Below are positions 1 through 64,000 of a DNA stretch of 64,000 nucleotides, in pieces. Numbering within the stretch: position 1 is the first letter of the stretch; every line of letters begins with the position of its first letter. Location: positions 1-64,000 of the IMG/VR virus record IMGVR_UViG_3300038393_000573; one strand, written 5' to 3'. Below the pieces are notes generated by a model, which worked only from the letters and a program-made list of their open reading frames with translations, was not told the origin of the DNA and did no database searches. A program made the position numbers and the translations under genes. This DNA is from a virus.

Positions 1-375
1 AGCATTGCGCTGCGCCTTGACGCATCGGCCCGTCTCGCAGGGGATGGAGTTAGGGCAGATGGCGCAGCCGCTGAAACCTTGTCCTTGCCCAATGGCGCTG
101 AGAGCCGCTTGAAATCTTGTGCCCACGTGCTCAATGGTGAAAGCGCGATTGCCGTGTATGCCTGTCACGCCAGCATTGGTTTCCCCGTAGGGAGCGACGG
201 CAATGCCCCGCGCAGCAAGCCACGTCAGCACTGCGCTGCGCATCTTGTTGAGCGGCGAGTCGTCTTCTCCCGCGTTGAACATGGGCAAGCCGAACTCATA
301 GTGGTCGTAGTCGCGAGCGATCTCGTCCAAGTCAGAGAGCAGCGCATCGATTTCTTTCGTGGTGGGTTCAACCAT
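1..375 (-). CDS. hypothetical protein, N-terminal part only (ORF runs off left edge)
   Basis: ATG at 375 preceded by AAGGAG; reverse frame open for all 125 codons to position 1; absent from ORF track because no stop lies in the window. Confidence 0.55.
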   Translation of the reverse strand, partial: MVEPTTKEIDALLSDLDEIARDYDHYEFGLPMFNAGEDDSPLNKMRSAVLTWLAARGIAVAPYGETNAGVTGIHGNRAFTIEHVGTRFQAALSAIGQGQGFSGCAICPNSIPCETGRCVKAQRNA

Positions 376-664
376 GTTTGAGTCTCCTTTTCAGTTGAAG
401 CCGCTATCCTACGTTACTTCGCTCGTAGCTGTCAATACTTCGCGAGAGAGCGGGTGGAAGTGATGATCTACAAGGACGGGTTGACCCACGAGCAAGCCTT
501 GGCGCTGGAGCGCGAAGTCATTAAAAGCATCTTGCCCCACGGAAACACCCGCATTCCTTCATAGATATTTTAAGACGAGAGTGCACAGATATTTTGGTGC
601 TACTTTGCTAAAAGTGGGCCAATTTTATTTCTGCCTTTTGTGATGTTTTTACAACAATACCCTA

Positions 665-692
665 TTGACTTCCTATCAAGCCTTGCTACACT
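665..692 (+). promoter_or_regulatory. sigma70-like promoter TTGACT-N16-TACACT
   Basis: Hexamers read directly; lies 38 nt upstream of the ATG at 730. Confidence 0.5.
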
Positions 693-729
693 TGCTTCTT
701 TCTTACCGTAGAACAAACGAAAGGAACCT

Positions 730-894
730 ATGAGCACCCTCGCAATCTTCATCATCGTCTTCGCAGGCGTGGGATTTATCTTCCGGGCCGTATTCGGAAA
801 CCTTGCGCAAACCCCCGGAGGGGATGCTGCCCGCGTGCTTCTGGTCAGCATTGGTTTGGCCCTGCTGGGTGTCGCCTGCGGAGTTATCAAGTAA
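730..894 (+). CDS. small membrane protein (54 aa, two hydrophobic segments)
   Basis: AAGGAA SD 5 nt upstream; MSTLAIFIIVFAGVGFIF...LLVSIGLALLGVACGVIK; below ORF-track size cutoff. Confidence 0.5.
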   Translation: MSTLAIFIIVFAGVGFIFRAVFGNLAQTPGGDAARVLLVSIGLALLGVACGVIK

Positions 895-954
895 TCCAAC
901 AAGCAAGCAAAACCAACCTCCAACCTAGCAGCAACCAACGAAAGGAACTGTACC

Positions 955-1248
955 ATGCACCGCACCACTATGAGCCAACACAAGGAAGAGTACCGCAGCC
1001 GCCCGGTGGAAGAATGCCTCGGCGTTGATTTCGCTGTGGTGGAAGGCCCGAAGCACCTTCCCGACCCCGGAATTCCTGTGTTCATTCGCCTCAATGAAGA
1101 CCACCCGTTTCACAACAAGATCGCCGTGCTGCGTCCCAACAAGAAAGAATTTGCGCTGGCTACATTCAGCCAGAACATTCCTAAGTACGTGGCCGTACCC
1201 GCTGTCACTTCTTGGGATTATTGCGTTCCTGCTGGAGACATGCTGTGA
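955..1248 (+). CDS. hypothetical protein
   Basis: ORF track; AAGGAA SD upstream; GTGA-coupled to next ORF. Confidence 0.6.
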   Translation: MHRTTMSQHKEEYRSRPVEECLGVDFAVVEGPKHLPDPGIPVFIRLNEDHPFHNKIAVLRPNKKEFALATFSQNIPKYVAVPAVTSWDYCVPAGDML

Positions 1249-1439
1249 AGATTTTCTTCTACGTATTCTACGCCTTCAATTGGGCTATGTACTACGTGAG
1301 CGCCGCTGCAACGTGGATTAAGTACGCTCTCATCCAAGCCAAGGCGGCTATCACTGGCCGCACTGTGGTGAACTTCATGGGCGGTACGTACAGCATCTAC
1401 GGCAACGTGGTGCAGCGCATTGGGAGCTACAAGCGATGA
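1245..1439 (+). CDS. small hydrophobic protein
   Basis: GTG overlaps the preceding TGA (GTGA); VKIFFYVFYAFNWAMYYVSAAATWI is TM-like. Confidence 0.5.
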   Translation: MKIFFYVFYAFNWAMYYVSAAATWIKYALIQAKAAITGRTVVNFMGGTYSIYGNVVQRIGSYKR

Positions 1440-1660
1440 GCGTCGGCATGAAGGCTTATCTGCCGCCTGTTGGTGTAGAGGACATCACGCCCGAACTTAT
1501 CAAGGCGTTCCACAGCCACAAAGGTTTGGTGTGGATGCGTGACGATTATCTGTCTATGCGGGCATACGCGCAGGACAACCCGGCGCTGTATAAGCTGCTG
1601 GAAAAAGTTGCGGAAGTAAAGGAGGAAGCCCGGAGAACGGGTATGACGTTCGAATGCTGA
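1436..1660 (+). CDS. hypothetical protein
   Basis: ATGA overlap with upstream ORF; ORF track. Confidence 0.6.
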   Translation: MSVGMKAYLPPVGVEDITPELIKAFHSHKGLVWMRDDYLSMRAYAQDNPALYKLLEKVAEVKEEARRTGMTFEC

Positions 1661-2132
1661 GGGCGAGTTAGCGAACGGAAACGATTTTTCGAAATTCAAA
1701 TTTCAAAAACGTCCAGAACTTACCCGAATTTTTCGCAAGCTTCTTAGCCCGCCCGCCCCTCCCCCGCCCGATCATGGAGCCGGGGGCACCCCCTCCGTTA
1801 CAAATGTGGTGTGAAACCAACAGTCGCGTTGGTTCCACGCAACAGCTAAGGCTGGAGCGTTGCTAGGCTGCAACAAACCGGGGAAATGGGGGAAGGTTGA
1901 AAAGTAGACGGGCAGGGTCGCCGTCCACCCCTTGTTAATTCGAAACTGCCCCAATAGTACAATAACGATACGGGGTGCGCAAGCGGAATTTTCTAGGGGC
2001 TTTCCCTTAGCATTGCCGAAACCACGGGAGGGAACCCAAGCGGGAACGCCTACGGGTTTTGGCTGGCTGTAGCTGGGGCAATGCTGGGACATTGAACGAG
2101 GGAATCGAGGCTTCCGGTAGTCAGTAGGCAAC

Positions 2133-2167
2133 AAAAAAGCGGCTCACGGGTGTTTACCGTGGCCGCT
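2133..2167 (-). terminator. intrinsic terminator acting on the minus strand
   Basis: AGCGGC(T)CACGG / CCGTGGCCGCT stem with 7-nt loop; A6 on + strand gives a U-tract only for a leftward transcript. Confidence 0.55.
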
Positions 2168-2444
2168 CTCGCGTAGGCTTACATCGCCGGATTTTGTAGG
2201 GCTTTACTGACAGCCCAGCGCCTTTGTTCCGTATCTCCTAATACTATTGGTTGTAGTTTCCGGCCATCCCTGTAGGACGTTTCCGGCTTGCGTGTCGGCT
2301 ATTCTAGCATAACGGCTCAACCGTACGCAAGCCTCCCGCGTAGGACAATGCCGAGCCCCAGCTAGCAACGAACAAAACAAGCCGCTACAGTACAAACACT
2401 TTCAACCCGCCCCAGCTTAGGGGCAATTCATAGGAGCCCCAAAA

Positions 2445-2957
2445 ATGCCTTCCATTCTTGCCCGCATTGGTGCTGATAGCTCTCCTGCCGTCTTCATTGC
2501 TGACAGCTTGAAAGATGGACAACTGCAAATGTGGGACGGCGCAGCCGGAACCAAAACCGTTGGCGTTGATTACTACATGCGGACACAGCCGGTTAGCGAT
2601 GCTGACGCGGAAGCCTTGCGCAAGCGTTACGCTAAAGCCACGGGACAGCCGCTAGAATCGGTTTTCCTACGTCAACGCCTGCCGCGCACGTACAAAGAAC
2701 GTCCGAACCTTATCGCAGGCCAGCAAGAAAACAAGCGGGCTGCAGCCGCACGGGCGCAAATGGAGGCCGATATCTTGAAGGCAGGCAACGGCACGCCACA
2801 GCCTGAAGCGCCTACGTCTACGCCTAGTAGTGGTGCTACTGTTCCGGTAACCGTGCACGTAGCCCCGGAATACGCGCAGGCTCTTAAAATGATGGAAGAC
2901 CCCCGCACGGCTGCGCTCATCCTGAAGATTGCGGAAACGCTCAGGGTGGCCCTGTGA
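2445..2957 (+). CDS. hypothetical protein
   Basis: AGGAG SD; ORF track 170 aa; TACAGT -10 element at about 2385. Confidence 0.7.
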   Translation: MPSILARIGADSSPAVFIADSLKDGQLQMWDGAAGTKTVGVDYYMRTQPVSDADAEALRKRYAKATGQPLESVFLRQRLPRTYKERPNLIAGQQENKRAAAARAQMEADILKAGNGTPQPEAPTSTPSSGATVPVTVHVAPEYAQALKMMEDPRTAALILKIAETLRVAL

Positions 2958-3160
2958 GCCGCGCCTACACCGCAGCCCTACTCGTGGCCCTGTCTTTGGG
3001 GCTGTGCGCCTGTGAGCCGCAGCCCCTACAGGTAGAGTCTCAGACCTTCACGGTAGGCGAATCATCATCTACTGTCACACATGTGCGCGGGCCATTCGGA
3101 CAGGTGCAAACATGCATTACGCGCGTAAGCGGGGGCAGTGCCTCTATGGAATGCCACTAG
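2954..3160 (+). CDS. small secreted or lipoprotein-like protein
   Basis: GTGA overlap; N-terminus AALLVALSLGLCAC resembles a signal peptide with Cys. Confidence 0.5.
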   Translation: MSRAYTAALLVALSLGLCACEPQPLQVESQTFTVGESSSTVTHVRGPFGQVQTCITRVSGGSASMECH

Positions 3161-3208
3161 GACAGCCACAGGAAAGCCCCACCTGGCGCGGGGTTTATTT
3201 TTGCCCGC

Positions 3209-3236
3209 TTGACAATGTACGGTAACGGGACATAAT
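3209..3236 (+). promoter_or_regulatory. sigma70-like promoter TTGACA-N16-CATAAT
   Basis: Read directly; contains the conserved GTACGGTAAC element. Confidence 0.6.
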
Positions 3237-3263
3237 CGAGCCTTCATCAACGGAGTCGCAAAC

Positions 3264-3452
3264 ATGCTCACCACGCGCTACAGCCATAAGACGGATGCGG
3301 AACTGCATTACATTATGCGTGACGCTAAGGAAGCCGCTGACGCTATGCGGGGGCACAGCCCGGAAGCCGAATGCAAATACCTCGATCAATTGAACGACGC
3401 CGCTACGGAGCTTTATCGCCGTCGCAACGGCACAGCCCAGCAAACCAACTAG
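3264..3452 (+). CDS. hypothetical protein
   Basis: GGAG SD; ORF track. Confidence 0.6.
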   Translation: MLTTRYSHKTDAELHYIMRDAKEAADAMRGHSPEAECKYLDQLNDAATELYRRRNGTAQQTN

Positions 3453-3461
3453 GAGCCGCAA

Positions 3462-3617
3462 ATGTGGACAGTATGGGAATTTCGGAGCCCCAGCACGGGC
3501 GAAGTTAAGCGGGTAATCCGTCGCAGCGAGCCGCTAGAGCAGAGGTTTCAGCACGAGTATCAACGCATAGTCTACCGTGGCACAGACTACCAACAAGCAA
3601 AGGCCCATGCAGAATGA
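3462..3617 (+). CDS. hypothetical protein (51 aa)
   Basis: AGGAG SD; ATGA-coupled to next ORF; below track cutoff. Confidence 0.5.
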   Translation: MWTVWEFRSPSTGEVKRVIRRSEPLEQRFQHEYQRIVYRGTDYQQAKAHAE

Positions 3618-3835
3618 CAACACCACATAACGGAGTCAATCCGATCGCGCTTCATGCCACGCAGTTTAAGGGGCTGAAGTACGGCAACAGTAACCCGGCA
3701 GGTAAGCCACTGTGGCGGGTTTATGACTGCCACGAAATAGGCACGCCTGCCGCCGTGGGGCCGCTCTACGCGAGTAAGGCGGAATTGCTGGCAGACTTGC
3801 CCCGCTACGCCCGCGAAAGCTGGGGTTACCAATGA
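3614..3835 (+). CDS. hypothetical protein
   Basis: ATGA coupling on both sides; ORF track. Confidence 0.6.
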   Translation: MTTPHNGVNPIALHATQFKGLKYGNSNPAGKPLWRVYDCHEIGTPAAVGPLYASKAELLADLPRYARESWGYQ

Positions 3836-4068
3836 CCGCAGCTATCCGCGAAGGCGACACAATCCGCATTAGCGACAACCTAGCCCACGCCTTAGCCGGG
3901 ATTCCGGCAGGCTACCGGGTGAACCTTCACGCTTTGCCCCGCTATACTTTCGAGATAGCCGCTGCCAGCATGGACGCGGCCATAGCCGCAGCCGTGGCAC
4001 TGTGCAAGCGCGAAGGAATCAACCTGCCTACAAACGCCGCCACGTGCCAGCGATTTTTAGCCAACTAA
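3832..4068 (+). CDS. hypothetical protein
   Basis: ATGA coupling; followed by a short GC hairpin plus T5. Confidence 0.6.
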   Translation: MTAAIREGDTIRISDNLAHALAGIPAGYRVNLHALPRYTFEIAAASMDAAIAAAVALCKREGINLPTNAATCQRFLAN

Positions 4069-4272
4069 AGCCCGGCATAGCCCGGGTTTTTCATTATGCG
4101 GAAAACAAAACAGTCGCCCACTCTCGCCGTCCATCCCCTGCTAGTTCGAATGCCTGCAGTGTAGCATAGCCGTACAGCCTTGCAAGCTTTTTCTTCTAGG
4201 TGCTTTCCCTAGCCTTGCGTCTAGGTGTTTATCCCTATTTCATGCGTCCTGTTATCGTACATAATCCGTCAC

Positions 4273-4494
4273 ATGCAAACACAAGCCGCCCTTACCCCTG
4301 CGCAGGCTGCAGCCCTTTCACTGGGCCGCTATTGGGGCAGCGCCGACAGCGCAGCCCTCACCACCTACCCGGAAGGCGATGCGTCTATCCGCTTCACGTG
4401 GAGCGATGGCGCAGCCTTCACCCACTACGAGCCCACGCACGAAGCCGCACGGGCTACGCTGGCCCGTCTGGGCTTTTCCCATACTAAGGCGTAG
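4273..4494 (+). CDS. hypothetical protein, probably leaderless mRNA
   Basis: ATG lies 7 nt after the CATAAT -10 hexamer (4260-4265); no SD possible. Confidence 0.5.
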   Translation: MQTQAALTPAQAAALSLGRYWGSADSAALTTYPEGDASIRFTWSDGAAFTHYEPTHEAARATLARLGFSHTKA

Positions 4495-4512
4495 GGGCTT
4501 TATAAAAAGCTC

Positions 4513-4541
4513 TTGCAACGCCTTCAGCGTAGCGTTACAGT
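4513..4541 (+). promoter_or_regulatory. early promoter TTGCAA-N17-TACAGT
   Basis: Read directly; followed by conserved leader CTCATTGCAAAC. Confidence 0.6.
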
Positions 4542-4580
4542 ACACTCATTGCAAACGAAACAGCCACGGAGTTAAACGCC

Positions 4581-4790
4581 ATGAACGCATCCCAGCAAAT
4601 CTCTGCCCGCCACTTCGGAGCCGCTATCGTGCGCAAGCTAGCACGCAAAGGCATTACCGTTACTGGACTGATGACCATTCCGGGGAATGGCCCGATGCCT
4701 TACCCTAACGGTAGCACGGGCTACACTGTGAACGATAACGGGACGGGTAAGGTTTGGACCTTTGCCGATGTCCTGAAGGCTGCAGAATGA
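4581..4790 (+). CDS. hypothetical protein
   Basis: GGAG SD; ORF track. Confidence 0.6.
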   Translation: MNASQQISARHFGAAIVRKLARKGITVTGLMTIPGNGPMPYPNGSTGYTVNDNGTGKVWTFADVLKAAE

Positions 4791-5041
4791 AGAACGTAGC
4801 TGCCCTGTCCCGCGCGGCTCTTGAACGGGCTACGCTGAAGGCTGACGCGGAAGCTAGGGCCATTTGTGCTGAAATGATTGCGGCAGGCAGGGGGCACGAA
4901 CTGCCCAGCGAAACCCGCAAGAAAACAGACCCGCTGAGCCTGCGCTATATTGCTAGCGCCAACCTCTGTGTCTGCCTCTACGGGGAAGCCCGCAGCCGCA
5001 TGGAATATCACGGCAAGCTAACGCCCATCAAAAGGGCTTGA
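4787..5041 (+). CDS. hypothetical protein
   Basis: ATGA overlap with upstream stop; in frame with ORF 4754..5041. Confidence 0.55.
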   Translation: MKNVAALSRAALERATLKADAEARAICAEMIAAGRGHELPSETRKKTDPLSLRYIASANLCVCLYGEARSRMEYHGKLTPIKRA

Positions 5042-5066
5042 CAGCCGAACAATAACCGTACACAAT
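5038..5066 (+). promoter_or_regulatory. promoter TTGACA-N17-CACAAT
   Basis: Read directly; the ATG at 5074 is 7 nt downstream (leaderless). Confidence 0.55.
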
Positions 5067-5073
5067 TACACCC

Positions 5074-5787
5074 ATGAACAAAACAGTAACCCTGATTGCC
5101 TTCCGCGACGAAATGACAGGCGAGCTTGGCTTAGGCGTGAAAGGCATTGACACTACAGACGAGGCCTTGAACTCGGCTACAGAGGGTTTGGTTATCGCGC
5201 ATGACCTCCTAGAGCACGTTAACGGGCTAGAGGCTATCGGCTCGATTGACGACGAGCTAGAGGCCCTCGGCGGGATTTGGTTTGTCCGTGGGCAGAATGG
5301 AGAGTTGCGCCGCGATCACATAGGCAGCGCATGGACGATTCACGAAAACATTGCGGGCGACCTTCAGCGCATGTTCCGGGATTACTTCTACGGGGCACCC
5401 GTGGATACTACGCCACGCAGGACGCGCCCCATTGATTGCGATGAAGAGTTACGGGAGATTATCTTCGCCGCAGAGCATGGCCGGATGAACTGCCTTAGCG
5501 AGATAGACGACGAAGACAGGACTGAAGCCCAAAAGCTTATCAAACCCTATCTAGCTGCAGCCCTTGCCCGTATGCGGACAGGCTATCGCAAAGCCTCTAG
5601 GCGATTCCATGGGAGTGCATTGACAGCCTACGACCTGTTTTGGGCCATTGCTGAGGCAGTGCAGCCGTATTGCAAGCATGTCGAGTATGAGGGGCAACGG
5701 TTTACGCTGACGTATGGCCTACGGGCTAGCACTGGCGTTCCGTATGCATTCTGCGATGAGGATTACGGGGACGACAACGACTATTGA
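5074..5787 (+). CDS. hypothetical acidic protein (237 aa)
   Basis: ORF track; longest ORF in this stretch; no motif recognised. Confidence 0.7.
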   Translation: MNKTVTLIAFRDEMTGELGLGVKGIDTTDEALNSATEGLVIAHDLLEHVNGLEAIGSIDDELEALGGIWFVRGQNGELRRDHIGSAWTIHENIAGDLQRMFRDYFYGAPVDTTPRRTRPIDCDEELREIIFAAEHGRMNCLSEIDDEDRTEAQKLIKPYLAAALARMRTGYRKASRRFHGSALTAYDLFWAIAEAVQPYCKHVEYEGQRFTLTYGLRASTGVPYAFCDEDYGDDNDY

Positions 5788-5832
5788 CGTACACAATTTC
5801 AACACGGGTAACTCCCTGAAAGGAAGCCGAAA

Positions 5833-6042
5833 ATGTCCCACATCATAACGACACAAAAAGCCCTTCGCACTGCGTTTTGGCAAGCGCATCCGGATTTGCC
5901 CAAGCGAAAAATTATGAACTATGCCGGAACCGACAAAATGTATCCTACCGATACGCGAGTGGCATGGGTTGATTTTGTTGATGCCATGGAGCGCGACGGA
6001 GACATATCGCAAGCTCTCGCACAACGGGCCACGCTCGACTAA
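5833..6042 (+). CDS. hypothetical protein
   Basis: AGGAAG SD; ORF track. Confidence 0.6.
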   Translation: MSHIITTQKALRTAFWQAHPDLPKRKIMNYAGTDKMYPTDTRVAWVDFVDAMERDGDISQALAQRATLD

Positions 6043-6082
6043 ACCCGCGTGCTAAAATCGTACACATCGAAAGGAAACACGC

Positions 6083-6256
6083 ATGGACCCCAACGAAACA
6101 TTGAGATTGCTACGACTGACGTTAAAGCAAATGAAAGCCGACACTGATCCAGCCATCCGGCAGGCCCACGCGGACGAAGCGGCAGAGCATTTTAATGCAC
6201 TAGATAATTGGATGAGTAGCGGCGGGTTTTTGCCTGAGGCTTGGAAAAGGAACTAA
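6083..6256 (+). CDS. hypothetical protein (57 aa)
   Basis: AAGGAA SD; MDPNETLRLL...GGFLPEAWKRN; below track cutoff. Confidence 0.5.
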   Translation: MDPNETLRLLRLTLKQMKADTDPAIRQAHADEAAEHFNALDNWMSSGGFLPEAWKRN

Positions 6257-6260
6257 ACAA

Positions 6261-6491
6261 ATGCCAGCAAAACAATCTCAGGAAATGCGCGACGCGCTTA
6301 TGCTCGTGGCAAATGGAGCCACGCCCCGGCAAGCCGCAGACCTGTCCGCGAATGCCGTATGGTTCACGTCTATTTATTCCACGCTGAAGCGGGAAAAAGA
6401 GAAGGCGAAAGACCCGGCGATGTCAAACACGGAAGCCGCGCAGCGCATTCTGTCCCGCGTGGGGCAGGATTGGAAAAAGGTGAACGCATGA
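6261..6491 (+). CDS. hypothetical protein
   Basis: AAGGAA SD; ORF track. Confidence 0.6.
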   Translation: MPAKQSQEMRDALMLVANGATPRQAADLSANAVWFTSIYSTLKREKEKAKDPAMSNTEAAQRILSRVGQDWKKVNA

Positions 6492-6730
6492 AAATTAAAT
6501 TTACACCCCTGCCGATGCGTGCAATTATCGACTACGCCGCGTTGCGCGAACTACTGGCAAAAGAACGTGACGGCATGATTTTTCTGAGCCCTGACGAAGT
6601 GCCGGATTCTCAGCGCCTACGCATGGCATGCGGCAATTACGGCATGAGCGTAGCCAAAGCAGTTAACCCGAAGGGGGAACTAGTCGGCTGGCGCATCACG
6701 CAAAGCAACGGGCGAAGGGGCACAAAATGA
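6488..6730 (+). CDS. hypothetical protein
   Basis: ATGA overlap; in frame with ORF 6359..6730. Confidence 0.55.
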   Translation: MKIKFTPLPMRAIIDYAALRELLAKERDGMIFLSPDEVPDSQRLRMACGNYGMSVAKAVNPKGELVGWRITQSNGRRGTK

Positions 6731-6855
6731 CGGCACCGAAACGCCCCAGCTTGCCCGTTCGTGCGGACGTGCACACGGTTACCCCGCAAGGGGTTGTCTG
6801 ATTGGTTGAATCAAGAATTCACACGGGACAACGGATAACCATATTCGCAAAGTGG

Positions 6856-6900
6856 TAGGGTTTGTCCTAGTTTGACTAAGTACGATAACGGGACATAATA
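6856..6900 (+). promoter_or_regulatory. early cassette: TAGGGTTTGTCCTA box plus TTGACT-N17-ATAATA promoter
   Basis: Box 6856-6869, -35 at 6872-6877, -10 at about 6895; leader CCCATCGACAAC follows. Confidence 0.6.
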
Positions 6901-6932
6901 CGCCCATCGACAACGCACTAAGGAAACGCAAC

Positions 6933-7166
6933 ATGCCTCGCAACCTGTACGAACAAATGAGCCGCAACGCCCGCGAAGCTTTGGCAATCGTGCTGGGCTT
7001 CAGCATCCCGGCAGAAACCGCCGCGAAGGGATATGACGTGGATAACGTGCACGGCTGGAGCGGCTTCCGCAATAACCTGCAGGACATCGCCTGCCTTCCC
7101 GCTGGCTTCACCATCGGGGACGCCCTCCGCGCCTACTGCGCTCACGTCATCAGCAAGGGTATCTAA
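6933..7166 (+). CDS. hypothetical protein
   Basis: AAGGAA SD; ORF track. Confidence 0.6.
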   Translation: MPRNLYEQMSRNAREALAIVLGFSIPAETAAKGYDVDNVHGWSGFRNNLQDIACLPAGFTIGDALRAYCAHVISKGI

Positions 7167-7167
7167 C

Positions 7168-7443
7168 ATGGGACGCACCATTACCCCTAAGTATGCCCTC
7201 GACATGGACGGCTGCACGTGCATGGCATGGGACACGAAGCGCCACGGCAAGCCCACAGCCGCGAAGCTGGAGCGAGTAGTTATGGAGTACGCCAAAAGCC
7301 TAGAGGCAGGGGGCTGCAATGCCCATATCTCGCAGGCTTTGGGATATATCCCTTACCCGCGATGGGCAAGGGTTCGCCGGAATGTGTGGGACGGACACAC
7401 CGTGGCCGAGTGGAAAGCCGCTATGTTTCAGGTGTATGGCTAA
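7168..7443 (+). CDS. hypothetical protein
   Basis: Internal ATG of ORF 7033..7443, immediately after the upstream stop. Confidence 0.5.
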   Translation: MGRTITPKYALDMDGCTCMAWDTKRHGKPTAAKLERVVMEYAKSLEAGGCNAHISQALGYIPYPRWARVRRNVWDGHTVAEWKAAMFQVYG

Positions 7444-7700
7444 TGGACCGCGCACAGGCTGAAGCATTCGCCCGGACCCTTTGGGGTTCCCGTGGCTTTG
7501 CCCGTGAATTGCGGGAAGCTACGGACGCGGACACCTATGACAGCGAAGGCTGGCGGATTTGTTCTGGCCCTATCTTTGTCTATGAAGTGGGCTACTATCG
7601 CACAGGCAAAAAGGGCGCGAAGCTTTCCACTGTGAAGGGGAGAAGCCCGACAGGGTATGCTGAAGCTTTCGAAGCCGCAGGTATTAGGGTTTGCCCCTAG
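7443..7700 (+). CDS. hypothetical protein
   Basis: TAATG overlap with upstream stop; in frame with ORF 7218..7700. Confidence 0.5.
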   Translation: MDRAQAEAFARTLWGSRGFARELREATDADTYDSEGWRICSGPIFVYEVGYYRTGKKGAKLSTVKGRSPTGYAEAFEAAGIRVCP

Positions 7701-7739
7701 AAAATAATCCTAGACAAGCCTGTTAGGTTCGATTACAGT
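7685..7739 (+). promoter_or_regulatory. early cassette: TAGGGTTTGCCCCTA box plus TAGACA-N17-TACAGT promoter
   Basis: Box 7685-7699, -35 at 7711-7716, -10 at 7734-7739; leader CCCATTGCAAAC. Confidence 0.6.
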
Positions 7740-7774
7740 ACACCCATTGCAAACACAAAACCGGAGCTAACGCC

Positions 7775-8053
7775 ATGAGCCGCATTCTTGAAACCCGCCG
7801 TGAGTACAACATGGAAAACGCATATCAGGCTCGCGAGGCCGCTGGATTGTTTTTCCATGCTGCTGCATATGGGTTTAACGGTTCCCTGTCTCAAATGTGG
7901 ATGATGGCTGAGCGCCCTCACAACTGGACACCTGAGCTTGACGGGCGGAAGGCTGAAGCTAAGGCTTTGGCCGCTGCAGAGGCAGAGCTTACTCAGGCTT
8001 TGGCGAAATACGATGCAGCCCGTAAGGCTGCGCACGAAGCCGCTAAGAGGTAA
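7775..8053 (+). CDS. hypothetical protein
   Basis: GGAG SD; ORF track. Confidence 0.6.
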   Translation: MSRILETRREYNMENAYQAREAAGLFFHAAAYGFNGSLSQMWMMAERPHNWTPELDGRKAEAKALAAAEAELTQALAKYDAARKAAHEAAKR

Positions 8054-8057
8054 GCAA

Positions 8058-8261
8058 ATGCAGACGCGCACCTATCTGATTACCGCAACGCTTTCACGGA
8101 TTGACGCAAGCGGCAGAGCCGAGCGTAAGCACCTGATTAAGCACCCTATCCACGAAGCCCGCAATATTCCGGATGCAGCCGCGAAGCTGGAAAAGGCTGT
8201 CGGGGCTGATGGCTGGCGCATACTGAATCGCCCGCGCCCAATCTTTCAAGCTGTGTTTTAG
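8058..8261 (+). CDS. hypothetical protein
   Basis: AAGAGG SD; in frame with ORF 7938..8261. Confidence 0.55.
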   Translation: MQTRTYLITATLSRIDASGRAERKHLIKHPIHEARNIPDAAAKLEKAVGADGWRILNRPRPIFQAVF

Positions 8262-8306
8262 TAAGGGTTTGTCCCTACTAGACAAGCCCGCTAGCCCTGC
8301 TATCAT
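8262..8306 (+). promoter_or_regulatory. early cassette: TAAGGGTTTGTCCCTA box plus TAGACA-N16-TATCAT promoter
   Basis: Box 8262-8277, -35 at 8279-8284, -10 at 8301-8306; leader TCCATCGTAAC. Confidence 0.55.
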
Positions 8307-8338
8307 TCTTTCCATCGTAACTCCCGGAAGCTACTAAC

Positions 8339-8503
8339 ATGATTCAAGCCCTCAAGCTCTGCGCGGAAGCCCTCACTAACCGTTACCACAGGACGGGTCT
8401 AAACACCGAAGAACATGAAGCATTGCGAGCCGCGAGAGCCGCAATTAGAGAGGCAACCGGGGAAGTTTGGGATAACAGTCGCGGGCGCTGGACGCTGCCA
8501 TAA
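8339..8503 (+). CDS. hypothetical protein (54 aa)
   Basis: ATG after GGAAG; below track cutoff. Confidence 0.45.
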   Translation: MIQALKLCAEALTNRYHRTGLNTEEHEALRAARAAIREATGEVWDNSRGRWTLP

Positions 8504-8642
8504 CACAAGCCCGGAAGGGCTTAACGGGAGCTTGCATTAGCTCCTACCTAACTAGCGGGGACCATCCCGCCGGGCTAGCGTAGGCTCCCGTTAGACTCTT
8601 CCAACGTCCGGCAGGACACAATAGCTACAAAGGAGCTTAAAC

Positions 8643-8828
8643 ATGCGTCAAGTCTTTTTCCCCACCCGTGAAGCCGCCCGCGCTTTCCCCGTTGGCAAGT
8701 ATGCCGACATGGGCAAGGATGCGCCGAAGGGTGCCCGCCATGCCCGGACCATCAGCGGACTGTCCGGGAGTGCCAAAGAACGCCGCAAGGCTTTCCGGAT
8801 CATGTTGCGCAACGCTGCAGCCGCTTAA
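8643..8828 (+). CDS. hypothetical basic protein
   Basis: AAGGAG SD; ORF track. Confidence 0.6.
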   Translation: MRQVFFPTREAARAFPVGKYADMGKDAPKGARHARTISGLSGSAKERRKAFRIMLRNAAAA

Positions 8829-8860
8829 AGCAAGAATAAGCGTAGCCCCGGAGGAACGAC

Positions 8861-9016
8861 ATGCAACAACGCACCTATTACAACAGCGCGGGCAACATTA
8901 ATGCAAAGACGAGCCGTCAACCGCGCAGGCTCACTGCAGGCCAGCGCCGAGAGCTTGACAGGCTGCAGAGGCATGCTCAGGAAATGCCCACGCGCCAGAG
9001 GTATACCACTCACTGA
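8861..9016 (+). CDS. hypothetical basic protein (51 aa)
   Basis: GGAGGA SD; below track cutoff. Confidence 0.5.
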   Translation: MQQRTYYNSAGNINAKTSRQPRRLTAGQRRELDRLQRHAQEMPTRQRYTTH

Positions 9017-9039
9017 GCAGAGCAGGCCACAAAGCAAAG

Positions 9040-9068
9040 CCCTAGCGAAAGTAGGGGTTTTCCTTTTT
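9040..9068 (+). terminator. intrinsic terminator
   Basis: CCCTA-gcgaaag-TAGGG hairpin followed by GTTTTCCTTTTT. Confidence 0.5.
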
Positions 9069-9094
9069 AGCTTGCAAACGTTACGCCGACTAAC

Positions 9095-9109
9095 TAGGGT
9101 TTGCCCCTA
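9095..9109 (+). promoter_or_regulatory. early-region box TAGGGTTTGCCCCTA
   Basis: Copy of the repeated box; TTGCAA at 9072-9077 lies 17 nt upstream of its TAGGGT. Confidence 0.5.
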
Positions 9110-9166
9110 TGTACGATTACGCTACGCTGGGCCATACTGCAAAGCATCACAACGGAGCTAGCGATC

Positions 9167-9370
9167 ATGCGCAAAATCATCAAGACCCTCGACAGCATCG
9201 CCCGCGATTACTTCGCCCCCTATCGTGTCACGTGCGATTACGGGACATACCGCCTTTGTTGGACGGAAGCCGAAGCCCGTAGCTGGCTTCCCGCCTGTGG
9301 CCCTTGCGCCACCATTGCGGACACGTATGATTACCGAGCACTCATCACCCGCAGACAGGCCAGCGTATGA
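9167..9370 (+). CDS. hypothetical protein
   Basis: GGAG SD; in frame with ORF 9101..9370. Confidence 0.55.
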   Translation: MRKIIKTLDSIARDYFAPYRVTCDYGTYRLCWTEAEARSWLPACGPCATIADTYDYRALITRRQASV

Positions 9371-9468
9371 AGCTCAAACAGTACCTTAAAGAATTGGCGC
9401 TTGCCGCCATCCTTGCGGCAGTGTTTGCCGCACCTTTTATCGTCTATTTTTGGAGAATGGACCCATGA
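9367..9468 (+). CDS. 33-aa hydrophobic peptide
   Basis: ATGA coupling at both ends; LALAAILAAVFAAPFIVYFW is TM-like. Confidence 0.4.
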   Translation: MKLKQYLKELALAAILAAVFAAPFIVYFWRMDP

Positions 9469-9914
9469 GACTTACCGACAATGAACGCCTAGCCCTTTCC
9501 GTTCGCGAGAATGGGCAACTGAGCCCCGAGGAAAACGCCCTGATAGATGATTGTTTTGCACTCATCTACAGCGACGGCAAGGCCGTAGGCTTGACACCCG
9601 CAGCCGATGACAGAGCCGCAGCACTGGAGGCTGCATTTATCCGTTTCCTGCTCGACAGTCGCCCGCCATTGACTATGGCACCGCCTAGCGGGTTTTTCGC
9701 TGAAGATATGGCGGCGATCAACGCAATGGCATCGGAAGTTATGCGGGAAGACGCAGCCGCCGCGCGTTCAAGCCTGCCTCGCCCCGCAGGCTGCACCTGT
9801 GGCCCTGTGCGCCATTGGGAGTGCAATACAGGCTGTAAGGCCCTAGCCGGTGCGAATGCTGGCCCGTGGCCCTTCCCGGAGAGTTTCCACTTCCCGGCAA
9901 TGCCGAAGCCTTGA
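9465..9914 (+). CDS. hypothetical protein
   Basis: GGAG 9 nt upstream; ATGA overlap; in frame with ORF 9450..9914. Confidence 0.6.
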   Translation: MRLTDNERLALSVRENGQLSPEENALIDDCFALIYSDGKAVGLTPAADDRAAALEAAFIRFLLDSRPPLTMAPPSGFFAEDMAAINAMASEVMREDAAAARSSLPRPAGCTCGPVRHWECNTGCKALAGANAGPWPFPESFHFPAMPKP

Positions 9915-10102
9915 CAAAGCCCGCAGACGTAAGCCCGGAGGTATCGCCTAAAGTCTTTGGATGTCTCCGGGATGCAGTACGAATCGCCCGGGATATGCAA
10001 ATCACCCGGGTAGGCGTGCTGAGGCTGCAACTGTCCCGCAAGGGCTGGAAAACCGAAACGATAACGCAGGCCCTAGCACTCTGGGCTAACCACGTCAATT
10101 AG
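9911..10102 (+). CDS. hypothetical protein (start uncertain)
   Basis: Frame of ORF 9866..10102; TTGA overlap with upstream stop is one option. Confidence 0.4.
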   Translation: MTKPADVSPEVSPKVFGCLRDAVRIARDMQITRVGVLRLQLSRKGWKTETITQALALWANHVN

Positions 10103-10129
10103 GGTTACCCCTATTAGGGTTTGTCCCAA
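10099..10129 (+). promoter_or_regulatory. two tandem early-region boxes
   Basis: TTAGGGTTACCCCTA followed directly by TTAGGGTTTGTCCCAA. Confidence 0.5.
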
Positions 10130-10457
10130 TATCCCGGGAACCTTTTGGCTCGACAATCGCGCGTAGGCAAAAGCCTACACCGTAGTAGTATCGGAACAAA
10201 AATCATCGTTGGAGAGGAAGAGGAAAAGCACGAATAGCGAAGGACGCGCCCGTTATGTGTCATCTGCTCATCAAGCCCACGCAGCCGAAGGCGAAAGCCC
10301 TAGACCCTGCCTGTAAGCCTACGCTTACGCCCTCGCCTGCCCCGAGTGTGGCAGAGGTGCAATTGCGGGGCATCCTGCAGACGGACGCGCGGACGCATAC
10401 GGGACGGATAGCGGAGGCTGTAGGCGTTCGCCCGTGCTGAAGCTGGGGCCATGCTGC

Positions 10458-10484
10458 TAGGGCAAACGTTAGGGTTTGTCCCTA
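10458..10484 (+). promoter_or_regulatory. early-region box with an inverted half-copy
   Basis: TAGGGCAAAC-GT-TAGGGTTTGTCCCTA; TATAGT -10 about 35 nt downstream. Confidence 0.5.
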
Positions 10485-10555
10485 TGGCTGGCCCATTGTT
10501 TTTATTCTGATGTACGGTTATAGTACAGACATTGAAACACACCGGAGCCCACCAA

Positions 10556-10705
10556 ATGGAACGCCTGATTAACGCCTTTCGCAAGTGCCCCAGCCCCAGC
10601 AATCGCGCGAAACTGGAAAAGTACATGCAACGCCACATGATGGCCCTTGCGCTCTGCACGCCCGAGCAAATCGCCTTCCTGAAGGTGCACGGGTTCAACG
10701 TCTGA
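10556..10705 (+). CDS. hypothetical protein (49 aa)
   Basis: GGAG SD; below track cutoff. Confidence 0.45.
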   Translation: MERLINAFRKCPSPSNRAKLEKYMQRHMMALALCTPEQIAFLKVHGFNV

Positions 10706-10719
10706 CACGGAGCAACATC

Positions 10720-10863
10720 ATGTTTCCTACATCCGCTTCCAATCAAATCACCTATCTCTACTTTTGCACGCTAGGCGGACTATCTAGCCCACGGGTGCAA
10801 AAAGTGCAACATCACAACGGGACGCACGTTTATTACTCCTACCACCTTACCGATAGAAGATAG
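10720..10863 (+). CDS. hypothetical protein (47 aa)
   Basis: GGAG SD; in frame with the end of ORF 10585..10863. Confidence 0.4.
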   Translation: MFPTSASNQITYLYFCTLGGLSSPRVQKVQHHNGTHVYYSYHLTDRR

Positions 10864-10906
10864 GGGTTTGTCCTAGCTTGCATCCTGCGTTGCGTAACAT
10901 TACAGT
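10861..10906 (+). promoter_or_regulatory. early cassette: TAGGGGTTTGTCCTA box plus TTGCAT-N17-TACAGT promoter
   Basis: Box 10861-10875, -35 at 10878-10883, -10 at 10901-10906. Confidence 0.6.
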
Positions 10907-10913
10907 ACACCCC

Positions 10914-11162
10914 ATGAACACGAACACCCGCACAGACTACGCCGCAGCCCTCGCACTCTTCCTGACGGAACGCAAGGGAAGCCCTCTCGCAACATGGGAA
11001 GGGAAAATGTCCGCAGCCGATCAACGCGCCCTGTTTGGCCGCTACATCGGTAAGGGGACGATTGTGATTGACGGCACGAGCGAAACCATCTGCAATCGCG
11101 TGAAGGTTTGCTTTGGGCTGGATTCCGACGACCGCAACACTACGCGCTGGGCTGCTCTGTAA
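10914..11162 (+). CDS. hypothetical protein, probably leaderless mRNA
   Basis: ATG 7 nt after the TACAGT hexamer; in frame with ORF 10878..11162. Confidence 0.5.
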   Translation: MNTNTRTDYAAALALFLTERKGSPLATWEGKMSAADQRALFGRYIGKGTIVIDGTSETICNRVKVCFGLDSDDRNTTRWAAL

Positions 11163-11202
11163 AGCCTGCTACACTACAGCCAAGCAACTAAGGAACGCAC
11201 CA

Positions 11203-11304
11203 ATGCCGATCACCCGCCCCGCTACTCCTACCCGTGCAGCTATTGCCGCGTTTGCAGCCGTGAAGGCTGCGCTAGTGGCTCAAGCTAAGGCAAGCAAGGC
11301 ATGA
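11203..11304 (+). CDS. 33-aa Ala-rich peptide
   Basis: AAGGAA SD; first member of an ATGA-coupled chain. Confidence 0.4.
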   Translation: MPITRPATPTRAAIAAFAAVKAALVAQAKASKA

Positions 11305-11329
11305 CACCACCGAACTACAGGGGCAACAA

Positions 11330-11440
11330 ATGAGAAAACACAAAGCAAGGCACTACGCCAAGTTTTACGCCTACTCCTACACGTTGCAGAATGGAGAGCA
11401 ACGGGGCAGAGTCTACGCTAAACGCTGGGGCAGTAAATGA
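11330..11440 (+). CDS. 36-aa basic peptide
   Basis: ATGA coupling at both ends. Confidence 0.4.
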   Translation: MRKHKARHYAKFYAYSYTLQNGEQRGRVYAKRWGSK

Positions 11441-11607
11441 CCACACCGCCGACATCCGAACAAGAGGCTGCAGGCCGAGAGCTACACGCAAAGAATCCCG
11501 AGGGATGGCCCAAGCCTGCGCCATGGGAAGCTTTGAATCGTGAACGGCAGCTAGGATATATTCGCTGGGCCGTGCAGAAAGCAAACAAAGCTAGGGAAAG
11601 CACCTAG
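11437..11607 (+). CDS. hypothetical protein (56 aa)
   Basis: ATGA coupling; followed by GCCCG-N8-CGGGC hairpin. Confidence 0.45.
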   Translation: MTTPPTSEQEAAGRELHAKNPEGWPKPAPWEALNRERQLGYIRWAVQKANKAREST

Positions 11608-11690
11608 GCAATAACGAACGAAAGCCCGCTACAATTCGGGCATTCGAACGCGACGGGGATGGACGGCACCCCTGCGCGACACTTTCCTTC

Positions 11691-11745
11691 TAAGGGTTTG
11701 TCCCTATAAAAAAGCCTTGCACAAGTGCCTAAGTCCAATTACAGT
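11691..11745 (+). promoter_or_regulatory. early cassette: TAAGGGTTTGTCCCTA box plus TTGCAC-N17-TACAGT promoter
   Basis: Box 11691-11706, -35 at 11717-11722, -10 at 11740-11745; leader CCCATCGCAAC. Confidence 0.65.
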
Positions 11746-11782
11746 ACACCCATCGCAACACGCAACCTGAAGGAAACGCAAA

Positions 11783-12100
11783 ATGAACATCGCCCAAGCA
11801 ATCGCAGAAGTCAAAACCGCAGCCGCCAAGTCTGAGGCCGCTATCGCAGCCGTGCCCTCCCACCTGTATGTCATCGTCTGGCATGATTGCTGCCTGAAGA
11901 CGGACGGCAAAAAGGTCGCCATTCTCGGCCCCGCGATCTACACCGGCACGCGCCAATTCATGGCGGCAGAGTGCGCAAAATGGAATGCCGCAATCGAAGG
12001 CAAGGACGACAGCCCCGCTATTGTCATGTCACAGGCTGAAGCCCTCGCCCACGTGCAACAGAAAAACGCCGACATGCTGGCAGCACTGCCGAAAGTCTAA
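11783..12100 (+). CDS. hypothetical protein
   Basis: AAGGAA SD; ORF track. Confidence 0.65.
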   Translation: MNIAQAIAEVKTAAAKSEAAIAAVPSHLYVIVWHDCCLKTDGKKVAILGPAIYTGTRQFMAAECAKWNAAIEGKDDSPAIVMSQAEALAHVQQKNADMLAALPKV

Positions 12101-12121
12101 AACCACAGCCCCGGCAGGGGC

Positions 12122-12150
12122 TTGCACTCTGCCGGGATTACGGTTACAGT
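12122..12150 (+). promoter_or_regulatory. early promoter TTGCAC-N17-TACAGT
   Basis: Preceded by GCCCC-ggca-GGGGC hairpin in place of the box. Confidence 0.6.
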
Positions 12151-12179
12151 ACACCCACATTAACCCGGAGCCGCGCCCC

Positions 12180-12326
12180 ATGCAACGTTTTCAAGTTATC
12201 GCAGTGAACGACGAACGCGACTATTGAGAGTGCTGCGGCAAAAAGAATCTCAAGCGCGTTGTCTGGATTCTCGACACTGAGACAGGCGAGCATAAACACT
12301 TCGGCTTGCGCTATGCAGCCCGTTAA
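12180..12326 (+). CDS. small Cys-rich ORF interrupted by an in-frame TGA at 12225-12227
   Basis: ATG after GGAG. 15 codons, TGA, then 32 more open codons with no internal start. The downstream part resembles the CxxC region of the 12639 gene. Confidence 0.35.
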
Positions 12327-12510
12327 AGGCTTCAACCTTGAAAAAGAAATCAAGGCTGCTATTGCCAAACACGACAGCTACATTACTTGTCTGAATTGGG
12401 CCACTCGTGCAGCGTACAAAGCCGCAGGGGGCCGCTATATCCCGCACCCGACGAAGGCCCACACTTGGACGGCTGAGAACCCGGATTTGCTGGAAAAAAT
12501 GCAAGGCTGA
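12313..12510 (+). CDS. hypothetical protein
   Basis: First ATG in ORF 12259..12510; weak SD. Confidence 0.5.
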   Translation: MQPVKGFNLEKEIKAAIAKHDSYITCLNWATRAAYKAAGGRYIPHPTKAHTWTAENPDLLEKMQG

Positions 12511-12534
12511 GGTAATCGCTAAAGGCTTTATTAC

Positions 12535-12599
12535 TAGGGTTTGTCCTAAGAAAATTCCTTGCACGGCGTATCGCAAAGCGTAGCGTTATCGTACATAAT
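12535..12599 (+). promoter_or_regulatory. early cassette: TAGGGTTTGTCCTA box plus TCGCAA-N17-CATAAT promoter
   Basis: Box 12535-12548, -35 at 12571-12576, -10 at 12594-12599; leader GCCATCGCAAC. Confidence 0.6.
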
Positions 12600-12638
12600 G
12601 GAGCCATCGCAACGGACAACCCTTACGGAGCCACCCAA

Positions 12639-13910
12639 ATGAAAGTCGCAGCTTACCGCCTTCCCGAACTGCAAAAGCGCGTTGATTCTTTCAACCGCAA
12701 GGCTGTCAAGTGGGGCCTTCCTGAAATGGGCTACACCATCACGAAGGAATGGGCTGATCCGGTTTACAAGCGCGACGCGGACGGAATTCTGTCTACCCCG
12801 CGCGAGATAGTCGCGTATCTCGAATGGGCCGAAGTGGAATTCACAGGCGAAGTGCCGAAGCTCAACGGCTGGGCCGTGCATTCCCGCGTGGAGCCCTCTG
12901 ACGTGGCCGGGCAAAACTTTGTCTTCACTGCGCCGCAGTTTGCCCCGGTAGAACGCCTGCGCTATACGTCTATGGCGTGCGAGCATTGCAACATGGACAG
13001 GGGCCGCAAGCTGGTTTATCTCCTGCAGAATCAGGAAACCGGAGAACAGAGGCTTGTCGGTCGCACCTGCGTTACTGACTTCATCCAAGCCGATGCCGAA
13101 GCCCTCCTGTCCTACCTCGGCAGCCTGCAGGCCCTGTCTACCTCTGGCGAAGATGAAGAGGAAGCCATGCGCAACGCCCCGCGCGAAGCCCTGCGCTATC
13201 CGCTCGACCTCGCAATTGCTGAAGCAATCATTGTCATCCGCAAGCGCGGCTATACGAGCAAAAAGGCAGCTAACGCCTATAACGAAAAGGTGGAGGCCGC
13301 AGCCAATCAGGCAGAGTACGAAGGCAAAGAGTTTCACGACAAGACGATTAGCCCCACTACCGCCAACATGGCAGTGCAAACGCAATACAGCCGTGGACAG
13401 AAAATCATTGATCGGAACGATTACTATACGGAAGCCGAAATTGAAGCCGCAGCCCCGGACGTTGAAGCTTTCAAAGCCTACGTTTCCACGCTTAACACCG
13501 CAGGCAATGATTTCCTCTATAACGTGGCTCTCGCCTGCCAACAATCCGCAATCAAATACACGATGTTCGGCTACATCGCCGCAGCCGTGAATATGTGGAT
13601 TGTCACTACTGCGCCGATTGCTACGCCCGAGCCGACGCAAGCCCCGAAGGCTAATAACTGGATTGGGACCGTGGGCCAGCGCATGGAATTCCATGGGCTC
13701 ACCATCACCCGCGTTTATCTGAAGGAAAGCGCCTACGGGACAACCTACATTACGACCATGGAAGACAAAGACGGGAATAGCGTTGTCTGGTTCGCGTCAA
13801 AGGCTGTGGGAGATGTGGGAGCAACGCTCAACCTGAAGGCTACGGTTAAGGCTCATGATGATTTCAAAGGCCGGAAGCAAACGGTAATCACTCGTGGGGC
13901 TTCGATCTAA
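12639..13910 (+). CDS. hypothetical protein with central CxxC...C zinc-ribbon-like motif and beta-rich C-terminal domain
   Basis: GGAG SD; 423 aa; CEHCNMDRGRKLVYLLQNQETGEQRLVGRTC; largest early ORF. Confidence 0.8.
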   Translation: MKVAAYRLPELQKRVDSFNRKAVKWGLPEMGYTITKEWADPVYKRDADGILSTPREIVAYLEWAEVEFTGEVPKLNGWAVHSRVEPSDVAGQNFVFTAPQFAPVERLRYTSMACEHCNMDRGRKLVYLLQNQETGEQRLVGRTCVTDFIQADAEALLSYLGSLQALSTSGEDEEEAMRNAPREALRYPLDLAIAEAIIVIRKRGYTSKKAANAYNEKVEAAANQAEYEGKEFHDKTISPTTANMAVQTQYSRGQKIIDRNDYYTEAEIEAAAPDVEAFKAYVSTLNTAGNDFLYNVALACQQSAIKYTMFGYIAAAVNMWIVTTAPIATPEPTQAPKANNWIGTVGQRMEFHGLTITRVYLKESAYGTTYITTMEDKDGNSVVWFASKAVGDVGATLNLKATVKAHDDFKGRKQTVITRGASI

Positions 13911-13914
13911 AGCG

Positions 13915-13957
13915 TAGGGTTTATCCCTATTTCTGATCCATGTGGTACGGTTACAGT
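13915..13957 (+). promoter_or_regulatory. early cassette: TAGGGTTTATCCCTA box plus TACAGT -10
   Basis: Box 13915-13929; GTACGGTTACAGTACA at 13946-13961; weak -35. Confidence 0.5.
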
Positions 13958-13984
13958 ACATGCATTCACCACGGAGCTAGACAA

Positions 13985-14275
13985 ATGGAAATTGCAAAGA
14001 CCATCCTTCAGCAACTCGGAGGAAACCGCTTTGCGGTTATGACCGGGGCTAAAAACTTTGTCGGCGGACATCGTGAACTGTCTTTCAAAGTGGGCCGCAA
14101 TGCCAAAGGCGTTACGCACGTGAAAATCACGCTTACCCCGGATGACCTCTACACCGTGGAAGCTTTCAAGGTTCGCGGGTTTGACTCGCGCACTGTGGAC
14201 AAGCGGGAAGGCGTTTACGTGGACGACCTCCAGCGCACGTTTACCGCCATGACTGGCTTGGATACGCACTTGTAA
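13985..14275 (+). CDS. hypothetical protein
   Basis: GGAG SD; internal ATG of ORF 13940..14275. Confidence 0.6.
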   Translation: MEIAKTILQQLGGNRFAVMTGAKNFVGGHRELSFKVGRNAKGVTHVKITLTPDDLYTVEAFKVRGFDSRTVDKREGVYVDDLQRTFTAMTGLDTHL

Positions 14276-14298
14276 CCTCAGTCGAGTAAAATGCTGGA

Positions 14299-14460
14299 AT
14301 GACGAAAACCGGACACTCCTATCCGCCCGCCCCTCCTAGCCCTCTAGACATCCCCTGCCCAGTATGCAGAGCACCAATGGGCTACCCGTGCCAACGCCCT
14401 AGCGGAGAAAAACGCGACCCGCACGAAGCTAGAAAAATGATGCACAAATTCAGCAAATGA
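14299..14460 (+). CDS. small zinc-finger-like protein (53 aa)
   Basis: CPVCRAPMGYPC...DPHEAR; paralogous motif in the 14966 gene. Confidence 0.45.
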   Translation: MTKTGHSYPPAPPSPLDIPCPVCRAPMGYPCQRPSGEKRDPHEARKMMHKFSK

Positions 14461-14469
14461 AAGGACACC

Positions 14470-14817
14470 ATGCCAAAGCCCCCTAAACGCCCCTATGCAA
14501 CGCTTTACTACTCCGACGCACGCGGGGGCCTTCCCATAGCGCAGGGAGCCTGTAAAGCTGCCGACATCAAAGGCAATGACCTACGCAATGCCAAGAGAGC
14601 CGCAGCTACGCAAGTCTTCGCGGACATGCGCTACCGCCGCGTTGAAATTGTAGACACGACTACGGGACTGCTCGCGCTGGCGCTGACACGAACTACAGCC
14701 GGGGAATTAGGCTTTCCTGACGTGGCTGGCAAACCAGCCGTCAATTACCAATGGCGTCAACGCGAGCGGGAAAAGCTGGCAGCACAAAAGGCGAGACGCA
14801 ACGGGAGCAAAAAGTGA
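14470..14817 (+). CDS. hypothetical protein
   Basis: AAGGA SD; ORF track. Confidence 0.65.
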   Translation: MPKPPKRPYATLYYSDARGGLPIAQGACKAADIKGNDLRNAKRAAATQVFADMRYRRVEIVDTTTGLLALALTRTTAGELGFPDVAGKPAVNYQWRQREREKLAAQKARRNGSKK

Positions 14818-14969
14818 AGGTTACCGTACACCTGCCCGGACTCGGGCCTATCATGGCCCTGTGGCGTGAAGTGGCCGCAGGATTGAGGCTTCGCACCTGT
14901 GACCCTCTGGCCCCGCATTACGGGGAATACATCATTCAACGGGGAACTAGCAGGGGGCTGTGGAAATGA
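14814..14969 (+). CDS. hypothetical protein (51 aa)
   Basis: GTGA overlap; frame of ORF 14751..14969. Confidence 0.4.
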   Translation: MKVTVHLPGLGPIMALWREVAAGLRLRTCDPLAPHYGEYIIQRGTSRGLWK

Positions 14970-15187
14970 TGCACCAAAGCCCTTTTAGCCCCATGGCTGG
15001 ACCACGGCAAAAACGCGAGCGTGAGCCCCTAGACGGGCCGGGCGATGCCTCATGCCCTGATTGTGGCGCTATGCCCGGAAACCCTTGTCTGAGCCTTTTG
15101 ACGGGCAAAATCCGCAAGAGCCCACACCCGGCACGAGTGGAGAGCCACAGGTATCACATGGCCGAGTGGAGGAAAGGCAGAGAATGA
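14966..15187 (+). CDS. small zinc-finger-like protein
   Basis: ATGA overlap; CPDCGAMPGNPC...SPHPAR. Confidence 0.5.
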   Translation: MMHQSPFSPMAGPRQKREREPLDGPGDASCPDCGAMPGNPCLSLLTGKIRKSPHPARVESHRYHMAEWRKGRE

Positions 15188-15223
15188 GGGTATTAGGGTT
15201 TCCGCCCCACTGCGCTATGCTTG

Positions 15224-15239
15224 TTAGGGTTTGTCCTAA
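15224..15239 (+). promoter_or_regulatory. early-region box TTAGGGTTTGTCCTAA
   Basis: Followed by TGTACGGTAAT; a degenerate copy at 15194-15209. Confidence 0.5.
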
Positions 15240-15293
15240 TGTACGGTAATGCTACGGGCTGCACAATACAGGCACCTACTAAGGAGTTTCCTC

Positions 15294-15551
15294 ATGCAAA
15301 CGAATCACGCGCACAACGCTTACCTGTCTGACCTGAAGGACATGGCAAATATGGCCCTTGCCAACTGCCCGCGCTTCATGACGCAAGCGGCTAGCCTGTT
15401 TCATATCAGCAACTATGCAGAAGACATCGGACAAGCTTGGCAGGACTCCGCTTATTCGATGGATGCCCCCGAGCGTATGCCCACGGGTGCGACGATTAAC
15501 AATGGCTATGGCAACCCCGTGCCCGCCTTCACTTCCCGCGAATCCGAGTAA
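15294..15551 (+). CDS. hypothetical protein
   Basis: TAAGGAG SD; internal ATG of ORF 15249..15551. Confidence 0.6.
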   Translation: MQTNHAHNAYLSDLKDMANMALANCPRFMTQAASLFHISNYAEDIGQAWQDSAYSMDAPERMPTGATINNGYGNPVPAFTSRESE

Positions 15552-15669
15552 TCCCCGGAACCCGAACATGATTACCATCCTCGCACTCTGCACGCTGGCC
15601 GGGCTCATGCTAGGCCATAACATCGCCAAACGCTTAGGCGTCTAACCCTGACTTAGTGGAGTGGCTCGC

Positions 15670-15957
15670 ATGATGAACGAAACTGTCCGCGTAACTTGGC
15701 ACCTGTCCGACCGGAGCCGTAGCTGGCGCATCGTAGGCTATGGCTTGCACAGTCAGGACGCATTTACCCGGCTGACCAATCAACAGCGGCAGGAAATCTG
15801 CCTGCATGGGGATAGAGTGACAGAGGAAAGAATCTCCAGCCGTCCTAGCCCCTCAGCCGATTGCCGGGAACGCACTAGAGCCCCTGAGATACAGCCGCGC
15901 CCCTATTGGGAACAGCCGGGCTGGATGTGGGGGAATGTACCGTGGGGCAGGAAATAG
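15670..15957 (+). CDS. hypothetical protein
   Basis: GGAG SD; frame of ORF 15661..15957. Confidence 0.5.
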   Translation: MMNETVRVTWHLSDRSRSWRIVGYGLHSQDAFTRLTNQQRQEICLHGDRVTEERISSRPSPSADCRERTRAPEIQPRPYWEQPGWMWGNVPWGRK

Positions 15958-15977
15958 CCTGTAAGTCTTTTCTCTAC

Positions 15978-16022
15978 TAGGGTTTGTCCTAGTCCGATAA
16001 TGCGACTTTGGCCCGTTAGAAT
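15978..16022 (+). promoter_or_regulatory. early cassette: TAGGGTTTGTCCTA box plus TAGAAT -10
   Basis: Box 15978-15991, -10 at 16017-16022; leader GCCATCGCCAAAC. Confidence 0.5.
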
Positions 16023-16067
16023 AGAGCCATCGCCAAACAACGCCGCAAGGCAAACCCGGAGATAGAC

Positions 16068-16334
16068 ATGCAACTCACTCCCGCTCAAATCACCATGATT
16101 GAAGCCCGTGAAGACCTCGCGGAATTCCTGACCCGCTCCCCGGAGTCTCAAGCCCGCGCCATCGCCCGCTGGGAAGCCATTGATGCTAGGGAATCTGCAG
16201 AATCTTCAGAATCTGCCCGGCTGGATGCTGAATCCCTTGCACGGTACAAAGCAGCCCCTCAACTGCCCGGACCCCCTAAAGGCTATGCTTACCACGTGGG
16301 GCAGGCAAGCCGTAGACGTATGCGCAAGGGCTGA
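16068..16334 (+). CDS. hypothetical protein
   Basis: GGAG SD; ORF track. Confidence 0.65.
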   Translation: MQLTPAQITMIEAREDLAEFLTRSPESQARAIARWEAIDARESAESSESARLDAESLARYKAAPQLPGPPKGYAYHVGQASRRRMRKG

Positions 16335-16366
16335 CGGCCCTTTTAAACGCCCTAGGAGGCTTTTTC

Positions 16367-16645
16367 ATGGCAAAGATACCCTACCCCATAGCCAAAGCCC
16401 GAAAAGAGGCCCTAGAGGCCGATACGCAGGCCGCAGGGGCCATTCTAGCGAATGGGTTTCCCAAAGGCCCTATGGGGCTGACACCTGACAACGTGAAAGC
16501 CTCCCCAGAGTGGCAAGAGGCAAGCCGGGCTTACGCTACAGCCTTTCAGCAACTGCGCGATTTCAATGAATGGTTTCTCAAGGAATACGCCAAAGAGGAA
16601 AAGGCCGACAGGGAAGCCCGTAGGAAAGCTAGGCAAAAGCCCTGA
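16367..16645 (+). CDS. hypothetical protein
   Basis: AGGAGG SD; ORF track. Confidence 0.65.
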   Translation: MAKIPYPIAKARKEALEADTQAAGAILANGFPKGPMGLTPDNVKASPEWQEASRAYATAFQQLRDFNEWFLKEYAKEEKADREARRKARQKP

Positions 16646-16660
16646 GCAGAAACGACAAAA

Positions 16661-16689
16661 GGACCATACCCTTACGGTATGGCCCTTTT
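16661..16689 (+). terminator. intrinsic terminator ending the early + strand block
   Basis: GGACCATACC-cttac-GGTATGGCCC followed by TTTT. Confidence 0.7.
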
Positions 16690-17192
16690 ACTAGCATCCC
16701 ACGTAGGGAAGCTCAGATTCTCTTTTCTTCTAGGATTCTTAGAAGGATTGTTTCCCTAGACTCATCCATCTAACGATGGATTCAAACACCATTGGAAGAT
16801 GCTGAAGCTATACGCTTTAGCCTGATGTCTCATCCTCTCCCCTTATGTACTCTCTTATGCAGTATCAGGGGGATTATGCCTCATCTTATATGCTTAAGCA
16901 TATGTTTAAGCCTTGCCTTAGCCTCTGCCTCTACCTCTACATCTCTTACACCCCCTGACCCCCCTCAATGGCTGAATTGTACCAATAATACAACACCTTG
17001 TCAAGATACGTAAAACTACGTATGCAGGTAGGCTGAAACGAGCTAAGGCATTGATTCGCAAGGCTAAAACAGAAAACTACGTAGTGACTTAGGTAGCTTA
17101 CTAGCCGTCAGGATGTTGTCAGCCTTTAGGCAATTTTCAGCATCCATGAATTATGAAAACGCCGTGGCCGTATATCGTAAACGCGCCGCCGA

Positions 17193-17228
17193 ATGGGGCA
17201 ATGCTGGGGCAATGCTGGGGCATTGGCT
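17193..17228. repeat. tandem 11-bp iteron-like repeats (GGGGCAATGCT about 2.5 times)
   Basis: Read directly; related single copies at 2073-2094 and 10443-10456. Confidence 0.7.
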
Positions 17229-17558
17229 GGCGACATTTGCTAGAAAAGGGGCTAGGAAATAGCTGTATAAACATACAGGGAAGAGGCATACTGTATGGAC
17301 GTACACTGTTAAGGCGTACAGTAGCAGGCTGGGTTGGCTGGAGTGTCTGAAAAACAGACATAAGCTTGACTCTTTGGACATGGGCTAGGGCTGTTACTGA
17401 CCAATGGGACAGTAAAAAGCTTGATTGGTTCCATTCACAGCGCGTGCTTGCTATTAACGCAGTAGAAATGAAAGAATCTTGCGTCAAAGCACCCCCTAGC
17501 GCAACATTCTTACAAACCGTGGTAAGAAAACAACAACGAACGAAAGCAGCAAACGATC

Positions 17559-18224
17559 TTATTGCCTCCAGCGCGAAAGCATGTTAGCTACTGTAGTAGC
17601 TCCCCATGCCCCGCCCCTAGCTGTCGGTACACCCGTAGCGTTAAGCTCGTTAGCCACCTGTGCGATAGTCATCCCTGCAGCCCTCATACGCTCGATGGTG
17701 GGCCGCATACGGGCCGCGAAATCATCAGCCTGCCTACGCTGTACGTCGCGCCCGCTGGAGCCCGCATAGGCTAGATTCTTCGGATTGCCAAGCTTCACAC
17801 CGCGAGCCTTAAGGGCCGCAAGCCCCGCTTTGGTACGCTCACCTATCAGACGCCTTTCCTTCTCCGCTAGGGCTGCATACAGGTGAAGCACGAAGGGGTC
17901 AACATCATCCCCTAACTCCGCGACCACGAACCTAACGCCCTGTGCCATGAGCCCGCTGATAAACGCAACATCGCGGCTCAGCCGGTCAAGCTTCGCCACC
18001 AGCACCGTAGCCTTAGCGTGCCGGGCTTGGAATAGCAGCCGCTGCAGGATGGGACGCCCGGGCAGGGGCAGGCCCCCACTGGCGACCTCTACGGATTCAC
18101 CCTGCAGGCTGTAGCCTGCCCCCTGTGCGAATGCTTGGACGGCCTTAGCCTGTGCCTCTAGGCCGTTGCGGCTGTCACCCTGCTCACGAGTGGAAACACG
18201 GTAATAGGCGAATGCGGGACGCAT
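17559..18224 (-). CDS. small serine recombinase (resolvase/invertase family)
   Basis: GGAGGTG SD; N-terminal YYRVSTREQ catalytic-Ser motif; LDRLSRD; C-terminal HTH-like [15 protein letters not shown]. Confidence 0.85.
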
Positions 18225-18495
18225 GGGAACACCTCCGATGAATGATCGAAGGGGCCATTATAGGCCAAAAATCAAAACAGCAAAGGGTCCAATGATGTTT
18301 TGTAGGCTGGCACAGGACGCGATTAGAGGCCCTACACGCTCGCGCGGCCACAGGAGTACACTACCCCTTGCCGATGCCCTGAAACGAGCCCTAAACGATA
18401 CTTTATCGGCTCCGCTGGGGCATTCCGGGCCGTTTGCCGCCCTACTAAACCAACCTCTCAACCTCGCTCGATATTTGCCCCTACGAAGTAGAAAC

Positions 18496-18631
18496 TTATC
18501 CACAGCTTATCCAGTATCTATGCGGCTTCCCGCTATATTTTTGCTTCTTTCCTGCCTAGCGTAAGCCTGCTACCGCTTGCCTGTGGACATCCTGTGGATA
18601 ACTTCGTTGCTCCCTTCCTTCCTGTGGATAA
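18496..18631. promoter_or_regulatory. DnaA-box cluster
   Basis: Perfect TTATCCACA at 18496-18504 (+) and as TGTGGATAA at 18593-18601 and 18623-18631; near-matches at 18507-18515 and 18582-18590. Confidence 0.7.
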
Positions 18632-18754
18632 CCTGTGAAAAGCTACATTGGAGTAGCATTCGTAGCTCGTTTGAGCTTCAAATGCAGCAAAGCCCGCTAC
18701 AGCAGATGCCATAGCGGGCCTATATTTCCACACTGATTGTAGGGTTATTACGTG

Positions 18755-19255
18755 CTAGCCTGCCGTCTCGCCCACGCCCCATTCCATTCCGCCATCATGG
18801 GTCAGGCCAAGGTGTTTCGCCTTCAGCAGGTTGGTCATCGTGTCCCACGAGTTGAGCATCAGCATCCCGCCCGGAATGTCCGGGCTCTTGACGTGACAGC
18901 CCCACACAGCCAAGTCCCAGCGGGGGCCGCGATATTCGGGAGGCTGCACCCAAAACCAGAAGTCTTCCTCAGGGACATCGTACCCGAGCTTGTCACGCAC
19001 GAGAACGGCAAGGCGCTTAGCAAGCTTGCGGGCTGTCGGCCCGTCGCCGGGTCGGCATGGGCGCTTCCGTGGCTTCGGAGGAACGTAATCGGGGCCGTAG
19101 AACTTCGCATCCAGCTTTGCAATCAACTTGTCCAACGGAGGGTACGCTTCTTCGTGGCACTCCCAATGCATTTGCGACACAGTGTGCCAAGGCTCGCCCG
19201 GCAGGATGGGTTTGCCGCAGTGTTTGCAGGCTAGCTGTTCGTCGTCACTCTCCAT
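18755..19255 (-). CDS. hypothetical protein with N-terminal CxxC
   Basis: ORF track 166 aa; start overlaps the end of the upstream ORF. Confidence 0.7.
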   Translation of the reverse strand: MESDDEQLACKHCGKPILPGEPWHTVSQMHWECHEEAYPPLDKLIAKLDAKFYGPDYVPPKPRKRPCRPGDGPTARKLAKRLAVLVRDKLGYDVPEEDFWFWVQPPEYRGPRWDLAVWGCHVKSPDIPGGMLMLNSWDTMTNLLKAKHLGLTHDGGMEWGVGETAG

Positions 19256-19439
19256 AGCGTTTCATCCTGTGCTCCATGCACGTCTTGCTATGGTCGCAGG
19301 CTCCCCCGCCTTTGCGATGAGGAAACCAATAGCCTCCACAGTTGCAGACGATTCTACCACGTTTGTCCCGCTGAGGGCCAAAGCTACGGGCTGCAGCGGA
19401 GTAGTGAGTGGGCCAACCGCCTTTGGGCATATTTTTCAT
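19245..19439 (-). CDS. small Cys/His-rich protein
   Basis: ORF track; CNCGGYWFPHRKGGGACDH. Confidence 0.6.
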   Translation of the reverse strand: MKNMPKGGWPTHYSAAARSFGPQRDKRGRIVCNCGGYWFPHRKGGGACDHSKTCMEHRMKRYGE

Positions 19440-19443
19440 AAGG

Positions 19444-19695
19444 TCATTGCTTCCTCCAAAGCCGTCTGAAGAAACTCACAGGAACAGGAACTTCCTTCGG
19501 CTCCCACAGTTTTCCATCGGGTCCACAACGGTACGAATGACGCATCATCGAAGCGGGGGAATATTTGAACCCTCCATGAACGAGGTTGGGTGTCCCAGTC
19601 TTAGGATGCATACACTCTATCTGCGACCAATCCAGCACTACAGCGTGTTTGCAATCTACGCAAGCTTTGTGGGACATCAGAGACTGAGCCATCAC
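19444..19695 (-). CDS. hypothetical Cys-rich protein
   Basis: ORF track; tight spacing within the operon. Confidence 0.6.
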   Translation of the reverse strand: MMAQSLMSHKACVDCKHAVVLDWSQIECMHPKTGTPNLVHGGFKYSPASMMRHSYRCGPDGKLWEPKEVPVPVSFFRRLWRKQ

Positions 19696-19886
19696 ACGAG
19701 CCTCCGTGCCATGTTCAAGTGATTCTTCAGGGCATACAGGTATTGGTCTGCCCGTCTCTCTGCTTCGTTCGTGGTGAAGAAAGACAAATAGTAGCTAATA
19801 AGGATGTCCCGAAGGTTGGGCTCGTCGGCGGTGCAGCCGTTGATTCGTGGTGTGCACGAAACGAGGTCGCGGACGGTGATGCTCAT
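19692..19886 (-). CDS. hypothetical protein
   Basis: 4-nt overlaps on both sides. Confidence 0.55.
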   Translation of the reverse strand: MSITVRDLVSCTPRINGCTADEPNLRDILISYYLSFFTTNEAERRADQYLYALKNHLNMARRLV

Positions 19887-20128
19887 GTCTTGATCCTCCA
19901 GAAGATGTCGGAAACGAGGCCGAAACGTTCATTCACGTACACCTTTTGCAGCTTCCTCCATGCCTTTGCATGCCACGTTGTGATGCGACACCACGCGATG
20001 GGCCGTTTACGCGGCTTCCAGCACTGCCCGGTAAAAGGGTCGTAGCCTTTGTCCTTCACCGGAAACTTAACTGTGTCCGGGTAGCCGTGCATTGCTGTAC
20101 GCAGCTTGCGTAGGGCTCTGAGACTCAT
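19883..20128 (-). CDS. hypothetical basic protein
   Basis: 4-nt overlaps on both sides. Confidence 0.55.
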   Translation of the reverse strand: MSLRALRKLRTAMHGYPDTVKFPVKDKGYDPFTGQCWKPRKRPIAWCRITTWHAKAWRKLQKVYVNERFGLVSDIFWRIKT

Positions 20129-20382
20129 TTCGATGCCAACCCTTCTTCTTGCAGGACACGGAGAATGGCTGCGGGCACGGGATCAGTATCAGGCCACGTG
20201 CGACGGAAGAAGTTGCGAACATCCACGGTGCAAGACCTATGCCCACGAGCCCACGTCTGAAACACCACTTCCACGTCCTTCCTGTACTTGCCTTCAACAC
20301 CCTTTTTCAGCATGCCCGGCCTAGCCGGGAGCCCCGGCATACCGAACAAGCAATCGATTTCGAATTCATCGCGTAGATTCAT
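20125..20382 (-). CDS. hypothetical protein
   Basis: ORF track; coupled to downstream ORF. Confidence 0.55.
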   Translation of the reverse strand: MNLRDEFEIDCLFGMPGLPARPGMLKKGVEGKYRKDVEVVFQTWARGHRSCTVDVRNFFRRTWPDTDPVPAAILRVLQEEGLASK

Positions 20383-20388
20383 TGTTTC

Positions 20389-20928
20389 TCACTTTCCACC
20401 TAAGATGATGTTGCGAGAGGCTTGGTACTTGTCCCATGCCCTCTGGTTTTCCTGCACGCCAGCAACGTCCACCTTGACTTGAGGCTCATACTCAATCTCA
20501 TCCAGTTGCAGGCCCATTTCCACGGAATACATCCGCGTCTTGCGCAGAGAGGGCTCCCACCGTTCGGCCCGCTCCCCCGTCAGCCTCGGCGCGACGAAGC
20601 GTTTGATGCCGCCTTGTGCCATGTGTACGAAACAACGATCACAGGAAGCAAACGGCCACGTGTACAGCGTAGCTCCTTCAGCGGCAGGACCAGCCTGCAG
20701 CAGTGCGTTCATTTCGCAGTGGATGATGCGGCTGTACTTTTGCTCGCGGTCTGCGTACAGGTGCTCCATGTCAAACATCGGACGCGGGAAGCCGTTGTAG
20801 CCGATGAAGACACCCTTACGGTCGGCAGTGACGATCACAGCCCCGGTTTGCGTGCTAGGGTCTTTGGACCACGATGCCACTAGCACAGCAAGGTCCAGAA
20901 ACCGCTTATCCCATTTTTCGTTGCTCAT
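20389..20928 (-). CDS. dCMP deaminase (cytidine/deoxycytidylate deaminase family)
   Basis: Zinc motifs HCEMNA and SCDRC at the spacing typical of ComEB/dCMP deaminases. Confidence 0.85.
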   Translation of the reverse strand: MSNEKWDKRFLDLAVLVASWSKDPSTQTGAVIVTADRKGVFIGYNGFPRPMFDMEHLYADREQKYSRIIHCEMNALLQAGPAAEGATLYTWPFASCDRCFVHMAQGGIKRFVAPRLTGERAERWEPSLRKTRMYSVEMGLQLDEIEYEPQVKVDVAGVQENQRAWDKYQASRNIILGGK

Positions 20929-21104
20929 ACGTCGTGCCCATCATCTAACGTGTTAAATACAATAGCTCCGTAAGCACGCCCGAGTAGGTTATCATGGGCT
21001 GCTTTCTTAGCTTCTTGGTAGGTTTCGAACATCGCCACCCCATTGTCGTCCACCAACGGAGTAATCCAGCCGTTCGCCATGTTCAACATCACAAACCAAT
21101 TCAT
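20925..21104 (-). CDS. hypothetical protein (59 aa)
   Basis: AAGGAG SD; ATGA coupling at both ends; below track cutoff. Confidence 0.5.
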   Translation of the reverse strand: MNWFVMLNMANGWITPLVDDNGVAMFETYQEAKKAAHDNLLGRAYGAIVFNTLDDGHDV

Positions 21105-21408
21105 CTTTTCTCCTTCAGGTTATGCACGTAGACAAACAGGCTGTGCCGGTAGGCTTGCTCGATCATGTCCCTTGTACCGTTACTGTGCCCGTCCCACACC
21201 GCCACCAGAGCATTAGCAAATCTTGCCATATCTCCGTTGCGCCAGTGCCCCGCTGCAGCGTTGTACGGTTTGCCCTTGCGGTCCCAGCACAGCCAGAAAC
21301 AATCTCCAGCGAGGCAGAGTGCAAGGCCCAAAGTCCACTGTCAATGATTGCCTGCCGCACGATGCCGTAGTCTTTGATGCTGCGGCTCCCTGCGACGATC
21401 AGTTTCAT
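21101..21408 (-). pseudogene. internally deleted, frameshifted DUF2493/YspA-type SLOG-domain gene
   Basis: Frame A gives MKLIVAGSRSIKDY...EIVSG. The same DNA in another frame continues WDRKGKPYNAAAGHWRNGDMARFANALVAVWDGHSNGTRDMI. The central GAxGAD segment is missing. Confidence 0.5.
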
Positions 21409-21785
21409 CAGAACATCTTGCCGTTTTCGTTCACGTAGGTCTGATGCGAGAGGTCCGCAACGAGCATTTTGTCGATGCCAGCCGCAGCAACGATTTTCGC
21501 AGCACGCACAACGCGCTGCGCTGACCTCAGTTCACGCTTGAGCGAACGCTGAAGGTCTTCCAATTGCTTGCGCTTCGACTGGAGCTTGGACAAAATAGCA
21601 TAGAAGGGCTTGTTGTATTCATCAGGCGTCACCTTGTAGTAGAGGCTGTGGCTGCCATCCACCAGTTCGTAGTGGTCCTTGTAAGGGGACAGCATCGCAG
21701 CCGTGGCATGGATTTCCCGGTAGACGGATGCAATATCCCTGCTGTTGCGGGCGATGAGGCTTTGAAGTTGATTTGGTTTCAGCAT
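21408..21785 (-). CDS. hypothetical protein
   Basis: AAGGAA SD; ORF track. Confidence 0.65.
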   Translation of the reverse strand: MLKPNQLQSLIARNSRDIASVYREIHATAAMLSPYKDHYELVDGSHSLYYKVTPDEYNKPFYAILSKLQSKRKQLEDLQRSLKRELRSAQRVVRAAKIVAAAGIDKMLVADLSHQTYVNENGKMF

Positions 21786-22015
21786 GTGGTAGTTTCCTTT
21801 CGTTTGTTGGTTTCTTCTTGCATAGCGAAGACGATAGCACGGTCAACGCTCATAGGCAAGGGCTCTTGCGGAGAAAATTGGAAGTACATAGACGTGCTAG
21901 AGCGGACAGCAAGCAGGCCATCGTTTTCCCATGCACAGATGTTGTGCACGTAGAACTTGGCACACAGCCAATCGTACTTCTCCTGCAGCGTGGGCTCGTT
22001 CGTCGGCTTAGGCAC
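21779..22015 (-). CDS. hypothetical protein (start uncertain)
   Basis: GTG overlapping the upstream TAA; frame of ORF 21779..22132. Confidence 0.45.
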   Translation of the reverse strand: MPKPTNEPTLQEKYDWLCAKFYVHNICAWENDGLLAVRSSTSMYFQFSPQEPLPMSVDRAIVFAMQEETNKRKETTTC

Positions 22016-22232
22016 GGTCTTGACCCGGAAGAATGATTTCGGGCTTGCCCTGCTCGCTAAGGATAGCTTTGATGCGTTGGTATTGGCTTGCAGTGATGGA
22101 AGGAACGAATCCCTCGTCCTTGAACGCGGCATTTTCGCAAATGAAGGTGAACGACGCGGTTTTTGGTGCGGGCATTTTCAGCAAGCCATCGAGGATGTTG
22201 CTAGGCTGTGCGGGGAGTTGGTTATTGCTCAT
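22008..22232 (-). CDS. hypothetical protein
   Basis: AAGGAA SD; ORF track. Confidence 0.6.
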   Translation of the reverse strand: MSNNQLPAQPSNILDGLLKMPAPKTASFTFICENAAFKDEGFVPSITASQYQRIKAILSEQGKPEIILPGQDRA

Positions 22233-22254
22233 TTGTTTCCTTTTCGTTGTGTTG

Positions 22255-22617
22255 CTATTTCATTAGGTCGCTGTATTGGTCAGGCGTAAGATCAAACTCC
22301 AGCCAATCTCCGCAGGGCTTCCACCACTTAGGACCATCATGGTCTGCATCCGGCCTCTCGTTGTGAAGCACTACGAACTCAAAGAAGTAAGGGTCCGTCT
22401 CTCTATCTAGCTCGTCCCACAGCCTAGCCTGCTCCACGCGGGGATTCTTTGAAGACCCCACGGGGATGATGGCGAACACATTGCCCGGTATCCCGAGAAG
22501 CCGGATAGCCCACTGTGCATTTACGCCTTCGGCAATGAGATTCAACAGGGCGGTGTAGAAGACGCCAAACGGTTTCTTGAGTACGTGCGCGGGCAAGAAC
22601 CCGATGAGGCCGAGCAC
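22255..22617 (-). CDS. hypothetical protein
   Basis: ORF track; start abuts the stop of the phosphoesterase gene. Confidence 0.6.
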   Translation of the reverse strand: MLGLIGFLPAHVLKKPFGVFYTALLNLIAEGVNAQWAIRLLGIPGNVFAIIPVGSSKNPRVEQARLWDELDRETDPYFFEFVVLHNERPDADHDGPKWWKPCGDWLEFDLTPDQYSDLMK

Positions 22618-23393
22618 TACGGGATATACGTAGTGACCTTGGAAAAGATTGGTGTTTGATTTTGCGCAGCCTCCAGCAACGCAGCCTTCTCAGCATCCGT
22701 CAGAGGGTCTGTGTTACCCCACTTCGTGCCAACGTCGCTCAGGAAGCTCACGCCCTCGCACTCCCCAACGTGGTTGATGTACCACTTCAAAAGTTTTTTG
22801 TAATCAACCTGCGGTTCATGGTGGTTGGCACGCGCAGGGAGCTTGTCCATAAGCGCCTTAATCTCCATGATGTTCAGCGGCTTGCCATGAGCATCCCAGC
22901 CCACGTCAAGCGCCTTGCCGGGCACGCCAGAAGGGTTGCCGTGCAAATGCCCGTGAAGGTGCCACGAGCCGTAGTGCTGCTTATGCCAGTGCATGATCGG
23001 GAAGTGGAACATGCACACAAGCTGTCCCGGTCCCTCAGGATTGATGGTGAACGTGCGCTCCAGATAGTGGTGGAACTCCGTCAGGTAAATCCTCACCTGC
23101 GTGGGCAGCAAAGCCCCTTCAGCGTTCTTCGTGCGGTGGTCGTGGTTGCCCTTCACAAGTACCTTCCTACCACGGATGGATGCGAGGATGTCCGCCGTAG
23201 CTTCAGGCTTGTGAAAGCTGAAGTCGCCAATGATGTAGAGGGTATCTTCCGGCTTCACGCACCTATTGAGTCCGTCAATGATCGCAGCGTCGTGTGCTTC
23301 CACGCTTGCACGGACACGATGTGGGCTGTCATATCGCTCCGTGTCAATCATCAGCCTATGGCCGAAATGGAGGTCACTCGTGAACCAATCCAT
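22617..23393 (-). CDS. calcineurin-like metallophosphoesterase
   Basis: SDLHFGH, IIGDFSFH, VKGNHDH, HGHLHG metal-ligand motifs in canonical order. Confidence 0.85.
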   Translation of the reverse strand: MDWFTSDLHFGHRLMIDTERYDSPHRVRASVEAHDAAIIDGLNRCVKPEDTLYIIGDFSFHKPEATADILASIRGRKVLVKGNHDHRTKNAEGALLPTQVRIYLTEFHHYLERTFTINPEGPGQLVCMFHFPIMHWHKQHYGSWHLHGHLHGNPSGVPGKALDVGWDAHGKPLNIMEIKALMDKLPARANHHEPQVDYKKLLKWYINHVGECEGVSFLSDVGTKWGNTDPLTDAEKAALLEAAQNQTPIFSKVTTYIP

Positions 23394-23394
23394 T

Positions 23395-23619
23395 TCAGTT
23401 GACCTCTTCTGCAGCAGCGATCAAGGCCAGTCCAACTTGCCGGGCCACTTCAGGGTCCAGCACAAGATCAATCTTGCTGAAGTATTCTTCAGCCTTCTTG
23501 CCTTCAGTGTGCAGTCGGACCATGCCAAGCCCGTCGCAGTCTGGGCCGATGGTCAACTCCCCGCCCGGTTCGCCCTCCAGCCAAACCCTTCGGATGATTT
23601 CAGTGTGTGCTTTCGCCAT
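23395..23619 (-). CDS. hypothetical protein
   Basis: AAGGAGAG SD before the internal ATG of ORF 23395..23637. Confidence 0.55.
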   Translation of the reverse strand: MAKAHTEIIRRVWLEGEPGGELTIGPDCDGLGMVRLHTEGKKAEEYFSKIDLVLDPEVARQVGLALIAAAEEVN

Positions 23620-23640
23620 AGTGTCTCTCCTTTTCAATGT

Positions 23641-23698
23641 TGGTGGACGGGACGGGAATCGAACCCGCCATGTGCACTTGTCCCAGCTTCACCCGCCC
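23641..23698 (-). ncRNA. 58-nt tRNA-like minihelix (acceptor stem with G3:U70, T arm and CCA; no anticodon arm)
   Basis: Minus strand: GGGCGGG-23 nt-GCGGG TTCGATT CCCGT-CCCGTCC-A-CCA. It has its own promoter and sits just after a terminator. Confidence 0.5.
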
Positions 23699-23707
23699 AA
23701 TGCGTGC

Positions 23708-23735
23708 ATCATACCACAGCAAGTAAGGAAAGCAA
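23708..23735 (-). promoter_or_regulatory. sigma70-like promoter TTGCTT-N16-TATGAT
   Basis: The -10 ends 9 nt upstream of G1 of the tRNA-like element. Confidence 0.55.
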
Positions 23736-23744
23736 GGCTTAAGC

Positions 23745-23776
23745 AAAAAAAAAGCCTACCGCCGAAGCAGTAGGCT
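23745..23776 (-). terminator. intrinsic terminator after the ClpP-like gene
   Basis: GCCTAC-N10-GTAGGC followed by T9 on the minus strand. Confidence 0.8.
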
Positions 23777-23781
23777 CATCG

Positions 23782-24432
23782 TCAAGCTTTCTTACGTTGT
23801 CGTTTCGGAGGTTCTTCCACTATCGAAGCTGCCATAGCAGCCTCTCGATAGGCTGTGCGAGCGGCATATCGCCTGTCGAATTCTTCCTTTCCCATCCAGA
23901 ACTCTTTGCCATTGAACATAGCAGCCAACTCTTCAGGGTTGAAAAAGCCGTCATACATCTGCGAAAGCAACGCCTTGGAAGCGCCTTGCACGTGTTGCAC
24001 ACGGTCTTCAACGTGGTTACCCTGTCCGAAGGCTCCGAACGTCACCTGATGGAACATGATGGTGACATGCGGGTTGATGTACACGTCATCCGCCATCATC
24101 AAAAGGAACGTTCCGGCGCTTGCCACGTCCGACACAGCGTGCACGAACACAGAGGCGTTCGTAGCGTCTATAGCAGCTAGCACAGGAAGCACGGCTTGCA
24201 AAGAACCGCCCGGAGTGGTAAGCTTGATTTCAACAACATCGTTGGGACCAGCTACGTCCAGCACTTCCACAAGGTCTTCGAATTGACGTGAATCAGCAAA
24301 CGGTTGGTTCACAAACGCTTTGTATGCCGTCGCAACCGGAGCGAACTTGATTTTGAAGGGCTTCGGGCCAGTGCCCTCGTCTTCATCGTCTTCATCGTCA
24401 TTACGACGAATAGGCCGTTTGTAATCGTACAT
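23782..24432 (-). CDS. ClpP-family serine protease homologue
   Basis: TTPGGS, VSDVASAGTFLL (Ser), IMFHQV (His) as in S14 peptidases; acidic N-terminal extension. Confidence 0.75.
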   Translation of the reverse strand: MYDYKRPIRRNDDEDDEDEGTGPKPFKIKFAPVATAYKAFVNQPFADSRQFEDLVEVLDVAGPNDVVEIKLTTPGGSLQAVLPVLAAIDATNASVFVHAVSDVASAGTFLLMMADDVYINPHVTIMFHQVTFGAFGQGNHVEDRVQHVQGASKALLSQMYDGFFNPEELAAMFNGKEFWMGKEEFDRRYAARTAYREAAMAASIVEEPPKRQRKKA

Positions 24433-24447
24433 TATTACTTCACTCCC

Positions 24448-25194
24448 TTAGTAGCCTGACTTATCGAAGGCTATAATCAACTCACGGCACAGGCGACTTC
24501 GCACGATGTGCTCGTGCTCGTCAAAATCAATAAGTGCCACACTTTCCTGCAGACGGTGGTTGTTCGCAACGATGTCGGCGAAGATGCGCAGTCCGCTGTC
24601 ACCAGCAAGGGCTGACTGGCGAATGTCCCCGCACAAGATCATCTTGCATCCACCGGAGCGGGTAGCAATGCTCTTGATTTCCTCGATTTCACAGTCCTGC
24701 ACTTCGTCTGCGATAACCCACGTATCTTTCCCGAAGCTCATGCCCTTGATCGTTTCAAGGGGTTGGAGAACGATGTTGCCTTCCATGATGGCGATGTCCA
24801 CCACAGCTTTGCCGAGGCGCTTGTAAAGCACCGACAGCATGGGCATGAGCCAATTCGTCATCTTCTCATTGGCATCACCAGAAAAGAATCCGAGGCTTTG
24901 GGAATTTGATACGGCGGGCCGGGCTAGCACAATGCGCTTGCACTCGTTCAACCGGAAGGCGTCAGCGGCCATGCAGGTTGCCACGAACGTCTTTGACGTG
25001 CCCGCGTACCCCGTGGCGATCACAAGGTCTTTGGTGCGAATGGCATTCATGTACTCCGCTTGGCGGTCGTTTAGGGGTGTGATGGCTTGGGCGGCTACCT
25101 GTTCGCGGCGAATGTCTTGAAACTTGTCTTTTATAGCCCGCTCTTGTTCTTGTCTTTGTTCTTTCCTACGGTTGTCCCGTGCCTTATGGCGCAT
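24448..25194 (-). CDS. phoH: PhoH-like ATPase
   Basis: Walker A GYAGTSKT, Walker B VIADEVQ, CGDIRQS motif typical of PhoH. Confidence 0.85.
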   Translation of the reverse strand: MRHKARDNRRKEQRQEQERAIKDKFQDIRREQVAAQAITPLNDRQAEYMNAIRTKDLVIATGYAGTSKTFVATCMAADAFRLNECKRIVLARPAVSNSQSLGFFSGDANEKMTNWLMPMLSVLYKRLGKAVVDIAIMEGNIVLQPLETIKGMSFGKDTWVIADEVQDCEIEEIKSIATRSGGCKMILCGDIRQSALAGDSGLRIFADIVANNHRLQESVALIDFDEHEHIVRSRLCRELIIAFDKSGY

Positions 25195-25288
25195 GAAGCA
25201 TCACCCCTTATGCTTTATTGGTTATATAGATGGCAAACCGCTTACCATCTTTCTAAACCATTGTACAGGATAACCATAGAAAGTCAAC

Positions 25289-25636
25289 CTAACTACGCTT
25301 GCTAGGTGGAATCATCGCATCGTTACTGCCTTCTGGGCGACTTTTATCACGCACATCTTTCGTCGTATTCAGCCAGTTTATGTACGCTTTAGCCCTCCGC
25401 GCCAAAAGAAGCTGATTCAGCGTATATCGCTCGGGTAACTCCCCTGTAACAGCCGCCGTAAGGCTAATGTCAAGCTCCTTACAGTGGTTGCCAAGTTCCC
25501 TAAGTGCATCCCGGCAAGCCACGAGCAAGTTGCGCACCATGAGCATGTTAAGTTCCTTGCCGTTATCGAGGTCCGCCAGAACTCGATCAATGCCCGCAAG
25601 GCCATTCGGCAGGTTTTCGGTGGGGTCAATCCCCAT
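25289..25636 (-). CDS. hypothetical protein
   Basis: Internal ATG (MGIDPTENL) of ORF 25289..25843, overlapping the upstream stop. Confidence 0.5.
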   Translation of the reverse strand: MGIDPTENLPNGLAGIDRVLADLDNGKELNMLMVRNLLVACRDALRELGNHCKELDISLTAAVTGELPERYTLNQLLLARRAKAYINWLNTTKDVRDKSRPEGSNDAMIPPSKRS

Positions 25637-25907
25637 TTGCCTGCCCCGTTTGCGCCCGCTTGGCAGCCTTGGCTTCTCGTGCAATGCGTAGAGTTTCCTC
25701 GCGGGACATCTTCGGTTCAGCACCCGGCACCCGGCTTGCCATTGCGGCCAACGTCTTGTCGTTGCGGACGATGTGCACTTCATAGGCGACGCCCCAGATG
25801 TCGGGCGGGTTGCTGGGGTCGATTTCCCAGCCGTGCTGCACATGGGCTTGGAATTGGCGGATGATGCCCGTGTAGTTGTGATCCACCAGCGTTTTTGCTT
25901 CGCTCAT
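25626..25907 (-). CDS. hypothetical protein
   Basis: ORF track; ATGA coupling upstream. Confidence 0.6.
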   Translation of the reverse strand: MSEAKTLVDHNYTGIIRQFQAHVQHGWEIDPSNPPDIWGVAYEVHIVRNDKTLAAMASRVPGAEPKMSREETLRIAREAKAAKRAQTGQANGD

Positions 25908-26002
25908 TCATTCTCTCCTTCTTTGGTTTCAAACCACTCTTGCAAGCGGTCATAATCGGGTTGGGGGTTGGTATCGTCCTCATCGTCGCGGTAGGGGCTC
26001 AT
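25904..26002 (-). CDS. 32-aa acidic peptide
   Basis: ATGA coupling at both ends. Confidence 0.4.
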   Translation of the reverse strand: MSPYRDDEDDTNPQPDYDRLQEWFETKEGENE

Positions 26003-26160
26003 GCTTTGCCTCCACGAATGACGGCTAGCACGGGTTCGTTGTAGCCTTCGCCGCTCTGAACAAGGAACTCCTTGACTTCCAAAATGCCCTCAAAGTGGTC
26101 TGACGTTGCCACTTCAGCCTGTGACAGAGTGCCTCTGCTGTTTCTCCAGTATACGTTCAA
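25999..26160 (-). CDS. hypothetical protein (53 aa, TTG start)
   Basis: AAGGAG 7 nt upstream of TTG; first gene of the minus operon. Confidence 0.45.
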   Translation of the reverse strand: MNVYWRNSRGTLSQAEVATSDHFEGILEVKEFLVQSGEGYNEPVLAVIRGGKA

Positions 26161-26188
26161 TTGCTTAGCTCCTTTCTAGCTACCTATG

Positions 26189-26217
26189 ATTGTAGTCGGA
26201 GTAGTCCTACAAGTCAA
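26189..26217 (-). promoter_or_regulatory. promoter TTGACT-N17-TACAAT for the 26.2-to-18.7 kb minus operon
   Basis: Read on the reverse complement. Confidence 0.65.
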
Positions 26218-26274
26218 GCAACGAACCATATGTTGTATGAAAACAACATAATACCCCTACACCGACGAACGGCC

Positions 26275-26302
26275 TTGACACGATTTTTCAGCCCTGTATA
26301 AT
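26275..26302 (+). promoter_or_regulatory. consensus sigma70 promoter TTGACA-N16-TATAAT
   Basis: Read directly; divergent from the minus promoter; ATGTTGT-N6-ACAACAT dyad at 26229-26248 lies between them. Confidence 0.7.
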
Positions 26303-26436
26303 GACGTTTCAGCACCGCACAACTAAGCCCCTGCTTAAGCATCTGCTGCAGCCGTATGCTTCAGCGTACAACTAAGCCCACCATTACTTCTAACCTAGCT
26401 TCTAACAAGAAGCTTACTGAAACATCTGCTTCAGCC

Positions 26437-26526
26437 TGCTTAAGCATACGCTACAGCAGTTCTCTGGATTGTCAGTTTGGTTAGTAAATAGTGGCCTAGC
26501 CCTGCTGTAGCGTATGCTTAAGCATA
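26437..26526. repeat. 23-bp perfect inverted repeat with 44-nt spacer
   Basis: TGCTTAAGCATACGCTACAGCAG at 26437-26459 and its reverse complement at 26504-26526. Confidence 0.85.
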
Positions 26527-26555
26527 GCAAACAACCTAGGAATCAAGCTTACCGC

Positions 26556-26583
26556 TTGACAACTGTTGTTTATGTGCTACACT
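26556..26583 (+). promoter_or_regulatory. promoter TTGACA-N16-TACACT
   Basis: Read directly; 33 nt upstream of the GTG at 26617. Confidence 0.6.
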
Positions 26584-26616
26584 AGAGACTTTAACTGTGC
26601 AAGTAAGGAGGTTAGA

Positions 26617-26994
26617 GTGAGTCAAACAGAAGTTACCGTGCCGAACGCAGACAGCACTACCACAGCCGTGATTACGTTCCTGAAGGACGAGCATGAACTG
26701 ACAAAGCTGGCAAAGGCATTGGACAAGGCATCGAAGAAGGCAGTTGACTTCCTGACTTCCGTGCTAGAAGACGAGAAGGCGGATAGCCTGCGGCGTCAGC
26801 AAGCGGCAGAGAGAATTCTGACCTTTGTGCTGGCTGCAAACAAGCAAATCAACGATGACAACATGGCACGGCTGATAGCCCAAGCGAAGCTGGGTGGGGC
26901 AAAGGGTCAACCCATCCCCTTAGGCGAAGGCGGCAAGCCCACGAACACCTTGCCGGGGCCGAAGCTGGACTTCGACAACGTGCGTCAAGTCTAA
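26617..26994 (+). CDS. hypothetical protein (first late gene)
   Basis: AAGGAGG SD 5 nt before GTG; frame of ORF 26566..26994. Confidence 0.6.
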   Translation: MSQTEVTVPNADSTTTAVITFLKDEHELTKLAKALDKASKKAVDFLTSVLEDEKADSLRRQQAAERILTFVLAANKQINDDNMARLIAQAKLGGAKGQPIPLGEGGKPTNTLPGPKLDFDNVRQV

Positions 26995-27013
26995 AAAGAC
27001 AAAAGGAAGAAAG

Positions 27014-27364
27014 ATGGTAGCAGCCGTCAACATCACAATCAACCAAGGAGAGACATTCCGGCAGTCTTTGGTTTGGAAGGCGGGAAACCCGCTAAGCCCG
27101 GTAGACTTGACAGGTTGCGCAGCCAGAATGCAAGTCAGAAGCACGGCTAGCTCCAACACGGTGCTGGCTTCCCTTACGACTGAAGATGGCAGCATCACCC
27201 TTGGCGGTGCTGATGGCACCATTTCTCTTGTCTTAGACGACGTGACAACCAGTGGGTTTACTTGGGAGTACGGGGTGTATGATCTTGAAATCGTGATGTC
27301 AGGTGGGGATGTTGTTCGTCTCATCGCCGGAAGCGTGTTAGTAACGAAGGAAGTGACGCGATGA
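27014..27364 (+). CDS. small beta-rich protein upstream of the tail fibre
   Basis: AAGGAAGAAAG SD; ATGA-coupled to the fibre gene. Confidence 0.6.
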   Translation: MVAAVNITINQGETFRQSLVWKAGNPLSPVDLTGCAARMQVRSTASSNTVLASLTTEDGSITLGGADGTISLVLDDVTTSGFTWEYGVYDLEIVMSGGDVVRLIAGSVLVTKEVTR

Positions 27365-28653
27365 CTGATACTACACTCGTGGTGCGGGAAGTTCAACCTG
27401 CGGTCATTGAAGTGGCTAGCCCCGGCCCGCAGGGCGTTGCCAAGAGTGCATATGACGTTGCTGTCGATAATGGTTTTGTGGGCACTGAGCAAGAATGGCT
27501 GGATTCTCTCGGGGGTGCCACGTGGGACACGTTGCAGGGTAAGCCCGCTACGTTTCCTCCTAGCGCCCACACGCACCAGATTGCGGACGTTACTGGGTTA
27601 CAAGCCGAACTCGATGGAAAGGAAGCTGCAGGGACAGCCGCTGCCGCTGTTGCGGGGCTCACCAAGGCCAGTGTGGGGCTTGGTAGTGTAGACAACACGA
27701 GTGACGCAGAGAAGCCCATTTCCACAGCTCAGCAGGCTGCCCTCGATGGCAAAGATGCAGTGGGAGCAGCTACAGCCGCCGTAGCTGCTCATGAAGCAGC
27801 CCTTGACCCACACCCGCAGTACACAACAGCGTCCGAGGCTGCTTCTGCGGCTCCCGTGCAATCCGTAGCTGGGAAGACTGGCGCAGTGACGCTCGGCAAG
27901 GTTGATGTGGGCCTTGGAAACGTTGATAACACCAGTGATGCCAGCAAGCCAGTTTCGACGGCTCAACAAGCCGCATTGAATGCCAAGCAAGATACGCTGG
28001 TGTCTGGAACGAACATTAAGACCGTCAATGGGAATTCCGTTCTCGGTGCTGGTAACATCGCTGTCGCTGCCACACCGGCTGGTGCTACCACGCAAGTCCA
28101 GTACAACAAGGCTGGTGCATTCTTCGCTGATGCAGCACTCAGCTTTGACGATACAACTGGCAAGTTGTATTCCGCACAGTTTGTTGCTAATGATAGCTCA
28201 TCAGCGCCGGGTTTCAGATTTTTTGGCAGCAACTCCGGTTTGCGCTATAACGCTGCGTCGGACTCTGGGCGAATTTTCGTATACGTCAACGGCTCCGACC
28301 GCTTCGCGTTTGGAACGTCCGGGCCTATTTTAGCGGGCAGCACAGGGCACGGCCTCAAGTGGACGGACGGTGCACAAACGTCGCTGACGCTCACCGCAGG
28401 ACTGTCGTGGAGTGCCTCTAATGTGCTTGAAGTCAACAATGGTTCTGCAGGATCGTTCGCGGATTTGAAACTTCGCAACCTGAAGCCGCAAGTCTTTACG
28501 GTGGCTACACTACCTAGTGCTTCCACGGCTGGTAACGGCGCACGTTCCCACGTTTCTGACGCATCCGCACCAACATTCGGCGCAACTGTGTCCGGTGGTG
28601 GCACCGTATCAACCCCCGTCTACTCTGACGGGACAAACTGGAAAGTAGGCTAA
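27361..28653 (+). CDS. tail fibre protein
   Basis: Two copies of the fibre repeat GLG(S/N)VDNTSDxxKPxSTAQQAAL; Gly/Ala/Thr-rich. Confidence 0.75.
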   Translation: MTDTTLVVREVQPAVIEVASPGPQGVAKSAYDVAVDNGFVGTEQEWLDSLGGATWDTLQGKPATFPPSAHTHQIADVTGLQAELDGKEAAGTAAAAVAGLTKASVGLGSVDNTSDAEKPISTAQQAALDGKDAVGAATAAVAAHEAALDPHPQYTTASEAASAAPVQSVAGKTGAVTLGKVDVGLGNVDNTSDASKPVSTAQQAALNAKQDTLVSGTNIKTVNGNSVLGAGNIAVAATPAGATTQVQYNKAGAFFADAALSFDDTTGKLYSAQFVANDSSSAPGFRFFGSNSGLRYNAASDSGRIFVYVNGSDRFAFGTSGPILAGSTGHGLKWTDGAQTSLTLTAGLSWSASNVLEVNNGSAGSFADLKLRNLKPQVFTVATLPSASTAGNGARSHVSDASAPTFGATVSGGGTVSTPVYSDGTNWKVG

Positions 28654-28657
28654 TCAT

Positions 28658-29251
28658 ATGGCACTGACACAAACCAAAACACTGAACGAGTTTTTCGTCC
28701 GATTAACCGATGATGGCACAAACGTCCAAGGCGTTCATGTCTCGGAACGTGAAGCAATTCAAAGTGATGGCGTGGAAATCTCTAGCCGCATTCTCTCCCC
28801 TCGCGGAGTCAGTGTGCAGGACGCTACAGCCCTCGGGGACATTGGCAACGCCATCAATCTCGCAGCCCTCGCAAGCCTGAGTGACAAGGACGCTCAGATT
28901 GCGCAACTGCAAGCAGACCTTAATACTGCCAATGGTGCCTTGACCAGTGCACAGACTGAGATTCAGGCACTTAGAGACAAATACGAAGTGCCCGCGACGG
29001 TGAATGGTGTGCCTCAGCGTGTCACTATGCGGCAAGCCCAACTCGCCCTCTTGGCGGCTGGCAAGCTGGATGCCGTGGACGCAGCTATCGCAGCTATCCC
29101 GGACGTGACGCAACGCATGTCGGCCCAAATTACGTGGGAGAAGTCTTCGGCTGTGGAGCGTAGCAATCCTCTCATTGCCATGCTCGCAGGACCACTCGGA
29201 CTGGATGATGCAACACTCGATGCGTTGTTCATTGCGGCAGATAAGCTGTAA
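28658..29251 (+). CDS. fibre-associated coiled-coil protein
   Basis: Position; heptad-like QIAQLQADLNTANGALTSAQTEIQALR. Confidence 0.5.
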   Translation: MALTQTKTLNEFFVRLTDDGTNVQGVHVSEREAIQSDGVEISSRILSPRGVSVQDATALGDIGNAINLAALASLSDKDAQIAQLQADLNTANGALTSAQTEIQALRDKYEVPATVNGVPQRVTMRQAQLALLAAGKLDAVDAAIAAIPDVTQRMSAQITWEKSSAVERSNPLIAMLAGPLGLDDATLDALFIAADKL

Positions 29252-29256
29252 AACAG

Positions 29257-29284
29257 TTGACAAGCTGCGTAAAACCTGTACAAT
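29257..29284 (+). promoter_or_regulatory. promoter TTGACA-N16-TACAAT in front of the tRNA array
   Basis: Read directly. Confidence 0.65.
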
Positions 29285-29305
29285 ACGAAGTATGGAAACA
29301 ACGCA

Positions 29306-29381
29306 GGGCTTGTAGCTCAAATGGGAGAGCAACTGCTTTGCATGCAGAAGGTTGCAGGTTCAAGTCCTGTCAGGTCCACCA
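29306..29381 (+). tRNA. tRNA-Ala (anticodon TGC)
   Basis: Acceptor GGGCTTG/CAGGTCC with G3:U70; D arm GCTC-AAATGGGA-GAGC; loop TTTGCAT; T arm GCAGG-TTCAAGT-CCTGT; encoded CCA. Confidence 0.85.
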
Positions 29382-29573
29382 GAGTTTAAGTTAGACGTAT
29401 ACCGCGCGTGGAACGTCCGAGGTAGTGCGAGGCTTCCCCATATTCATCGCTCTGGCACGGAGCTTGGCGGACGTAAGAGCCGTAGTGCGAAACGACGCTG
29501 GGGTCGCGCCCCGGTAAGGTAGATGGCACCTTGTCCAAGGCCGTCCTATCGAGTGAAAGGCTCGTACAAACAT

Positions 29574-29650
29574 AGCAGGCTAGCTCAGCGGTTAGAGCAG
29601 CGCCCTCATAAGGCGAAGGTGCTTGGTTCGACTCCAAGGCGTTGCTACCA
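29574..29650 (+). tRNA. tRNA-Met/Ile2-like (anticodon CAT), acceptor stem with 1-nt bulge
   Basis: D arm GCTC-AGCGGTTA-GAGC; loop CTCATAA; T arm CTTGG-TTCGACT-CCAAG; 3' acceptor strand is 8 nt (GCGTTGCT). Confidence 0.6.
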
Positions 29651-29654
29651 TTTG

Positions 29655-29731
29655 CCGTCTATAGCTCAGCCCGGCAGAGCTACTGGTTAGGGGCCAGAGG
29701 GTCGCATGTTCGAATCGTGCTAGACGGACCA
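29655..29731 (+). tRNA. tRNA-Pro-like (apparent anticodon AGG)
   Basis: Acceptor CCGTCTA/TAGACGG with C1:G72 and A73; loop TTAGGGG; T arm GCATG-TTCGAAT-CGTGC; CCA. Confidence 0.65.
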
Positions 29732-29837
29732 GAATCTAAGCGGAAGCTATGGGCTTAAATCTAACAGCCCTGCGGTAGCCTGCTACCAAGAGTCATAAAC
29801 AGGTCGCACGGCCCCGCGTCACAGGGGCCAAGAATAC

Positions 29838-29914
29838 AGGCGGGTACACTTAACTGATAAAGGGCCGGGCTCCAAATCCGTGCGTTGTGAGTTTGAATCC
29901 CACCCCGTTTGCCA
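29838..29914 (+). tRNA. tRNA-Trp-like (anticodon CCA), irregular D arm
   Basis: Acceptor AGGCGGG/CCCGTTT (two G:U pairs); loop CTCCAAA; T arm GTGAG-TTTGAAT-CCCAC; D stem pairs only with a bulge. Confidence 0.45.
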
Positions 29915-29994
29915 AGGCGCTAGTACACACGTAAGTCCGTCAGGGAAAATAGCTTCGTGTCGTGAGTATCGAGGGCACGTAAACACCTTGTCAT

Positions 29995-30070
29995 GCACCT
30001 ATCGTCTAACGGTTAGGACAATCGCCTTTCGAGCGGTCAATCATGGGTTCGACTCCCTGTAGGTGTACCA
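29995..30070 (+). tRNA. tRNA-Glu (anticodon TTC), T stem with 1-nt bulge
   Basis: GCACCTA-TC-GTCT-AACGGTTA-GGAC; stem ATCGC/GCGGT; loop CTTTCGA; CA(T)GGG-TTCGACT-CCCTG; CCA. Confidence 0.65.
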
Positions 30071-30129
30071 GAACATCCCTGCTAGCTTCCGGCTGGCAGA
30101 CGCGGCAACTTCGGTTGCTTGCCTTATTT

Positions 30130-30204
30130 TCCCTAGTAGCTCAGAGGCAGAGCGAGCGGATGTTAACCGCTAGGTCCGTGGTTCGATACCATGCTGGGGA
30201 GCCA
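30130..30204 (+). tRNA. tRNA-Asn (anticodon GTT)
   Basis: Canonical cloverleaf: TCCCTAG/CTGGGGA, AGCGG-ATGTTAA-CCGCT, CGTGG-TTCGATA-CCATG, G73, CCA. Confidence 0.85.
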
Positions 30205-30205
30205 C

Positions 30206-30281
30206 GCCGTAGTAGCTCAGTTGGCAGAGCAACTGATTTGTAATCAGTGGGTCAAGGGTTCGATTCCTTTCTGCGGCACCA
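30206..30281 (+). tRNA. tRNA-Thr (anticodon TGT)
   Basis: Canonical cloverleaf: GCCGTAG/CTGCGGC, ACTGA-TTTGTAA-TCAGT, AAGGG-TTCGATT-CCTTT, CCA. Confidence 0.85.
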
Positions 30282-30296
30282 AAAGAAAGAAAGTAG

Positions 30297-30683
30297 ATGT
30301 CGGGTTGCCGTACTTGCGGCGAACCAACGTCGCTATCGAGAAACAGCTATTGCAGCATATCGTGTCAGCACGAGTTCTCTTTTCGCAAGAAGTATGAGAA
30401 GTTCTTAGCTGGTGAGACAACGCTTACAGACCCGCGTTCTGCCAAGAAGGCAGTTATCCGGCGTGACGGCTACAAGTGTTCGTGCTGCGGCTTGTCAGAG
30501 TGGTGCGAAAAACCACTGACATTGGAATTAGAACACAAGGACGGTAACTCGTCCAACAATCAGCCTTCCAACCTTTGCTTGTGTCCAAACTGCCACAGTC
30601 AAACGCCAACATACAAAGCGAAGAACAAGGGGAACGGAAGACACTCTCGCCGTCAACGATACGCAGACGGTAAGAGCTACTGA
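30297..30683 (+). CDS. HNH endonuclease
   Basis: CxxC pairs and LELEHKDGNSSNNQPSNLCLCPNCH (H-N-H core); sits upstream of terL as in cos-type HNH-terminase pairs. Confidence 0.85.
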   Translation: MSGCRTCGEPTSLSRNSYCSISCQHEFSFRKKYEKFLAGETTLTDPRSAKKAVIRRDGYKCSCCGLSEWCEKPLTLELEHKDGNSSNNQPSNLCLCPNCHSQTPTYKAKNKGNGRHSRRQRYADGKSY

Positions 30684-31361
30684 GTGAGTCGGCCTGATGT
30701 CGCCTACAGCGATCAACCTCGTAGGGCTTCAGGTACATGCGTATGCATTGAGAAGCGTGGGTGAACCATGCCTGCCCTGCCTTTCCTCCTTTCAGGGGCT
30801 ACGACAAACCACAAGCAATTTTCGCTTCTAGGGCATAGCCCGCGACACAGCCCTTACACATTTGGCTGTGGGCGAAAACTATCACCTACCTTGGGGACGT
30901 TAAAAACGAGTACCGCTGTGAAGCGAGAAAATACCTCTGCGACGAAACAGCAGACCCGCATGGATGGTAAGCGGGACGAACATAAAGAGTATCCCGTCAA
31001 ACCTGTCTCGGTCTGAAATGACAGGGCTCTCCACTGTGGGGAGTGCGACATCACGGATTTACGTGTGAAGGTCTAGGACGCTAGGCTGTAGGGAATTCTC
31101 GCTGGCGATAACCCAGCACTAATTCGATTCTCGTGGGATGGGAAGAACAGGAGCGCGTCCTGTCTAAACAAACGGCACACGCGGCCCGTATGCGTGCAGA
31201 AACAACAGCGGGGACTAATTGTGGAGAGGGCTGGTAGCAATGACCAGCCAACACCCCGGAGCATGTTTGTAGCGTGGCACGGGGTCGCAAAAGCTCAATG
31301 CCTAAGCCTTCAGTGGAGGCTTGGGCTTTTGTCGTTGGAAGAAACAAAACAGGAGGGCAAC

Positions 31362-32798
31362 ATGTCCGAAGAACAATTCGACACCCGGCCCTGTAGCGAA
31401 AAGCAGCGTCTAGTCCTTACGGACGATGAAACAGATGTGTTGTTAGTAGGCGGTGGAGCGGGGGGAGGGAAGTCTTACATGGCGCTATTGAAGGCGCTTA
31501 AATATTGCCAAGACCCTAACGCTAAAGTTCTTATTGTCCGTCTTACCTACCCGCTGATTAAGGCTATTGGCGGGCTGGTGGATGAGGCTAAGCATATTTA
31601 CCCGCATTTTGGGGCTGAATGGAGAGTCCAACCATTGGAATGGGTGTTTCCGAACGGCGCTGTTATTAAATTCGTAGCTATGCCCGCTGATCGCAAAGAC
31701 GTGCAAGGCTGGCAGGCTACGAACATCATCGTGGACGAAGGCGCTGAATTTCAGATGGAAGACATCCTTGCCTTGATTGGTCGTCTTCGCGGTGCACGCT
31801 ACAAGGGCAAACTCAGTGTCACCATTACGTGCAACCCCAGCCGCCAATCGTGGCTGTATTCGTGGGTTGAGTGGTGTCTCGATAAGACTACTGGCGTTCC
31901 GGTGTCTGGCACAGAAAACATCACGCGCTGGTTCGTTATTCTGACGGGTAAGGTGAAGTGGGGGGAGTCACCAGAGGCATTGTACGCAGAGCATGGAGCA
32001 GGATACAAATTAGGAAAAGACTTCATTCCGATGTCTTTCCGTTTTATCCCTATGACGGTTTATGACAACCCCGTCCTGCTGAAAAACAACCCAAGTTATC
32101 TCGCCAACCTGCTTGCGCAAACTCGCGTGGCCCAACTTAGATTCCTGCACGGCTCGTGGACTGCTGTGGTGGAAGGCTCCAGCTACTTTCAACGTGCTTG
32201 GGTGCCAATCGTCGGTGCGCCCCCGGTGGATGCTACACGTGTACGGTCATGGGACTTGGCGGCATCCGTGCCATCAGAAGTGAATCCCGATCCTGACTAC
32301 ACGGCGGGCGTCCTCTTATCTCGCGATAAAAACGGCATCTACTACATCGAGCATGTAAAACGCTTCCGCAAATTGACGGACGGCGTGCTGACGGATATTG
32401 CTGCAACAGGCACGGAAGACGGCATGGACGTGCCGCTGACCATTCCTCGGGATGCAGGTGCTGGTGGCAAGGCAGCTAATACCTTCTTCGTAAGATATTT
32501 GGCAGAGCGTGGCTTTATTGTACGCTCCGTCACGATGTCAGGGCACTCTGGCAAGGTACAACGCTTCCTGCCTTTCGCTGCTATGTGCGAGGCCGGTCTT
32601 GTGCGTTGTGTCCGTGGAGAGTGGAACGATGAATACTTTACCGAACTGGAAACCTTCACTGGCGAGCGAAATCAACACGATGACATGGTGGACGCCACGT
32701 CCGATGCGTTCAACCAGCTTTGCAAGCAAGTGGTGCTTCCTACGTTCCGTATCCCTGATATGAGCCAAGCAAGTCCGCTTCCAAGGCTCTCTAAATAG
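31362..32798 (+). CDS. terL: terminase large subunit
   Basis: AGGAGGG SD; Walker A GGGAGGGKS 33 aa from the N-terminus; Walker B-like NIIVDEGAE; directly upstream of portal. Confidence 0.9.
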   Translation: MSEEQFDTRPCSEKQRLVLTDDETDVLLVGGGAGGGKSYMALLKALKYCQDPNAKVLIVRLTYPLIKAIGGLVDEAKHIYPHFGAEWRVQPLEWVFPNGAVIKFVAMPADRKDVQGWQATNIIVDEGAEFQMEDILALIGRLRGARYKGKLSVTITCNPSRQSWLYSWVEWCLDKTTGVPVSGTENITRWFVILTGKVKWGESPEALYAEHGAGYKLGKDFIPMSFRFIPMTVYDNPVLLKNNPSYLANLLAQTRVAQLRFLHGSWTAVVEGSSYFQRAWVPIVGAPPVDATRVRSWDLAASVPSEVNPDPDYTAGVLLSRDKNGIYYIEHVKRFRKLTDGVLTDIAATGTEDGMDVPLTIPRDAGAGGKAANTFFVRYLAERGFIVRSVTMSGHSGKVQRFLPFAAMCEAGLVRCVRGEWNDEYFTELETFTGERNQHDDMVDATSDAFNQLCKQVVLPTFRIPDMSQASPLPRLSK

Positions 32799-32837
32799 CA
32801 AATATTCAAAAATTGTCAAGAAAGTAGTTAAAAACCC

Positions 32838-32866
32838 TTGACAGTTAGTTGTTTTTATGCTACAAT
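32838..32866 (+). promoter_or_regulatory. consensus-like promoter TTGACA-N17-TACAAT
   Basis: Read directly between terL and portal. Confidence 0.65.
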
Positions 32867-32894
32867 CCGCGTATTAAGAAAATAGGAGCGAAAG

Positions 32895-34391
32895 ATGGCT
32901 GAAGACAGCACAGACAATTCGGCTGGTCTTTCAGCCGACTCCGACGCCTCCCTGCCCCGCGTGCGCTTCAGCGAGCAAGGCTTCTCCGGGCTCAGAGTTA
33001 CAAATAAACAAATCTTAGAAGAAGCCAACCGCGTTTTCCAATTCCCGGCCTTCCTAAAGACAGTCTCGGAAATGCGGGCTAACCCTACGGTTGCCGCCGC
33101 ATTCAATGTCTACCGGATGTTGATTTCCCGTGTGAAGTGGACTGTGGAACCTCCCGAGAACGCCACGGATGATCAAAAAGCCCGCGCCAAATTCGTGCAG
33201 CAATGTATGCATGATATGGAAGGTAGCTGGGGTTCGTTTATCAGTGAAGTGCTAACGTATCTGGAGTACGGGCATTCGGTGCAGGAAAAGGTGTTCCGTC
33301 GTCGCCTGCGCAACAATGGTAGCAAATATAACGATGGTCTGGTGGGTTTGCGCAAGCTCGCACCACGGGGCCAAGACACAATCAAGGACTGGATTTTCTC
33401 TGACGATGGCCGTGATCTGATGGCAATTGGACAGTCAACAGTCAATCTTGAAAATTCGTTCCGATACAAGAATCTTGTCACGAACGAAAACGGCGTGATT
33501 GAAATTCCCCGTGTGAAGTTTTTGCTTTTCACGGCTGACGCGACAAAGGGCAATCCGCAAGGGCGAAGCCTCCTGAAGCCGATCTATCTCGCTTACAAGC
33601 GACTGGAACTGCTGCAGGACCAAGAACTGCTTAGCATCGCTAAAGACCTCGCGGGCATCCCGTTAATCGAGATTCCGCCTAAGTACATGGACCCGAACGC
33701 TTCCCCGGAAGATAAGGCTGTGTATGACATGTGCAAGCGTATCGTTGATAACCTCGCTAATGGTGAGCAACGTGGTCTGGTCTTCCCTAAGATGGCAGAC
33801 CCCGAGAGTAAGCTTGAACTGTTCAAAGTGTCTCTGCTTGAGCGTAAGGGTTCGGGCGTAAACCTAGACGCGGTTATCCAACGCTATCGGATGGAGATTC
33901 TGCAAGCCCTGTGCGTTGATGTCATCGCCATGGGACAAGACGAGGGGGGTTCCTTCAGTCTTGCGGATAGCAAAACCAACATGTTGACGCTTGCCCTGAG
34001 TCACCGACTCGGGGAGATTGCCGAAGTGTTGAATACGGACTTGGTTCCGCAACTGTTCGCCCTTAACGGCTGGACAGACGAAGAACTGCCGAAGTTCAAG
34101 GCTGGAGATATCGAAGAAGTCAGCATGGAAGAATTTTCCAAGCTGGTGCAGCGCGTTGCCTCCGTGGGTCTGGTTGAAATTGATCGGCCTTGGCTGAACA
34201 AGATTCGTGAAGTGGCTGGTATCGAGCCGCTGCCTGATGACGCTCCCGTTGACAAGGAAAAGCTTACGGGCGCTTCCTCGAATAGCGGAAAGGGCATGGA
34301 AGTTGGCCGCTCTGGAAACGGTACGGCCAAGATCGGCGGTAAGGGTTCCGGTAAGGATAGCTCCGCTGGAAACAACGAGAACGCTGCTTAG
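32895..34391 (+). CDS. portal protein
   Basis: 498 aa; between terL and the head protease; AGGAG SD; Gly/Ser-rich tail. Confidence 0.8.
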   Translation: MAEDSTDNSAGLSADSDASLPRVRFSEQGFSGLRVTNKQILEEANRVFQFPAFLKTVSEMRANPTVAAAFNVYRMLISRVKWTVEPPENATDDQKARAKFVQQCMHDMEGSWGSFISEVLTYLEYGHSVQEKVFRRRLRNNGSKYNDGLVGLRKLAPRGQDTIKDWIFSDDGRDLMAIGQSTVNLENSFRYKNLVTNENGVIEIPRVKFLLFTADATKGNPQGRSLLKPIYLAYKRLELLQDQELLSIAKDLAGIPLIEIPPKYMDPNASPEDKAVYDMCKRIVDNLANGEQRGLVFPKMADPESKLELFKVSLLERKGSGVNLDAVIQRYRMEILQALCVDVIAMGQDEGGSFSLADSKTNMLTLALSHRLGEIAEVLNTDLVPQLFALNGWTDEELPKFKAGDIEEVSMEEFSKLVQRVASVGLVEIDRPWLNKIREVAGIEPLPDDAPVDKEKLTGASSNSGKGMEVGRSGNGTAKIGGKGSGKDSSAGNNENAA

Positions 34392-34405
34392 GGAAGGACC
34401 GAAAA

Positions 34406-35251
34406 ATGAGCAACAAGAACAAACTACTGCGGCTCACGGAGTCTATCTACTCCCGTCCGCACCTGATTAGCGATGCAGGCTTCGCTGCAATCTCGCACTA
34501 CCTTGACAGCCGCAACATGGGGATCATCCTCATGGGCGACGAAGAGGGTGTTGAGTATGTCACCCCGAAGCCGCAAGCTACCGGCAAGGTCGGCCTGCTG
34601 AACGTGCACGGAGCCCTTACCTACAAGCCTGTCATGGGCATGTGCGGTGCAGTTGGTACGAGCTACGAACAACTTCTGGCTGACGCGAGCGAACTGATTG
34701 ACATGGGCGTGAAGCTTATCGTCATGGACTGTGACAGTGGTGGTGGCGAGGGCTACGGTGCCTTTGAAACAGCCGACGAACTTCGTAAGATGTGCGACGA
34801 AGCTGGCGTTCGTTGGATCGCCTACAACGATGGTGTCACGGCCTCTGCCTGCTACGCTCTAGCATGTGCGGCTGACGAAGTTATCTCCAACCCTGCGGCG
34901 GAAACGGGCTCCATCGGTGTGCTGATCGCTCTCGTGAACAACAGCAAGGCGCTGGAAATGAATGGCTACACACGTACCTTCATTTCGGCAGGCGAGTCGA
35001 AGATTCCCTTCGATGCAGACGGTGAGTGGAAGCCTGACTTCCTTGCCGGATTGCAGGCAAAGGTGGATGCGATGTACGCGCAATTTGTCGCTCACGTGTC
35101 CAAAAACACGGGCATGTCTGAAGAAGACGTGCGCGGCACACAGGCAAAGATGTTCATGGCGGAAGAAGCCTTGAAGCTGGGTCTGGTTAACAAGGTGATG
35201 ACTCGTGCAGAGTTTATCGACTACATCGCAACTCAGACACAAGGACTGTAA
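34406..35251 (+). CDS. head maturation protease, S49 (SppA/lambda gpC-like) family
   Basis: DCDSGGGEGYG and VTASACYALACAADEVISNPAAETGSIGV motifs. Confidence 0.85.
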   Translation: MSNKNKLLRLTESIYSRPHLISDAGFAAISHYLDSRNMGIILMGDEEGVEYVTPKPQATGKVGLLNVHGALTYKPVMGMCGAVGTSYEQLLADASELIDMGVKLIVMDCDSGGGEGYGAFETADELRKMCDEAGVRWIAYNDGVTASACYALACAADEVISNPAAETGSIGVLIALVNNSKALEMNGYTRTFISAGESKIPFDADGEWKPDFLAGLQAKVDAMYAQFVAHVSKNTGMSEEDVRGTQAKMFMAEEALKLGLVNKVMTRAEFIDYIATQTQGL

Positions 35252-35827
35252 ATGCTGGATGCACTGAAAAAGAAGCTGGGAGTCACTCAAGACGCGGCCC
35301 CGCAAGCAGACGCTTCGGATGCTGTGTCGCTCGCTGTGAGCGTCACTGATACCGAAGAATTTAAACAACTCCTGTCCGATTTCGGTACGCTTAAGGCCGC
35401 GCACGACTCGCTCGCTGCTGACCTGAAGGCCGCGACCGAACTGCTGGACGAAACCAACGCCAAGCTCACGGCTGCGAATGAACAACTCGCAACTGCACAA
35501 GCTGCCGTTGATGCTACGAATGCTGCAAAGGCCGCTGCGGAAGCAGAAGCCCACGCACGCAAAATGACCGCTCGCAAAGCGGCTGTGGTGGACGTGATCG
35601 GTGATGCGAAAGCTGAATCGTTCCTCGCTGCCACTGAGGGTCTTGACGACGCAGCTTTCCAAGCTGTGGCTTCGGCTCTCACGGGTAAGGCTGCTGCTGA
35701 GGCAACCTCTGCTCTTTTCACGGAAGTCGGTGTTGACGGTCAAGTCGATGCCACGAACCCTGCCCGTACCGAATCGAAGGAAATGAAACTCCTGCGTGAA
35801 AAGTACAAAGGAACCGACGCTAAGTAA
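35252..35827 (+). CDS. scaffolding protein
   Basis: Ala/Glu/Lys-rich coiled coil, positioned between protease and capsid genes. Confidence 0.65.
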   Translation: MLDALKKKLGVTQDAAPQADASDAVSLAVSVTDTEEFKQLLSDFGTLKAAHDSLAADLKAATELLDETNAKLTAANEQLATAQAAVDATNAAKAAAEAEAHARKMTARKAAVVDVIGDAKAESFLAATEGLDDAAFQAVASALTGKAAAEATSALFTEVGVDGQVDATNPARTESKEMKLLREKYKGTDAK

Positions 35828-35853
35828 GCGTCACAAGCAAACAAGGAAAGAAA

Positions 35854-36270
35854 ATGACTGTCATTGCAACTGACTCCACTCGCTTCAGCGCCGTTGTGAA
35901 GCACGAATATGAACCGCAACTGGGCTACTGCCGCGATGTTGTGACTGTGAACGACGCTGCTCAGACCCTCAAGGTCGGTACGGTGCTCGGCAAGGTCACT
36001 GCTACTGGCAAATATAAGGTGCAAGACGCCGCTGCAGCCGATGGTTCGCAAAACGCTGCCGCTGTGCTGATTGCCGATTCGGCTGGCCTCTCGGGTGACA
36101 TCACTCTGGCGAACGCCACTGACACGAAGGTGTTGGTTCTCACTCGCGGCCCGGTGATCGTGTCGAAAGACGCTCTCACGATGGGTGCTGGCACGAACCT
36201 CGATGCAGAGAAGCAAGCTGTGTACGACGCCCTTAAGGCGCTTGGCATCCTGTGCGAATCCGCTGCCTAA
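35854..36270 (+). CDS. head decoration protein (lambda gpD-like position and size)
   Basis: 138 aa, immediately upstream of the major capsid gene. Confidence 0.55.
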   Translation: MTVIATDSTRFSAVVKHEYEPQLGYCRDVVTVNDAAQTLKVGTVLGKVTATGKYKVQDAAAADGSQNAAAVLIADSAGLSGDITLANATDTKVLVLTRGPVIVSKDALTMGAGTNLDAEKQAVYDALKALGILCESAA

Positions 36271-36307
36271 TTCAAAGCAGTAACCTAACCCAAAAAGGAA
36301 ACAACAA

Positions 36308-37321
36308 ATGATTATCCGTAGTTTCGGCAACGGTTTCGAAGTCACTGACTGGACTGAAGAAATCAACGTGGTCCCCAACCAGTGGGGCACCATCGGCCAA
36401 CTTGGCATCTTCGCTACCGAATCGGTGGCTGAACACACCGTGACGTTTGAGGAAATCACTCGTGACGGTGCTCTGATCGTGGACCGCGTGCGTGGTGATC
36501 GTGCAACGCAAGGTAAGGACGCCAGCCGCAAGCTGCACGTCTTCGCCGTGCCCCACTTCCCGTATGACGACTACATCAGCCCGCAAGACATTCAAGGCAA
36601 GCGTGCTTATGGCAGCGCCTCGGAAGCGGAAACGCTGGAAGCCGTGCGTACTCGCAAGATGGAGCGCATCCGCCAGAACCACGCATGGACGTTGGAAGTG
36701 GCACGTGCTCAAGTTATCACGGCTGGCACGGTGTACGCTCCTTCGGGCACTGTGACGCAGGACTGGAACACTGAGTTCGGCGTGACGCGCCTGTCGGTGG
36801 ACTTCACCCTCGGCACCAGCACGACGGACATCATTGCCTGTATCGAACAGGGTCTGGCGCACATGCAGGACAACACGGGCGGCGCAAGCTTCTCGGGTAC
36901 TGTGGTCCTCACATCGCCTGAGTTCTTCGCCAAGCTGATCGCTCACGCTAACGTTAAGTCTGCGTATACGTACTACACGTCCACGCAAGAGCCCTTGCGT
37001 CAACGCCTCGGCGGCGCAGGCACTCTGCACCGTGAGTTCATCCACGGCGGCACACGTTTCGTGGAAATGCGCGACACGCTGGCTGGCAACCGTCTGATCC
37101 CGGCCAACAAGGCATATCTCGTGCCCACTGGCTCGGACATCTTCAAGACTTACTTCTCCCCTGCCAACCGTTTCGGTCTGGTGAACACACTGGGCGAACA
37201 AGTCTACATGTTCGAAACGCCTGCACCCAACGGCACGCGCATCGACATCGAATCCGAATCCAACTTCGTGAACGCGCTCCTGCGTCCCGCGATGGTGATC
37301 GAATTCACGACATCGAACTAA
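36308..37321 (+). CDS. major capsid protein (lambda gpE-like family)
   Basis: 337 aa; position; N-terminal EINVVPNQWGTIGQLGIF and PHFPYDDYISPQD resemble the capsid E family. Confidence 0.8.
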   Translation: MIIRSFGNGFEVTDWTEEINVVPNQWGTIGQLGIFATESVAEHTVTFEEITRDGALIVDRVRGDRATQGKDASRKLHVFAVPHFPYDDYISPQDIQGKRAYGSASEAETLEAVRTRKMERIRQNHAWTLEVARAQVITAGTVYAPSGTVTQDWNTEFGVTRLSVDFTLGTSTTDIIACIEQGLAHMQDNTGGASFSGTVVLTSPEFFAKLIAHANVKSAYTYYTSTQEPLRQRLGGAGTLHREFIHGGTRFVEMRDTLAGNRLIPANKAYLVPTGSDIFKTYFSPANRFGLVNTLGEQVYMFETPAPNGTRIDIESESNFVNALLRPAMVIEFTTSN

Positions 37322-37337
37322 TCCTTCGATGCTTCCG

Positions 37338-37360
37338 CAGCCCCTTCGGGGGCTGTTATT
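37338..37360 (+). terminator. hairpin terminator after the capsid gene
   Basis: CAGCCCC-TTCG-GGGGCTG followed by TTATT. Confidence 0.6.
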
Positions 37361-37422
37361 CATGGTGGGTTTGCTGTGGTCTGAGTAGACCTACGATGAA
37401 TAACAGATAAGGAGAAAACAAC

Positions 37423-38088
37423 GTGAGTTACTTTAACACTACATTCTCGGCATTCTTTACTCTGGAAGTGCTGAAGAATCCGCAGGGCGTTGCTCAAGCT
37501 CCTGCCCCCGCAATGGTGACTTGGGACGCAACTAACCACGCAGCCGGGGCTGTGATTTCAAACGGCGGGCTTACCGTTACCATACCGCAGAACATCGGTT
37601 CCTTCCCGAAAGCTATTGCATCACCATTCCAATCCACAGGCAAGCGCGTTTATGAATTGAGTGCCATTGCTGCGACGATAGATATGCAGTTGGGTATTTG
37701 TACGCAGAGCTTGGACGGCACAGAGACAACGAGCTACGCAGGACAAGATGCGAACAGTTGGGCCTACCTGCCTTTCGATGGAACTACTTACCATAACGAT
37801 GTCTCCGGTCCTGTTACAGGGCCAACGTATACGGATGGTGATGTTGTGACCGTGGCTGTCGATTTCGACGCTGGAAAGATGTGGTTCGGCACAGCGGCAG
37901 GCGGCTATGCTGGAAACCCGGGCGCGGGCACTGGAGAAGCGTTCACGTTCACTCCGCACACACCGCTATCCCCGCTTGTGCTGGTTTCTACGTTCAGTGG
38001 TGATCCTGCTGCGGTGGTAACTCTCAATGCTGGCGGCAGCGCCTTCGCTGCGGCTCTACCTGCGGGCTTCACTGCTTGGCAGGCGTAA
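37423..38088 (+). CDS. SPRY (B30.2)-like domain protein
   Basis: KRVYELSA...NSWAY...GDVVTVAVDFDAGKMWFG pattern typical of SPRY beta-sandwiches; GTG start after AAGGAGAA. Confidence 0.55.
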   Translation: MSYFNTTFSAFFTLEVLKNPQGVAQAPAPAMVTWDATNHAAGAVISNGGLTVTIPQNIGSFPKAIASPFQSTGKRVYELSAIAATIDMQLGICTQSLDGTETTSYAGQDANSWAYLPFDGTTYHNDVSGPVTGPTYTDGDVVTVAVDFDAGKMWFGTAAGGYAGNPGAGTGEAFTFTPHTPLSPLVLVSTFSGDPAAVVTLNAGGSAFAAALPAGFTAWQA

Positions 38089-38100
38089 TAGGAGGAAGAC

Positions 38101-38535
38101 ATGCCCACAATCGACCCGACAACCAACCTAGGCAAAGTACGGCTTCGCGTGGGCGACTTCCTGGACTTGCCAATCTTCCCCGATGCAGTCTACATCGCAA
38201 CGTTGAATGATTGCGATAACAATGTACTTCGTGCTTCTAAGCTGATGGCGCAATACATCCTCGCTACGCTCACCATGCGCGTGCACGAGAAGATGGCCCA
38301 GCTTGAAGTGTACGGCAATCAGTACGTGGATAACTACGTAAAGTTCCTCAAGACTACGATCTTGAATCCGAACATGATGGAAGTAGCCCCGCTGCCGTAT
38401 GGGGCTGAACTTGACGCTACACACCCGCTGTTGCAGTTCCGGGACGACTGGAACAAGATGTACATCGGCGGTACAGCGTCGGAGCAAACGCACTTGCAGG
38501 CTGTGCGGGGAATGGACCCGTATGGATTCTTTTAA
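38101..38535 (+). CDS. putative head-tail connector protein
   Basis: Position only; AGGAGGAAG SD. Confidence 0.45.
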   Translation: MPTIDPTTNLGKVRLRVGDFLDLPIFPDAVYIATLNDCDNNVLRASKLMAQYILATLTMRVHEKMAQLEVYGNQYVDNYVKFLKTTILNPNMMEVAPLPYGAELDATHPLLQFRDDWNKMYIGGTASEQTHLQAVRGMDPYGFF

Positions 38536-38893
38536 GCGCGTAGTGCAAAACATGATGACTCGGTATGGCACGACGCTGACCGTGATCGTCTGTGGTGACG
38601 CTGTGTACAACCCAGCGACATCCGAAAGCGTCCCCGTGGAAACACAGTACATCGTGCCCGGCATGGTGTTTGACTTCACCCTGCAATCGAATGGCGCACA
38701 GACTGCGCCCGGCACATTGGTGCAAGTGGGCGACAAACAGGTGTTCCTCCAGCCCACAGCGGACGTTCCCCGGCTGCGGGCTGAACGTGACTTCGTGGTG
38801 CTGGGAGACAAGCGGTACAAGGTTGTTACCTACAAGGAAACCAATCCCACAACCGCAGACAACACGCTTATCGAACTGCTGGTAAGGGCGTAA
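38522..38893 (+). CDS. putative head-tail joining protein
   Basis: Internal ATG of ORF 38399..38893, overlapping the upstream stop; position. Confidence 0.45.
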   Translation: MDSFKRVVQNMMTRYGTTLTVIVCGDAVYNPATSESVPVETQYIVPGMVFDFTLQSNGAQTAPGTLVQVGDKQVFLQPTADVPRLRAERDFVVLGDKRYKVVTYKETNPTTADNTLIELLVRA

Positions 38894-38896
38894 GCC

Positions 38897-38924
38897 TTGA
38901 CAACAGCAGCTTTGGTGCTATAAT
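38897..38924 (+). promoter_or_regulatory. perfect consensus promoter TTGACA-N16-TATAAT
   Basis: Read directly. Confidence 0.7.
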
Positions 38925-38944
38925 CCTGAAAGTGAAATAACGCT

Positions 38945-39412
38945 ATGGCTGGTAGTTTCCTAGCAAGCCTACAGCGGAACATCGACAGGGTGAAGAAGGA
39001 AGTGGATGTGGCATGTTTTGCCATCTTCACAGATCTAGCCCAAACGGTCGTCTACAACTGCCCGGTCTTACGCGGCAACCTGATTAACGACTTCTGGCCT
39101 GCCTCTAACAGCTACAACTACACCGTGCAAACGGTCGTAGACGCTGAAGGTCAAAGTGACTACCAACCCCACTCCGACAAGACGGGTTCCGGCTCAATCA
39201 GCCGCATCCGCGACGAGAAGGATGCTGGTACGTTCTACGGGAAAGACGGCTTCCTTTCATTCAGCACGAGCGTCCCCTACGCCTACCGTATCGAATACGA
39301 AGGCTGGAGCGAACGTAAAGCCCCTGCGGGCTTTATGCGCGTCAGTCTAACGCAGGTAGCAGCGAAATACAAGCATAGCGTGGGTCCGTTTGTCGGCCCC
39401 CGCCAGCCTTAA
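38945..39412 (+). CDS. putative neck/tail-completion protein
   Basis: Position; ORF track. Confidence 0.45.
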   Translation: MAGSFLASLQRNIDRVKKEVDVACFAIFTDLAQTVVYNCPVLRGNLINDFWPASNSYNYTVQTVVDAEGQSDYQPHSDKTGSGSISRIRDEKDAGTFYGKDGFLSFSTSVPYAYRIEYEGWSERKAPAGFMRVSLTQVAAKYKHSVGPFVGPRQP

Positions 39413-39421
39413 GGAGCGTGC

Positions 39422-39817
39422 ATGAGTCTCAGGACTGAAATCGAATCGAAGCTAGACGCATGGGCTGCTTCGCAGGTTCCGCCTATCCCTGTGGCATACG
39501 AGAACAAAGACTTCGCCAAACCTACCACAGGGTCTTACTTGCAAATTTTCTTCCTTACACCCGCTGTTGTCAACCCTGACGTAGCGGCTGAACGGGAGCG
39601 TGAAACAGGCATCTTCCAAATAAATATCTGTGTTCCTCAGAACACTGGGTCGAAGAAGGCTACAGACTTGATAGCGGCGCTACGTGCCCTCTTTCCTGTG
39701 CTGCCGAAGACTGGAACTGTTTCCATCGAGCGTCCCGCAAACGTCAGTGGCGGATTCAACCGGACGGATGGTTTCTTCGTAACTCCGGTTTCTTTCAGCT
39801 ATCGACAAGAGCGGTAA
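39422..39817 (+). CDS. putative tail terminator protein
   Basis: Position upstream of the major tail gene; 131 aa. Confidence 0.45.
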   Translation: MSLRTEIESKLDAWAASQVPPIPVAYENKDFAKPTTGSYLQIFFLTPAVVNPDVAAERERETGIFQINICVPQNTGSKKATDLIAALRALFPVLPKTGTVSIERPANVSGGFNRTDGFFVTPVSFSYRQER

Positions 39818-39870
39818 GCAGTACCGAAGGGCAATCCGCCCAATTCTATCTTTTCTTCAAAGGAAACTAA

Positions 39871-40215
39871 ATGGCAGTCATTGCTCAAACAGCCTTCAAC
39901 AAGGCAACAAGTGGGCCGACAACAATCACTCGCACAGTGTTGTCTGCTTCCGACACTCTGGTGTATACGCCCGGCGCGATGCTGGAACTGTTCAACACCA
40001 CAGCGTCTCCTGTGACCGTCACGATTGACGGCTCGGGTTCTACAACTATCTCCCCTTCCGGCTTCGGCGGAACCGTGGACGTGTCTGCAGGCAAGGCCAT
40101 CGTGGTCCCGGCCTCTAGCACAGTCTACGTGAACCTCGATTCTATTGCCGCGTTCCTGCAAGGCACCGTGGCTGTCACTGGCGGCGTTGGCGTCACTGCC
40201 CACATCGTCTACTAA
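39871..40215 (+). CDS. hypothetical beta-rich structural protein
   Basis: ORF track; Thr/Ser/Val/Gly-rich. Confidence 0.5.
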   Translation: MAVIAQTAFNKATSGPTTITRTVLSASDTLVYTPGAMLELFNTTASPVTVTIDGSGSTTISPSGFGGTVDVSAGKAIVVPASSTVYVNLDSIAAFLQGTVAVTGGVGVTAHIVY

Positions 40216-40248
40216 ACCAACCGCCAACAAACTCTCTAAGGAAACATA

Positions 40249-40695
40249 ATGGCAGTCTCTCAAGCATTTACTTCCGCTGGCACCACACTGTACGTGTCTG
40301 CGTCCCTCCCTGCTACCAACGACGCGGCGGGCTTTACGGCTCTTGCGTGGACGAAGGTTGGCGAAGTTGTGGACCTCGGCTCCTACGGCAAGAAGTACAA
40401 CCTCGTCTCGCATAACCCCATTGATGATCGTAAGACCGTCAAGCGTAAGGGCTCGTACAACAACGGTACGCTGTCTGTCAAGATGGCTCGCGTCCCTGCG
40501 AACGCCGGTCAAGCGATTATCCTGACGGGTCTTGCATCGGACGCTGGTATCTCCTGCCGCGTGACGCTGCAGAACGGCACGATCAATTACTTCCAAGCTG
40601 AAGTCATGTCGTACACGACTGAAATCGGTTCGGTGGACACGATCACGTCCGCAACGGTCGATCTGGAAGTGACAGAAGACATCGTGGAAGTCTAA
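40249..40695 (+). CDS. major tail tube protein
   Basis: 148 aa directly upstream of the G/GT chaperones; followed by attenuator hairpin GAAAGAGG-N6-CCTCTTTC. Confidence 0.7.
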   Translation: MAVSQAFTSAGTTLYVSASLPATNDAAGFTALAWTKVGEVVDLGSYGKKYNLVSHNPIDDRKTVKRKGSYNNGTLSVKMARVPANAGQAIILTGLASDAGISCRVTLQNGTINYFQAEVMSYTTEIGSVDTITSATVDLEVTEDIVEV

Positions 40696-40827
40696 TCCCA
40701 CTGAAAGAGGTTTGTGCCTCTTTCTAAGCTGGCTCACAGGATTGGCTTAGAAAGGTGCATAGCATCTTAACCCAATGGAGCATTCGACTCCAACCCTCAA
40801 CCAAACCAAAGAAAAGGAATCTCTACC

Positions 40828-41220
40828 ATGTTTGACATCAACACTCTCGCCATCCGTGACTCCGTGACCGTGCAACTCCGTCACCCTGTCAGCGACGAAC
40901 TTCTGTTCGCGGACGAGGCCAAGACTCAACCCGTGGAAGCCGTGCTCTATGGCACAAGCTCCAAACAATACCGCGCTGCCATCAACGCGATGCAAAACCG
41001 GCAACTGAAGCGTGGCAAGAAGCAAGCCAGCGCGGAAGTGATGCGTGAAGAAGGCGTTGCCCTGCTCGTAGCCTGCACACAGAAGTTCAACAATCTCTCC
41101 GTGAACGGTGCGGCGGCTGACAACGAAGAAACCATCCGCGACCTGTACACGAACGACTCCTTCTCGTGGGTCAAGTCTCAGGTGGATGAAGCCCTCGGGG
41201 ACGTGGCAAATTTCATCTAA
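40828..41220 (+). CDS. tail assembly chaperone (gpG-like)
   Basis: Position before the tape measure; slippery site 4 codons before its stop. Confidence 0.75.
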   Translation: MFDINTLAIRDSVTVQLRHPVSDELLFADEAKTQPVEAVLYGTSSKQYRAAINAMQNRQLKRGKKQASAEVMREEGVALLVACTQKFNNLSVNGAAADNEETIRDLYTNDSFSWVKSQVDEALGDVANFI

Positions 41221-41705
41221 GCGTAGAAGACCAGCTAATCCTTCACGCTCGGCAAACCGCATGGCTTGCCGCAGTTCCCGAAGGGGATAAGATTAGCCGT
41301 CTGGAACGTATGCGTCAGCCTGTCCCGGTTGACGAAGAAAATCCAGACGCTGCAGAACCGACAGAGCCACAAGAGATTCCGTACCCTGAAATACCAGCGG
41401 GGGCTGAGTATCTTGTGGCTCTTTTTCATTCTGCGGGTGTTGCTACGCAAACAGGGATGGGACTTATACCTCTTAGCTGGCAAGAGATTGAAGCCTTTGT
41501 GAAATGCACACAGGCAAGTGTCACACCGTGGGAACTCCGTGTGATTAGGAAGATGAGCGAAGCCTATTGTGCTGAATACGCGCGTGCCTCGGACAGGCTC
41601 CGCAAAGCTCCGTATCAAGCTGTGATTGAAATTCCTACTGAAGAAGTGCGGGAGGCAGTTGCAGCCAAGGTGATGAGTGTTCTCGCGACATTCAAGAGAA
41701 AATAA
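40828..41705 (+). CDS. tail assembly chaperone frameshift fusion (gpGT-like), -1 shift at 41208-41214
   Basis: The -1 frame is open from 41190 to 41705 and overlaps the last 10 codons of the G frame. Confidence 0.65.
41208..41214 (+). promoter_or_regulatory. -1 programmed frameshift heptamer A_AAT_TTC
   Basis: X_XXY_YYZ in the G reading frame (GCA AAT TTC). Confidence 0.65.
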
Positions 41706-41717
41706 AGGTAAACACAA

Positions 41718-44700
41718 ATGAGCATTGATGTCAGCACCCTCGCAGTCGAGGTACGGTCCACAGGCATTAAGGAAACCAGTACAGAGCTAAACAAGCTGTT
41801 CGTGGAAGCTGGTAAGGCCGACCGTCGCGTCACCACACTCACAGCGTCTGTTGAAAAACTTTCCCAAGCCTTTACAAAAGGTTCAGCGTCCGCTATTGCC
41901 TATCAACAAGCTGTTGCGAACGCCAATCGTCAAGTTGGAGGTCACAACGCGACGACCACGGCCCTCACGCAAGCGATGGCTACCCTCGCCTCTGCCGTGG
42001 GCAAGTTGACGACAAGCTTCAATGCGGTCACTCCCGCTATCCAGAATCAAACTCGTGCCATTCGCACGCACACCGATGCCATGAAGGATGCCCATGCTAT
42101 GGCCCGTGGGCTCGCTGGTTCGCTGGGTGCACTGTGGGTGACGTATGGCCGTGCCGTTCCGATGGCGCTGGGCATTGCCGTGGGCGCTTCTTTTGCGGCC
42201 ATCGTGAAGCAGGGCAAGGATGTTGAAAACACGCTGGAAGGTATCCGCGTGAAGGGTGAAGAATCCTATGCCTCGATTGATGCACTACGTGCTACCGTCA
42301 TGGAGCTTGGCAAAGGCATGTACGGGCCACAGGAAGTCGCCAAGGCGCTTGAAACCCTCATCCTCGCTGGCCTAAACGCCAAGCAGGCTATGGCGGGCGT
42401 TCGAGATGCGCTGAACCTCGCTACAGTGGGCGGTACTTCGATTGAGAAGGCCGCTGGCACGCTCGTGCAGGTTTCTACCTCGCTGGGGTACACCGCTGAA
42501 GGTTTTGGTCGCGTGGGTGACGTGATCGCCAAAACGGCGGCTGTGTCGATGTCGTCGGTTGAATCTCTGTCTGAAGCCTTTAAGTCGGCGTCCGCTGTTG
42601 GCAAACTGTATGGTGCTTCGCTGGTGGACATCGGTACTGGACTCGCCGCCCTGTCGCAGCTTGGTATCCAAGGTTCCGCTGCAGGTACTTCGCTGAAGAA
42701 CTTCTACAAGGAATTAGCATCCAATGCAGACAAGGTGCAAAACGTGTTCAAGTCGATTGGCTTGAGCCAAAAAGACCTGAAGGATGCGAACGGCAACTTC
42801 CTCGACATGGTAACCGTAGTTGGTAAGCTTTCAGACGGGCTGAACCAGCTTTCCCCGGCAAACCAGAAGCTGGCTATGGATGCACTGGCGAACGAGCGCG
42901 GACTGAAGACGCTTGTTGAAGTGTTGGACATGTACCGTAAGAAGACGGACGATGCTGGCAATGCGCTGAAGGATTTCCGGGATCGTATCGCGGATTCCTA
43001 CGCCTTTACGGCACTCGGTGCTGCGCAAATGTCGCTGACAGTGGAGAACCAATTCAAGTCTGTTAAGAATACCCTCAGCACTTCCTTTGTGGCAGCGTTC
43101 GATGGCATCCAGCCGCAGTTGCTGGTGTTCTCGGCACGTCTGAAGGAAATCTTCCAGTCTGACACGTTCAAGACAGCTATTCAGTCCATTGCAACGTCGC
43201 TGGCTGACTTGGCTGTTGTGTTGGCTGACAACATTGGCAAGCTGACTGCCATCGTGACGGCAATCCTCGCGTTCAAGAGCGCGATGTTCGTCATCGAAAC
43301 TATCAAGTCTATCTCTACGGCGTTCGTCGCCCTGAACGAAGCCATGATTGCGGCCCGGCTTGGCGCTATCGCATTCCAAGCTTCGTTGGGTGTCATCGGT
43401 ATTGTATTGCTGGCGGCTGGTGCTGCATGGGCTTATTACAATACACAGAAGGATGACCAGAATGACACGAAGCAACGTGCTGCGTTGACAACATTGGACG
43501 AGTATGCGAAGTCTCTTACTAAGGAGGCAGAGCGTATGGCAGAAGTTAACCGCCTGATGTTGGAAGGTAAAACTGCCCGCGAAGCTAGTGCTACGGCAAC
43601 GGAGCGTGAAGCTCTGGCGTTGGCTGAGAAGAACAAGCAAGCCGCCATCGAAGCTGCACAAGCAAAGGTCAAAGAAGCTCAAAAGAACTACGATGATGCT
43701 GCGCCCGGTCGGTTCTCGATCAACGGCGAGCAAAGCTACAGTCGCGTGCGTGCCAAGGTTGAACTGGATGCCGCTATGCGCAATCTCCAGCAAGCCACTG
43801 CCACGGCAGATCAGCAAATGGCCGCCGTGGAAATTGCTATCTCGCGTAACCGTTCTGAGGCCCGCACCCAAGCTGCGATCCAAGCTGCGCAAGCTGAAGC
43901 GGCCCGCGCTAAGGCTCTTGCGGACGCGAAGGACGGTCAACTGGCCGTGAAAGGCAGCAAGACCGTGCAAAACACTATTGCGAGTGAAATCGCATCGTTG
44001 CATGAATCTGCCGCAGCGTACAAGGCTAAAACTGATGCTCTCGTGCAAAGTGAAGCCATTGGCTCCCGTGTGGTTGCTGACTCCAATGCCGCGCGTATGC
44101 AAGCCTTGCTGCTGGAGCCTAAGTATGCACATGCCATTTCTGAGTCCACAAAACAACAACTATTGAACGCAGCCGCTGAAGCTGACGCCAACAAGTTTGC
44201 GTATGACAAGGAAGTTGCACTCCGTGAGTTGACAGAATCCTTGCAAAAGAAGATGGCTGTGGAAACGGCAAGTCTTGCAGAAGCGAACGCAGGTCACAGC
44301 AAGTTCACTTCCGTTGTGGAAGCTGAAACTGCCGCACTACTTAAGCAATGGGGCGTGGAAGAAGGCTCTGACCGCTACAACCGTCTGATGGCGATTGCGA
44401 AAGCTATCGGGGAAGTGACTGTTGCTCAGGAGCGTGCAGCGAAGTTCAATAAGGCCACAGATAATTTGATGACTGAAGCTCGTAGTCTCGTTGAGGCCGG
44501 CGATGCCGTTGCGGACTATGGCCGTAAGGGCAAGCAGACAGCATTGCAACTTGCTCAATTGCAGATTGCACAGAACGAGCTTGACCCCAGCACTCAAGCC
44601 ACGATCATCAGCGCCCGTCTTGCTGCGGCTGCACTGCACGATCTTGGTAGTTCCTACAAAGAGCTTGGCAAGATTGGTTCTGACCTGTACAACTCCAACG

Positions 44701-47700
44701 AGAAGCAGCTTGCGGATGATGTTGCATCCGTCCTGACATCGGAGACAGAAAAGGTTGAAGCGCGGCGTCAAGCAACGCTGAAGACAATCGACTTCTACAG
44801 CCAACAAGCTGACGCTGCTTTCCAAGCCGCTGTCCTTGAGGGCAACGTCACGCAGGAAGTGCAAGAAGCTTTCGAAAAGGCCATGACCGCTCGCGCGAAC
44901 GCGCTGAGTGAGTTGGATAAGCAAACCGAAGGCGGTATGAGCCGTGGCCTCGTGAAGGACATGGAAACGCTCACACAGCAGTCTCAAACTCTCGGTCAAA
45001 CTCTTACAGACACCTTCGGTTCTGCTGGTACGGCCATCGGTGGCATGGTCACGGCTATGTCCGGGCTGGTGCAAGCGCAAACGCAATACGCGGATTCTCT
45101 GCGAATTGTTAATGAGCTTCGTGCTAAGGGCGACAACGCAAAGGCGCTGAAGGTTGAACAGCAAGCCCAATCGGACCTTGCTCAAAGCCAAATGAAGTCC
45201 TATGCGAACATGGCTGGTGCTGCCAAGAGCTTCTTCAAGGAAGGAACGACAGGCTACAAGGTGTTGTCGGCGCTGGAGAAGACCTACCGCACAATGGAAA
45301 TGGCTCTGGCCTACGAGTCGATGATTCGCAAAATCTTCTTCACCCAAGCTGTGACTTCGGCGACTGTGGCGGGTAATGAGGAAATGACGGCATCGACTGT
45401 GCTGAGTACAGATGTCGAAGTTCAAGCTGCCTTTGCAAAGTCGATGGCGAACGCAGGCGTAGCCGTTACCAATCAGGGCGGCGGCGACCCCTACACAGCG
45501 TTTGCTCGTATCGCCGCAATGGCTGCAATTATGGCCGCGCTCGGCTTCGCTGTCGGTGGTAGCGGTGCTTCGGTTGACGTTGCAAAAGAGCGTCAAGCGG
45601 TGCAAGGCACCGGCACCGTCCTTGGTGACGAGTCGGCTAAGTCTGAATCGCTCTCCAAGGCTCTCGACATCCTGTCCAACAACTCCAGTATCGAACTGAC
45701 GCACTCGTCGCAAATGCTGGTGCAACTGCGCGGCATCAACAACGGCATCGCTGGTATGGCTGCTACCGTTTCCTCTACGGCGGGTCTTCGTGGCACGTCT
45801 GCGGACCTGATGAAGATCGGTGTTGGTAGTTCTAAGAGCTTCCTCGGTTTCAGCAAGTCCTCAACTGAGTTGCAAGACTCGGGTATCTCGTTTGACCGCA
45901 TTGCGTTGTCAACCCCGCAACCACTGACAGACGCAGATGGCAACCCTATGTTTCAGGCAAGGGGCGGCTCACTCGTCGCGCCGACACGTGCACAAACGCT
46001 CGGCGACGTGTTGTCGGGCGGTATTAACGCCCAAGGCTACGCAGACATCCACAAGGAGTCTTCCAGCTTCTTCGGCCTGTTCAGCGATAGCTCCAACGAA
46101 TCGCAAATGTCGGCTCTCGACCCCGCGTTGAAAGAAGGCATGGCCCGCACGTTGGTGTCGATGTTCAACAGCGTGCTTGAAGCTGGTACGCAATTCGGGG
46201 TGAACCGCGACGTTGCAGAAAACCTCCTGAAGGCTCTGAACCTTGACGAACTCGGGCTGACGAAAATCAGCTTGAAGGGTTTGTCGGGCGCGGATGTTCA
46301 AAAGGAATTGGAAGCTGCGTTCAGCAAAGCTGGTGACGTGATGGCGGAAGCAGTCATGCCCGGTCTGAAGGAATTCCAGAAGGTCGGTGAAGGCTACTTC
46401 GAAACCATTGTTCGTGTGTCGTCCGGAGTTGAGAAGGGGCAGTATGTCCTTGAGCAACTCGGCATTCAAGCAGTGGCGTACTCGGATATCCAGAACAAAC
46501 AAGGAGATGTTTCTGCGGAATTGGTGCGTGACAGTATCGTCGCTGCGGAAGGCTTTAACAGCAACATCGGCGATATCGTTGAAACGCTGCAGGGCTCTGC
46601 CGACGACATCGCTGGCGTGTACAAGCAACTCACGACGCTGCGCAATCAGTTCAATCAGACTGGCCTAAACGGTAGCAACCTGTCCGTTGACACCATCCGT
46701 GGTGCCGGTGGACTGGACGCTCTGAGCACAGGCATGTCTGACTTCGTGGATAACTTCTTCACGGATGCGGAGAAGAACTCGATGCTGAAGCAAACTTTGA
46801 CGGATCAATTCCATGCTCTCGGGCTGGAATTGCCGAAGACGAAGGAGGAATTCAAGGCTCTGGTGATTAGTCTGGATGACGGTACGGCTGCGGGTGATGC
46901 GCTGGTCGGTAAGTTGCTGACTCTCTCGGGGACGTTCTCGGACCTGACGGATACCACGAAGACTTTGGCAGATACTGCTAAGGAAACGGCTGACAAAACC
47001 TTGAGTGCTGCGCTGGATGGTTTGAAGCGTTCGGTGGATGCTGAAAAGAAGCGTCTGACGGGTATCTACAATGCACAGGTTGAGGCGATTAAGAAGCAAG
47101 CTGATTTGGCTACCAAAGCCGAACAGGCCAAGCTCAAGCCCGCCCAACAGGTGTTGAAAGATGCTCAGTCGATCTTTGACGCGATTCAGAGTGCGATCAA
47201 GTCTACTGTCGTGGAGACACAGGCGCTGGACATCGCCCGCCGCAAGGAGGCTCAAAACCTCTTAGCTGGTGCAGTAAAGGCAGGTAATCTGTCGGATGTG
47301 GCTGGGTTCAAGGACGCCCTTACGAACGTTTCTAAGCCCAGCGAAGGCTTCTTTTCTACGCTTGAAGACTACCAACGCGATCAAGCACGTACCAGTATGT
47401 TACTGGCTTCGTTGTCTGGTAAGTCTAAGGGCGAAGTGGATAAGGCGCAGTTGACAATCGATGCTATCAATGATACAATTGATGCTATTAAGCAAACGTC
47501 TGAAGACCAGCTTAAGGCCCTCGCGGACAGCCATCAGGCAGACCTCGACAGGCTGGATGCAATCGTGGACGCTGCGCAATCGCAGATTGATGCATTGAAC
47601 GGCATTGACACTTCTGTCAAGTCTATCTCTACGGCTCTGGCTAACTTCCAAACGGCACTGTCCGCAGCCTTCGTGGCTCACGGACTCCCGGCTGTGGGGG

Positions 47701-48389
47701 CTACGGGCTCCACAACTAGCGCGGGCGGTGGTGCAGGCGGAAGCGGCATCACTACCAACAACTTCGGCAACGGAGCTATTTCCAAGATCAGTTCTCCGGG
47801 CACATTTGCTCCGGGCTTTGATTCCTCGGGTGGCTACGCTGTAGGGGATGGTAGCACTTACGTCAACGCAGAACGTGTGGCCCAAATCGGTTCTTCGCTG
47901 AACAACGAGGTAGCGTACACCAATGCGTTCCTTGCACAGTACGGGAAACTCCCAGACTTGGTGAAGGGTGCGGCAACATCGCTGACGGTTGAACAGTGGG
48001 CCGCAATGTCGCCCGATGACATCCAGACAATGGTTAATCAGACGGCTGGTGAAGCGATGGGCGCTACGTTCACGCAGGACCAAGTTGCGACGATTACTGG
48101 TCTTGTGCCGAAGTTTGCTGTTGGTACAAATGACGTGCCGGAAGACATGCTCGCGCAAATCCACACGGGTGAACGAATCATCCCGGCTGCGGATAACGTA
48201 GAGTTGATGCGGCGTCTGAAGAGTCCCGATGAATCTGCACAGGCCCAAAAAGACCTGAAGGATGCTATCGAGGATTTGAAGTCAATCATCAAAGATGGTG
48301 ACCTTGCCAACGTCCAGAAGACGAAAGATTTGTACAAAATCTTCCAACGCTGGGATTCGGATGGAATGCCGGTCACACGTACTGAATAA
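41718..48389 (+). CDS. tail tape measure protein (2223 aa)
   Basis: Size, position, Ala/Gln/Leu-rich helical sequence, central hydrophobic stretch GVIGIVLLAAGAAWAYY. Confidence 0.9.
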   Translation: MSIDVSTLAVEVRSTGIKETSTELNKLFVEAGKADRRVTTLTASVEKLSQAFTKGSASAIAYQQAVANANRQVGGHNATTTALTQAMATLASAVGKLTTSFNAVTPAIQNQTRAIRTHTDAMKDAHAMARGLAGSLGALWVTYGRAVPMALGIAVGASFAAIVKQGKDVENTLEGIRVKGEESYASIDALRATVMELGKGMYGPQEVAKALETLILAGLNAKQAMAGVRDALNLATVGGTSIEKAAGTLVQVSTSLGYTAEGFGRVGDVIAKTAAVSMSSVESLSEAFKSASAVGKLYGASLVDIGTGLAALSQLGIQGSAAGTSLKNFYKELASNADKVQNVFKSIGLSQKDLKDANGNFLDMVTVVGKLSDGLNQLSPANQKLAMDALANERGLKTLVEVLDMYRKKTDDAGNALKDFRDRIADSYAFTALGAAQMSLTVENQFKSVKNTLSTSFVAAFDGIQPQLLVFSARLKEIFQSDTFKTAIQSIATSLADLAVVLADNIGKLTAIVTAILAFKSAMFVIETIKSISTAFVALNEAMIAARLGAIAFQASLGVIGIVLLAAGAAWAYYNTQKDDQNDTKQRAALTTLDEYAKSLTKEAERMAEVNRLMLEGKTAREASATATEREALALAEKNKQAAIEAAQAKVKEAQKNYDDAAPGRFSINGEQSYSRVRAKVELDAAMRNLQQATATADQQMAAVEIAISRNRSEARTQAAIQAAQAEAARAKALADAKDGQLAVKGSKTVQNTIASEIASLHESAAAYKAKTDALVQSEAIGSRVVADSNAARMQALLLEPKYAHAISESTKQQLLNAAAEADANKFAYDKEVALRELTESLQKKMAVETASLAEANAGHSKFTSVVEAETAALLKQWGVEEGSDRYNRLMAIAKAIGEVTVAQERAAKFNKATDNLMTEARSLVEAGDAVADYGRKGKQTALQLAQLQIAQNELDPSTQATIISARLAAAALHDLGSSYKELGKIGSDLYNSNEKQLADDVASVLTSETEKVEARRQATLKTIDFYSQQADAAFQAAVLEGNVTQEVQEAFEKAMTARANALSELDKQTEGGMSRGLVKDMETLTQQSQTLGQTLTDTFGSAGTAIGGMVTAMSGLVQAQTQYADSLRIVNELRAKGDNAKALKVEQQAQSDLAQSQMKSYANMAGAAKSFFKEGTTGYKVLSALEKTYRTMEMALAYESMIRKIFFTQAVTSATVAGNEEMTASTVLSTDVEVQAAFAKSMANAGVAVTNQGGGDPYTAFARIAAMAAIMAALGFAVGGSGASVDVAKERQAVQGTGTVLGDESAKSESLSKALDILSNNSSIELTHSSQMLVQLRGINNGIAGMAATVSSTAGLRGTSADLMKIGVGSSKSFLGFSKSSTELQDSGISFDRIALSTPQPLTDADGNPMFQARGGSLVAPTRAQTLGDVLSGGINAQGYADIHKESSSFFGLFSDSSNESQMSALDPALKEGMARTLVSMFNSVLEAGTQFGVNRDVAENLLKALNLDELGLTKISLKGLSGADVQKELEAAFSKAGDVMAEAVMPGLKEFQKVGEGYFETIVRVSSGVEKGQYVLEQLGIQAVAYSDIQNKQGDVSAELVRDSIVAAEGFNSNIGDIVETLQGSADDIAGVYKQLTTLRNQFNQTGLNGSNLSVDTIRGAGGLDALSTGMSDFVDNFFTDAEKNSMLKQTLTDQFHALGLELPKTKEEFKALVISLDDGTAAGDALVGKLLTLSGTFSDLTDTTKTLADTAKETADKTLSAALDGLKRSVDAEKKRLTGIYNAQVEAIKKQADLATKAEQAKLKPAQQVLKDAQSIFDAIQSAIKSTVVETQALDIARRKEAQNLLAGAVKAGNLSDVAGFKDALTNVSKPSEGFFSTLEDYQRDQARTSMLLASLSGKSKGEVDKAQLTIDAINDTIDAIKQTSEDQLKALADSHQADLDRLDAIVDAAQSQIDALNGIDTSVKSISTALANFQTALSAAFVAHGLPAVGATGSTTSAGGGAGGSGITTNNFGNGAISKISSPGTFAPGFDSSGGYAVGDGSTYVNAERVAQIGSSLNNEVAYTNAFLAQYGKLPDLVKGAATSLTVEQWAAMSPDDIQTMVNQTAGEAMGATFTQDQVATITGLVPKFAVGTNDVPEDMLAQIHTGERIIPAADNVELMRRLKSPDESAQAQKDLKDAIEDLKSIIKDGDLANVQKTKDLYKIFQRWDSDGMPVTRTE

Positions 48390-48416
48390 GGGGCTTCGGC
48401 CCCTTTTCTTCTTTTA
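48390..48416 (+). terminator. intrinsic terminator after the tape measure gene
   Basis: GGGGC-TTCG-GCCCC followed by TTTTCTTCTTTT. Confidence 0.65.
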
Positions 48417-48434
48417 AGAATTGAGGTTTAGCTA

Positions 48435-49589
48435 ATGAAAATCATTCGACCCTTTACAGTGATTGACGCTGGCCTGACGAGTAATATTCCTGACGATGCC
48501 GCACCAGCCTATGACGCTACAACTGTGTATGTCGCTGGTCAGCAGGTTCTCTATGACACACACATCTACGAAGCACTATCGGGTAAATCCGGGACCGTGA
48601 CTTTTGCAGGCGTTTCAAACGGAAGTCCGTTTGCGATCAATTGGACCGCACACGGATTAGCTGCAGGCACTGCGGTGATTTTTAGTGGCACAACACCTAC
48701 AGGTGTTACCGCCGGTACTGTGTATCTGATTGCTAGTGCGAATCTTTTGGCAGATTCTTTTCAAATTACGACTCAAGCTGGCGCCTCAGTTACAAACCCG
48801 GGTTCCACCGCCAACACTGGTTCAGCCCCCATAACTGCGACCGCAGGTCCCTACAATCAACAGCCCGATAGCAACCCTACCGCGTGGTTGGATACTGGTG
48901 CGGAAAATCGCTGGAAGATGTTTGATGCACGTGTGCAAGCACAGACTGTTGGGGCAGATGGCACGATTGAAGTAAGCATTGCGATCACTGAGGTAATTGA
49001 CACAGTGGCATTGCTAAACATCAGTGGTGCAACGACAGCTTCGTGTGTGTTCACGACGGTGGACGGTGTTGTGTACAACGTGACTGCGCAGACTCGGGCA
49101 GTGGAGGGAGTGGACGACATGTACGCCTACTTTTTTGAGCCCATTGCTTACGTCACTGACATCACCTTTGCTGACATTCCTCCCTACGCGAGTGGCACGC
49201 TGACGTTGACACTTACGAACGAACTGGGGTCACCTGTTTACTGTGGCGAAATGATTCTAGGTCATGCACTTAACATTGGCGACACAGAGGTTGGTGCAAA
49301 GGTCGGTGTGCAAGATTATTCAATCAAGAGCCAAGATAACTTCGGCAACTACACAATCGTACAACGTGCTTATAGCAAGCGAGCCAGCTTCACTGTTACG
49401 TTGGAATCGAAACTTGTAGATCAAACGCAAAATCTGCTGGCATTGTACAGGGCAACGCCGATTCTCTACATTGGAACGGAGCTTTATGGGGCTACGCTGG
49501 TGTACGGTTTTTACAAGACATTTGAAATTGACATCGGCTACTCAGACGGCACATCTACGTGTTCGCTTGAGGTTGAAGGTCTGACTTAA
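48435..49589 (+). CDS. putative distal tail / tail-tip protein
   Basis: First gene after the tape measure; 384 aa. Confidence 0.5.
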   Translation: MKIIRPFTVIDAGLTSNIPDDAAPAYDATTVYVAGQQVLYDTHIYEALSGKSGTVTFAGVSNGSPFAINWTAHGLAAGTAVIFSGTTPTGVTAGTVYLIASANLLADSFQITTQAGASVTNPGSTANTGSAPITATAGPYNQQPDSNPTAWLDTGAENRWKMFDARVQAQTVGADGTIEVSIAITEVIDTVALLNISGATTASCVFTTVDGVVYNVTAQTRAVEGVDDMYAYFFEPIAYVTDITFADIPPYASGTLTLTLTNELGSPVYCGEMILGHALNIGDTEVGAKVGVQDYSIKSQDNFGNYTIVQRAYSKRASFTVTLESKLVDQTQNLLALYRATPILYIGTELYGATLVYGFYKTFEIDIGYSDGTSTCSLEVEGLT

Positions 49590-49601
49590 TAAGGAATCAA
49601 T

Positions 49602-50438
49602 ATGACAATCACTGCACTGCCCACACCCCCTAATCGGAGTATGCCGCAAAGCACGTTCACCCCGACCGCTGATGCCTTTCTAGCTGCACTGCCTACGTTC
49701 GTGACTGAGACTAATGCAGTTGCTACGGCAATGACCCTCAACGCAACGAACGACACCAGCACCACAAGCGTTACGATTGGTACGGGAACTAAGACGTTTA
49801 CTGTCTCTCCTAACAAGAGTTTCCAGCCCGGGATGTGGGTTAGTATTGCTAACACACCTGCGCCCAATACCCTAAATATGACCGCGCTGGTTACAAGCTA
49901 CAACGCAACCACAGGTAATTTGGTAGTGGACGTTAAGTATGCACTCGGCAGTAGCACACTCAATGCTTGGACTATCTCTCAATCCGGCTTCGTTGCTAAC
50001 GTTATAGGGGATCACGAGATTACCGTGCACACAGGTAATGGCTACGGTTCGACAAACACGAAGATTAGGCGCTTCACAACAACTCTTCGGCAAGCTGGCA
50101 CGGCAGTGCAGTACGTAGATGACGCAGTGAACGGTGCGACTTTCACCATCGTGGATGCCGGGCTGTATGAGGTTAACTACACAGACGTGTACAACACTGC
50201 TAGTAGTTTCTTGATCGGTGTGACGGTGAACGCTACCAACCTAACCACATCCGTCAACGCTACACCTGTTGCCAACAGGATTGTGTTTGGGGCTGGGCCG
50301 GGGGGTGCAGCATTCCCTGCTTGCGTTACACGAACTGTGCGCCTTTTCAGCGGTGATGTAGTTCGTCCACACACAGACGGCCAGCCGAACGCCACGACAG
50401 CCTCGGTGTTGTTCTCTATCCGTAAGGTAGGCCTGTAA
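49602..50438 (+). CDS. putative tail fibre / receptor-binding protein
   Basis: N-terminus TALPTPPNRSMPQSTFTPTADAFLAALPTFVTETNA, a pattern seen at fibre N-termini; Thr/Asn/Val-rich. Confidence 0.5.
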   Translation: MTITALPTPPNRSMPQSTFTPTADAFLAALPTFVTETNAVATAMTLNATNDTSTTSVTIGTGTKTFTVSPNKSFQPGMWVSIANTPAPNTLNMTALVTSYNATTGNLVVDVKYALGSSTLNAWTISQSGFVANVIGDHEITVHTGNGYGSTNTKIRRFTTTLRQAGTAVQYVDDAVNGATFTIVDAGLYEVNYTDVYNTASSFLIGVTVNATNLTTSVNATPVANRIVFGAGPGGAAFPACVTRTVRLFSGDVVRPHTDGQPNATTASVLFSIRKVGL

Positions 50439-51010
50439 TGCGAACGCTGCTTGTCAACACTCCGACAGGTGAACAAGCACTGTTGGAAGTGGATGTGCCT
50501 GTAGATCAGCCCGCCTACTTCGCTCAGTCGTTGGTAGTTTGGGACACCGCAGTCGATGGACCTTTAGCCGGTGACATCGTTCTCGGAGGTATGACACGAG
50601 TGGGGAATACACTCCAGTTCGATGAAGCCACCAAAGCAATTCACGACGAAACAGTCCTAGCTGGGTTGAAGTCTTCCAAAGAGGAAGAGATTAACAAAGC
50701 CCGGCTCGCTGCCAACTGCACCTACTTCATGCATCTAGGTCACAAGATTGCGTGCGACTCGCTAAGTCGCAGCGACATTGACGGCACTAACGGCGAAGTG
50801 ACAAACAACGGTGCGTTCCCCTCGGGTTGGCCCGGGGGCTGGAAAACATTAGACGGAGGCTTCCTAACAATCAGCACAATTGCTGACTGGAAAGCTTTCT
50901 ACTCCAGTATGTGGGCACAGGGTGCAGCCAACTTCGCCAAGGCCCAGCAACTGAAGTCTGCGCTTGCCTCTGCAACAACGCCAGAGCAGGTAGCAGCAAT
51001 TAGCTGGTAA
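50438..51010 (+). CDS. hypothetical tail-associated protein
   Basis: ATG overlaps upstream TAA (TAATG); position. Confidence 0.5.
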   Translation: MRTLLVNTPTGEQALLEVDVPVDQPAYFAQSLVVWDTAVDGPLAGDIVLGGMTRVGNTLQFDEATKAIHDETVLAGLKSSKEEEINKARLAANCTYFMHLGHKIACDSLSRSDIDGTNGEVTNNGAFPSGWPGGWKTLDGGFLTISTIADWKAFYSSMWAQGAANFAKAQQLKSALASATTPEQVAAISW

Positions 51011-51020
51011 CGCAAACATC

Positions 51021-51551
51021 ATGAACTATGCAGAAGTACGAGGACGAATCAAGTCAGGTGATTTGATTGCCCTGACGCACAAGTCGTGGAACAGCCTGTA
51101 TGACTTGCAGGTTCAAGCTGTTCGCATTGGAACGGAAAGCGAGTATTGCCACGTCTGTGTGGCTTGGGTAGTCGCTGGACGTGTGTTCGTTATCGAGTCG
51201 GTGACGCCTGTTGTGCGAATCTTCCCGCTGTCCAATCTTCAAGATCACGGCTTCTACTGGATGCCTGTTGGCGAAGATTATCCGATGACAGAAGAAGAAT
51301 TGCGCTTCGGTTTGGCGCGGGTTGGCCTTGGAGAGTATTCGAAGGTGGAAGCCGTGCTCGGTCAGTTTGGGGTGCTAAAGATCGGTGAAGATGAGCTTTG
51401 GATGTGTGCGGAGCTTACTGTGGTAATGCGTCGCTTGTCCGGACTTGATTTAGGGCCGAAGGCGACGCCTGCCGCTGTAGTGGAGAAGGCACAGGAGAGC
51501 GGATACCCTGTGTATCTGGTCCTGAACGACAAAAACGATGAAGGTACTTGA
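51021..51551 (+). CDS. putative papain-fold (NlpC/P60 or YiiX-like) peptidase
   Basis: GDLIALTH, SEYCHVCVAW and WMCAELTV resemble permuted papain-like amidases; weak by-eye call. Confidence 0.4.
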   Translation: MNYAEVRGRIKSGDLIALTHKSWNSLYDLQVQAVRIGTESEYCHVCVAWVVAGRVFVIESVTPVVRIFPLSNLQDHGFYWMPVGEDYPMTEEELRFGLARVGLGEYSKVEAVLGQFGVLKIGEDELWMCAELTVVMRRLSGLDLGPKATPAAVVEKAQESGYPVYLVLNDKNDEGT

Positions 51552-51564
51552 GGGGGAGTAGTAA

Positions 51565-51867
51565 ATGGATTTTGAAACGTTGAGGACGTGGGCACTGCCG
51601 CTGATTGGCGCGTTGTGCGCTGTCATGTGGTGGTTATACCAGCAGGCTAGCAAAAAGATGGACGAGACGGCGAAAGACTTGGCAGATTTCAAGCTTCATG
51701 TGGCAGAGAAGTATGTTAACCACAATGACCTTGCGGATGCGATGAATGGCATCAAGGAGGTATTGGGCGGCATGAGTCGCCAAATCGTGACCCTCTCTGA
51801 AGACTTCAAGGACTTCAGTAAGAGGGTTTATGACAAACTGGACCAGAAGGCCGACAAGACGAATTAA
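51565..51867 (+). CDS. membrane-anchored coiled-coil protein (lysis cassette candidate)
   Basis: N-terminal TM WALPLIGALCAVMWWLY, then a charged helical region; adjacent to the endolysin. Confidence 0.5.
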   Translation: MDFETLRTWALPLIGALCAVMWWLYQQASKKMDETAKDLADFKLHVAEKYVNHNDLADAMNGIKEVLGGMSRQIVTLSEDFKDFSKRVYDKLDQKADKTN

Positions 51868-51876
51868 GGAAGAAGT

Positions 51877-52419
51877 GTGAAGGTAGAACAAATCATTGAC
51901 GGCATCATTCGTACTGAAGGCGGCTATTCCAATAACCCGGCAGATACGGGCGGTGCAACGAAATACGGCATCACGGAGAAGGTCGCTAGGGCGCATGGCT
52001 ACACAGGAGATATGAAAGACTTGCCGCGTGATTTGGCCTACAACATCTACCTACAGACGTATTGGCTTGAGCCGGGCTTGGACAAGGTAGCGCAGTTGTC
52101 GGAAGCGATTGCTGAAGAAGTGTGCGACACGGGGGTGAACTGCGGAGTGAATGCAGCCAAACCGATGTTGCAGCGGGCGCTCAATGCGCTCAACCGACAA
52201 GGCCGCGACTTCGCGGACATTGCTACAGACGGACAAATTGGCCCCGGCACACTAAGTGCTTTGGCTACCTTCCTCGCTAAGCGGGGGAAAGACGGCGAAG
52301 CAGTTTTGCTGCGAGTGTTGAACTCCCTGCAGTGCGTGCGCTACTTGGAAATATCAGAGAAGCGGCCAGCCAATGAGGAATTCTTCTTCGGTTGGGTTTT
52401 GAACCGCGTAGTCATTTAA
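51877..52419 (+). CDS. endolysin, GH108 lysozyme-like N-terminus with PG-binding C-terminus
   Basis: EGGYSNNPADTGGATKYGIT signature; DGQIGPGTLSAL peptidoglycan-binding-like motif. Confidence 0.85.
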   Translation: MKVEQIIDGIIRTEGGYSNNPADTGGATKYGITEKVARAHGYTGDMKDLPRDLAYNIYLQTYWLEPGLDKVAQLSEAIAEEVCDTGVNCGVNAAKPMLQRALNALNRQGRDFADIATDGQIGPGTLSALATFLAKRGKDGEAVLLRVLNSLQCVRYLEISEKRPANEEFFFGWVLNRVVI

Positions 52420-52429
52420 GGAGCTACCT

Positions 52430-52882
52430 ATGAAAGATAAGATCGCAGCGGTTTGGGAACTTTTCAAAGTAGGTTCCGCTATCGCAAACCCCGGCAAGGG
52501 CAAGGCCGTGCAACTGACGGCAACGGTCATCGCGGGCGTACTGCTCGCCCTTGCACACGTCTACAAGGCATTCACAGGCCATGACCTCCCCCTCGATCAA
52601 AGCACGGCGGATGCTATCGGCACTGGCGCTATCGCTATCATTAACGTTGTCGGCACACTCGTTACAAGCCGCACCATCGGTGTCAATGGATTGCAGCCCG
52701 CAGGCGAGCCCGATGCCGAGCCTATGCCTAGCCCTCAGCCAGCACGAGAAAGTGCCCCACAGCCCGTTTCCGTGGCTCCCGCAGGGGGTTCAGTGCCACG
52801 TGTCGATGACGCCACACGTGAGCGAGCCGCCGCTTGGCTCCGACAGCAGGAAGTTGACCAGTACGGAAAAGCTGGCGGATAA
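52430..52882 (+). CDS. putative holin / membrane protein
   Basis: Two TM segments (LTATVIAGVLLALAHVY, GTGAIAIINVVGTLV); follows the endolysin. Confidence 0.5.
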   Translation: MKDKIAAVWELFKVGSAIANPGKGKAVQLTATVIAGVLLALAHVYKAFTGHDLPLDQSTADAIGTGAIAIINVVGTLVTSRTIGVNGLQPAGEPDAEPMPSPQPARESAPQPVSVAPAGGSVPRVDDATRERAAAWLRQQEVDQYGKAGG

Positions 52883-52993
52883 CGTAAAAGACCTCGCCAG
52901 TCAAGCCCACGATTTAGTCATGGTCAAGCTGAGCGAGGTCGATGGCCTGACGGCCACAATTAAGTGTAAGTTTTAGCTCGTGGTAGAGCTTTG

Positions 52994-53029
52994 GACGTAC
53001 TCCTTCGGGGGTGCGTCTTTTTTTTTTTT
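52994..53029 (+). terminator. strong intrinsic terminator ending the late operon
   Basis: GACGTACTCC-TTCG-GGGGTGCGTC followed by T12. Confidence 0.85.
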
Positions 53030-53124
53030 CGATTCAGAAGCGGTGAGCCGTCGCCAACCCTGTTTTAATTGCTGAGTGCCCGTGGTACACTAGCGCCGGA
53101 AACAAGGTTGTGCTGACCATCACA

Positions 53125-53388
53125 TTACTTCTTAAGGCCCTTCACAAAAGTGCCGATGCTGTTGAAGAACTCCACCGCCGCGTCAATCGTGGTGCTGATG
53201 GCAGCGGCGATGTCGGCGAACGGGATGGTGGGTTTCGTTGCGTTGTATGCAGCTTCCACGAGTTTCAGCGCCAGCGCCTTTTTGGCAGCGCCTTTTCCAC
53301 TGGTGGAATCGATTTCCTCCAGTTCACGAATGACAGCGATGACTTTGGGCGTGATGCTCAGGACGGCGGAAATAATTTGCAGGTTCAT
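53125..53388 (-). CDS. hypothetical protein
   Basis: AAGGAAG SD; ORF track. Confidence 0.6.
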   Translation of the reverse strand: MNLQIISAVLSITPKVIAVIRELEEIDSTSGKGAAKKALALKLVEAAYNATKPTIPFADIAAAISTTIDAAVEFFNSIGTFVKGLKK

Positions 53389-53442
53389 GGTTTGGGTCTT
53401 CCTTAAAGGTTGTTGTTTCAGGGTTCCTCTTGCGAGGAAATT

Positions 53443-53640
53443 TCAGGTCGGTGTGGTGTCACCATCGAGTACGCGGTCAAGGGCTGCAAAAACTTCGCCT
53501 TCTTCCGCTGCTTCTTTGGTCGCTTCCTTGAAGCGGGCTTTGAAATACTTGGACAAGACCTTCTTAGGAAGACCCGTCTTTTCAGACGCTGCCGTTATCA
53601 TTTCCTTGAACTCGGTTTTGTAGGACTCTGCCGCGTTCAA
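53443..53640 (-). CDS. hypothetical protein (start uncertain)
   Basis: ORF track; the frame stays open upstream without a canonical start. Confidence 0.45.
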   Translation of the reverse strand: MNAAESYKTEFKEMITAASEKTGLPKKVLSKYFKARFKEATKEAAEEGEVFAALDRVLDGDTTPT

Positions 53641-53780
53641 GATTCGGAAACTGTCGTCAGTGTAGCTCCTTAGCTCTGCTGGGACAATGGTGACATCGCC
53701 AACTGTTACGTTTTCGTTGCTGATTTGAAACTCCTAGTAAACTGACCTATTGACAGGTCTGGTTGATTGGTGGTAGTGGG

Positions 53781-54023
53781 TTAGATGTAACCCAGCACAA
53801 CGCCAATCGGCGCAACGACAATGCCGATGACGCGAAGAATGTCCTGTACGCCAAACGCAGCCAACGCAGGGCCGTGCCAGATGGCAACGATGTTCGCTAC
53901 CCAGCCGACAATTCCAGCGGTCCAAAGACCGATGAGGCAGCCCCCTAAGCCTGCTTCGGCCCCTGCGAAGCCAAAGAGGATGGTAAGGGCGACAACCACG
54001 CCCAGCATGATAAAAAAGAGCAT
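53781..54023 (-). CDS. small integral membrane protein
   Basis: AAAGGAA SD; three hydrophobic segments. Confidence 0.6.
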   Translation of the reverse strand: MLFFIMLGVVVALTILFGFAGAEAGLGGCLIGLWTAGIVGWVANIVAIWHGPALAAFGVQDILRVIGIVVAPIGVVLGYI

Positions 54024-54043
54024 AAGTTTCCTTTCTTGTACAG

Positions 54044-54502
54044 TTATTGAAGCCAGAGTGTTGCGTCGGAGTCTTTGAAGACACGTTCGAAAATCTCTAG
54101 CAGCTTGTCCCGGTTGCCATTCGCCAGCCCGCCACCGATGAACGGTAGATGGATGGGAATGCCTCCCGGCAGTTGGGCAGCGAATCGGGCCACAGTGCTC
54201 AGGGCCTTTTCCACTGCTTCGTAGTCTACGTAGACAATGCTCTTGTCGTTGCCGTAGAACTCTTGCGTGATGGCGTTGACGATGATGTGGCCGTCCGTGT
54301 CCGTGTAGCCGTTGATGTCACCCAGCATCAACCCGTGGGCCTCTTCAGCCGTCTTGTAGATTTTGTAGGCATCGGGGAACTTGTTCCGCAGCTTGCCTGC
54401 AAACCCACTCTCCATCTTCCCTTGTGCGTTGCAGCCGTGCACGATTAGCGCAGGCGGCTTCACGTTAGCGAATAAGTCGCCCTCAACGATCTTCAGAGCC
54501 AT
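54044..54502 (-). CDS. macro-domain protein (ADP-ribose binding/hydrolase fold)
   Basis: EGDLF...ALIVHGCNAQGKMESGFAGKLRNKFPDAY and PFIGGGLANG match macro-domain signatures. Confidence 0.8.
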   Translation of the reverse strand: MALKIVEGDLFANVKPPALIVHGCNAQGKMESGFAGKLRNKFPDAYKIYKTAEEAHGLMLGDINGYTDTDGHIIVNAITQEFYGNDKSIVYVDYEAVEKALSTVARFAAQLPGGIPIHLPFIGGGLANGNRDKLLEIFERVFKDSDATLWLQ

Positions 54503-54731
54503 TACCTTCCTTCTTCGGATGCTTGAGGATACTCTTCAAGTAGACCTCCAACATCCCAATTTCAGTTTCGATCTTCGCTCGCCCGATCTTGGGGTCACGA
54601 ACCTTCTTGACAGCGTGCAGAATGTCGTCTACACCCTTACCCTGCCTGAACACAAGGCCGTAGTCGGCCTCGATTGCAGCAACCCGGACGCCCTTAAGAA
54701 GCAAGTCCGTTGCGAGTTGGTAGTAGGACAC
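54483..54731 (-). CDS. hypothetical protein
   Basis: ORF track; overlaps the macro gene start by 20 nt. Confidence 0.5.
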   Translation of the reverse strand: MSYYQLATDLLLKGVRVAAIEADYGLVFRQGKGVDDILHAVKKVRDPKIGRAKIETEIGMLEVYLKSILKHPKKEGNGSEDR

Positions 54732-54732
54732 C

Positions 54733-54894
54733 TTACTTCGTAAGTTCTTTCACTTCGTCCTTGACAACACGGGCTGCATCCACCACGGGCTCCAGTACGG
54801 CGTTGGCAACGTCAGCAACCACTTCCACAGGGGTAAGGGCCACTTCAGCCACCTTCGCCACTACGTCTGTGACGCTCTTGAACAGTCCAAACAT
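54733..54894 (-). CDS. hypothetical protein (53 aa)
   Basis: AAGGAAGAAAAG SD before the internal ATG of ORF 54733..54930. Confidence 0.45.
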   Translation of the reverse strand: MFGLFKSVTDVVAKVAEVALTPVEVVADVANAVLEPVVDAARVVKDEVKELTK

Positions 54895-54952
54895 CTTTTC
54901 TTCCTTTGTAAGAAGCAAGCAGTGTAGCACTGCCTGCCGAGCTTGTCAAGAA

Positions 54953-56269
54953 TTAAATCACGTACCAGCGAAGGTTACGGGGAGCCGTAGGACCAGCATC
55001 CCGGAGTACCTTGCCAGTCTTTCGAGCATGGTCGCGCCCTTCGTCCCGCGTGGTGAAGAACTTCCGTTGCAAAGCCGCAGCCAACGCCAGCTTCACCGGG
55101 CTGCTCGCCGGGGCAGTTGCTTGCACAGCGGCCACGGCAGACTGGCCCACGAGTGCCACAGCGCGTTGCGTCAGCGCATCGTCCGGCTTGGCTTGACCGT
55201 TAGCCAGCCACGGGAAGTCCGCAGCCGTGAAGCCCGTACCCTTGGCAGGCCAGTACAGCACGCTCGTGCCTGCTACCAGCTTGCGGTTGATAGACGTGGA
55301 CTGGATGAAGATGTCGAACTGTGGCGTGGCGTCGGGATGCAGGCGCACATAACCCTTGGGCGAACGCACAGGCATGTTCAGCAGTTGGCGTGCTGCGTCA
55401 CCGCTGTACACCTTGCCGTTGGCCTTGTCGCGGATGGCAATGAGCTTGCCGTCTTGCACGCGGGCTTCCGTTTTCGTCAGTTGGTAGAACGCAGCACCCT
55501 TCAGGAACGGCGCACCGGCAAGGCGCTTCATAGCCCACGGTTGGATTTCCTCGCCGTCTTCAGTAGGCAGCACACCCCAAATGCTCACTTCCTTGGAAAC
55601 GTCCGTGAGCGTGGCTTGGACGGTTTGTGCCGTCACGCTCTGAGCGTCAGCGTAGAACACGTTGGAGCCGCGCTTGCCAGCCGCACGAGTCGCATAAAAC
55701 GTGTCGATAGCCGTCTTCGTCTGCACGGTAGATTGCGCCATGCCTGCATCCGTTGTATCCCACTCTTGGATGTTGCCGGGATAGATGTTCAGGCCCTCAA
55801 GATACCCGCGTGCACCACGCGGAACACGGAACACAAAAGTCCAACGCTCCGTCTGCTGAAGCTCTGCGATCTTGCGGGCCAGCATCGAGCGGTTCCAACG
55901 CACCGATTGGTTCTCTTGCCCGTCAGTCGTCACCATGATAAGGAACGACACGTGGGGCTCGTTTGCATCCGGCAGGGATTCAAACAGAGTGATGAGGTCG
56001 CCAATGGCATCGTACATCGCTGTCATGCCAGCAACAGGCCATTGCGTCACAGGCTTCAGCACGTGCGGGTTGCTGTTGACAATGCGACGAGTAACCTTAC
56101 TGCCGAAGTCCACAGCCGATACGATGGTATCCAGCATTTCACGGCTGGCAGCTTCGCGGATGGCTTGAGTGTTCGCGTTGGAATCGCGGATGGCAGCATT
56201 TGCCAGCGTCCCCATCGAACCCGAGTGGTCATCGGCAAAGCCGACATAATTCTTGAATTGCTTCGTCAT
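54953..56269 (-). CDS. von Willebrand factor A (vWA) domain protein with C-terminal domain of unknown function
   Basis: AAGGAAGAAA SD; MIDAS DDHSGSM, TAMYDAIG, VTTDGQEN; starts 16 nt after the NAMPT-like stop. Confidence 0.8.
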   Translation of the reverse strand: MTKQFKNYVGFADDHSGSMGTLANAAIRDSNANTQAIREAASREMLDTIVSAVDFGSKVTRRIVNSNPHVLKPVTQWPVAGMTAMYDAIGDLITLFESLPDANEPHVSFLIMVTTDGQENQSVRWNRSMLARKIAELQQTERWTFVFRVPRGARGYLEGLNIYPGNIQEWDTTDAGMAQSTVQTKTAIDTFYATRAAGKRGSNVFYADAQSVTAQTVQATLTDVSKEVSIWGVLPTEDGEEIQPWAMKRLAGAPFLKGAAFYQLTKTEARVQDGKLIAIRDKANGKVYSGDAARQLLNMPVRSPKGYVRLHPDATPQFDIFIQSTSINRKLVAGTSVLYWPAKGTGFTAADFPWLANGQAKPDDALTQRAVALVGQSAVAAVQATAPASSPVKLALAAALQRKFFTTRDEGRDHARKTGKVLRDAGPTAPRNLRWYVI

Positions 56270-56285
56270 TTTCTTCCTTTCGTTG

Positions 56286-57941
56286 TTAAAACTTGATAGT
56301 GGTGATGCCAAGCCGATACCGAATGGTTTCGTACTTCTCATCCCTGTGCAGCGAGCCGCAGTAGAAGACGGTTTCCAGTGCGCCTTGCGCTTCTTGCTCT
56401 CGCGTCTGCTGGTCGTAGAGGACGAAGTTGTCGCCCTCCTTCTCCACACGCAGCAAGCCCTTAGCAGACTTCTTCATGCCGTCACCCGTAGCTGGGTCTT
56501 TGAACAGTTCGCGGTCTTCACCCTCCACCACGCCGAACGTTGCCTTCATTGCCATGCCGAAGGTGTCCCGCGTCACGTATTGGTACGTGAAGCTGCCGAT
56601 GCCGAACACGAGGTTGCCTGCGCTGAAGCCCTTGGCCGCAAGGCGGCTGAGGATGGCTTCCTCCCGGTCCAACGTGATGCTGTCACCGTAGATGAGGCCC
56701 ACACGCTGATTCAGCGTCTTGTAGCCCTTCTCATTGGTGTCACCACCGAAGATGTCCCACAGGCACTCCACAGCACCCTTGACGACATGCTCAGGCACTT
56801 CCTTGCCGAGTGTGATACCCGTGGGCCACGAGTCGTCATAGCTGTAGTGGTAATCCACTTCGTACTCGTAGAACTTGCCTTCGTACTTCACCACTTCCTC
56901 GCCATTGACATCATCGTAGTCGTCAAGGCTTTGGATTTCCTTGTACGTCAGGCCCGTGATGATCTTCACCGGGTCGCCCGAATCGGGGCGGAACACCAGC
57001 TTGGCATTGCCCAGCGCATCGGGTTGTCGTGCGAGGATTTCATCCTTCAGTTCCAGCGCCGTTTGCGTGATGACTTTCCAGAAGTCCCACGTGTCGGACA
57101 CGATAGACAAGATGCCAGTGGGGTAGCGAGCCATCAGGCGGCGGAAAGTTTCCTTCTCATCTTCCTTGCCACCCATGCACATGACGCTGTGCTCCGTAGC
57201 CGGAACGCCCCCGCCAAGCAGTTCGAACTCCGCATCGGCGTTGTAGTATTCCTCCAGCCAATCGAGGGCAAGGATGTTGTCCGTGCCGTAGCCCGTTGCA
57301 GCCATGTGTGCACCGCCCGTGGGGCCAGCCGCCATCAGGCCATCGAGTCCACGCATGGAGAAGTCGTGAAGCTGCCAATCCACGAACTGCGGGGCAGAGC
57401 CCGTGATTTCCTGCCACTTGCGTAGGATTCGGCGGAACTCGTAGGCGATGGTAGCCACAGTGATAGGCTTCCAGCATTCAGCCGAGAACGCATCCTCCAG
57501 ATAGTTCGTCAGCCAGAAGAACTCCGGGTAGTTGGGATGGTTCGTCACCGTGAACAGCGGCACCTTCAGGTTCACACGGGAGCCTTCCGGCAGGGCCTTG
57601 ACGATGACAGGCAGGAAGCCAAGATCGTGCAGGGCTGCAATGTGTTCGGAAGTCACCACGCCAGCACCCAGCGCCGCGTCCATGCGACGGGTGTAGCGTG
57701 CGACGACTTTGTGCTTGGGCTTGTCGAAGAACTCGCGGTTCCACTGGTCGATCAAGAAGCCCTTGACCATTGCCTGCAGGCCGAAGAACACCACTTTGCC
57801 GTCCCACTCCTTGGGCATCCGTGCGTGCGTTGCTGCTCGGGCCGTGAAGTTGGAGTACACCTGTTGCGTGCCGGGCACGTATTGGTAGATATGCCCGGTC
57901 TTGTAGAAGTCACAGGCGTGGGGAGGGAAGATGTTGAACAT
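56286..57941 (-). CDS. nadV: nicotinamide phosphoribosyltransferase (NAMPT/NadV) family protein; candidate nicotinamide ADPR-transferase (Namat) of a NARP1-type pathway
   Basis: HDFSMRG, GGAHMAA, VPATEHS, SIVSDTWD, FRPDSGDP, GLIYGDS, GIGSFTYQYVTRD in NAMPT order. Confidence 0.85.
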   Translation of the reverse strand: MFNIFPPHACDFYKTGHIYQYVPGTQQVYSNFTARAATHARMPKEWDGKVVFFGLQAMVKGFLIDQWNREFFDKPKHKVVARYTRRMDAALGAGVVTSEHIAALHDLGFLPVIVKALPEGSRVNLKVPLFTVTNHPNYPEFFWLTNYLEDAFSAECWKPITVATIAYEFRRILRKWQEITGSAPQFVDWQLHDFSMRGLDGLMAAGPTGGAHMAATGYGTDNILALDWLEEYYNADAEFELLGGGVPATEHSVMCMGGKEDEKETFRRLMARYPTGILSIVSDTWDFWKVITQTALELKDEILARQPDALGNAKLVFRPDSGDPVKIITGLTYKEIQSLDDYDDVNGEEVVKYEGKFYEYEVDYHYSYDDSWPTGITLGKEVPEHVVKGAVECLWDIFGGDTNEKGYKTLNQRVGLIYGDSITLDREEAILSRLAAKGFSAGNLVFGIGSFTYQYVTRDTFGMAMKATFGVVEGEDRELFKDPATGDGMKKSAKGLLRVEKEGDNFVLYDQQTREQEAQGALETVFYCGSLHRDEKYETIRYRLGITTIKF

Positions 57942-57956
57942 TGTTTCTGTCCTTTC

Positions 57957-58781
57957 TTACTTGTTGTGGTTGCTGATGATGAGTGGATGCAGGGAGTCTG
58001 CAGCCTTGCCCATGTAGTTCGTGACGTAGATGCGATCAACGATGCCGTTGAAAACATCCACGCCAGCCGAGAAGATGCCGTGCGTGACGTACAGGAAAAT
58101 CTTCCCTTCCGTCAGAGGTCGCAGCTTCTTCGCAAGTTCCACGAACGTTCTGCCGCCATCGCAGATGTCGTCCAAGATGAGGAAGTTTCTGCTGCCGATA
58201 TGTTCGCTGTACACGATGGTGTCAAGGATTGCTCCCGTGCGAGTGTCGCGCAGCTTGTCTGCACGCACCACGTCATCGAAGGAGTGTTCCTTGGCGAACG
58301 TCAGCACCTTCTTGTTGGCCCCGGCATCCGGGCTCACTAGCACTGTTTCATCGCGGCGCAGGGCTCCGGTAAACCAGAAGGCAGCATCCGCTTGGGTCAT
58401 GTGCCGCAGATTATCCAGTAACGCAACGCCAACTTCAGAGTGGATGTCCTTCACGAACACAGCATCGAACTTAAGACTGTTGATGAAGTCGCACGCAACT
58501 TTCACGCTAAGTGATTCGCCGGGGCTGCACACACGATCCTGACGTGCGTAGGGAAGGTAGGGCATGTCCAACGTGATTCGGCCCACATTCACATTGCGAC
58601 GGATGGCGTCCACGAGCAAGGCGAGATTGAACAGGTCATCGTTGCCTTCGAAGCGCATGACGATGCGTGCGCCGAGGTCCACGCCAGCTTGCGGAGTCTC
58701 GATACGCACGAGCGTTTCGCCACCGGGGAATCGCTTCCACGTGACAGGCACCTTGCGACCGTGGATGTACAGGTCGATCAC
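57957..58781 (-). CDS. prs: ribose-phosphate pyrophosphokinase (Prs) family protein; candidate ADPR-pyrophosphate synthetase (Adps) of a NARP1-type pathway
   Basis: AGGAGA SD then GTG, overlapping the upstream TGA (GTGA). Motifs PYLPYARQDR, VSPDAGA, ILDDICDGGRT, THGIFS. The Prs DLHAxQIQGFF loop is replaced by DIHSEVGVALLDNL. Confidence 0.8.
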   Translation of the reverse strand: MIDLYIHGRKVPVTWKRFPGGETLVRIETPQAGVDLGARIVMRFEGNDDLFNLALLVDAIRRNVNVGRITLDMPYLPYARQDRVCSPGESLSVKVACDFINSLKFDAVFVKDIHSEVGVALLDNLRHMTQADAAFWFTGALRRDETVLVSPDAGANKKVLTFAKEHSFDDVVRADKLRDTRTGAILDTIVYSEHIGSRNFLILDDICDGGRTFVELAKKLRPLTEGKIFLYVTHGIFSAGVDVFNGIVDRIYVTNYMGKAADSLHPLIISNHNK

Positions 58782-59107
58782 AGGTAGTTCTCCTGAATAT
58801 GTGCAGCCATTTCGCCCGCAAACGCACGACGAGTTGTCCCTGCTTCGCCTTCCCACATAAGGTGGACACCGTAATCGAGCGGGTCATCAGGCAGGTCCAT
58901 ATCGCGGAACACGTCTCGGCAGTAGTCGTAGCCAGAGTCCACAGGTTCTTCGCCAAGGTGGATGCCATTGGCGATGAAGGCGAACGCGATGTCCTTGCAA
59001 ATGCCAGCAGTTGCGCTTCTGGCAGTAGCACCGTCACGCAGTTCGATCAACCGCTTCACTGCCACCGCGTGAACGCTGGGGCTGTACTTGCTAAGCAGAT
59101 TTTTCAT
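58778..59107 (-). CDS. hypothetical protein
   Basis: AAGGAG SD; ORF track; translationally coupled to the prs-like gene. Confidence 0.65.
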   Translation of the reverse strand: MKNLLSKYSPSVHAVAVKRLIELRDGATARSATAGICKDIAFAFIANGIHLGEEPVDSGYDYCRDVFRDMDLPDDPLDYGVHLMWEGEAGTTRRAFAGEMAAHIQENYL

Positions 59108-59271
59108 TGCTTCTCTCCTTGTTTGGTTGCTATGCCATGAAGTGTACGGTACTTCTGTTCCACTTCCTTCATATGGGTGTCAAGTTTCTTCCATTCACCC
59201 TTCTGGTGTAGCTCCAGAGCAACACTGCCCTTGCACAGCCACACGCCGTTGTAGATGACAGCGCCTTTCAT
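59104..59271 (-). CDS. hypothetical protein (55 aa)
   Basis: ATGA coupling downstream; below track cutoff. Confidence 0.45.
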   Translation of the reverse strand: MKGAVIYNGVWLCKGSVALELHQKGEWKKLDTHMKEVEQKYRTLHGIATKQGEKQ

Positions 59272-59274
59272 GTG

Positions 59275-59436
59275 TCAGCCCATTGTGAACGTATCGCTGA
59301 TACGGACGTTGGAGCGGTGAAGGCACTGCTCGTAAGCGGCCAACGGAATCTTCCACTTGCCGTTTTCCGAGTACGCATCACACAGGAAGGTGTACTTGCG
59401 GCAACGGTTGATGATTGTGACGAAGACCTTCTTCAT
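59275..59436 (-). CDS. hypothetical protein (53 aa)
   Basis: ATG after GGAAATGAG; below track cutoff. Confidence 0.4.
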   Translation of the reverse strand: MKKVFVTIINRCRKYTFLCDAYSENGKWKIPLAAYEQCLHRSNVRISDTFTMG

Positions 59437-59447
59437 TGCTCATTTCC

Positions 59448-59765
59448 TCATTGGCCTTTGGCTTCGTATTCGTAGATCAGACGGTCAAGAAAGTCCTCGC
59501 GCCACTTCGTCATGTTGACACCGTTCACACGAAGGAACGTTTCCAGAGCAACGCCTGTCTTCCCTTCGTAGCCGTACTCCGTGCGGGCGACGTATTCGTT
59601 TGCTGTGTAGTATCCACGGATGCGAGCCTGTACGATGAGGGCTGCTTCCTTGGCTGTCACTCGATCATCGACAGCGAGGTCTTCCAGAGCAAGGCAAATG
59701 AATCCGCCGTTGCGTTCGGAATGCATCAGTGTCTTTGCTTCGCGGAATGCTTCGGACAGCTTCAC
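59448..59765 (-). CDS. hypothetical protein
   Basis: GGAG SD then GTG, overlapping the upstream TGA; frame of ORF 59448..59981. Confidence 0.5.
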   Translation of the reverse strand: MKLSEAFREAKTLMHSERNGGFICLALEDLAVDDRVTAKEAALIVQARIRGYYTANEYVARTEYGYEGKTGVALETFLRVNGVNMTKWREDFLDRLIYEYEAKGQ

Positions 59766-60070
59766 AGCGTCACTCCTTCGTCCTTGGCAACGGCTGCAGC
59801 AAGCATGAGCCACATGTAGCGAACACCTTGGCGCTCCGGGCCTTCCGGGTAGTTCTGGAACTTGCCCTTCAGACCGCCCGTGGCACAGCCGAGCGACTTC
59901 AGGAACTTGTCCGTAGCTGCAGCGCGACGATTTCTCGGGTTTTCGTAGCCCTCGAATTCCGCAGCCAGCGCAGAGTTGCAACTCCAGCGGCGATGATTGA
60001 AGTCATCGTTGTAGGGAAGGTACGTGTTGGCTGCTTCCCACAGCACGTCATGCATCTTGCGCTTTGCCAT
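59762..60070 (-). CDS. hypothetical protein
   Basis: AAGGAG SD; ORF track. Confidence 0.65.
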   Translation of the reverse strand: MAKRKMHDVLWEAANTYLPYNDDFNHRRWSCNSALAAEFEGYENPRNRRAAATDKFLKSLGCATGGLKGKFQNYPEGPERQGVRYMWLMLAAAVAKDEGVTL

Positions 60071-60098
60071 TGCTTGCTCCTTCTAGGATGGTTGGGGC

Positions 60099-60139
60099 AA
60101 AAAAAAAAAAACGACTGAAGCACGCAGTGTGCCTCAGCC
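60099..60139 (-). terminator. strong intrinsic terminator after the redoxin gene
   Basis: 13-bp stem ACGGCTGAGGCAC/GTGCTTCAGTCGT (two G:U pairs) followed by T13 on the minus strand. Confidence 0.85.
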
Positions 60140-60150
60140 GTCCAGTAGTG

Positions 60151-60405
60151 TCAAGTCTTTTGTTGTTTCGTTGCTAAAGCCATTAGGTCTGCAGCCCCTG
60201 TCTTGGATACGGCAGCGAAGTCGCCCACGTAGACATCGCCAGCGTACACCTGTGGCACGGAACGATGGCCCTTGGCCTTGAAGAAAGCTTTCGCTCCCTC
60301 ATCCTCCGTTACCATCTTCACTTCAAACGGAATGTTGAAGCGAAGCAGCAGGGCTTTGACTGCGGTACAGCCCGGACAAGCCGGGGTCGAATAGACGGTA
60401 AGCAT
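60151..60405 (-). CDS. glutaredoxin/thioredoxin-fold redoxin (NrdH-like position)
   Basis: MLTVYSTPACPGC...VPQVY pattern; TAATG overlap with the RNR stop. Confidence 0.75.
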   Translation of the reverse strand: MLTVYSTPACPGCTAVKALLLRFNIPFEVKMVTEDEGAKAFFKAKGHRSVPQVYAGDVYVGDFAAVSKTGAADLMALATKQQKT

Positions 60406-63218
60406 TACAGGATAACCTCGCATTGGCCGCCAGCACAGGCCGCTTCCTGCGTAAAGCCCGTAGCGTCGTCGGTTTCAATCACCTGCGTAAGATCGATGCT
60501 ATGAAGCAGCGACATCATCGCATTGTACTCTTCTTCCGTGCAGTCTTCGAACGGCGCTTGGATGTACGTCCCACCGTCATAAGGCAACACGCTGATGCCG
60601 TTGTACTCGTTGCGATGCTTCCACATCCACTCACCGCAGGCTTCCCACTCGTCAGGCTTCAGGCTGATGGTGCAAGATACGTTGTGCTTCTGCACGCCGC
60701 GATTATGGCCCGGAGCAATCCACTCCTGATTGAACCTGCGAACACGCTCCAGCAAATCCAAGAACGACTCATCGCGCAAGATGGAGCCCTCGGGAGCTTT
60801 CTGCGGAATCGTCAGCACGGCTTCAAGGTGCGGTTTGAAGTGGCAATCCTCCACAAGCTCCGGGAAGTTGGCCTTCACGTAGGCGTACAGCGGCTCGTTC
60901 TTTCCAAGGCGCATACGGCGACGGTAGAACGGAGCGTGCCATGCATGGATGCCAGATGAAGAGCCCACCACGATAGAGGCAGTGCCTTCAGGCTTGAGAA
61001 GCGAGGTCCGAGCAGCCGTATTAATGCCGACTAGCGATGCCACATCCTTGTTCACTGTCACCACAATGCGTGCGGCTTCCGTCAAGTCCAGTTTCAACAC
61101 CCTGCCAGAGCCGATGCCCGTCATGGACACACCGATAAGGGCGTCTTCTTCCGTAACCTTCTTCCATTCATCCCGCAGATAGTGGAAGTCTGTATAGGAT
61201 GCTTGCAGAGTGCCGATGAGGGTAGCAGCGGCTACTCGTTTGTTCAACTCATCTTGCGTCTCGACATCCGATGCGTTAACCGTAGTAAGGTTGCAGAACG
61301 AGAACATTCGCAACGTAGCCTCGACACAGTTGTGCGCAACAACGCCATTGACGATGCCCCAATGAGTTTCAGGCTCAGTGAAGTCAAACACTTCAGCTTC
61401 CCCCGCCGACAGAACAGCCGAAACAGTAGGAGAGCTTTCGCGAATTGCTTGTGCCAGTGCTTCACGCTTGTAGCCATGCACAAACGAAACGACTTCCGCA
61501 AACCGAATCAGGTTCTCAAGCCCAGCGAGGTTAACGTCATAGCTCTCCCGGCTTTCGTATTCTCCGTTAGGCCATTGAATCCGCTTCGCCTTATTTGTCG
61601 TCACATACGGCGTCATTCCTTTGGCCTGCAGCCACTCAACTACTTGCTGTGCAAGCAACTTAGATGTCGTCTTGAGAGCAACACGTTTACCAGATGCAAT
61701 CACACACCCGTTTGCAGAGTACAGACCCATGAGGAAGTCGTCACTGCGGTTATCACCAAGCTGCCTATCAAACGTCTGTGTAACGGGCAAGCCATACTTG
61801 TCCACAAGCGATCTGGCAGATTGGAGGTAATGCCGATGGTTGTCTGACAGGGTGACCCCAAAAATGTCCGCTACTTCTACGTCATTCTCGCCAATGCACA
61901 CCACAATTCCAGCCTTGTCAGGATTTGCAGCGTCCGTCAGGCACGCATCGCCGAGCATGAAGCCAGCTTTGAAATCTTCTTGAACGCGAGGAATAGCCTT
62001 GCCGGTAAAGTAAGGCATAAGCCGCTTACCTGCCAAGTCTTTAGCCTCGCACTCCGTTCCGTCATTCAGCATGAATGTGTGATTGGGTGTGACGTACAGG
62101 CTAGGCTTCCTTCCGGCCCTGCTGTGACGAAAGCGGACTTCCACAACAGGCTTTACGCCAGTGGACCACACCTTGCCAGCGGTGAGGTTGCCGTCCTTAT
62201 TGACGTTGAGGAATTCCTTACCCACGAGGCTATCGATTCGTTTGTAGCCTTCGGAGGTAAGCAGTTCCATATCGCCCCTAAAGCACGGGTTGCTCAGAAT
62301 CTCCTTATCGTTAGTCCAATAGACGCCCGGCTCCCCCGCGTTAGACTCTTCAACTCTCTGCCACAGACGTTGAAATGCGTCTTGATCGATTTCATCCCTG
62401 TGCAACACAGCGGAGTTGTTCGCACGCCCGCGCTGGGGGTTCAGTTCCCACCATGCACCGCTCTTGCAAGTCACCATGTCAAGGTCGTCATGGCTGAAGA
62501 ACGCGATCATGGCTGCACGGCGGATACCTCCAGAAAGGACAGCATCGGCAATGTGACACTGCATATCATGGCACTCCAGCGTCGTCAGCTTGCGACCGAC
62601 AGCCCCATTCAACACCGTGCGGAGATTTTCCAGACAGATGCGCAGGGGTTCCGGGCCGGGAGCCTTGCCGCCAGCAGTTACCAGCGTGGCACCCTTCGGA
62701 CGGATATCGCGAAAATCAAAATCAGGGTTGGCCCTGCCCTCTGCGTACGCCTTCAGGAGCATCTTCACCGCGTCGCCCCAGCCTTCAATCGAATCGGAGA
62801 CAAGGTAGCGCCTGCGTGTGGTCTTCGGTCCTTGGATGACGGGCAGCTTTTCAATATGATGCTTCTGCACGCTGTAGCCTACGCCTGTGCCTCCCAGCAG
62901 CAGGAACATGGTTTCACCAAAGGCCACTACATTGTCCACGGGGAGTAGGCAGCAGTTGTAGATTCTTGTGTGGTTGAGTTCAATGGGACGCCCGCCGAAT
63001 TGCATGGATCGCATGGACGGGAGCACCTTCTTAGTCTTGACGTAATCCGTATACACGGCTCGGATGCTGTCCTCAAGCTGCGGGAACTTCTTCAGGTGCA
63101 TCGCTGCATTGCGATCACAGATTTCCTCCCACGTTTCGCGGCGCTTGAGGGCGGGAATGTATTTGGCGTACTTGTTGTAAATGATGATGTCACTGAAGAC
63201 TTGTTGGGAAATGTCCAT
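60405..63218 (-). CDS. nrdJ: ribonucleotide reductase, class II (B12-dependent, NrdJ-like), interrupted by an intein
   Basis: Exteins join to give ...EILSNP-CVEATL...FCNL (NPC-E thiyl-radical loop); C-terminal CAGGQC pair; 618 aa without the intein. Confidence 0.75.
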   Translation of the reverse strand: MDISQQVFSDIIIYNKYAKYIPALKRRETWEEICDRNAAMHLKKFPQLEDSIRAVYTDYVKTKKVLPSMRSMQFGGRPIELNHTRIYNCCLLPVDNVVAFGETMFLLLGGTGVGYSVQKHHIEKLPVIQGPKTTRRRYLVSDSIEGWGDAVKMLLKAYAEGRANPDFDFRDIRPKGATLVTAGGKAPGPEPLRICLENLRTVLNGAVGRKLTTLECHDMQCHIADAVLSGGIRRAAMIAFFSHDDLDMVTCKSGAWWELNPQRGRANNSAVLHRDEIDQDAFQRLWQRVEESNAGEPGVYWTNDKEILSNPCFRGDMELLTSEGYKRIDSLVGKEFLNVNKDGNLTAGKVWSTGVKPVVEVRFRHSRAGRKPSLYVTPNHTFMLNDGTECEAKDLAGKRLMPYFTGKAIPRVQEDFKAGFMLGDACLTDAANPDKAGIVVCIGENDVEVADIFGVTLSDNHRHYLQSARSLVDKYGLPVTQTFDRQLGDNRSDDFLMGLYSANGCVIASGKRVALKTTSKLLAQQVVEWLQAKGMTPYVTTNKAKRIQWPNGEYESRESYDVNLAGLENLIRFAEVVSFVHGYKREALAQAIRESSPTVSAVLSAGEAEVFDFTEPETHWGIVNGVVAHNCVEATLRMFSFCNLTTVNASDVETQDELNKRVAAATLIGTLQASYTDFHYLRDEWKKVTEEDALIGVSMTGIGSGRVLKLDLTEAARIVVTVNKDVASLVGINTAARTSLLKPEGTASIVVGSSSGIHAWHAPFYRRRMRLGKNEPLYAYVKANFPELVEDCHFKPHLEAVLTIPQKAPEGSILRDESFLDLLERVRRFNQEWIAPGHNRGVQKHNVSCTISLKPDEWEACGEWMWKHRNEYNGISVLPYDGGTYIQAPFEDCTEEEYNAMMSLLHSIDLTQVIETDDATGFTQEAACAGGQCEVIL
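61329..62285 (-). mobile_element. intein (319 aa) with LAGLIDADG homing-endonuclease domain
   Basis: Starts with Cys (CFRGDMELLT), ends VVAHN followed by +1 Cys; dodecapeptide motifs FKAGFMLGDA and FLMGLYSANG. Confidence 0.85.
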
Positions 63219-63299
63219 GCTTTCCTTGTACTACTTGTGTGTTATGTTGATCCAGAAAAGAAAGAGCCGTGAAGATTGCTCTCCACGACCCGGACGATA

Positions 63300-63328
63300 A
63301 TTATAGCACGTAGCTAGCTAGTCGTCAA
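63300..63328 (-). promoter_or_regulatory. promoter TTGACG-N17-TATAAT upstream of the RNR gene
   Basis: Read on the reverse complement; the -35 overlaps the upstream gene stop. Confidence 0.65.
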
Positions 63329-63926
63329 GCTTACCGATTCTCAAGTTGGTAAGCACTTCCTTGTGTCGCCGGATGGTCTTCCTTGCAAGCTTCATGTCAG
63401 GTTGCTTCTGGTAATCCTCGGGCAGCTTCAGGCTTCCATCTTCCTTATGCTGGCTACCCCGAATGTCATCCAGAATTTGTTCCAGTTGCCGAATCTTGCT
63501 CACGATTTCAGCTTCATCGGGATTCGTCAGGCTCTCCGGGAAGTCCGTATCAGGCTCACCATCACGAGTTGCACTACTGTAGGCACCGATGCTGGATGCT
63601 TGATTCATCATTCGGCACAGTTCCGCACACAGGCTCATGTCCGTCAAAGCCGCTGCCGCCATTTTGTCTTCCAGCGTAGCAAGCGAGCTATTCAGGAATT
63701 CACGGTCAGTTCTCACTTCACCACGAATCACGAAGCCGATTTCCACGGTATTCGCAAGCGTGCGATGCTGGCTAACCGTGTAGCTCAGACCCTTGTTCAG
63801 ATTGAAGCCGATGTCGTGCAGATACGGATTCACCAGCTTGTCATTGTCCGGGTGCACAAGATCGAAATACGTCAGGTGCGACAGTGCCGGGATACGCTTC
63901 AGGTCATAGACGCTGATTGCTTTCAT
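63318..63926 (-). CDS. hypothetical protein
   Basis: AAGGAG SD; ORF track 202 aa. Confidence 0.7.
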   Translation of the reverse strand: MKAISVYDLKRIPALSHLTYFDLVHPDNDKLVNPYLHDIGFNLNKGLSYTVSQHRTLANTVEIGFVIRGEVRTDREFLNSSLATLEDKMAAAALTDMSLCAELCRMMNQASSIGAYSSATRDGEPDTDFPESLTNPDEAEIVSKIRQLEQILDDIRGSQHKEDGSLKLPEDYQKQPDMKLARKTIRRHKEVLTNLRIGKLDD

Positions 63927-64000
63927 GCCTGCGCTCCTTCACGATTTGCAAAAATACCTTCAGGTGCCTTCAGCGTCTTCGGGTCAATCTTCTTCCAACC
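63923..64000 (-). CDS. hypothetical protein, C-terminal end only
   Basis: Reverse frame open from the window edge to a TGA that overlaps the next ATG (ATGA). Confidence 0.45.
   Translation of the reverse strand, partial: GWKKIDPKTLKAPEGIFANREGAQA

What the first reader, a model, noticed from the sequence alone, without database searches (positions are those of the whole stretch)
23641..23735. Promoter-driven 58-nt tRNA-like minihelix with G3:U70 and encoded CCA but no anticodon arm
Seen on the minus strand. Right after a strong terminator (T9) lies a TTGCTT-N16-TATGAT promoter whose -10 ends 9 nt before the sequence GGGCGGG TGAAGCTGGGACAAGTGCACATG GCGGG TTCGATT CCCGT CCCGTCC A CCA. The 7-bp acceptor stem pairs perfectly apart from a G3:U70 wobble. 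The T arm is canonical and CCA is encoded. Only 23 nt separate the acceptor 5' strand from the T arm, so no normal D arm plus anticodon arm fits. Established: G3:U70 is the main identity element for alanyl-tRNA synthetase. Acceptor-T minihelices and the tRNA-like domain of tmRNA are alanylated without an anticodon. Inference: this could be a chargeable decoy or minihelix RNA, a sink or bait for tRNA-targeting defence or host factors, or a fragment of a tRNA kept for another reason.
Basis: partly seen in the sequence, partly recalled or inferred. Interest (0 to 1): 0.65.

Follow-up and report, generated by a model that had tools for sequence, protein, structure and literature searches.

The report
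Anticodon-less alanine-type tRNA mimic in phage
A phage carries a real, evolutionarily maintained gene for a 58-nt "top half of a tRNA" with the alanine identity mark and no anticodon. [quoted passage not shown]

Summary
**Observation:** confirmed base for base.
- Minus strand 23698-23641 reads GGGCGGG-N23-GCGGG TTCGATT CCCGT-CCCGTCC-A-CCA.
- It lies 9 nt after an extended -10 and behind a T9 terminator.
- ARAGORN and Rfam do not call it.

**It is a conserved gene, not chance or a tRNA scrap.**
- Homologues occur in the closest relative (L026, same slot), in a 463-kb phage tRNA array, and as 48-nt versions in a third phage group.
- Across 7 distinct members the T stem covaries (4 of 5 pairs).
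- The acceptor stem, including G3:U70, A73 and CCA, is essentially invariant. The interior ranges from 13 to about 215 nt.
- About 11 relatives keep the same promoter and operon without the element, so it is an accessory insertion in a 5' UTR.
- No cellular genome tRNA end matches it, so it is not an att site.

**Unexpected link.** In four independent lineages the next protein gene is a calcineurin-like phosphoesterase, from three different families. In one group ordinary tRNA genes occupy the same slot.

**Closest known.** CDS-less ("TLD-only") tmRNA of mycobacteriophage DS6A, reported to inhibit host tmRNA. Membership is not established.

**Most likely.** A trans-acting, alanine-accepting minihelix RNA. 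Its function is inferred, not shown.

The parts
23745..23777 (-). Intrinsic terminator of the upstream ClpP-like gene: 11-bp hairpin at 23777-23752 plus a T9 run at 23753-23745.
   Evidence: An equivalent terminator stands at this position in relatives.
23708..23735 (-). Sigma-70-type promoter: -35 TTGCTT (23735-23730), 16-nt spacer, extended -10 TGgTATGAT (23716-23708).
   Evidence: for the geometry. -35 cTTGCnTT and -10 TAtgAT are conserved in relatives with and without the element. The simple scan does not list it because the -35 matches only 3 of 6. The transcription start is inferred.
23699..23707 (-). 9 nt (GCACGCATT) between the -10 and G1. The predicted start site falls here, leaving a 5' leader of 0-3 nt.
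   Evidence: Inference from standard -10-to-start spacing.
23641..23698 (-). 58-nt anticodon-arm-less tRNA-like RNA gene. Acceptor 5' strand 23698-23692; interior 23691-23669 (AGCTGGGA D-loop-like motif, GTGCAC at 23677-23672); T stem 23668-23664 and 23656-23652; T loop 23663-23657; acceptor 3' strand 23651-23645; A73 at 23644; CCA at 23643-23641.
   Evidence: Covariance model R1 scores it 79.6 bits, the only strong copy in the window. Covariation and conservation.
23635..23702 (-). CATTG at both junctions (23702-23698 and 23639-23635). This could be a target-site duplication or microhomology left by the insertion.
   Evidence: The uninterrupted 5' UTR of relative L021 reads ..cgATTGAAtgAAGGAGAG. 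The duplication is weak evidence and is not exact in L026.
23395..23630 (-). Shine-Dalgarno GGAGAG (23630-23625) and a 74-aa orphan ORF (ATG 23619, stop at 23397-23395), the first cistron after the element.
   Evidence: No homologue among 5.8 billion proteins. Absent in L026, where the element directly precedes the phosphoesterase gene.
22617..23393 (-). 258-aa calcineurin-like metallophosphoesterase (MDWFTSDLHFGH..GD..GNHD), the conserved gene of the operon the element leads.
   Evidence: phrog_547 at 7e-49. Invariant metal-ligand motifs. AlphaFold model with pLDDT 83; best structural match is 1xm7, of unknown function. Homologous gene in all relatives.

Best explanation
The element is a gene for a small stand-alone RNA. 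It consists of the acceptor/T-arm 'upper half' of an alanine tRNA with a vestigial D region and no anticodon arm. [quoted passage not shown]

Shown:
- It is tRNA-derived.
- It recurs in at least three unrelated phage groups.
- Its T stem is kept by compensatory changes.
- Its acceptor stem (G1-C72, G2-C71, G3:U70, C4-G69 ... A73, CCA) is kept at the sequence level while the interior is free to vary.
- In this phage it was inserted right after a conserved promoter, ahead of a phosphoesterase operon.

Inferred:
- It is transcribed as the 5' end of that operon's mRNA.
- It is cut out like a tRNA: RNase P at G1, then endonuclease and exonuclease trimming to the encoded CCA.
- It is charged with alanine by host AlaRS, which reads the acceptor stem and not the anticodon.
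- It acts in trans on translation-linked machinery that recognises the upper half of tRNA-Ala or tmRNA.
- The most concrete candidate is SmpB/EF-Tu and the ribosome-rescue pathway, either blocking host trans-translation or giving tag-less rescue. This is what is reported for the TLD-only RNA of mycobacteriophage DS6A.
- The recurrent neighbourhood with tRNA genes and a metallophosphoesterase suggests it works within a tRNA-end or RNA-repair context.
For: - The sequence and frame are real and not chance.
- Homologues:
  - L026 in the same slot.
  - The 463-kb phage contig L037/L063 inside a tRNA array.
  - 48-nt forms in L072/L074, L076, L082 and L092.
  - A 246-nt form in L001 with an acceptor and T arm identical in 35 of 35 nt.
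- Pair counts on 7 distinct members:
  - 100% of cells pair, against 51-67% when partners are slid.
  - T stem: 4 of 5 pairs change on both sides.
  - Acceptor stem: 6 of 7 pairs are invariant, and G3:U70 is present in 7 of 7.
- Frame against interior divergence: 34/35 or 35/35 identical in the frame, against 13-16 of 27 in the interior (Fisher p about 1e-5).
- L076 and L092 carry the element as well as tRNA-Gln, so it is a separate gene and not a decayed tRNA.
- The phage's own tRNA-Ala also has C4-G69, so that pair is compatible with alanine identity in this system.
- Ala identity is read from A73, G2-C71, G3:U70, G4-C69 and G20, and G3:U70 still acts in minihelix and microhelix substrates (PMC9976931).
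- Precedent: DS6A 'TLD only' tmRNA inhibits tmRNA, perhaps by titrating SmpB (PMC4131195, PMC11915505). I located that gene at JN698994 28478-28557.
- The promoter is conserved in relatives.
Against: - No expression, processing or charging data exist. The host is unknown.
- tmRNA models match only the T arm and 3' strand (22.6 bits against a gathering score of 47).
- L026, L037 and the long L001 form have a D-like hairpin, whereas a tmRNA TLD has a stemless D loop (PMC3968760). SmpB binding is therefore uncertain.
- Pair 4-69 is C-G, not the G-C listed for bacterial Ala identity.
- Related short elements with A3-U70 (L042 family, L069) cannot be alanine acceptors. The class as a whole may therefore have a function that does not need alanine.
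- The element is dispensable: about 11 relatives lack it.
- Part of the acceptor invariance reflects how members were found. L037 and L072 were found with patterns that fix the acceptor sequence.
- In the window copy the D-hairpin 3' strand is missing relative to L026, which could mean decay.
Confidence: 0.45

Rival explanations
1. Cis-acting 'tRNA punctuation'. The minihelix is only a processing and stability signal for the phosphoesterase mRNA. RNase P and the 3' tRNA-processing nucleases cut at it and so define or protect the 5' end of the downstream message. The released RNA has no function of its own.
For: - It lies in the 5' UTR, between the predicted transcription start and the SD.
- In 34 loci with the L072-type phosphoesterase, the slot 75-150 nt upstream of that gene holds tRNA-Gln, tRNA-Met or the 48-nt element. 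In L074 the element ends at the same coordinate as tRNA-Gln does in relatives.
- L037-type phosphoesterase genes also follow tRNA arrays.
- An acceptor/T minihelix with 3' CCA is the minimal RNase P substrate (established knowledge). [quoted passage not shown]
Against: - RNase P reads shape, not sequence. Yet the acceptor sequence, including the G:U wobble, is invariant while the T stem covaries.
- With the start site 0-3 nt upstream, 5' cleavage would achieve almost nothing.
- Relatives express the same operon from the same promoter without the element.
- In L076 and L092 the element coexists with a tRNA that could already do the job.
- In L037 three tRNA genes lie between the element and the enzyme gene.
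Confidence: 0.25
2. Decoy or bait for host immunity that attacks tRNA acceptor ends. The first reader's 'sink or bait' idea, sharpened: the minihelix soaks up, or reports on, an enzyme that modifies or cuts the CCA end or acceptor stem. Candidates include toxSAS/CapRel-type 3'-pyrophosphokinases, MenT-type nucleotidyltransferases, GNAT acetyltransferases of aminoacyl-tRNA, and acceptor-stem tRNases. The adjacent phosphoesterase heals the damaged ends.
For: - Linkage to a metallophosphoesterase in four lineages, with enzymes from three PHROG families.
- No such gene in 212 kb of control loci.
- Relatives of the window phage carry RtcB RNA ligase three to four genes downstream.
- Calcineurin-like phosphoesterases serve as end-healing enzymes in some phage RNA-repair sets (PMC7824862).
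- The toxin classes named are from my own knowledge and were not tested.
Against: - Nothing ties the enzyme to RNA. The best structural matches are a protein of unknown function (1xm7) and a phosphopantetheinyl hydrolase.
- The window itself has no RtcB.
- A generic CCA decoy would not need an invariant G3:U70 stem.
- No defence system with this specificity has been identified for this unknown host.
Confidence: 0.15
3. Non-functional relic. It is a decaying tRNA-Ala or tmRNA gene with an internal deletion, or a phage attachment-site copy of a host tRNA/tmRNA 3' end.
For: - It is absent from most relatives.
- The window copy lacks the D-hairpin 3' strand seen in L026.
- A serine recombinase gene is present in the window.
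Against: - The frame is identical at 34-35 of 35 positions across unrelated phages while the interior is about 50% diverged.
- The T stem shows compensatory changes.
- Both acceptor strands are present, whereas an att core holds only the 3' part.
- No cellular genome carries this 3' end, apart from one unrelated tRNA in a Patescibacteria MAG.
Confidence: 0.05
4. Acceptor piece of a permuted (two-piece) tmRNA. The 5' acceptor strand would be the second GGGCGGG at 23566-23560, and the 74-aa 'ORF' would be the mRNA-like part.
For: - Rfam tmRNA_permuted aligns the T arm, CCA and the downstream GGGCGGG (22.6 bits, E = 0.0056 for a 241-nt search).
Against: - The score is far below the gathering score of 47.
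- GGGCGGG occurs 13 times in the window against 10 expected.
- L026 has the element but neither the ORF nor a downstream GGGCGGG.
- The ORF has an SD, abuts the next gene's start codon, and is called as a gene on every contig.
Confidence: 0.02

Closest known systems
CDS-less ('TLD-only') tmRNA: mycobacteriophage DS6A; also jakobid mitochondria and Mallomonadaceae plastids (PMC4131195, PMC11915505)
   Same: - A small RNA gene (about 65-80 nt) consisting of a 7-bp acceptor stem with G3:U70, A73, a T arm and no anticodon or tag reading frame.
- Phage-encoded in DS6A.
- Missed by ARAGORN and unannotated in the GenBank record of DS6A.
- DS6A also encodes RtcB.
   Different: - DS6A keeps the tmRNA-type stemless D loop (CAAUGGUGGUCGAC), a closed P2 helix, and GCAC directly before the T stem.
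- The window family has no P2 helix. Its close relatives have a D-like hairpin.
- Its acceptor is GGGCGGG, not GGGG...
- R1 does not detect DS6A, and tmRNA models do not detect the window element.
tRNA-Ala acceptor-TpsiC minihelices and microhelices used in vitro as AlaRS substrates (reviewed in PMC9976931)
   Same: - A coaxial acceptor/T-arm helix carrying G3:U70, G2-C71, A73 and CCA.
- No anticodon is required for alanylation.
   Different: - Those are synthetic constructs. This one is a natural gene with a 13-27-nt bulged interior.
- It has C4-G69, not G4-C69.
Bacterial and phage Y RNAs of the YrlA type (PMC4201824)
   Same: - tRNA mimicry with D- and T-arm analogues.
- Substrates of tRNA enzymes.
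- Often found in RNA-repair neighbourhoods with RtcB.
   Different: - In YrlA the 'acceptor' is a closed stem-loop and the RNA ends lie in a Ro60-binding helix.
- YrlA is encoded next to a Ro60/TROVE gene.
- Here the acceptor is open with 3' ACCA, and no Ro60 gene was flagged among the neighbours that were scanned. Rfam gives no YrlA match.
Ordinary phage-encoded tRNAs, including those proposed as counter-defence against anticodon nucleases
   Same: - Found in phage tRNA arrays (L037) or in a slot otherwise used by tRNA-Gln or tRNA-Met (L074).
- Encoded CCA.
   Different: - There is no anticodon arm. It therefore cannot decode, and cannot replace or distract from a tRNA cleaved in the anticodon loop.

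Membership tests
tmRNA tRNA-like domain / CDS-less tmRNA | 7-bp acceptor stem with G3:U70, discriminator A73 and 3' CCA (alanine identity) | tested here: met
   G3:U70 is present in 7 of 7 family members. One member (L082) ends ACCG.
tmRNA tRNA-like domain / CDS-less tmRNA | tRNA-like T stem-loop abutting the acceptor 3' strand | tested here: met
   The T stem is supported by compensatory changes.
tmRNA tRNA-like domain / CDS-less tmRNA | Reduced D loop without a stem (PMC3968760) | tested here: inconclusive
   The window copy has no stable D stem. L026 (GAGGC-UGGAU-GCCUC), L037 (GGC-GGGUA-GCC) and the long L001 form (GCCU-AAACUGGAU-AGGC) have tRNA-type D hairpins. The 48-nt forms have a stemless AUGGU.. 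stretch like DS6A and tmRNA.
tmRNA tRNA-like domain / CDS-less tmRNA | Helix P2/H2 emerging where the anticodon stem would be (closed by a loop in DS6A) | tested here: not met
   Only a 6-nt palindrome, GUGCAC, occupies this position in the window, L026 and L037. There is no such helix in the 48-nt forms.
tmRNA tRNA-like domain / CDS-less tmRNA | Recognition by tmRNA covariance models or ARAGORN | tested here: not met
   Rfam best is 22.6 bits (gathering score 47) and partial. L026 scores 12.8 bits. ARAGORN finds nothing. DS6A's accepted TLD-only gene is also missed by ARAGORN.
tmRNA tRNA-like domain / CDS-less tmRNA | Binds SmpB, is alanylated, and enters stalled ribosomes | not testable with these tools
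   Needs biochemistry.
Canonical tRNA | Cloverleaf with an anticodon arm | tested here: not met
   Only 23 nt lie between the acceptor and the T arm. No call by ARAGORN or by Rfam tRNA. RF00005 is not the best clan member even at E <= 10.
Phage attP / tRNA-gene fragment | Identity to the 3' part of a host tRNA or tmRNA gene; only the 3' part is present | tested here: not met
   The 26-mer (T arm, 3' strand and CCA) has one unrelated hit in 185,579 genomes. The 5' acceptor strand is present. Limitation: hosts that do not encode CCA would be missed.
YrlA-type Y RNA | Closed 'acceptor' stem-loop, Ro60-binding helix formed by the RNA ends, adjacent Ro60/TROVE gene | tested here: not met
   The acceptor is open with ACCA. 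No TROVE domain was found among the neighbouring genes that were scanned. No Rfam hit.

The most novel reading that the evidence does not exclude
Phages of several unrelated lineages carry a so far unannotated RNA-enzyme module. It pairs an anticodon-less tRNA mimic of fixed alanine-type acceptor sequence with a metallophosphoesterase, and often with tRNA genes and RtcB. The module would either neutralise host immunity aimed at tRNA 3' ends or reprogram ribosome rescue (tag-less rescue or SmpB capture). The variable interior, from 13 to about 215 nt, would define sub-types that range from bare minihelix to tmRNA-like RNAs.
Probability: 0.25. Interest if true: 0.85.

Novelty: new variant of a known kind. 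Interest (0 to 1): 0.62.

Why it matters
Only one phage 'TLD-only' tmRNA (DS6A) is on record. Standard tRNA and tmRNA finders miss these genes.

Here the same minimal alanine-type frame turns up in an ~85-kb phage, in a 463-kb phage and in a group of small phages. It shows clear signs of selection and a repeated genomic partner, a metallophosphoesterase next to tRNA genes.

If the RNA is charged and engages SmpB, EF-Tu or a tRNA-end-directed defence, it would be a compact natural tool by which viruses tamper with translation quality control or with tRNA-targeting immunity.

It is only 48-62 nt long. That makes it easy to test: AlaRS charging, SmpB binding, RNase P cleavage and tmRNA reporter assays.

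It also shows that phage annotation pipelines overlook a class of tRNA-like genes.

Tried and rejected
- **INPHARED phage search:** megablast and blastn with the region found no match.
- **Mis-spaced pattern:** the first gapped pattern for anticodon-less elements had the wrong spacing (N12 where N10 was needed), so its null result means nothing. The corrected patterns worked.
- **Neighbours of distant phosphoesterase homologues (30-37% identity):** no tRNA-like element.
- **Relatives of the 74-aa ORF:** none.
- **Permuted tmRNA using the downstream GGGCGGG:** rejected.
- **L001 long form as a recognisable tmRNA:** not called by ARAGORN even with relaxed thresholds, nor by Rfam. No convincing tag frame.
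- **GUGCAC as a universal feature:**
  - It is absent from the 48-nt forms.
  - In tmRNAs the same hexamer simply overlaps the P2a/T-arm connector.
  - Dimerisation through it is predicted to be favourable but is speculative.
- **RtcB or Y16D in the window:** none.
- **Function of the phosphoesterase:** PDB sequence search, AlphaFold plus Foldseek, and NCBIfam gave only 'unknown function', PptH-like, or a very weak ApaH-like hit.
- **Folding energy as evidence:** z = -0.78, not informative.

Full report
**1. What is in the sequence**

All features below are on the minus strand.
- The ClpP-like gene (24432-23782) ends in an 11-bp hairpin (23777-23752) with a T9 run.
- Next come TTGCTT (23735-23730), a 16-nt spacer and TGgTATGAT (23716-23708).
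- Nine nucleotides later the element begins: GGGCGGG TGAAGCTGGGACAAGTGCACATG GCGGG TTCGATT CCCGT CCCGTCC A CCA (23698-23641).
- It is followed by ACATTGAAAAGGAGAGACACT and then the ATG of a 74-aa ORF.

Additional points:
- ARAGORN finds five tRNAs elsewhere in the window but nothing here.
- Rfam at gathering score finds nothing here either.
- With permissive settings only the T arm, 3' strand and CCA align to tmRNA models, far below threshold.
- The stretch is identical in eight independent metagenome assemblies of the same phage. A missing anticodon arm is therefore not an assembly error.
- Folding energy alone is unremarkable (z = -0.78).
- The MFE uses an alternative partner for G7.
- The case for a real feature rests on the match to the tRNA frame, expected 0.00 times in shuffles, and on homologues.

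**2. Genomic setting**

- The window is a phage. It has a T4-type terminase, a Mu-type portal, a tRNA cluster at 29.3-30.3 kb, PhoH, a ClpP-like protease, NAMPT and a dCMP deaminase.
- It has no close relative in INPHARED.
- Relatives were reached through the ClpP-like protein at 45-67% identity.
- Gene order is conserved: PhoH, ClpP-like, terminator, promoter, then a metallophosphoesterase beginning MDWFTSDLH. In several relatives T4_Y16D and RtcB RNA ligase follow.
- The -35 and -10 elements are conserved across these relatives. This is the best evidence that the promoter is real, because its -35 is weak and the simple scan misses it.
- In L020, L021, L022, L025, L027, L029, L030, L113 and L116 the 5' UTR runs from the promoter straight into the SD.
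- Only the closest relative, L026, has the element at the same junction. There it directly precedes the phosphoesterase gene.
- The element is therefore a lineage-specific insertion at about +1 to +3 of an existing transcription unit.
- CATTG flanks both junctions in the window. That hints at a duplication, but it is weak evidence.
- The 74-aa ORF is an orphan and is absent in L026.

**3. A family, not a one-off**

Pattern scans and a covariance model (R1) recovered homologues.
- **L026:** 62 nt.
- **L037/L063:** 62 nt, in a 463-kb viral contig.
  - It lies inside a 15-gene tRNA array next to tRNA-Ala(CGC).
  - A degenerate second copy lies about 40 nt downstream.
- **48-nt versions:** in L072/L074, L076, L082/L083 and L092.
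- **A 246-nt RNA in L001/L002:**
  - Its acceptor and T arm are identical to the window's in 35 of 35 nt.
  - It has a canonical-looking D arm and an insert of about 190 nt.
  - It lies between two tRNA-Ala genes.

On the seven distinct short members:
- Every pair of the tRNA frame forms: 100% of cells, against 51-67% when partners are slid.
- Four of five T-stem pairs change on both sides.
- Six of seven acceptor pairs never change, and G3:U70 is present in all seven.

Between the window, L026 and L037 the frame differs at 0-1 of 35 positions while the interior differs at 11-14 of 27 (p about 1e-5). This is purifying selection on the minihelix: on structure in the T arm and on sequence in the acceptor stem.

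Caveat: L037 and L072 were found with patterns that fix the acceptor sequence. L026 (found by synteny) and L076, L082 and L092 (found from the neighbouring protein, then the model) are less biased. They show the same invariance while their T stems differ.

Short elements with other acceptor stems and A3-U70 also exist:
- The L042 family, a tandem pair.
- L066/L069.

The broader class is therefore not restricted to the alanine mark.

**4. What it is not**

- **Not an att site or host tRNA fragment.** The 26-mer (T arm, 3' strand and CCA) occurs once in 185,579 genomes, in an unrelated tRNA. Both acceptor strands are also present.
- **Not a permuted tmRNA.** The downstream GGGCGGG is within chance expectation and is missing in L026.
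- **Not a Y RNA.** The acceptor is open, no Ro60 gene was flagged nearby, and there is no Rfam hit.
- **Not a decayed tRNA-Gln.** L076 and L092 have both genes.

**5. The unexpected partner**

The first protein gene downstream of the element is a calcineurin-like metallophosphoesterase in each of these lineages:
- The window and L026, with phrog_547.
- L072/L074 and L069, with phrog_7339.
- L037, with phrog_1649.

The window and L072 enzymes are not detectably similar by BLASTP.

A signature scan finds no such gene in 212 kb of control loci brought in by the same kind of searches.

Going the other way, 34 loci with the L072-type enzyme almost always have a tRNA gene 75-150 nt upstream: tRNA-Gln, sometimes tRNA-Met. 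In L074 the 48-nt element ends at the coordinate where tRNA-Gln ends in relatives. L037-type enzymes also follow tRNA arrays.

So the robust association is between tRNA or tRNA-like genes and a phosphoesterase.

The substrate of the enzyme could not be deduced. The best structural neighbours are a protein of unknown function and PptH. Calcineurin-like enzymes act as RNA-end phosphatases in some phage RNA-repair sets (PMC7824862). Relatives of this phage carry RtcB nearby, but the window itself does not.

**6. Comparison with what is known**

A tmRNA TLD has four features (PMC3968760):
- An acceptor stem with CCA that is charged only with alanine.
- A T arm.
- A stemless D loop.
- SmpB occupying the place of the anticodon and D stems.

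CDS-less tmRNAs of about 65 nt are known in jakobid mitochondria, some plastids and mycobacteriophage DS6A. A DS6A-like molecule inhibits tmRNA in E. coli, perhaps by titrating SmpB (PMC4131195, PMC11915505). I located the DS6A gene (JN698994 28478-28557). It keeps a tmRNA-type D loop and a closed P2 helix.

The window family shares the alanine-type acceptor, the T arm and the lack of any coding part. It has no P2 helix, and its closer members have a D-type hairpin. It looks more like 'tRNA-Ala minus the anticodon arm' than a trimmed tmRNA.

I therefore treat it as working like a TLD-only tmRNA or tRNA-Ala minihelix, not as a proven member of the tmRNA family.

Bacterial alanine identity is A73, G2-C71, G3:U70, G4-C69 and G20 (PMC9976931). 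The element has C4-G69, but so does this phage's genuine tRNA-Ala.

**7. Most likely mechanism**

Shown:
- A selected, tRNA-derived gene placed behind a conserved promoter.

Inferred:
- Transcription as the 5' end of the operon mRNA.
- Excision by the tRNA-processing enzymes.
- Alanylation by AlaRS.
- Action in trans on factors that read the upper half of tRNA-Ala or tmRNA. SmpB and ribosome rescue are the most concrete candidate, because of the DS6A precedent.

Sequence-level invariance of the acceptor stem argues for recognition by a sequence-reading protein. It argues against a purely structural, cis-processing role.

The interchange with ordinary tRNAs upstream of the phosphoesterase gene keeps the cis 'punctuation' model alive. 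The linkage to a phosphoesterase, and to RtcB in relatives, keeps a tRNA-end-defence decoy model alive.

**8. Verdict**

- The feature is a new variant of a known but very rarely recorded kind.
- It has a previously unreported distribution and gene linkage.
- Its function remains inferred.

Noticed in passing
L001:8586-8831 (and L002:611-856, minus strand): A 246-nt RNA-like stretch between tRNA-Ala(GGC) and tRNA-Ala(UGC) in a large viral tRNA array. Its acceptor and T arm are identical to the window element in 35 of 35 nt. It also has a canonical D arm (GCCU-AAACUGGAU-AGGC) and an insert of about 190 nt. ARAGORN (even with relaxed settings) and Rfam do not recognise it. It may be an undescribed tmRNA-like RNA.
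   Followed up: partly
L037:5340-5394 (= L107:1601-1655): A second, degenerate anticodon-less copy (GGGCGAC...TCGTCCACCA, 8-nt T loop, G3:U70 kept) lies about 40 nt after the first in the 463-kb phage contig. Both copies end in ..CGTCCACCAAGTTT.
   Followed up: partly
L042:7328-7381 and about 7438-7525 (minus strand); same in L057, L058, L064, L065, L067, L068: A tandem pair of anticodon-less tRNA-like elements with A3-U70. One is 54 nt, with the 12-nt palindrome CTAGTGCACTAG where the anticodon arm would be. The upstream one has a 7-bp hairpin with a 19-nt loop at that position. Their neighbour ORFs have no Pfam or PHROG match.
   Followed up: partly
L069:5836-5887 (minus strand) and L066:240-291: A 52-nt element, GGAAGAA...ATCTTCC-A-CCA (A3-U70, 8-nt palindrome TGTGCACA). 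It is followed by tRNA-Gly and then a phrog_7339 metallophosphoesterase. The contig also has a tRNA with a CTA anticodon, which ARAGORN labels 'Pyl' (a suppressor-type tRNA).
   Followed up: partly
JN698994 (L070) 28478-28557: The published 'TLD-only' tmRNA of mycobacteriophage DS6A is not annotated in the GenBank record, and ARAGORN misses it. It lies between a minor tail protein gene and the DNA polymerase III beta gene. DS6A also encodes RtcB (gp76).
   Followed up: yes
window 29574-29647 and 29838-29911 (+): Rfam calls two further tRNAs in the phage tRNA cluster (45.2 and 33.2 bits) that ARAGORN does not report. One of the ARAGORN calls is a tRNA-Pro with the unusual anticodon AGG.
   Followed up: no
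window 23395-23619 (-): A 74-aa ORF between the element and the phosphoesterase gene. It has no homologue among 5.8 billion proteins, only a sub-threshold DUF6324 hit. It is absent in L026. L025 and L029 have unrelated small ORFs in the same slot, so this is a hot spot for gene insertion behind the promoter.
   Followed up: partly
L020, L021, L022, L030 (downstream of the phosphoesterase gene): Relatives of the window phage carry T4_Y16D and RtcB RNA ligase in the same operon. The 64-kb window has neither (tblastn).
   Followed up: yes
L082:2265-2400: This 48-nt element ends in ACCG, not ACCA. It directly abuts a tRNA-Gln-like sequence that ARAGORN does not call.
   Followed up: no
window 56286-57941 (-), 60405-63218 (-), 17559-18224 (-): A nicotinamide phosphoribosyltransferase (NAD salvage) gene. 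A 937-aa ORF with an internal LAGLIDADG domain, possibly an intein or homing endonuclease insert. A serine recombinase / DNA invertase gene.
   Followed up: no

Follow-up and report, generated by a model that had tools for sequence, protein, structure and literature searches.

NARP1 is a published and structurally solved pathway, present in 859 of ~20,000 phage genomes (~4%), in which a Prs-like ADP-ribose pyrophosphokinase (Adps) is paired with a NAMPT-like nicotinamide ADP-ribose transferase (Namat). It has been described in Bas63/Bas61, SPbetaL1, FADO and ICP1 (Osterman et al., 2024; PMC12774641; PMC13586617), and a Namat homologue is found within 10 genes of 97% of the Adps clade (Osterman et al., 2024). 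In the NARP1-AP variant, represented by Vibrio phage Gary, a small macro-domain protein of the Poa1p class is linked to Adps and Namat, in the order Adps-macro-Namat; among extra genes found with NARP1, macro genes are the most frequent, and they function as ADPR-1P phosphatases (bioRxiv 10.64898/2026.01.28.702374). A locus is counted as NARP1-AP when a macro-domain protein (PF14519, PF01661 or PF20016) is encoded no more than two genes away from the NARP1 pair. Two further pathways, NARP2 (Nampt plus an NMN adenylyltransferase, NMNAT; Vibrio phage KVP40) and NARP3 (a PnuC-like transporter plus a NadR-like bifunctional enzyme; Bas30), serve the same purpose, the restoration of NAD+ during infection.

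The window, by which we mean the whole 64,000-nt stretch of DNA analysed here, derives from an uncultured phage of ~85 kb whose tail genes are of siphovirus type and which is without a close relative among sequenced phages. On its minus strand, an Adps-type gene (57957-58781, 274 aa, GTG start) is followed by a Namat-type gene (56286-57941, 551 aa), with the two-gene order and tight spacing of the NARP1 phages. The GTG start of the Prs-like ORF (58781-58779) overlaps the TGA stop (58780-58778) of a 109-aa ORF upstream (58778-59107, minus strand) to give GTGA, an AGGAG lies 9 nt 5´ of this start, and the ORF ends in TAA, followed by a 15-nt spacer (gaaaggacagaaaca) and the ATG of the NAMPT-like ORF, which places Namat 15 nt past the Adps stop and well within the 10-gene distance. 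Pfam assigns the 274-aa protein to Pribosyltran_N/Pribosyl_synth and the 551-aa protein to NAPRTase/NAMPT_N. A sequence-only reading of this DNA had described two minus-strand genes 15 nt apart, the first coupled through GTGA to the ORF upstream, and had proposed that they form a NARP1-type Adps/Namat pair. The layout is borne out by the ORF coordinates, the spacer and the start/stop overlap, and the proposed identity is supported, with both proteins clustering with experimentally validated NARP1 enzymes and not with housekeeping Prs or NARP2-type Nampt. The profile comparison that this reading had put forward, carried out here with an Adps HMM, favors Adps over Prs, and a PDB search favors Namat over Nampt. 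Overall, the gene pair very probably constitutes a NARP1 module, with a macro-domain protein probably adding the NARP1-AP step.

The 274-aa protein matches phrog_619 at 272 bits. It scores 59-100 bits with the Prs-specific NCBIfam models, all of whose cut-offs (296-536) are missed by at least ~200 bits, and barely passes the broad TIGR01251 subfamily model (121 bits, cut-off 113). One point against the Adps assignment is that raw identity places the 274-aa protein no closer to SPbetaL1 Adps than to E. coli Prs. The clade is diverse, and raw identity was uninformative as a test of Adps membership (41-43% to Bas61 Adps and 26% to SPbetaL1 Adps, thus 26-43% to the characterised enzymes, and 30% to E. 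coli Prs), and motif, indel and HMM comparisons were used instead. An HMM built from five reference Adps sequences gave 209 bits for the 274-aa protein and 104 for E. coli Prs; when the nearest reference, Bas61, was left out, the scores were 175 and 89. A signature described as defining for the Adps family is that the alpha11-alpha12 module at the C-terminus of canonical PRPS has been lost (PMC13586617), and the 274-aa protein lacks this module, stopping ~20 residues short of the E. coli Prs C-terminus as do all Adps aligned.

Adps enzymes also are recognised by a remodelled PP loop (C215-S220 in ICP1) and a beta-hairpin bearing the catalytic Lys185. The PP loop of the 274-aa protein reads CDGGRT, identical to that of Bas61, compared with CDGAAS in ICP1 and IDTGGT in E. 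coli Prs; its K176 aligns with K185 of ICP1, K162 of SPbetaL1 and K194 of Prs, and it shares the hairpin K-x-R-D-x-x-T-G-x-I, which is present in all Adps aligned (with Asn for Asp in two Bacillus phages) and not in E. coli Prs. PYLPYARQDR, VSPDAGA, ILDDICDGGRT and DIHSEVGVALLDNL, the motifs on which the earlier reading had drawn, are each found in the translation. The alteration that it had seen in the DLHAxQIQGFF region is correct and proves to be a clade-wide Adps feature: the 274-aa protein reads HSEV where Prs reads HAEQIQGFF, and of the ten further Adps-type sequences in the alignment nine have HS[DE]V, with only that of Rheinheimera phage Barba differing. Residues F18, R80, H114, D152, D204, D205 and D208 also are kept. 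The adenine of ADPR is contacted in Adps by F18, R87 and F92 (ICP1 numbering); the first two are conserved as F18 and R80, positions that do not discriminate since E. coli Prs shares them, and the third is Cys85, a point against the assignment; Bas61 and the related metagenomic phages have Cys there as well. From this family membership we infer that the 274-aa protein would pyrophosphorylate ADPR and not ribose-5-phosphate.

In the PDB search, the 551-aa protein gave 451 bits with the SPbetaL1 Namat structure 9w5x, whereas human NAMPT and Xanthomonas Nampt reached 190 and 174 bits. It is 38-50% identical to the characterised Namat enzymes (49% to SPbetaL1 Namat, as against 29% to the KVP40-type Nampt), it falls within the Namat clade of a neighbor-joining tree, separate from the KVP40-type Nampt, and its tblastn match list is bimodal. 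The selectivity-clamp helix (SCH), with the consensus GSX-phi-X-phi-X-phi-TRD, is specific to Namat and absent from Nampt (PMC12774641). At residues 449-459 the 551-aa protein reads GSFTYQYVTRD, with F451 and Y455 filling the two adenine-stacking positions; the corresponding sequences are GSFTYQYNTRD in SPbetaL1, GSYTYQFNTRD in Bas61 and GMGGGLLQQLDRD in the KVP40-type Nampt, whose GGGLLQ motif the 551-aa protein lacks. The core expected of Namat comprises the nicotinamide-stacking Phe and Tyr, Asp215, the catalytic His and Arg306/Asp308 (SPbetaL1 numbering). Consistent with the full NAMPT motif set noted before, every catalytic and NAD+-contact residue is kept, D11, Y13, F194, R197, D221, H251, R318 and D320 aligning with SPbetaL1 D13, Y15, F189, R192, D215, H245, R306 and D308, and G419-D420 and R458-D459 also being conserved. 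An insertion at residues 331-383 is common to the window protein and Bas61 Namat.

The selectivity-clamp loop (SCL) is one point against a NARP1 assignment. In the NARP1 phages its third residue is Arg, or Lys/Tyr followed by a stacking aromatic residue, whereas the 551-aa protein, which reads AATHARMPKE after T-A-R, lacks the usual Arg/Lys/Tyr at this position and has Thr38-His39 and, three residues on, an Arg. The alignment here depends on the method, MAFFT pairing T38 with R40 and HMMER pairing the later Arg with R40. His39 matches the fourth-position His of the Vibrio phage Pontus Namat (NKH), and the loop is variable by the account of the authors who described it. It is conceivable but doubtful that the Thr-His clamp loop sets apart a subgroup of Namat enzymes whose donor specificity has changed. 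By homology, the 551-aa enzyme is predicted to prefer ADPR-PP over PRPP and to form NAD+ directly.

Pfam scans of the 86 ORFs called in the 64-kb window detected no CTP_transf_like, NUDIX, NadR-type or PnuC family, in agreement with the absence of NadD/NadR/NMNAT or Nudix-NMNAT genes reported from inspection of the ORFs, and tblastn with a Nudix-type protein returned nothing better than E = 1.5. A homology search with the DNA polymerase led to the same genome on an 85,261-bp metagenomic contig, whose precomputed Pfam calls allowed the search for an NMNAT to be extended, as the sequence-only reading had advised, to nearly all of the contig outside the window. Calls at record 1428-23875 comprise ligases, a primase-helicase, DNA polymerase, HNH and similar genes, with no NMNAT or Nudix family, and a DNA ligase gene occupies the first 1.4 kb. 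An NMNAT is absent from the portion of the genome open to examination, ~98%, as from the genomes of the NARP1 phages, and neither family of the NARP3 pathway appeared in any Pfam scan of the window or of the contig remainder. The contigs all break near the window start.

These results bear on two explanations in which the NAMPT-like enzyme would use PRPP. The pair could boost classical salvage, the Prs-like enzyme making PRPP from ribose-5-phosphate and the NAMPT-like enzyme making NMN, with NAD+ completed through a host NMN adenylyltransferase or an NMN deamidase route. The family names given by Pfam and NCBIfam, Prs and nicotinate/nicotinamide phosphoribosyltransferase, suggest as much; the 551-aa protein passes NCBIfam NF006629 (523 bits, cut-off 405), although we dropped this model as a discriminator since a Namat-type protein passes it and it cannot separate Namat from Nampt. 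The closest cultured-organism homologue, an Acinetobacter prs-nadV locus, is of a type traditionally read as NMN salvage, and Namat enzymes also form NMN from PRPP in vitro, so that sequence alone cannot prove substrate preference. Against this, the Prs-like protein falls below all Prs-specific cut-offs, lacks the regulatory/filament module of real Prs and has an Adps-remodelled PP loop, and its partner carries an adenine-clamp motif not found in true Nampt. The same expectation from annotation was disproved by experiment in Bas63, whose operon functions in a pncC nadR double-deletion host. We consider a salvage booster unlikely. A NARP2-type pathway, in which a PRPP-using Nampt would act with a phage NMNAT encoded elsewhere, is conceivable in that the genome, of 85-87 kb, extends beyond the window; the lack of CTP_transf_like, NUDIX and NadR families in both the window and record 1428-23875, the low identity of the 551-aa protein to the KVP40-type enzyme without GGGLLQ, and the fact that the original survey came upon no phages with both Adps and NARP2 make it highly improbable. 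Unlike phages with NARP2 or NARP3, the window phage has no NMNAT, NadR or PnuC, and its NAMPT-like protein is of the Namat type.

The Prs-like/NAMPT-like pairing is kept in three related metagenomic phages, in all of the reference NARP1 phages fetched and in 75 of 80 bacterial loci, which argues that it is not due to chance. The order, Adps then Namat, is that of Bas61, SPbetaL1, FADO and ICP1. Among 50,697 phage records, Megablast gave no match to the 2.5-kb region; no close sequenced relative thus supplies an annotation.

The sequence-only reading had overlooked a conserved macro-domain gene downstream of the pair (54044-54502, minus strand, 152 aa), which probably makes the module a NARP1-AP variant and is a candidate Adpp (ADPR-1´´-phosphate phosphatase) gene. 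The assignment draws on phrog_335 (annotated phosphatase, 1.4e-36), on PDB macro domains (about 1e-7) and on an AlphaFold model with a pLDDT of 97, for which the best folds in Foldseek were BT1257, DarG, Poa1p and TARG1, with a top TM-score of 0.84 for Poa1p and similar scores for the others. A direct Pfam scan of the protein found nothing even at E = 1, its homologues carry PF01661 or PF20016, and its sole NCBIfam match is a weak one to DarG. The protein is 25% identical over its full length (E about 1e-7) to the phosphatase encoded between Adps and Namat in Vibrio phage Pontus, a Thalassavirus and congeneric proxy for Gary, and 33% identical to the macro protein encoded beside NARP1 in Rheinheimera phage Barba. 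In the window the macro gene is the fourth after Namat, separated from it by a vWA-like gene and two small ORFs, giving the order Adps-Namat-...-macro and a distance outside the two-gene rule; the homologue directly adjoins Namat in a related phage, L109, where the rule holds, and is the third gene after Namat in another, L108. Given this adjacency in L109, we take NARP1-AP to be the probable type of the module.

Points against the Adpp assignment are this distance from Namat, the identity of only 25% to the Thalassavirus protein and the presence of de-ADP-ribosylases in the same fold class. The core pair could be NARP1 while the macro protein removes ADP-ribose from phage DNA or proteins, as a DarG/TARG1-like enzyme, or binds an ADPR signal. 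Foldseek places the DarG and TARG1 macro domains beside Poa1p, the NCBIfam match is to DarG, and the relative L109 has a NADAR gene in the same island, so that anti-ADP-ribosylation functions do cluster there. The highest TM-scores nevertheless are to Poa1p, the PHROG family is that of a phosphatase, the protein aligns along its whole length with the Thalassavirus phosphatase as well as with the Barba protein, and the linkage of the macro gene to Namat is conserved. We regard a role in de-ADP-ribosylation or signal binding as a tenable but tentative possibility for this one protein.

Under the NARP1 reading, Adps would move the beta-gamma pyrophosphate of ATP onto the 1´´ position of ADP-ribose to give ADPR-PP, and Namat would swap this pyrophosphate for nicotinamide to yield NAD+ directly. 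The phage would in this way rebuild NAD+ from the ADPR and nicotinamide left by NAD+-cleaving defences (SIR2, TIR and SEFIR effectors), and the macro protein probably would dephosphorylate ADPR-1´´-phosphate, an aRES-type defence product, to ADPR that feeds the pathway. By homology to the characterised enzymes, these activities are expected to allow escape from Thoeris, DSR, SIR2-HerA or SEFIR defences. The gene pair is a clear new example of the NARP1 pathway already described and leaves knowledge of that pathway unchanged. It adds a confidently assigned NARP1 module, probably NARP1-AP, to an uncultured ~85-kb phage group common in metagenomes, and illustrates that the published sequence rules (the Namat clamp motif, and the Adps truncation and PP loop) classify such pairs without experiments. 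The practical value lies in the correct annotation of 'Prs/NadV' genes in phage genomes and in the prediction that this phage resists NAD+-depleting defences.

Other genes border the pair. The vWA-like gene (54953-56269, minus strand, 438 aa), located 16 nt past the Namat stop, encodes a DxSGS MIDAS-like motif and matches phrog_26613, a family of unknown function, at 1.8e-70, with no Pfam or PDB match. The closest relative, L024, has this gene, but L108 and L109 do not carry it in the interval from Namat to the macro gene; since its cultured-phage homologues also are not beside NARP1, we rejected it as a NARP1 partner, and it probably is an insertion in the cluster. The 109-aa ORF has no Pfam, PHROG or NCBIfam match and no homologue in L024, and no small ORF matched an RyR family of the kind found in RyR-domain (RyDEP) neighbors. 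It is a doubtful but conceivable idea that NARP1 is a three-enzyme module in this phage lineage, Adps-Namat-Adpp, split in this genome by the vWA-like protein, with that protein together with the 109-aa ORF as a possible new accessory of NAD+/ADPR counter-defence that might, for example, sense or sequester a defence component. A consensus scan found a strong terminator-like hairpin with 15 pairs and a T10 run after the glutaredoxin gene (60109-60143, minus strand), the probable upstream boundary of the transcription unit holding the module. A sigma-70-like match, TTGACA-17-TACACT (54921-54949, minus strand), lies between the vWA-like gene and the small ORFs before the macro gene; it is a consensus match only, and with the number of such matches in the region below the shuffle expectation, it is weak evidence for a promoter.

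Outside metagenomes, both proteins have their nearest relatives in prs2-nadV pairs on bacterial chromosomes, a point against the NARP1 reading. At the Acinetobacter locus (CAKLQF020000015.1) and in similar prs2-nadV(-nrtR) operons, the closest homologues beyond the metagenomic phages (Namat, 47-56% identity) share the aromatic SCH motif, an Adps-like partner directly upstream and the DDICDGG PP loop. These operons differ from the window in being chromosomal, usually with an NrtR-like Nudix regulator and no phage context, and their Namat lacks the 53-aa insertion. The best 'phage' match for Namat, 'Acinetobacter phage MD-2021a', is actually a bacterial chromosomal contig, and the 'bifunctional NMNAT/ADPR pyrophosphatase' annotated on it is a 255-aa Nudix plus wHTH (NrtR-like) protein, which we rejected as evidence of an NMNAT-linked pathway. 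Across many bacterial phyla, prs2-nadV-nrtR operons show the same Namat and Adps signatures, a side observation that may deserve more attention than the gene pair itself.

The gene pair lies on the minus strand of the window, which is part of a phage genome. A 274-aa Prs-like ORF (58781..57957, GTG start, TAA stop) is followed, after a 15-nt spacer, by a 551-aa NAMPT-like ORF (57941..56286, ATG start). The GTG start of the first overlaps the TGA of a preceding 109-aa ORF in a GTGA junction, and AGGAG is present 9 nt upstream of this start. The ORF coordinates bear out the pairing, spacing and translational coupling described in the sequence-only reading, and all of the motifs it quoted were found in the sequence. 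Pfam assigns the 274-aa protein to Pribosyltran_N/Pribosyl_synth and the 551-aa protein to NAPRTase/NAMPT_N. The translationally coupled 109-aa ORF (58778-59107, minus strand) matched no family in any library and has no homologue in the closest related metagenomic phage contig (L024), and may be a small protein acting against host defence.

The window also encodes a terminase, a Mu-type portal, an S49 protease, a decoration protein, an E-type major capsid protein, a lambda-type tail tube, a 2223-aa tape measure protein and an endolysin, as well as PhoH, dCMP deaminase, glutaredoxin and an intein-containing class II ribonucleotide reductase. Megablast against sequenced phages gave no match, and the terminase is at most ~43% identical to those of cultured phages. 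Metagenomic contigs as long as 85,261 and 87,099 bp encode proteins identical to those of the window.

By its sequence, the 274-aa protein is an Adps. According to the structural work on ICP1 Adps, the family has lost the α11-α12 C-terminal module, has a remodelled PP loop and a remodelled β-hairpin with the catalytic Lys185, and contacts adenine through F18, R87 and F92 (PMC13586617). In our alignment, this module is missing from the window protein, and so are the N-terminal ~17 residues present in Prs. The PP loop reads CDGGRT, as in Bas61, compared to CDGAAS in ICP1 and IDTGGT in E. coli Prs; K176 corresponds to K185 of ICP1 and K162 of SPbetaL1, and the hairpin motif K-x-R-D-x-x-T-G is common to the window protein and the aligned Adps proteins, with Asn in place of Asp in the two Bacillus phages. 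The position of ICP1 F92 is occupied by Cys, as it is in Bas61. The altered region singled out in the earlier reading was confirmed (HSEV where Prs has HAEQIQGFF) and is a clade-wide Adps trait. The profile comparison that the reading had proposed also favors Adps: HMMs built from reference Adps proteins gave 175-209 bits for the window protein versus 89-104 bits for E. coli Prs. Prs-specific NCBIfam models reached 59-100 bits against cut-offs of 296-536, and the phage family phrog_619 reached 272 bits. Identity to the Adps of Bas61, one of the four BASEL phages in which the NARP1 operon was discovered, is 41-43%.

The 551-aa protein is likewise a Namat as judged by sequence. In a search of all PDB sequences, the top match was SPbetaL1 Namat (9w5x/9w5w, 451 bits), followed by 9ke8 (397 bits), with human and rodent NAMPT at ~190 bits and Xanthomonas Nampt at 174 bits. 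A structural study of Namat defined a "selectivity clamp", the motif of which is absent from Nampt (PMC12774641). This motif aligns as GSFTYQYVTRD in the window protein, GSFTYQYNTRD in SPbetaL1 and FADO, and GSYTYQFNTRD in Bas61; the Nampt of the KVP40 species, from a NARP2 system, has GMGGGLLQQLDRD at this position. All catalytic and NMN-contact residues are conserved. Searching phage genomes by tblastn with the window protein gave a two-peaked identity distribution, with a large near group at 35-54% (Staphylococcus and Mycobacterium phages, ICP1, Felix-like phages and other NARP1 carriers) and a far group at 23-30% (KVP40-like phages, RB43 and RaK2). The window protein falls in the near group, and a neighbor-joining tree was concordant. 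Relative to SPbetaL1 Namat, it has an acidic and aromatic 53-residue insertion (residues 331-383, window 56793-56951), at the same position as an insertion in Bas61 Namat; the Namat proteins of close relatives are similarly long (551-580 aa). The one feature that fits less well is the variable clamp loop (SCL): where the third residue is mostly Arg, Lys or Tyr, the window protein and its nearest relatives have Thr-His.

The earlier reading had also noted that no NMN adenylyltransferase was evident in the 64 kb. Pfam scans of the 86 window ORFs agreed, detecting no CTP_transf_like, NUDIX, NadR-type or PnuC families. Extending the search beyond the window to positions 1428-23875 of the 85,261-bp contig, whose first ~1.4 kb is occupied by a DNA ligase gene, likewise revealed no NMNAT or Nudix gene; the products encoded there include DNA and RNA ligases, HNH nucleases, a primase-helicase, a dGTPase-like protein and DNA polymerase A. 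As far as sequence searches go, the absence of these families excludes NARP2 (Nampt and NMNAT) and NARP3 (PnuC-like and NadR-like proteins), and classical salvage, if operating, would have to depend on the host.

By membership and genomic context, the window pair is a further example of the well-characterized, already described NARP1, which is known from 859 phage genomes (4.3%) and has been the subject of two crystal/cryo-EM studies. By homology to the characterized enzymes, ADPR and nicotinamide released by an NAD+-cleaving defence effector would be used in turn, with Adps converting ADPR and ATP to ADPR-PP and Namat joining ADPR-PP to nicotinamide to give NAD+. The window differs from described NARP1 in minor respects: the Thr-His clamp loop, the order Adps-Namat-...-macro, and an inserted vWA-like gene.

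This inserted gene (438 aa, 56269..54953, minus strand) starts 16 nt after the Namat stop codon. The protein carries a vWA/MIDAS-like motif, DDHSGSM, and has no match in Pfam or the PDB. Caulobacter phage Cr30 encodes a homologue (45%), and so do Mycobacterium and Streptomyces phages, but in these phages the homologues are unlinked to NARP1; among the related metagenomic phage contigs, L024 carries the gene, and L108 and L109 lack it.

A candidate third component is encoded downstream by a 152-aa macro-domain ORF (54502..54044, minus strand). A direct Pfam scan gave no match for this protein, but phrog_335 ("phosphatase", 1.4e-36) and PDB macro domains did match, PF01661 or PF20016 is present in its homologues, and an AlphaFold model has a macro fold (pLDDT 97). 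A Poa1p-like macro protein, Adpp, was recently reported in 15% of NARP1 operons, where it turns ADPR-1''-P, which aRES defence generates, into ADPR ("NARP1-AP"; 2026 preprint, bioRxiv 10.64898/2026.01.28.702374). If the defence yields ADPR-1''-P rather than ADPR, the window macro protein would remove the phosphate before the Adps step. The protein could instead be a DarG/TARG1-like de-ADP-ribosylase, and both DarG and TARG1 are among the top structural neighbors of the model, along with BT1257 and Poa1p, the last with the highest TM-score (0.84). Full-length alignments were obtained with two proteins: at 25% identity with the Vibrio phage Pontus phosphatase, whose gene is flanked by those for Adps and Namat, and at 33% with a Rheinheimera phage Barba macro protein whose gene is upstream of that for Adps. 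The homologous gene directly follows Namat in L109 and comes two small genes later in L108; the vWA-like gene intervenes in the window and L024. Additionally, 18 identical contig sizes, including some of only 5.9-12.8 kb, are common to the Adps and macro match lists, indicating that the Adps-macro linkage is conserved. We lean slightly toward Adpp over the de-ADP-ribosylase.

Two related contigs have other genes near the pair. In L109, NADAR (PF08719) and YAcAr (PF10686) genes (3800-4913) lie just upstream of Adps-Namat-Macro, which suggests an NAD+/ADP-ribose counter-defence island. The more distant relative L025 encodes an AAA_28 protein (1703-2332; NadR ribosylnicotinamide-kinase domain family) ~6 kb upstream of Adps-Namat.

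The best "phage" match, "Acinetobacter phage MD-2021a" (CAKLQF020000015.1, 54% identity), is not a phage but a bacterial (Acinetobacter) chromosomal contig with prsA_2-nadV. The adjacent gene, annotated as a bifunctional NMNAT, is mis-annotated and encodes a 255-aa Nudix and wHTH protein of the NrtR type. In a survey of one genome per species, we collected 80 bacterial loci, spread over many phyla, whose Namat relatives show 47-56% identity. The Namat-type aromatic clamp motif is present in all 80 and an Adps-like gene in 75, usually 20-180 nt upstream; most loci also have an NrtR-like neighbor. Judging from these loci, NARP1-type pairs seem far commoner in bacterial chromosomes than the literature consulted implies, and NARP1-type chemistry may be common there.

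We also noted features elsewhere in the window. The class II ribonucleotide reductase (937 aa, 60405-63218, minus strand) contains an intein with a LAGLIDADG endonuclease, and its L024 orthologue is 617 aa and intein-free. The glutaredoxin gene (60151-60423) comes after the reductase gene and is followed by a strong terminator-like hairpin (60143-60109). A 221-aa serine recombinase (17562-18224, minus strand; Resolvase and the start of a Recombinase domain), possibly an invertase or what is left of an integrase, sits where the leftward and rightward gene blocks meet. Positions 1-17000 hold 29 small plus-strand ORFs with zero Pfam matches, and the metagenomic contigs carrying this region all end at most ~400 bp from the window start, a shared break that could be a genome end or a repeat.
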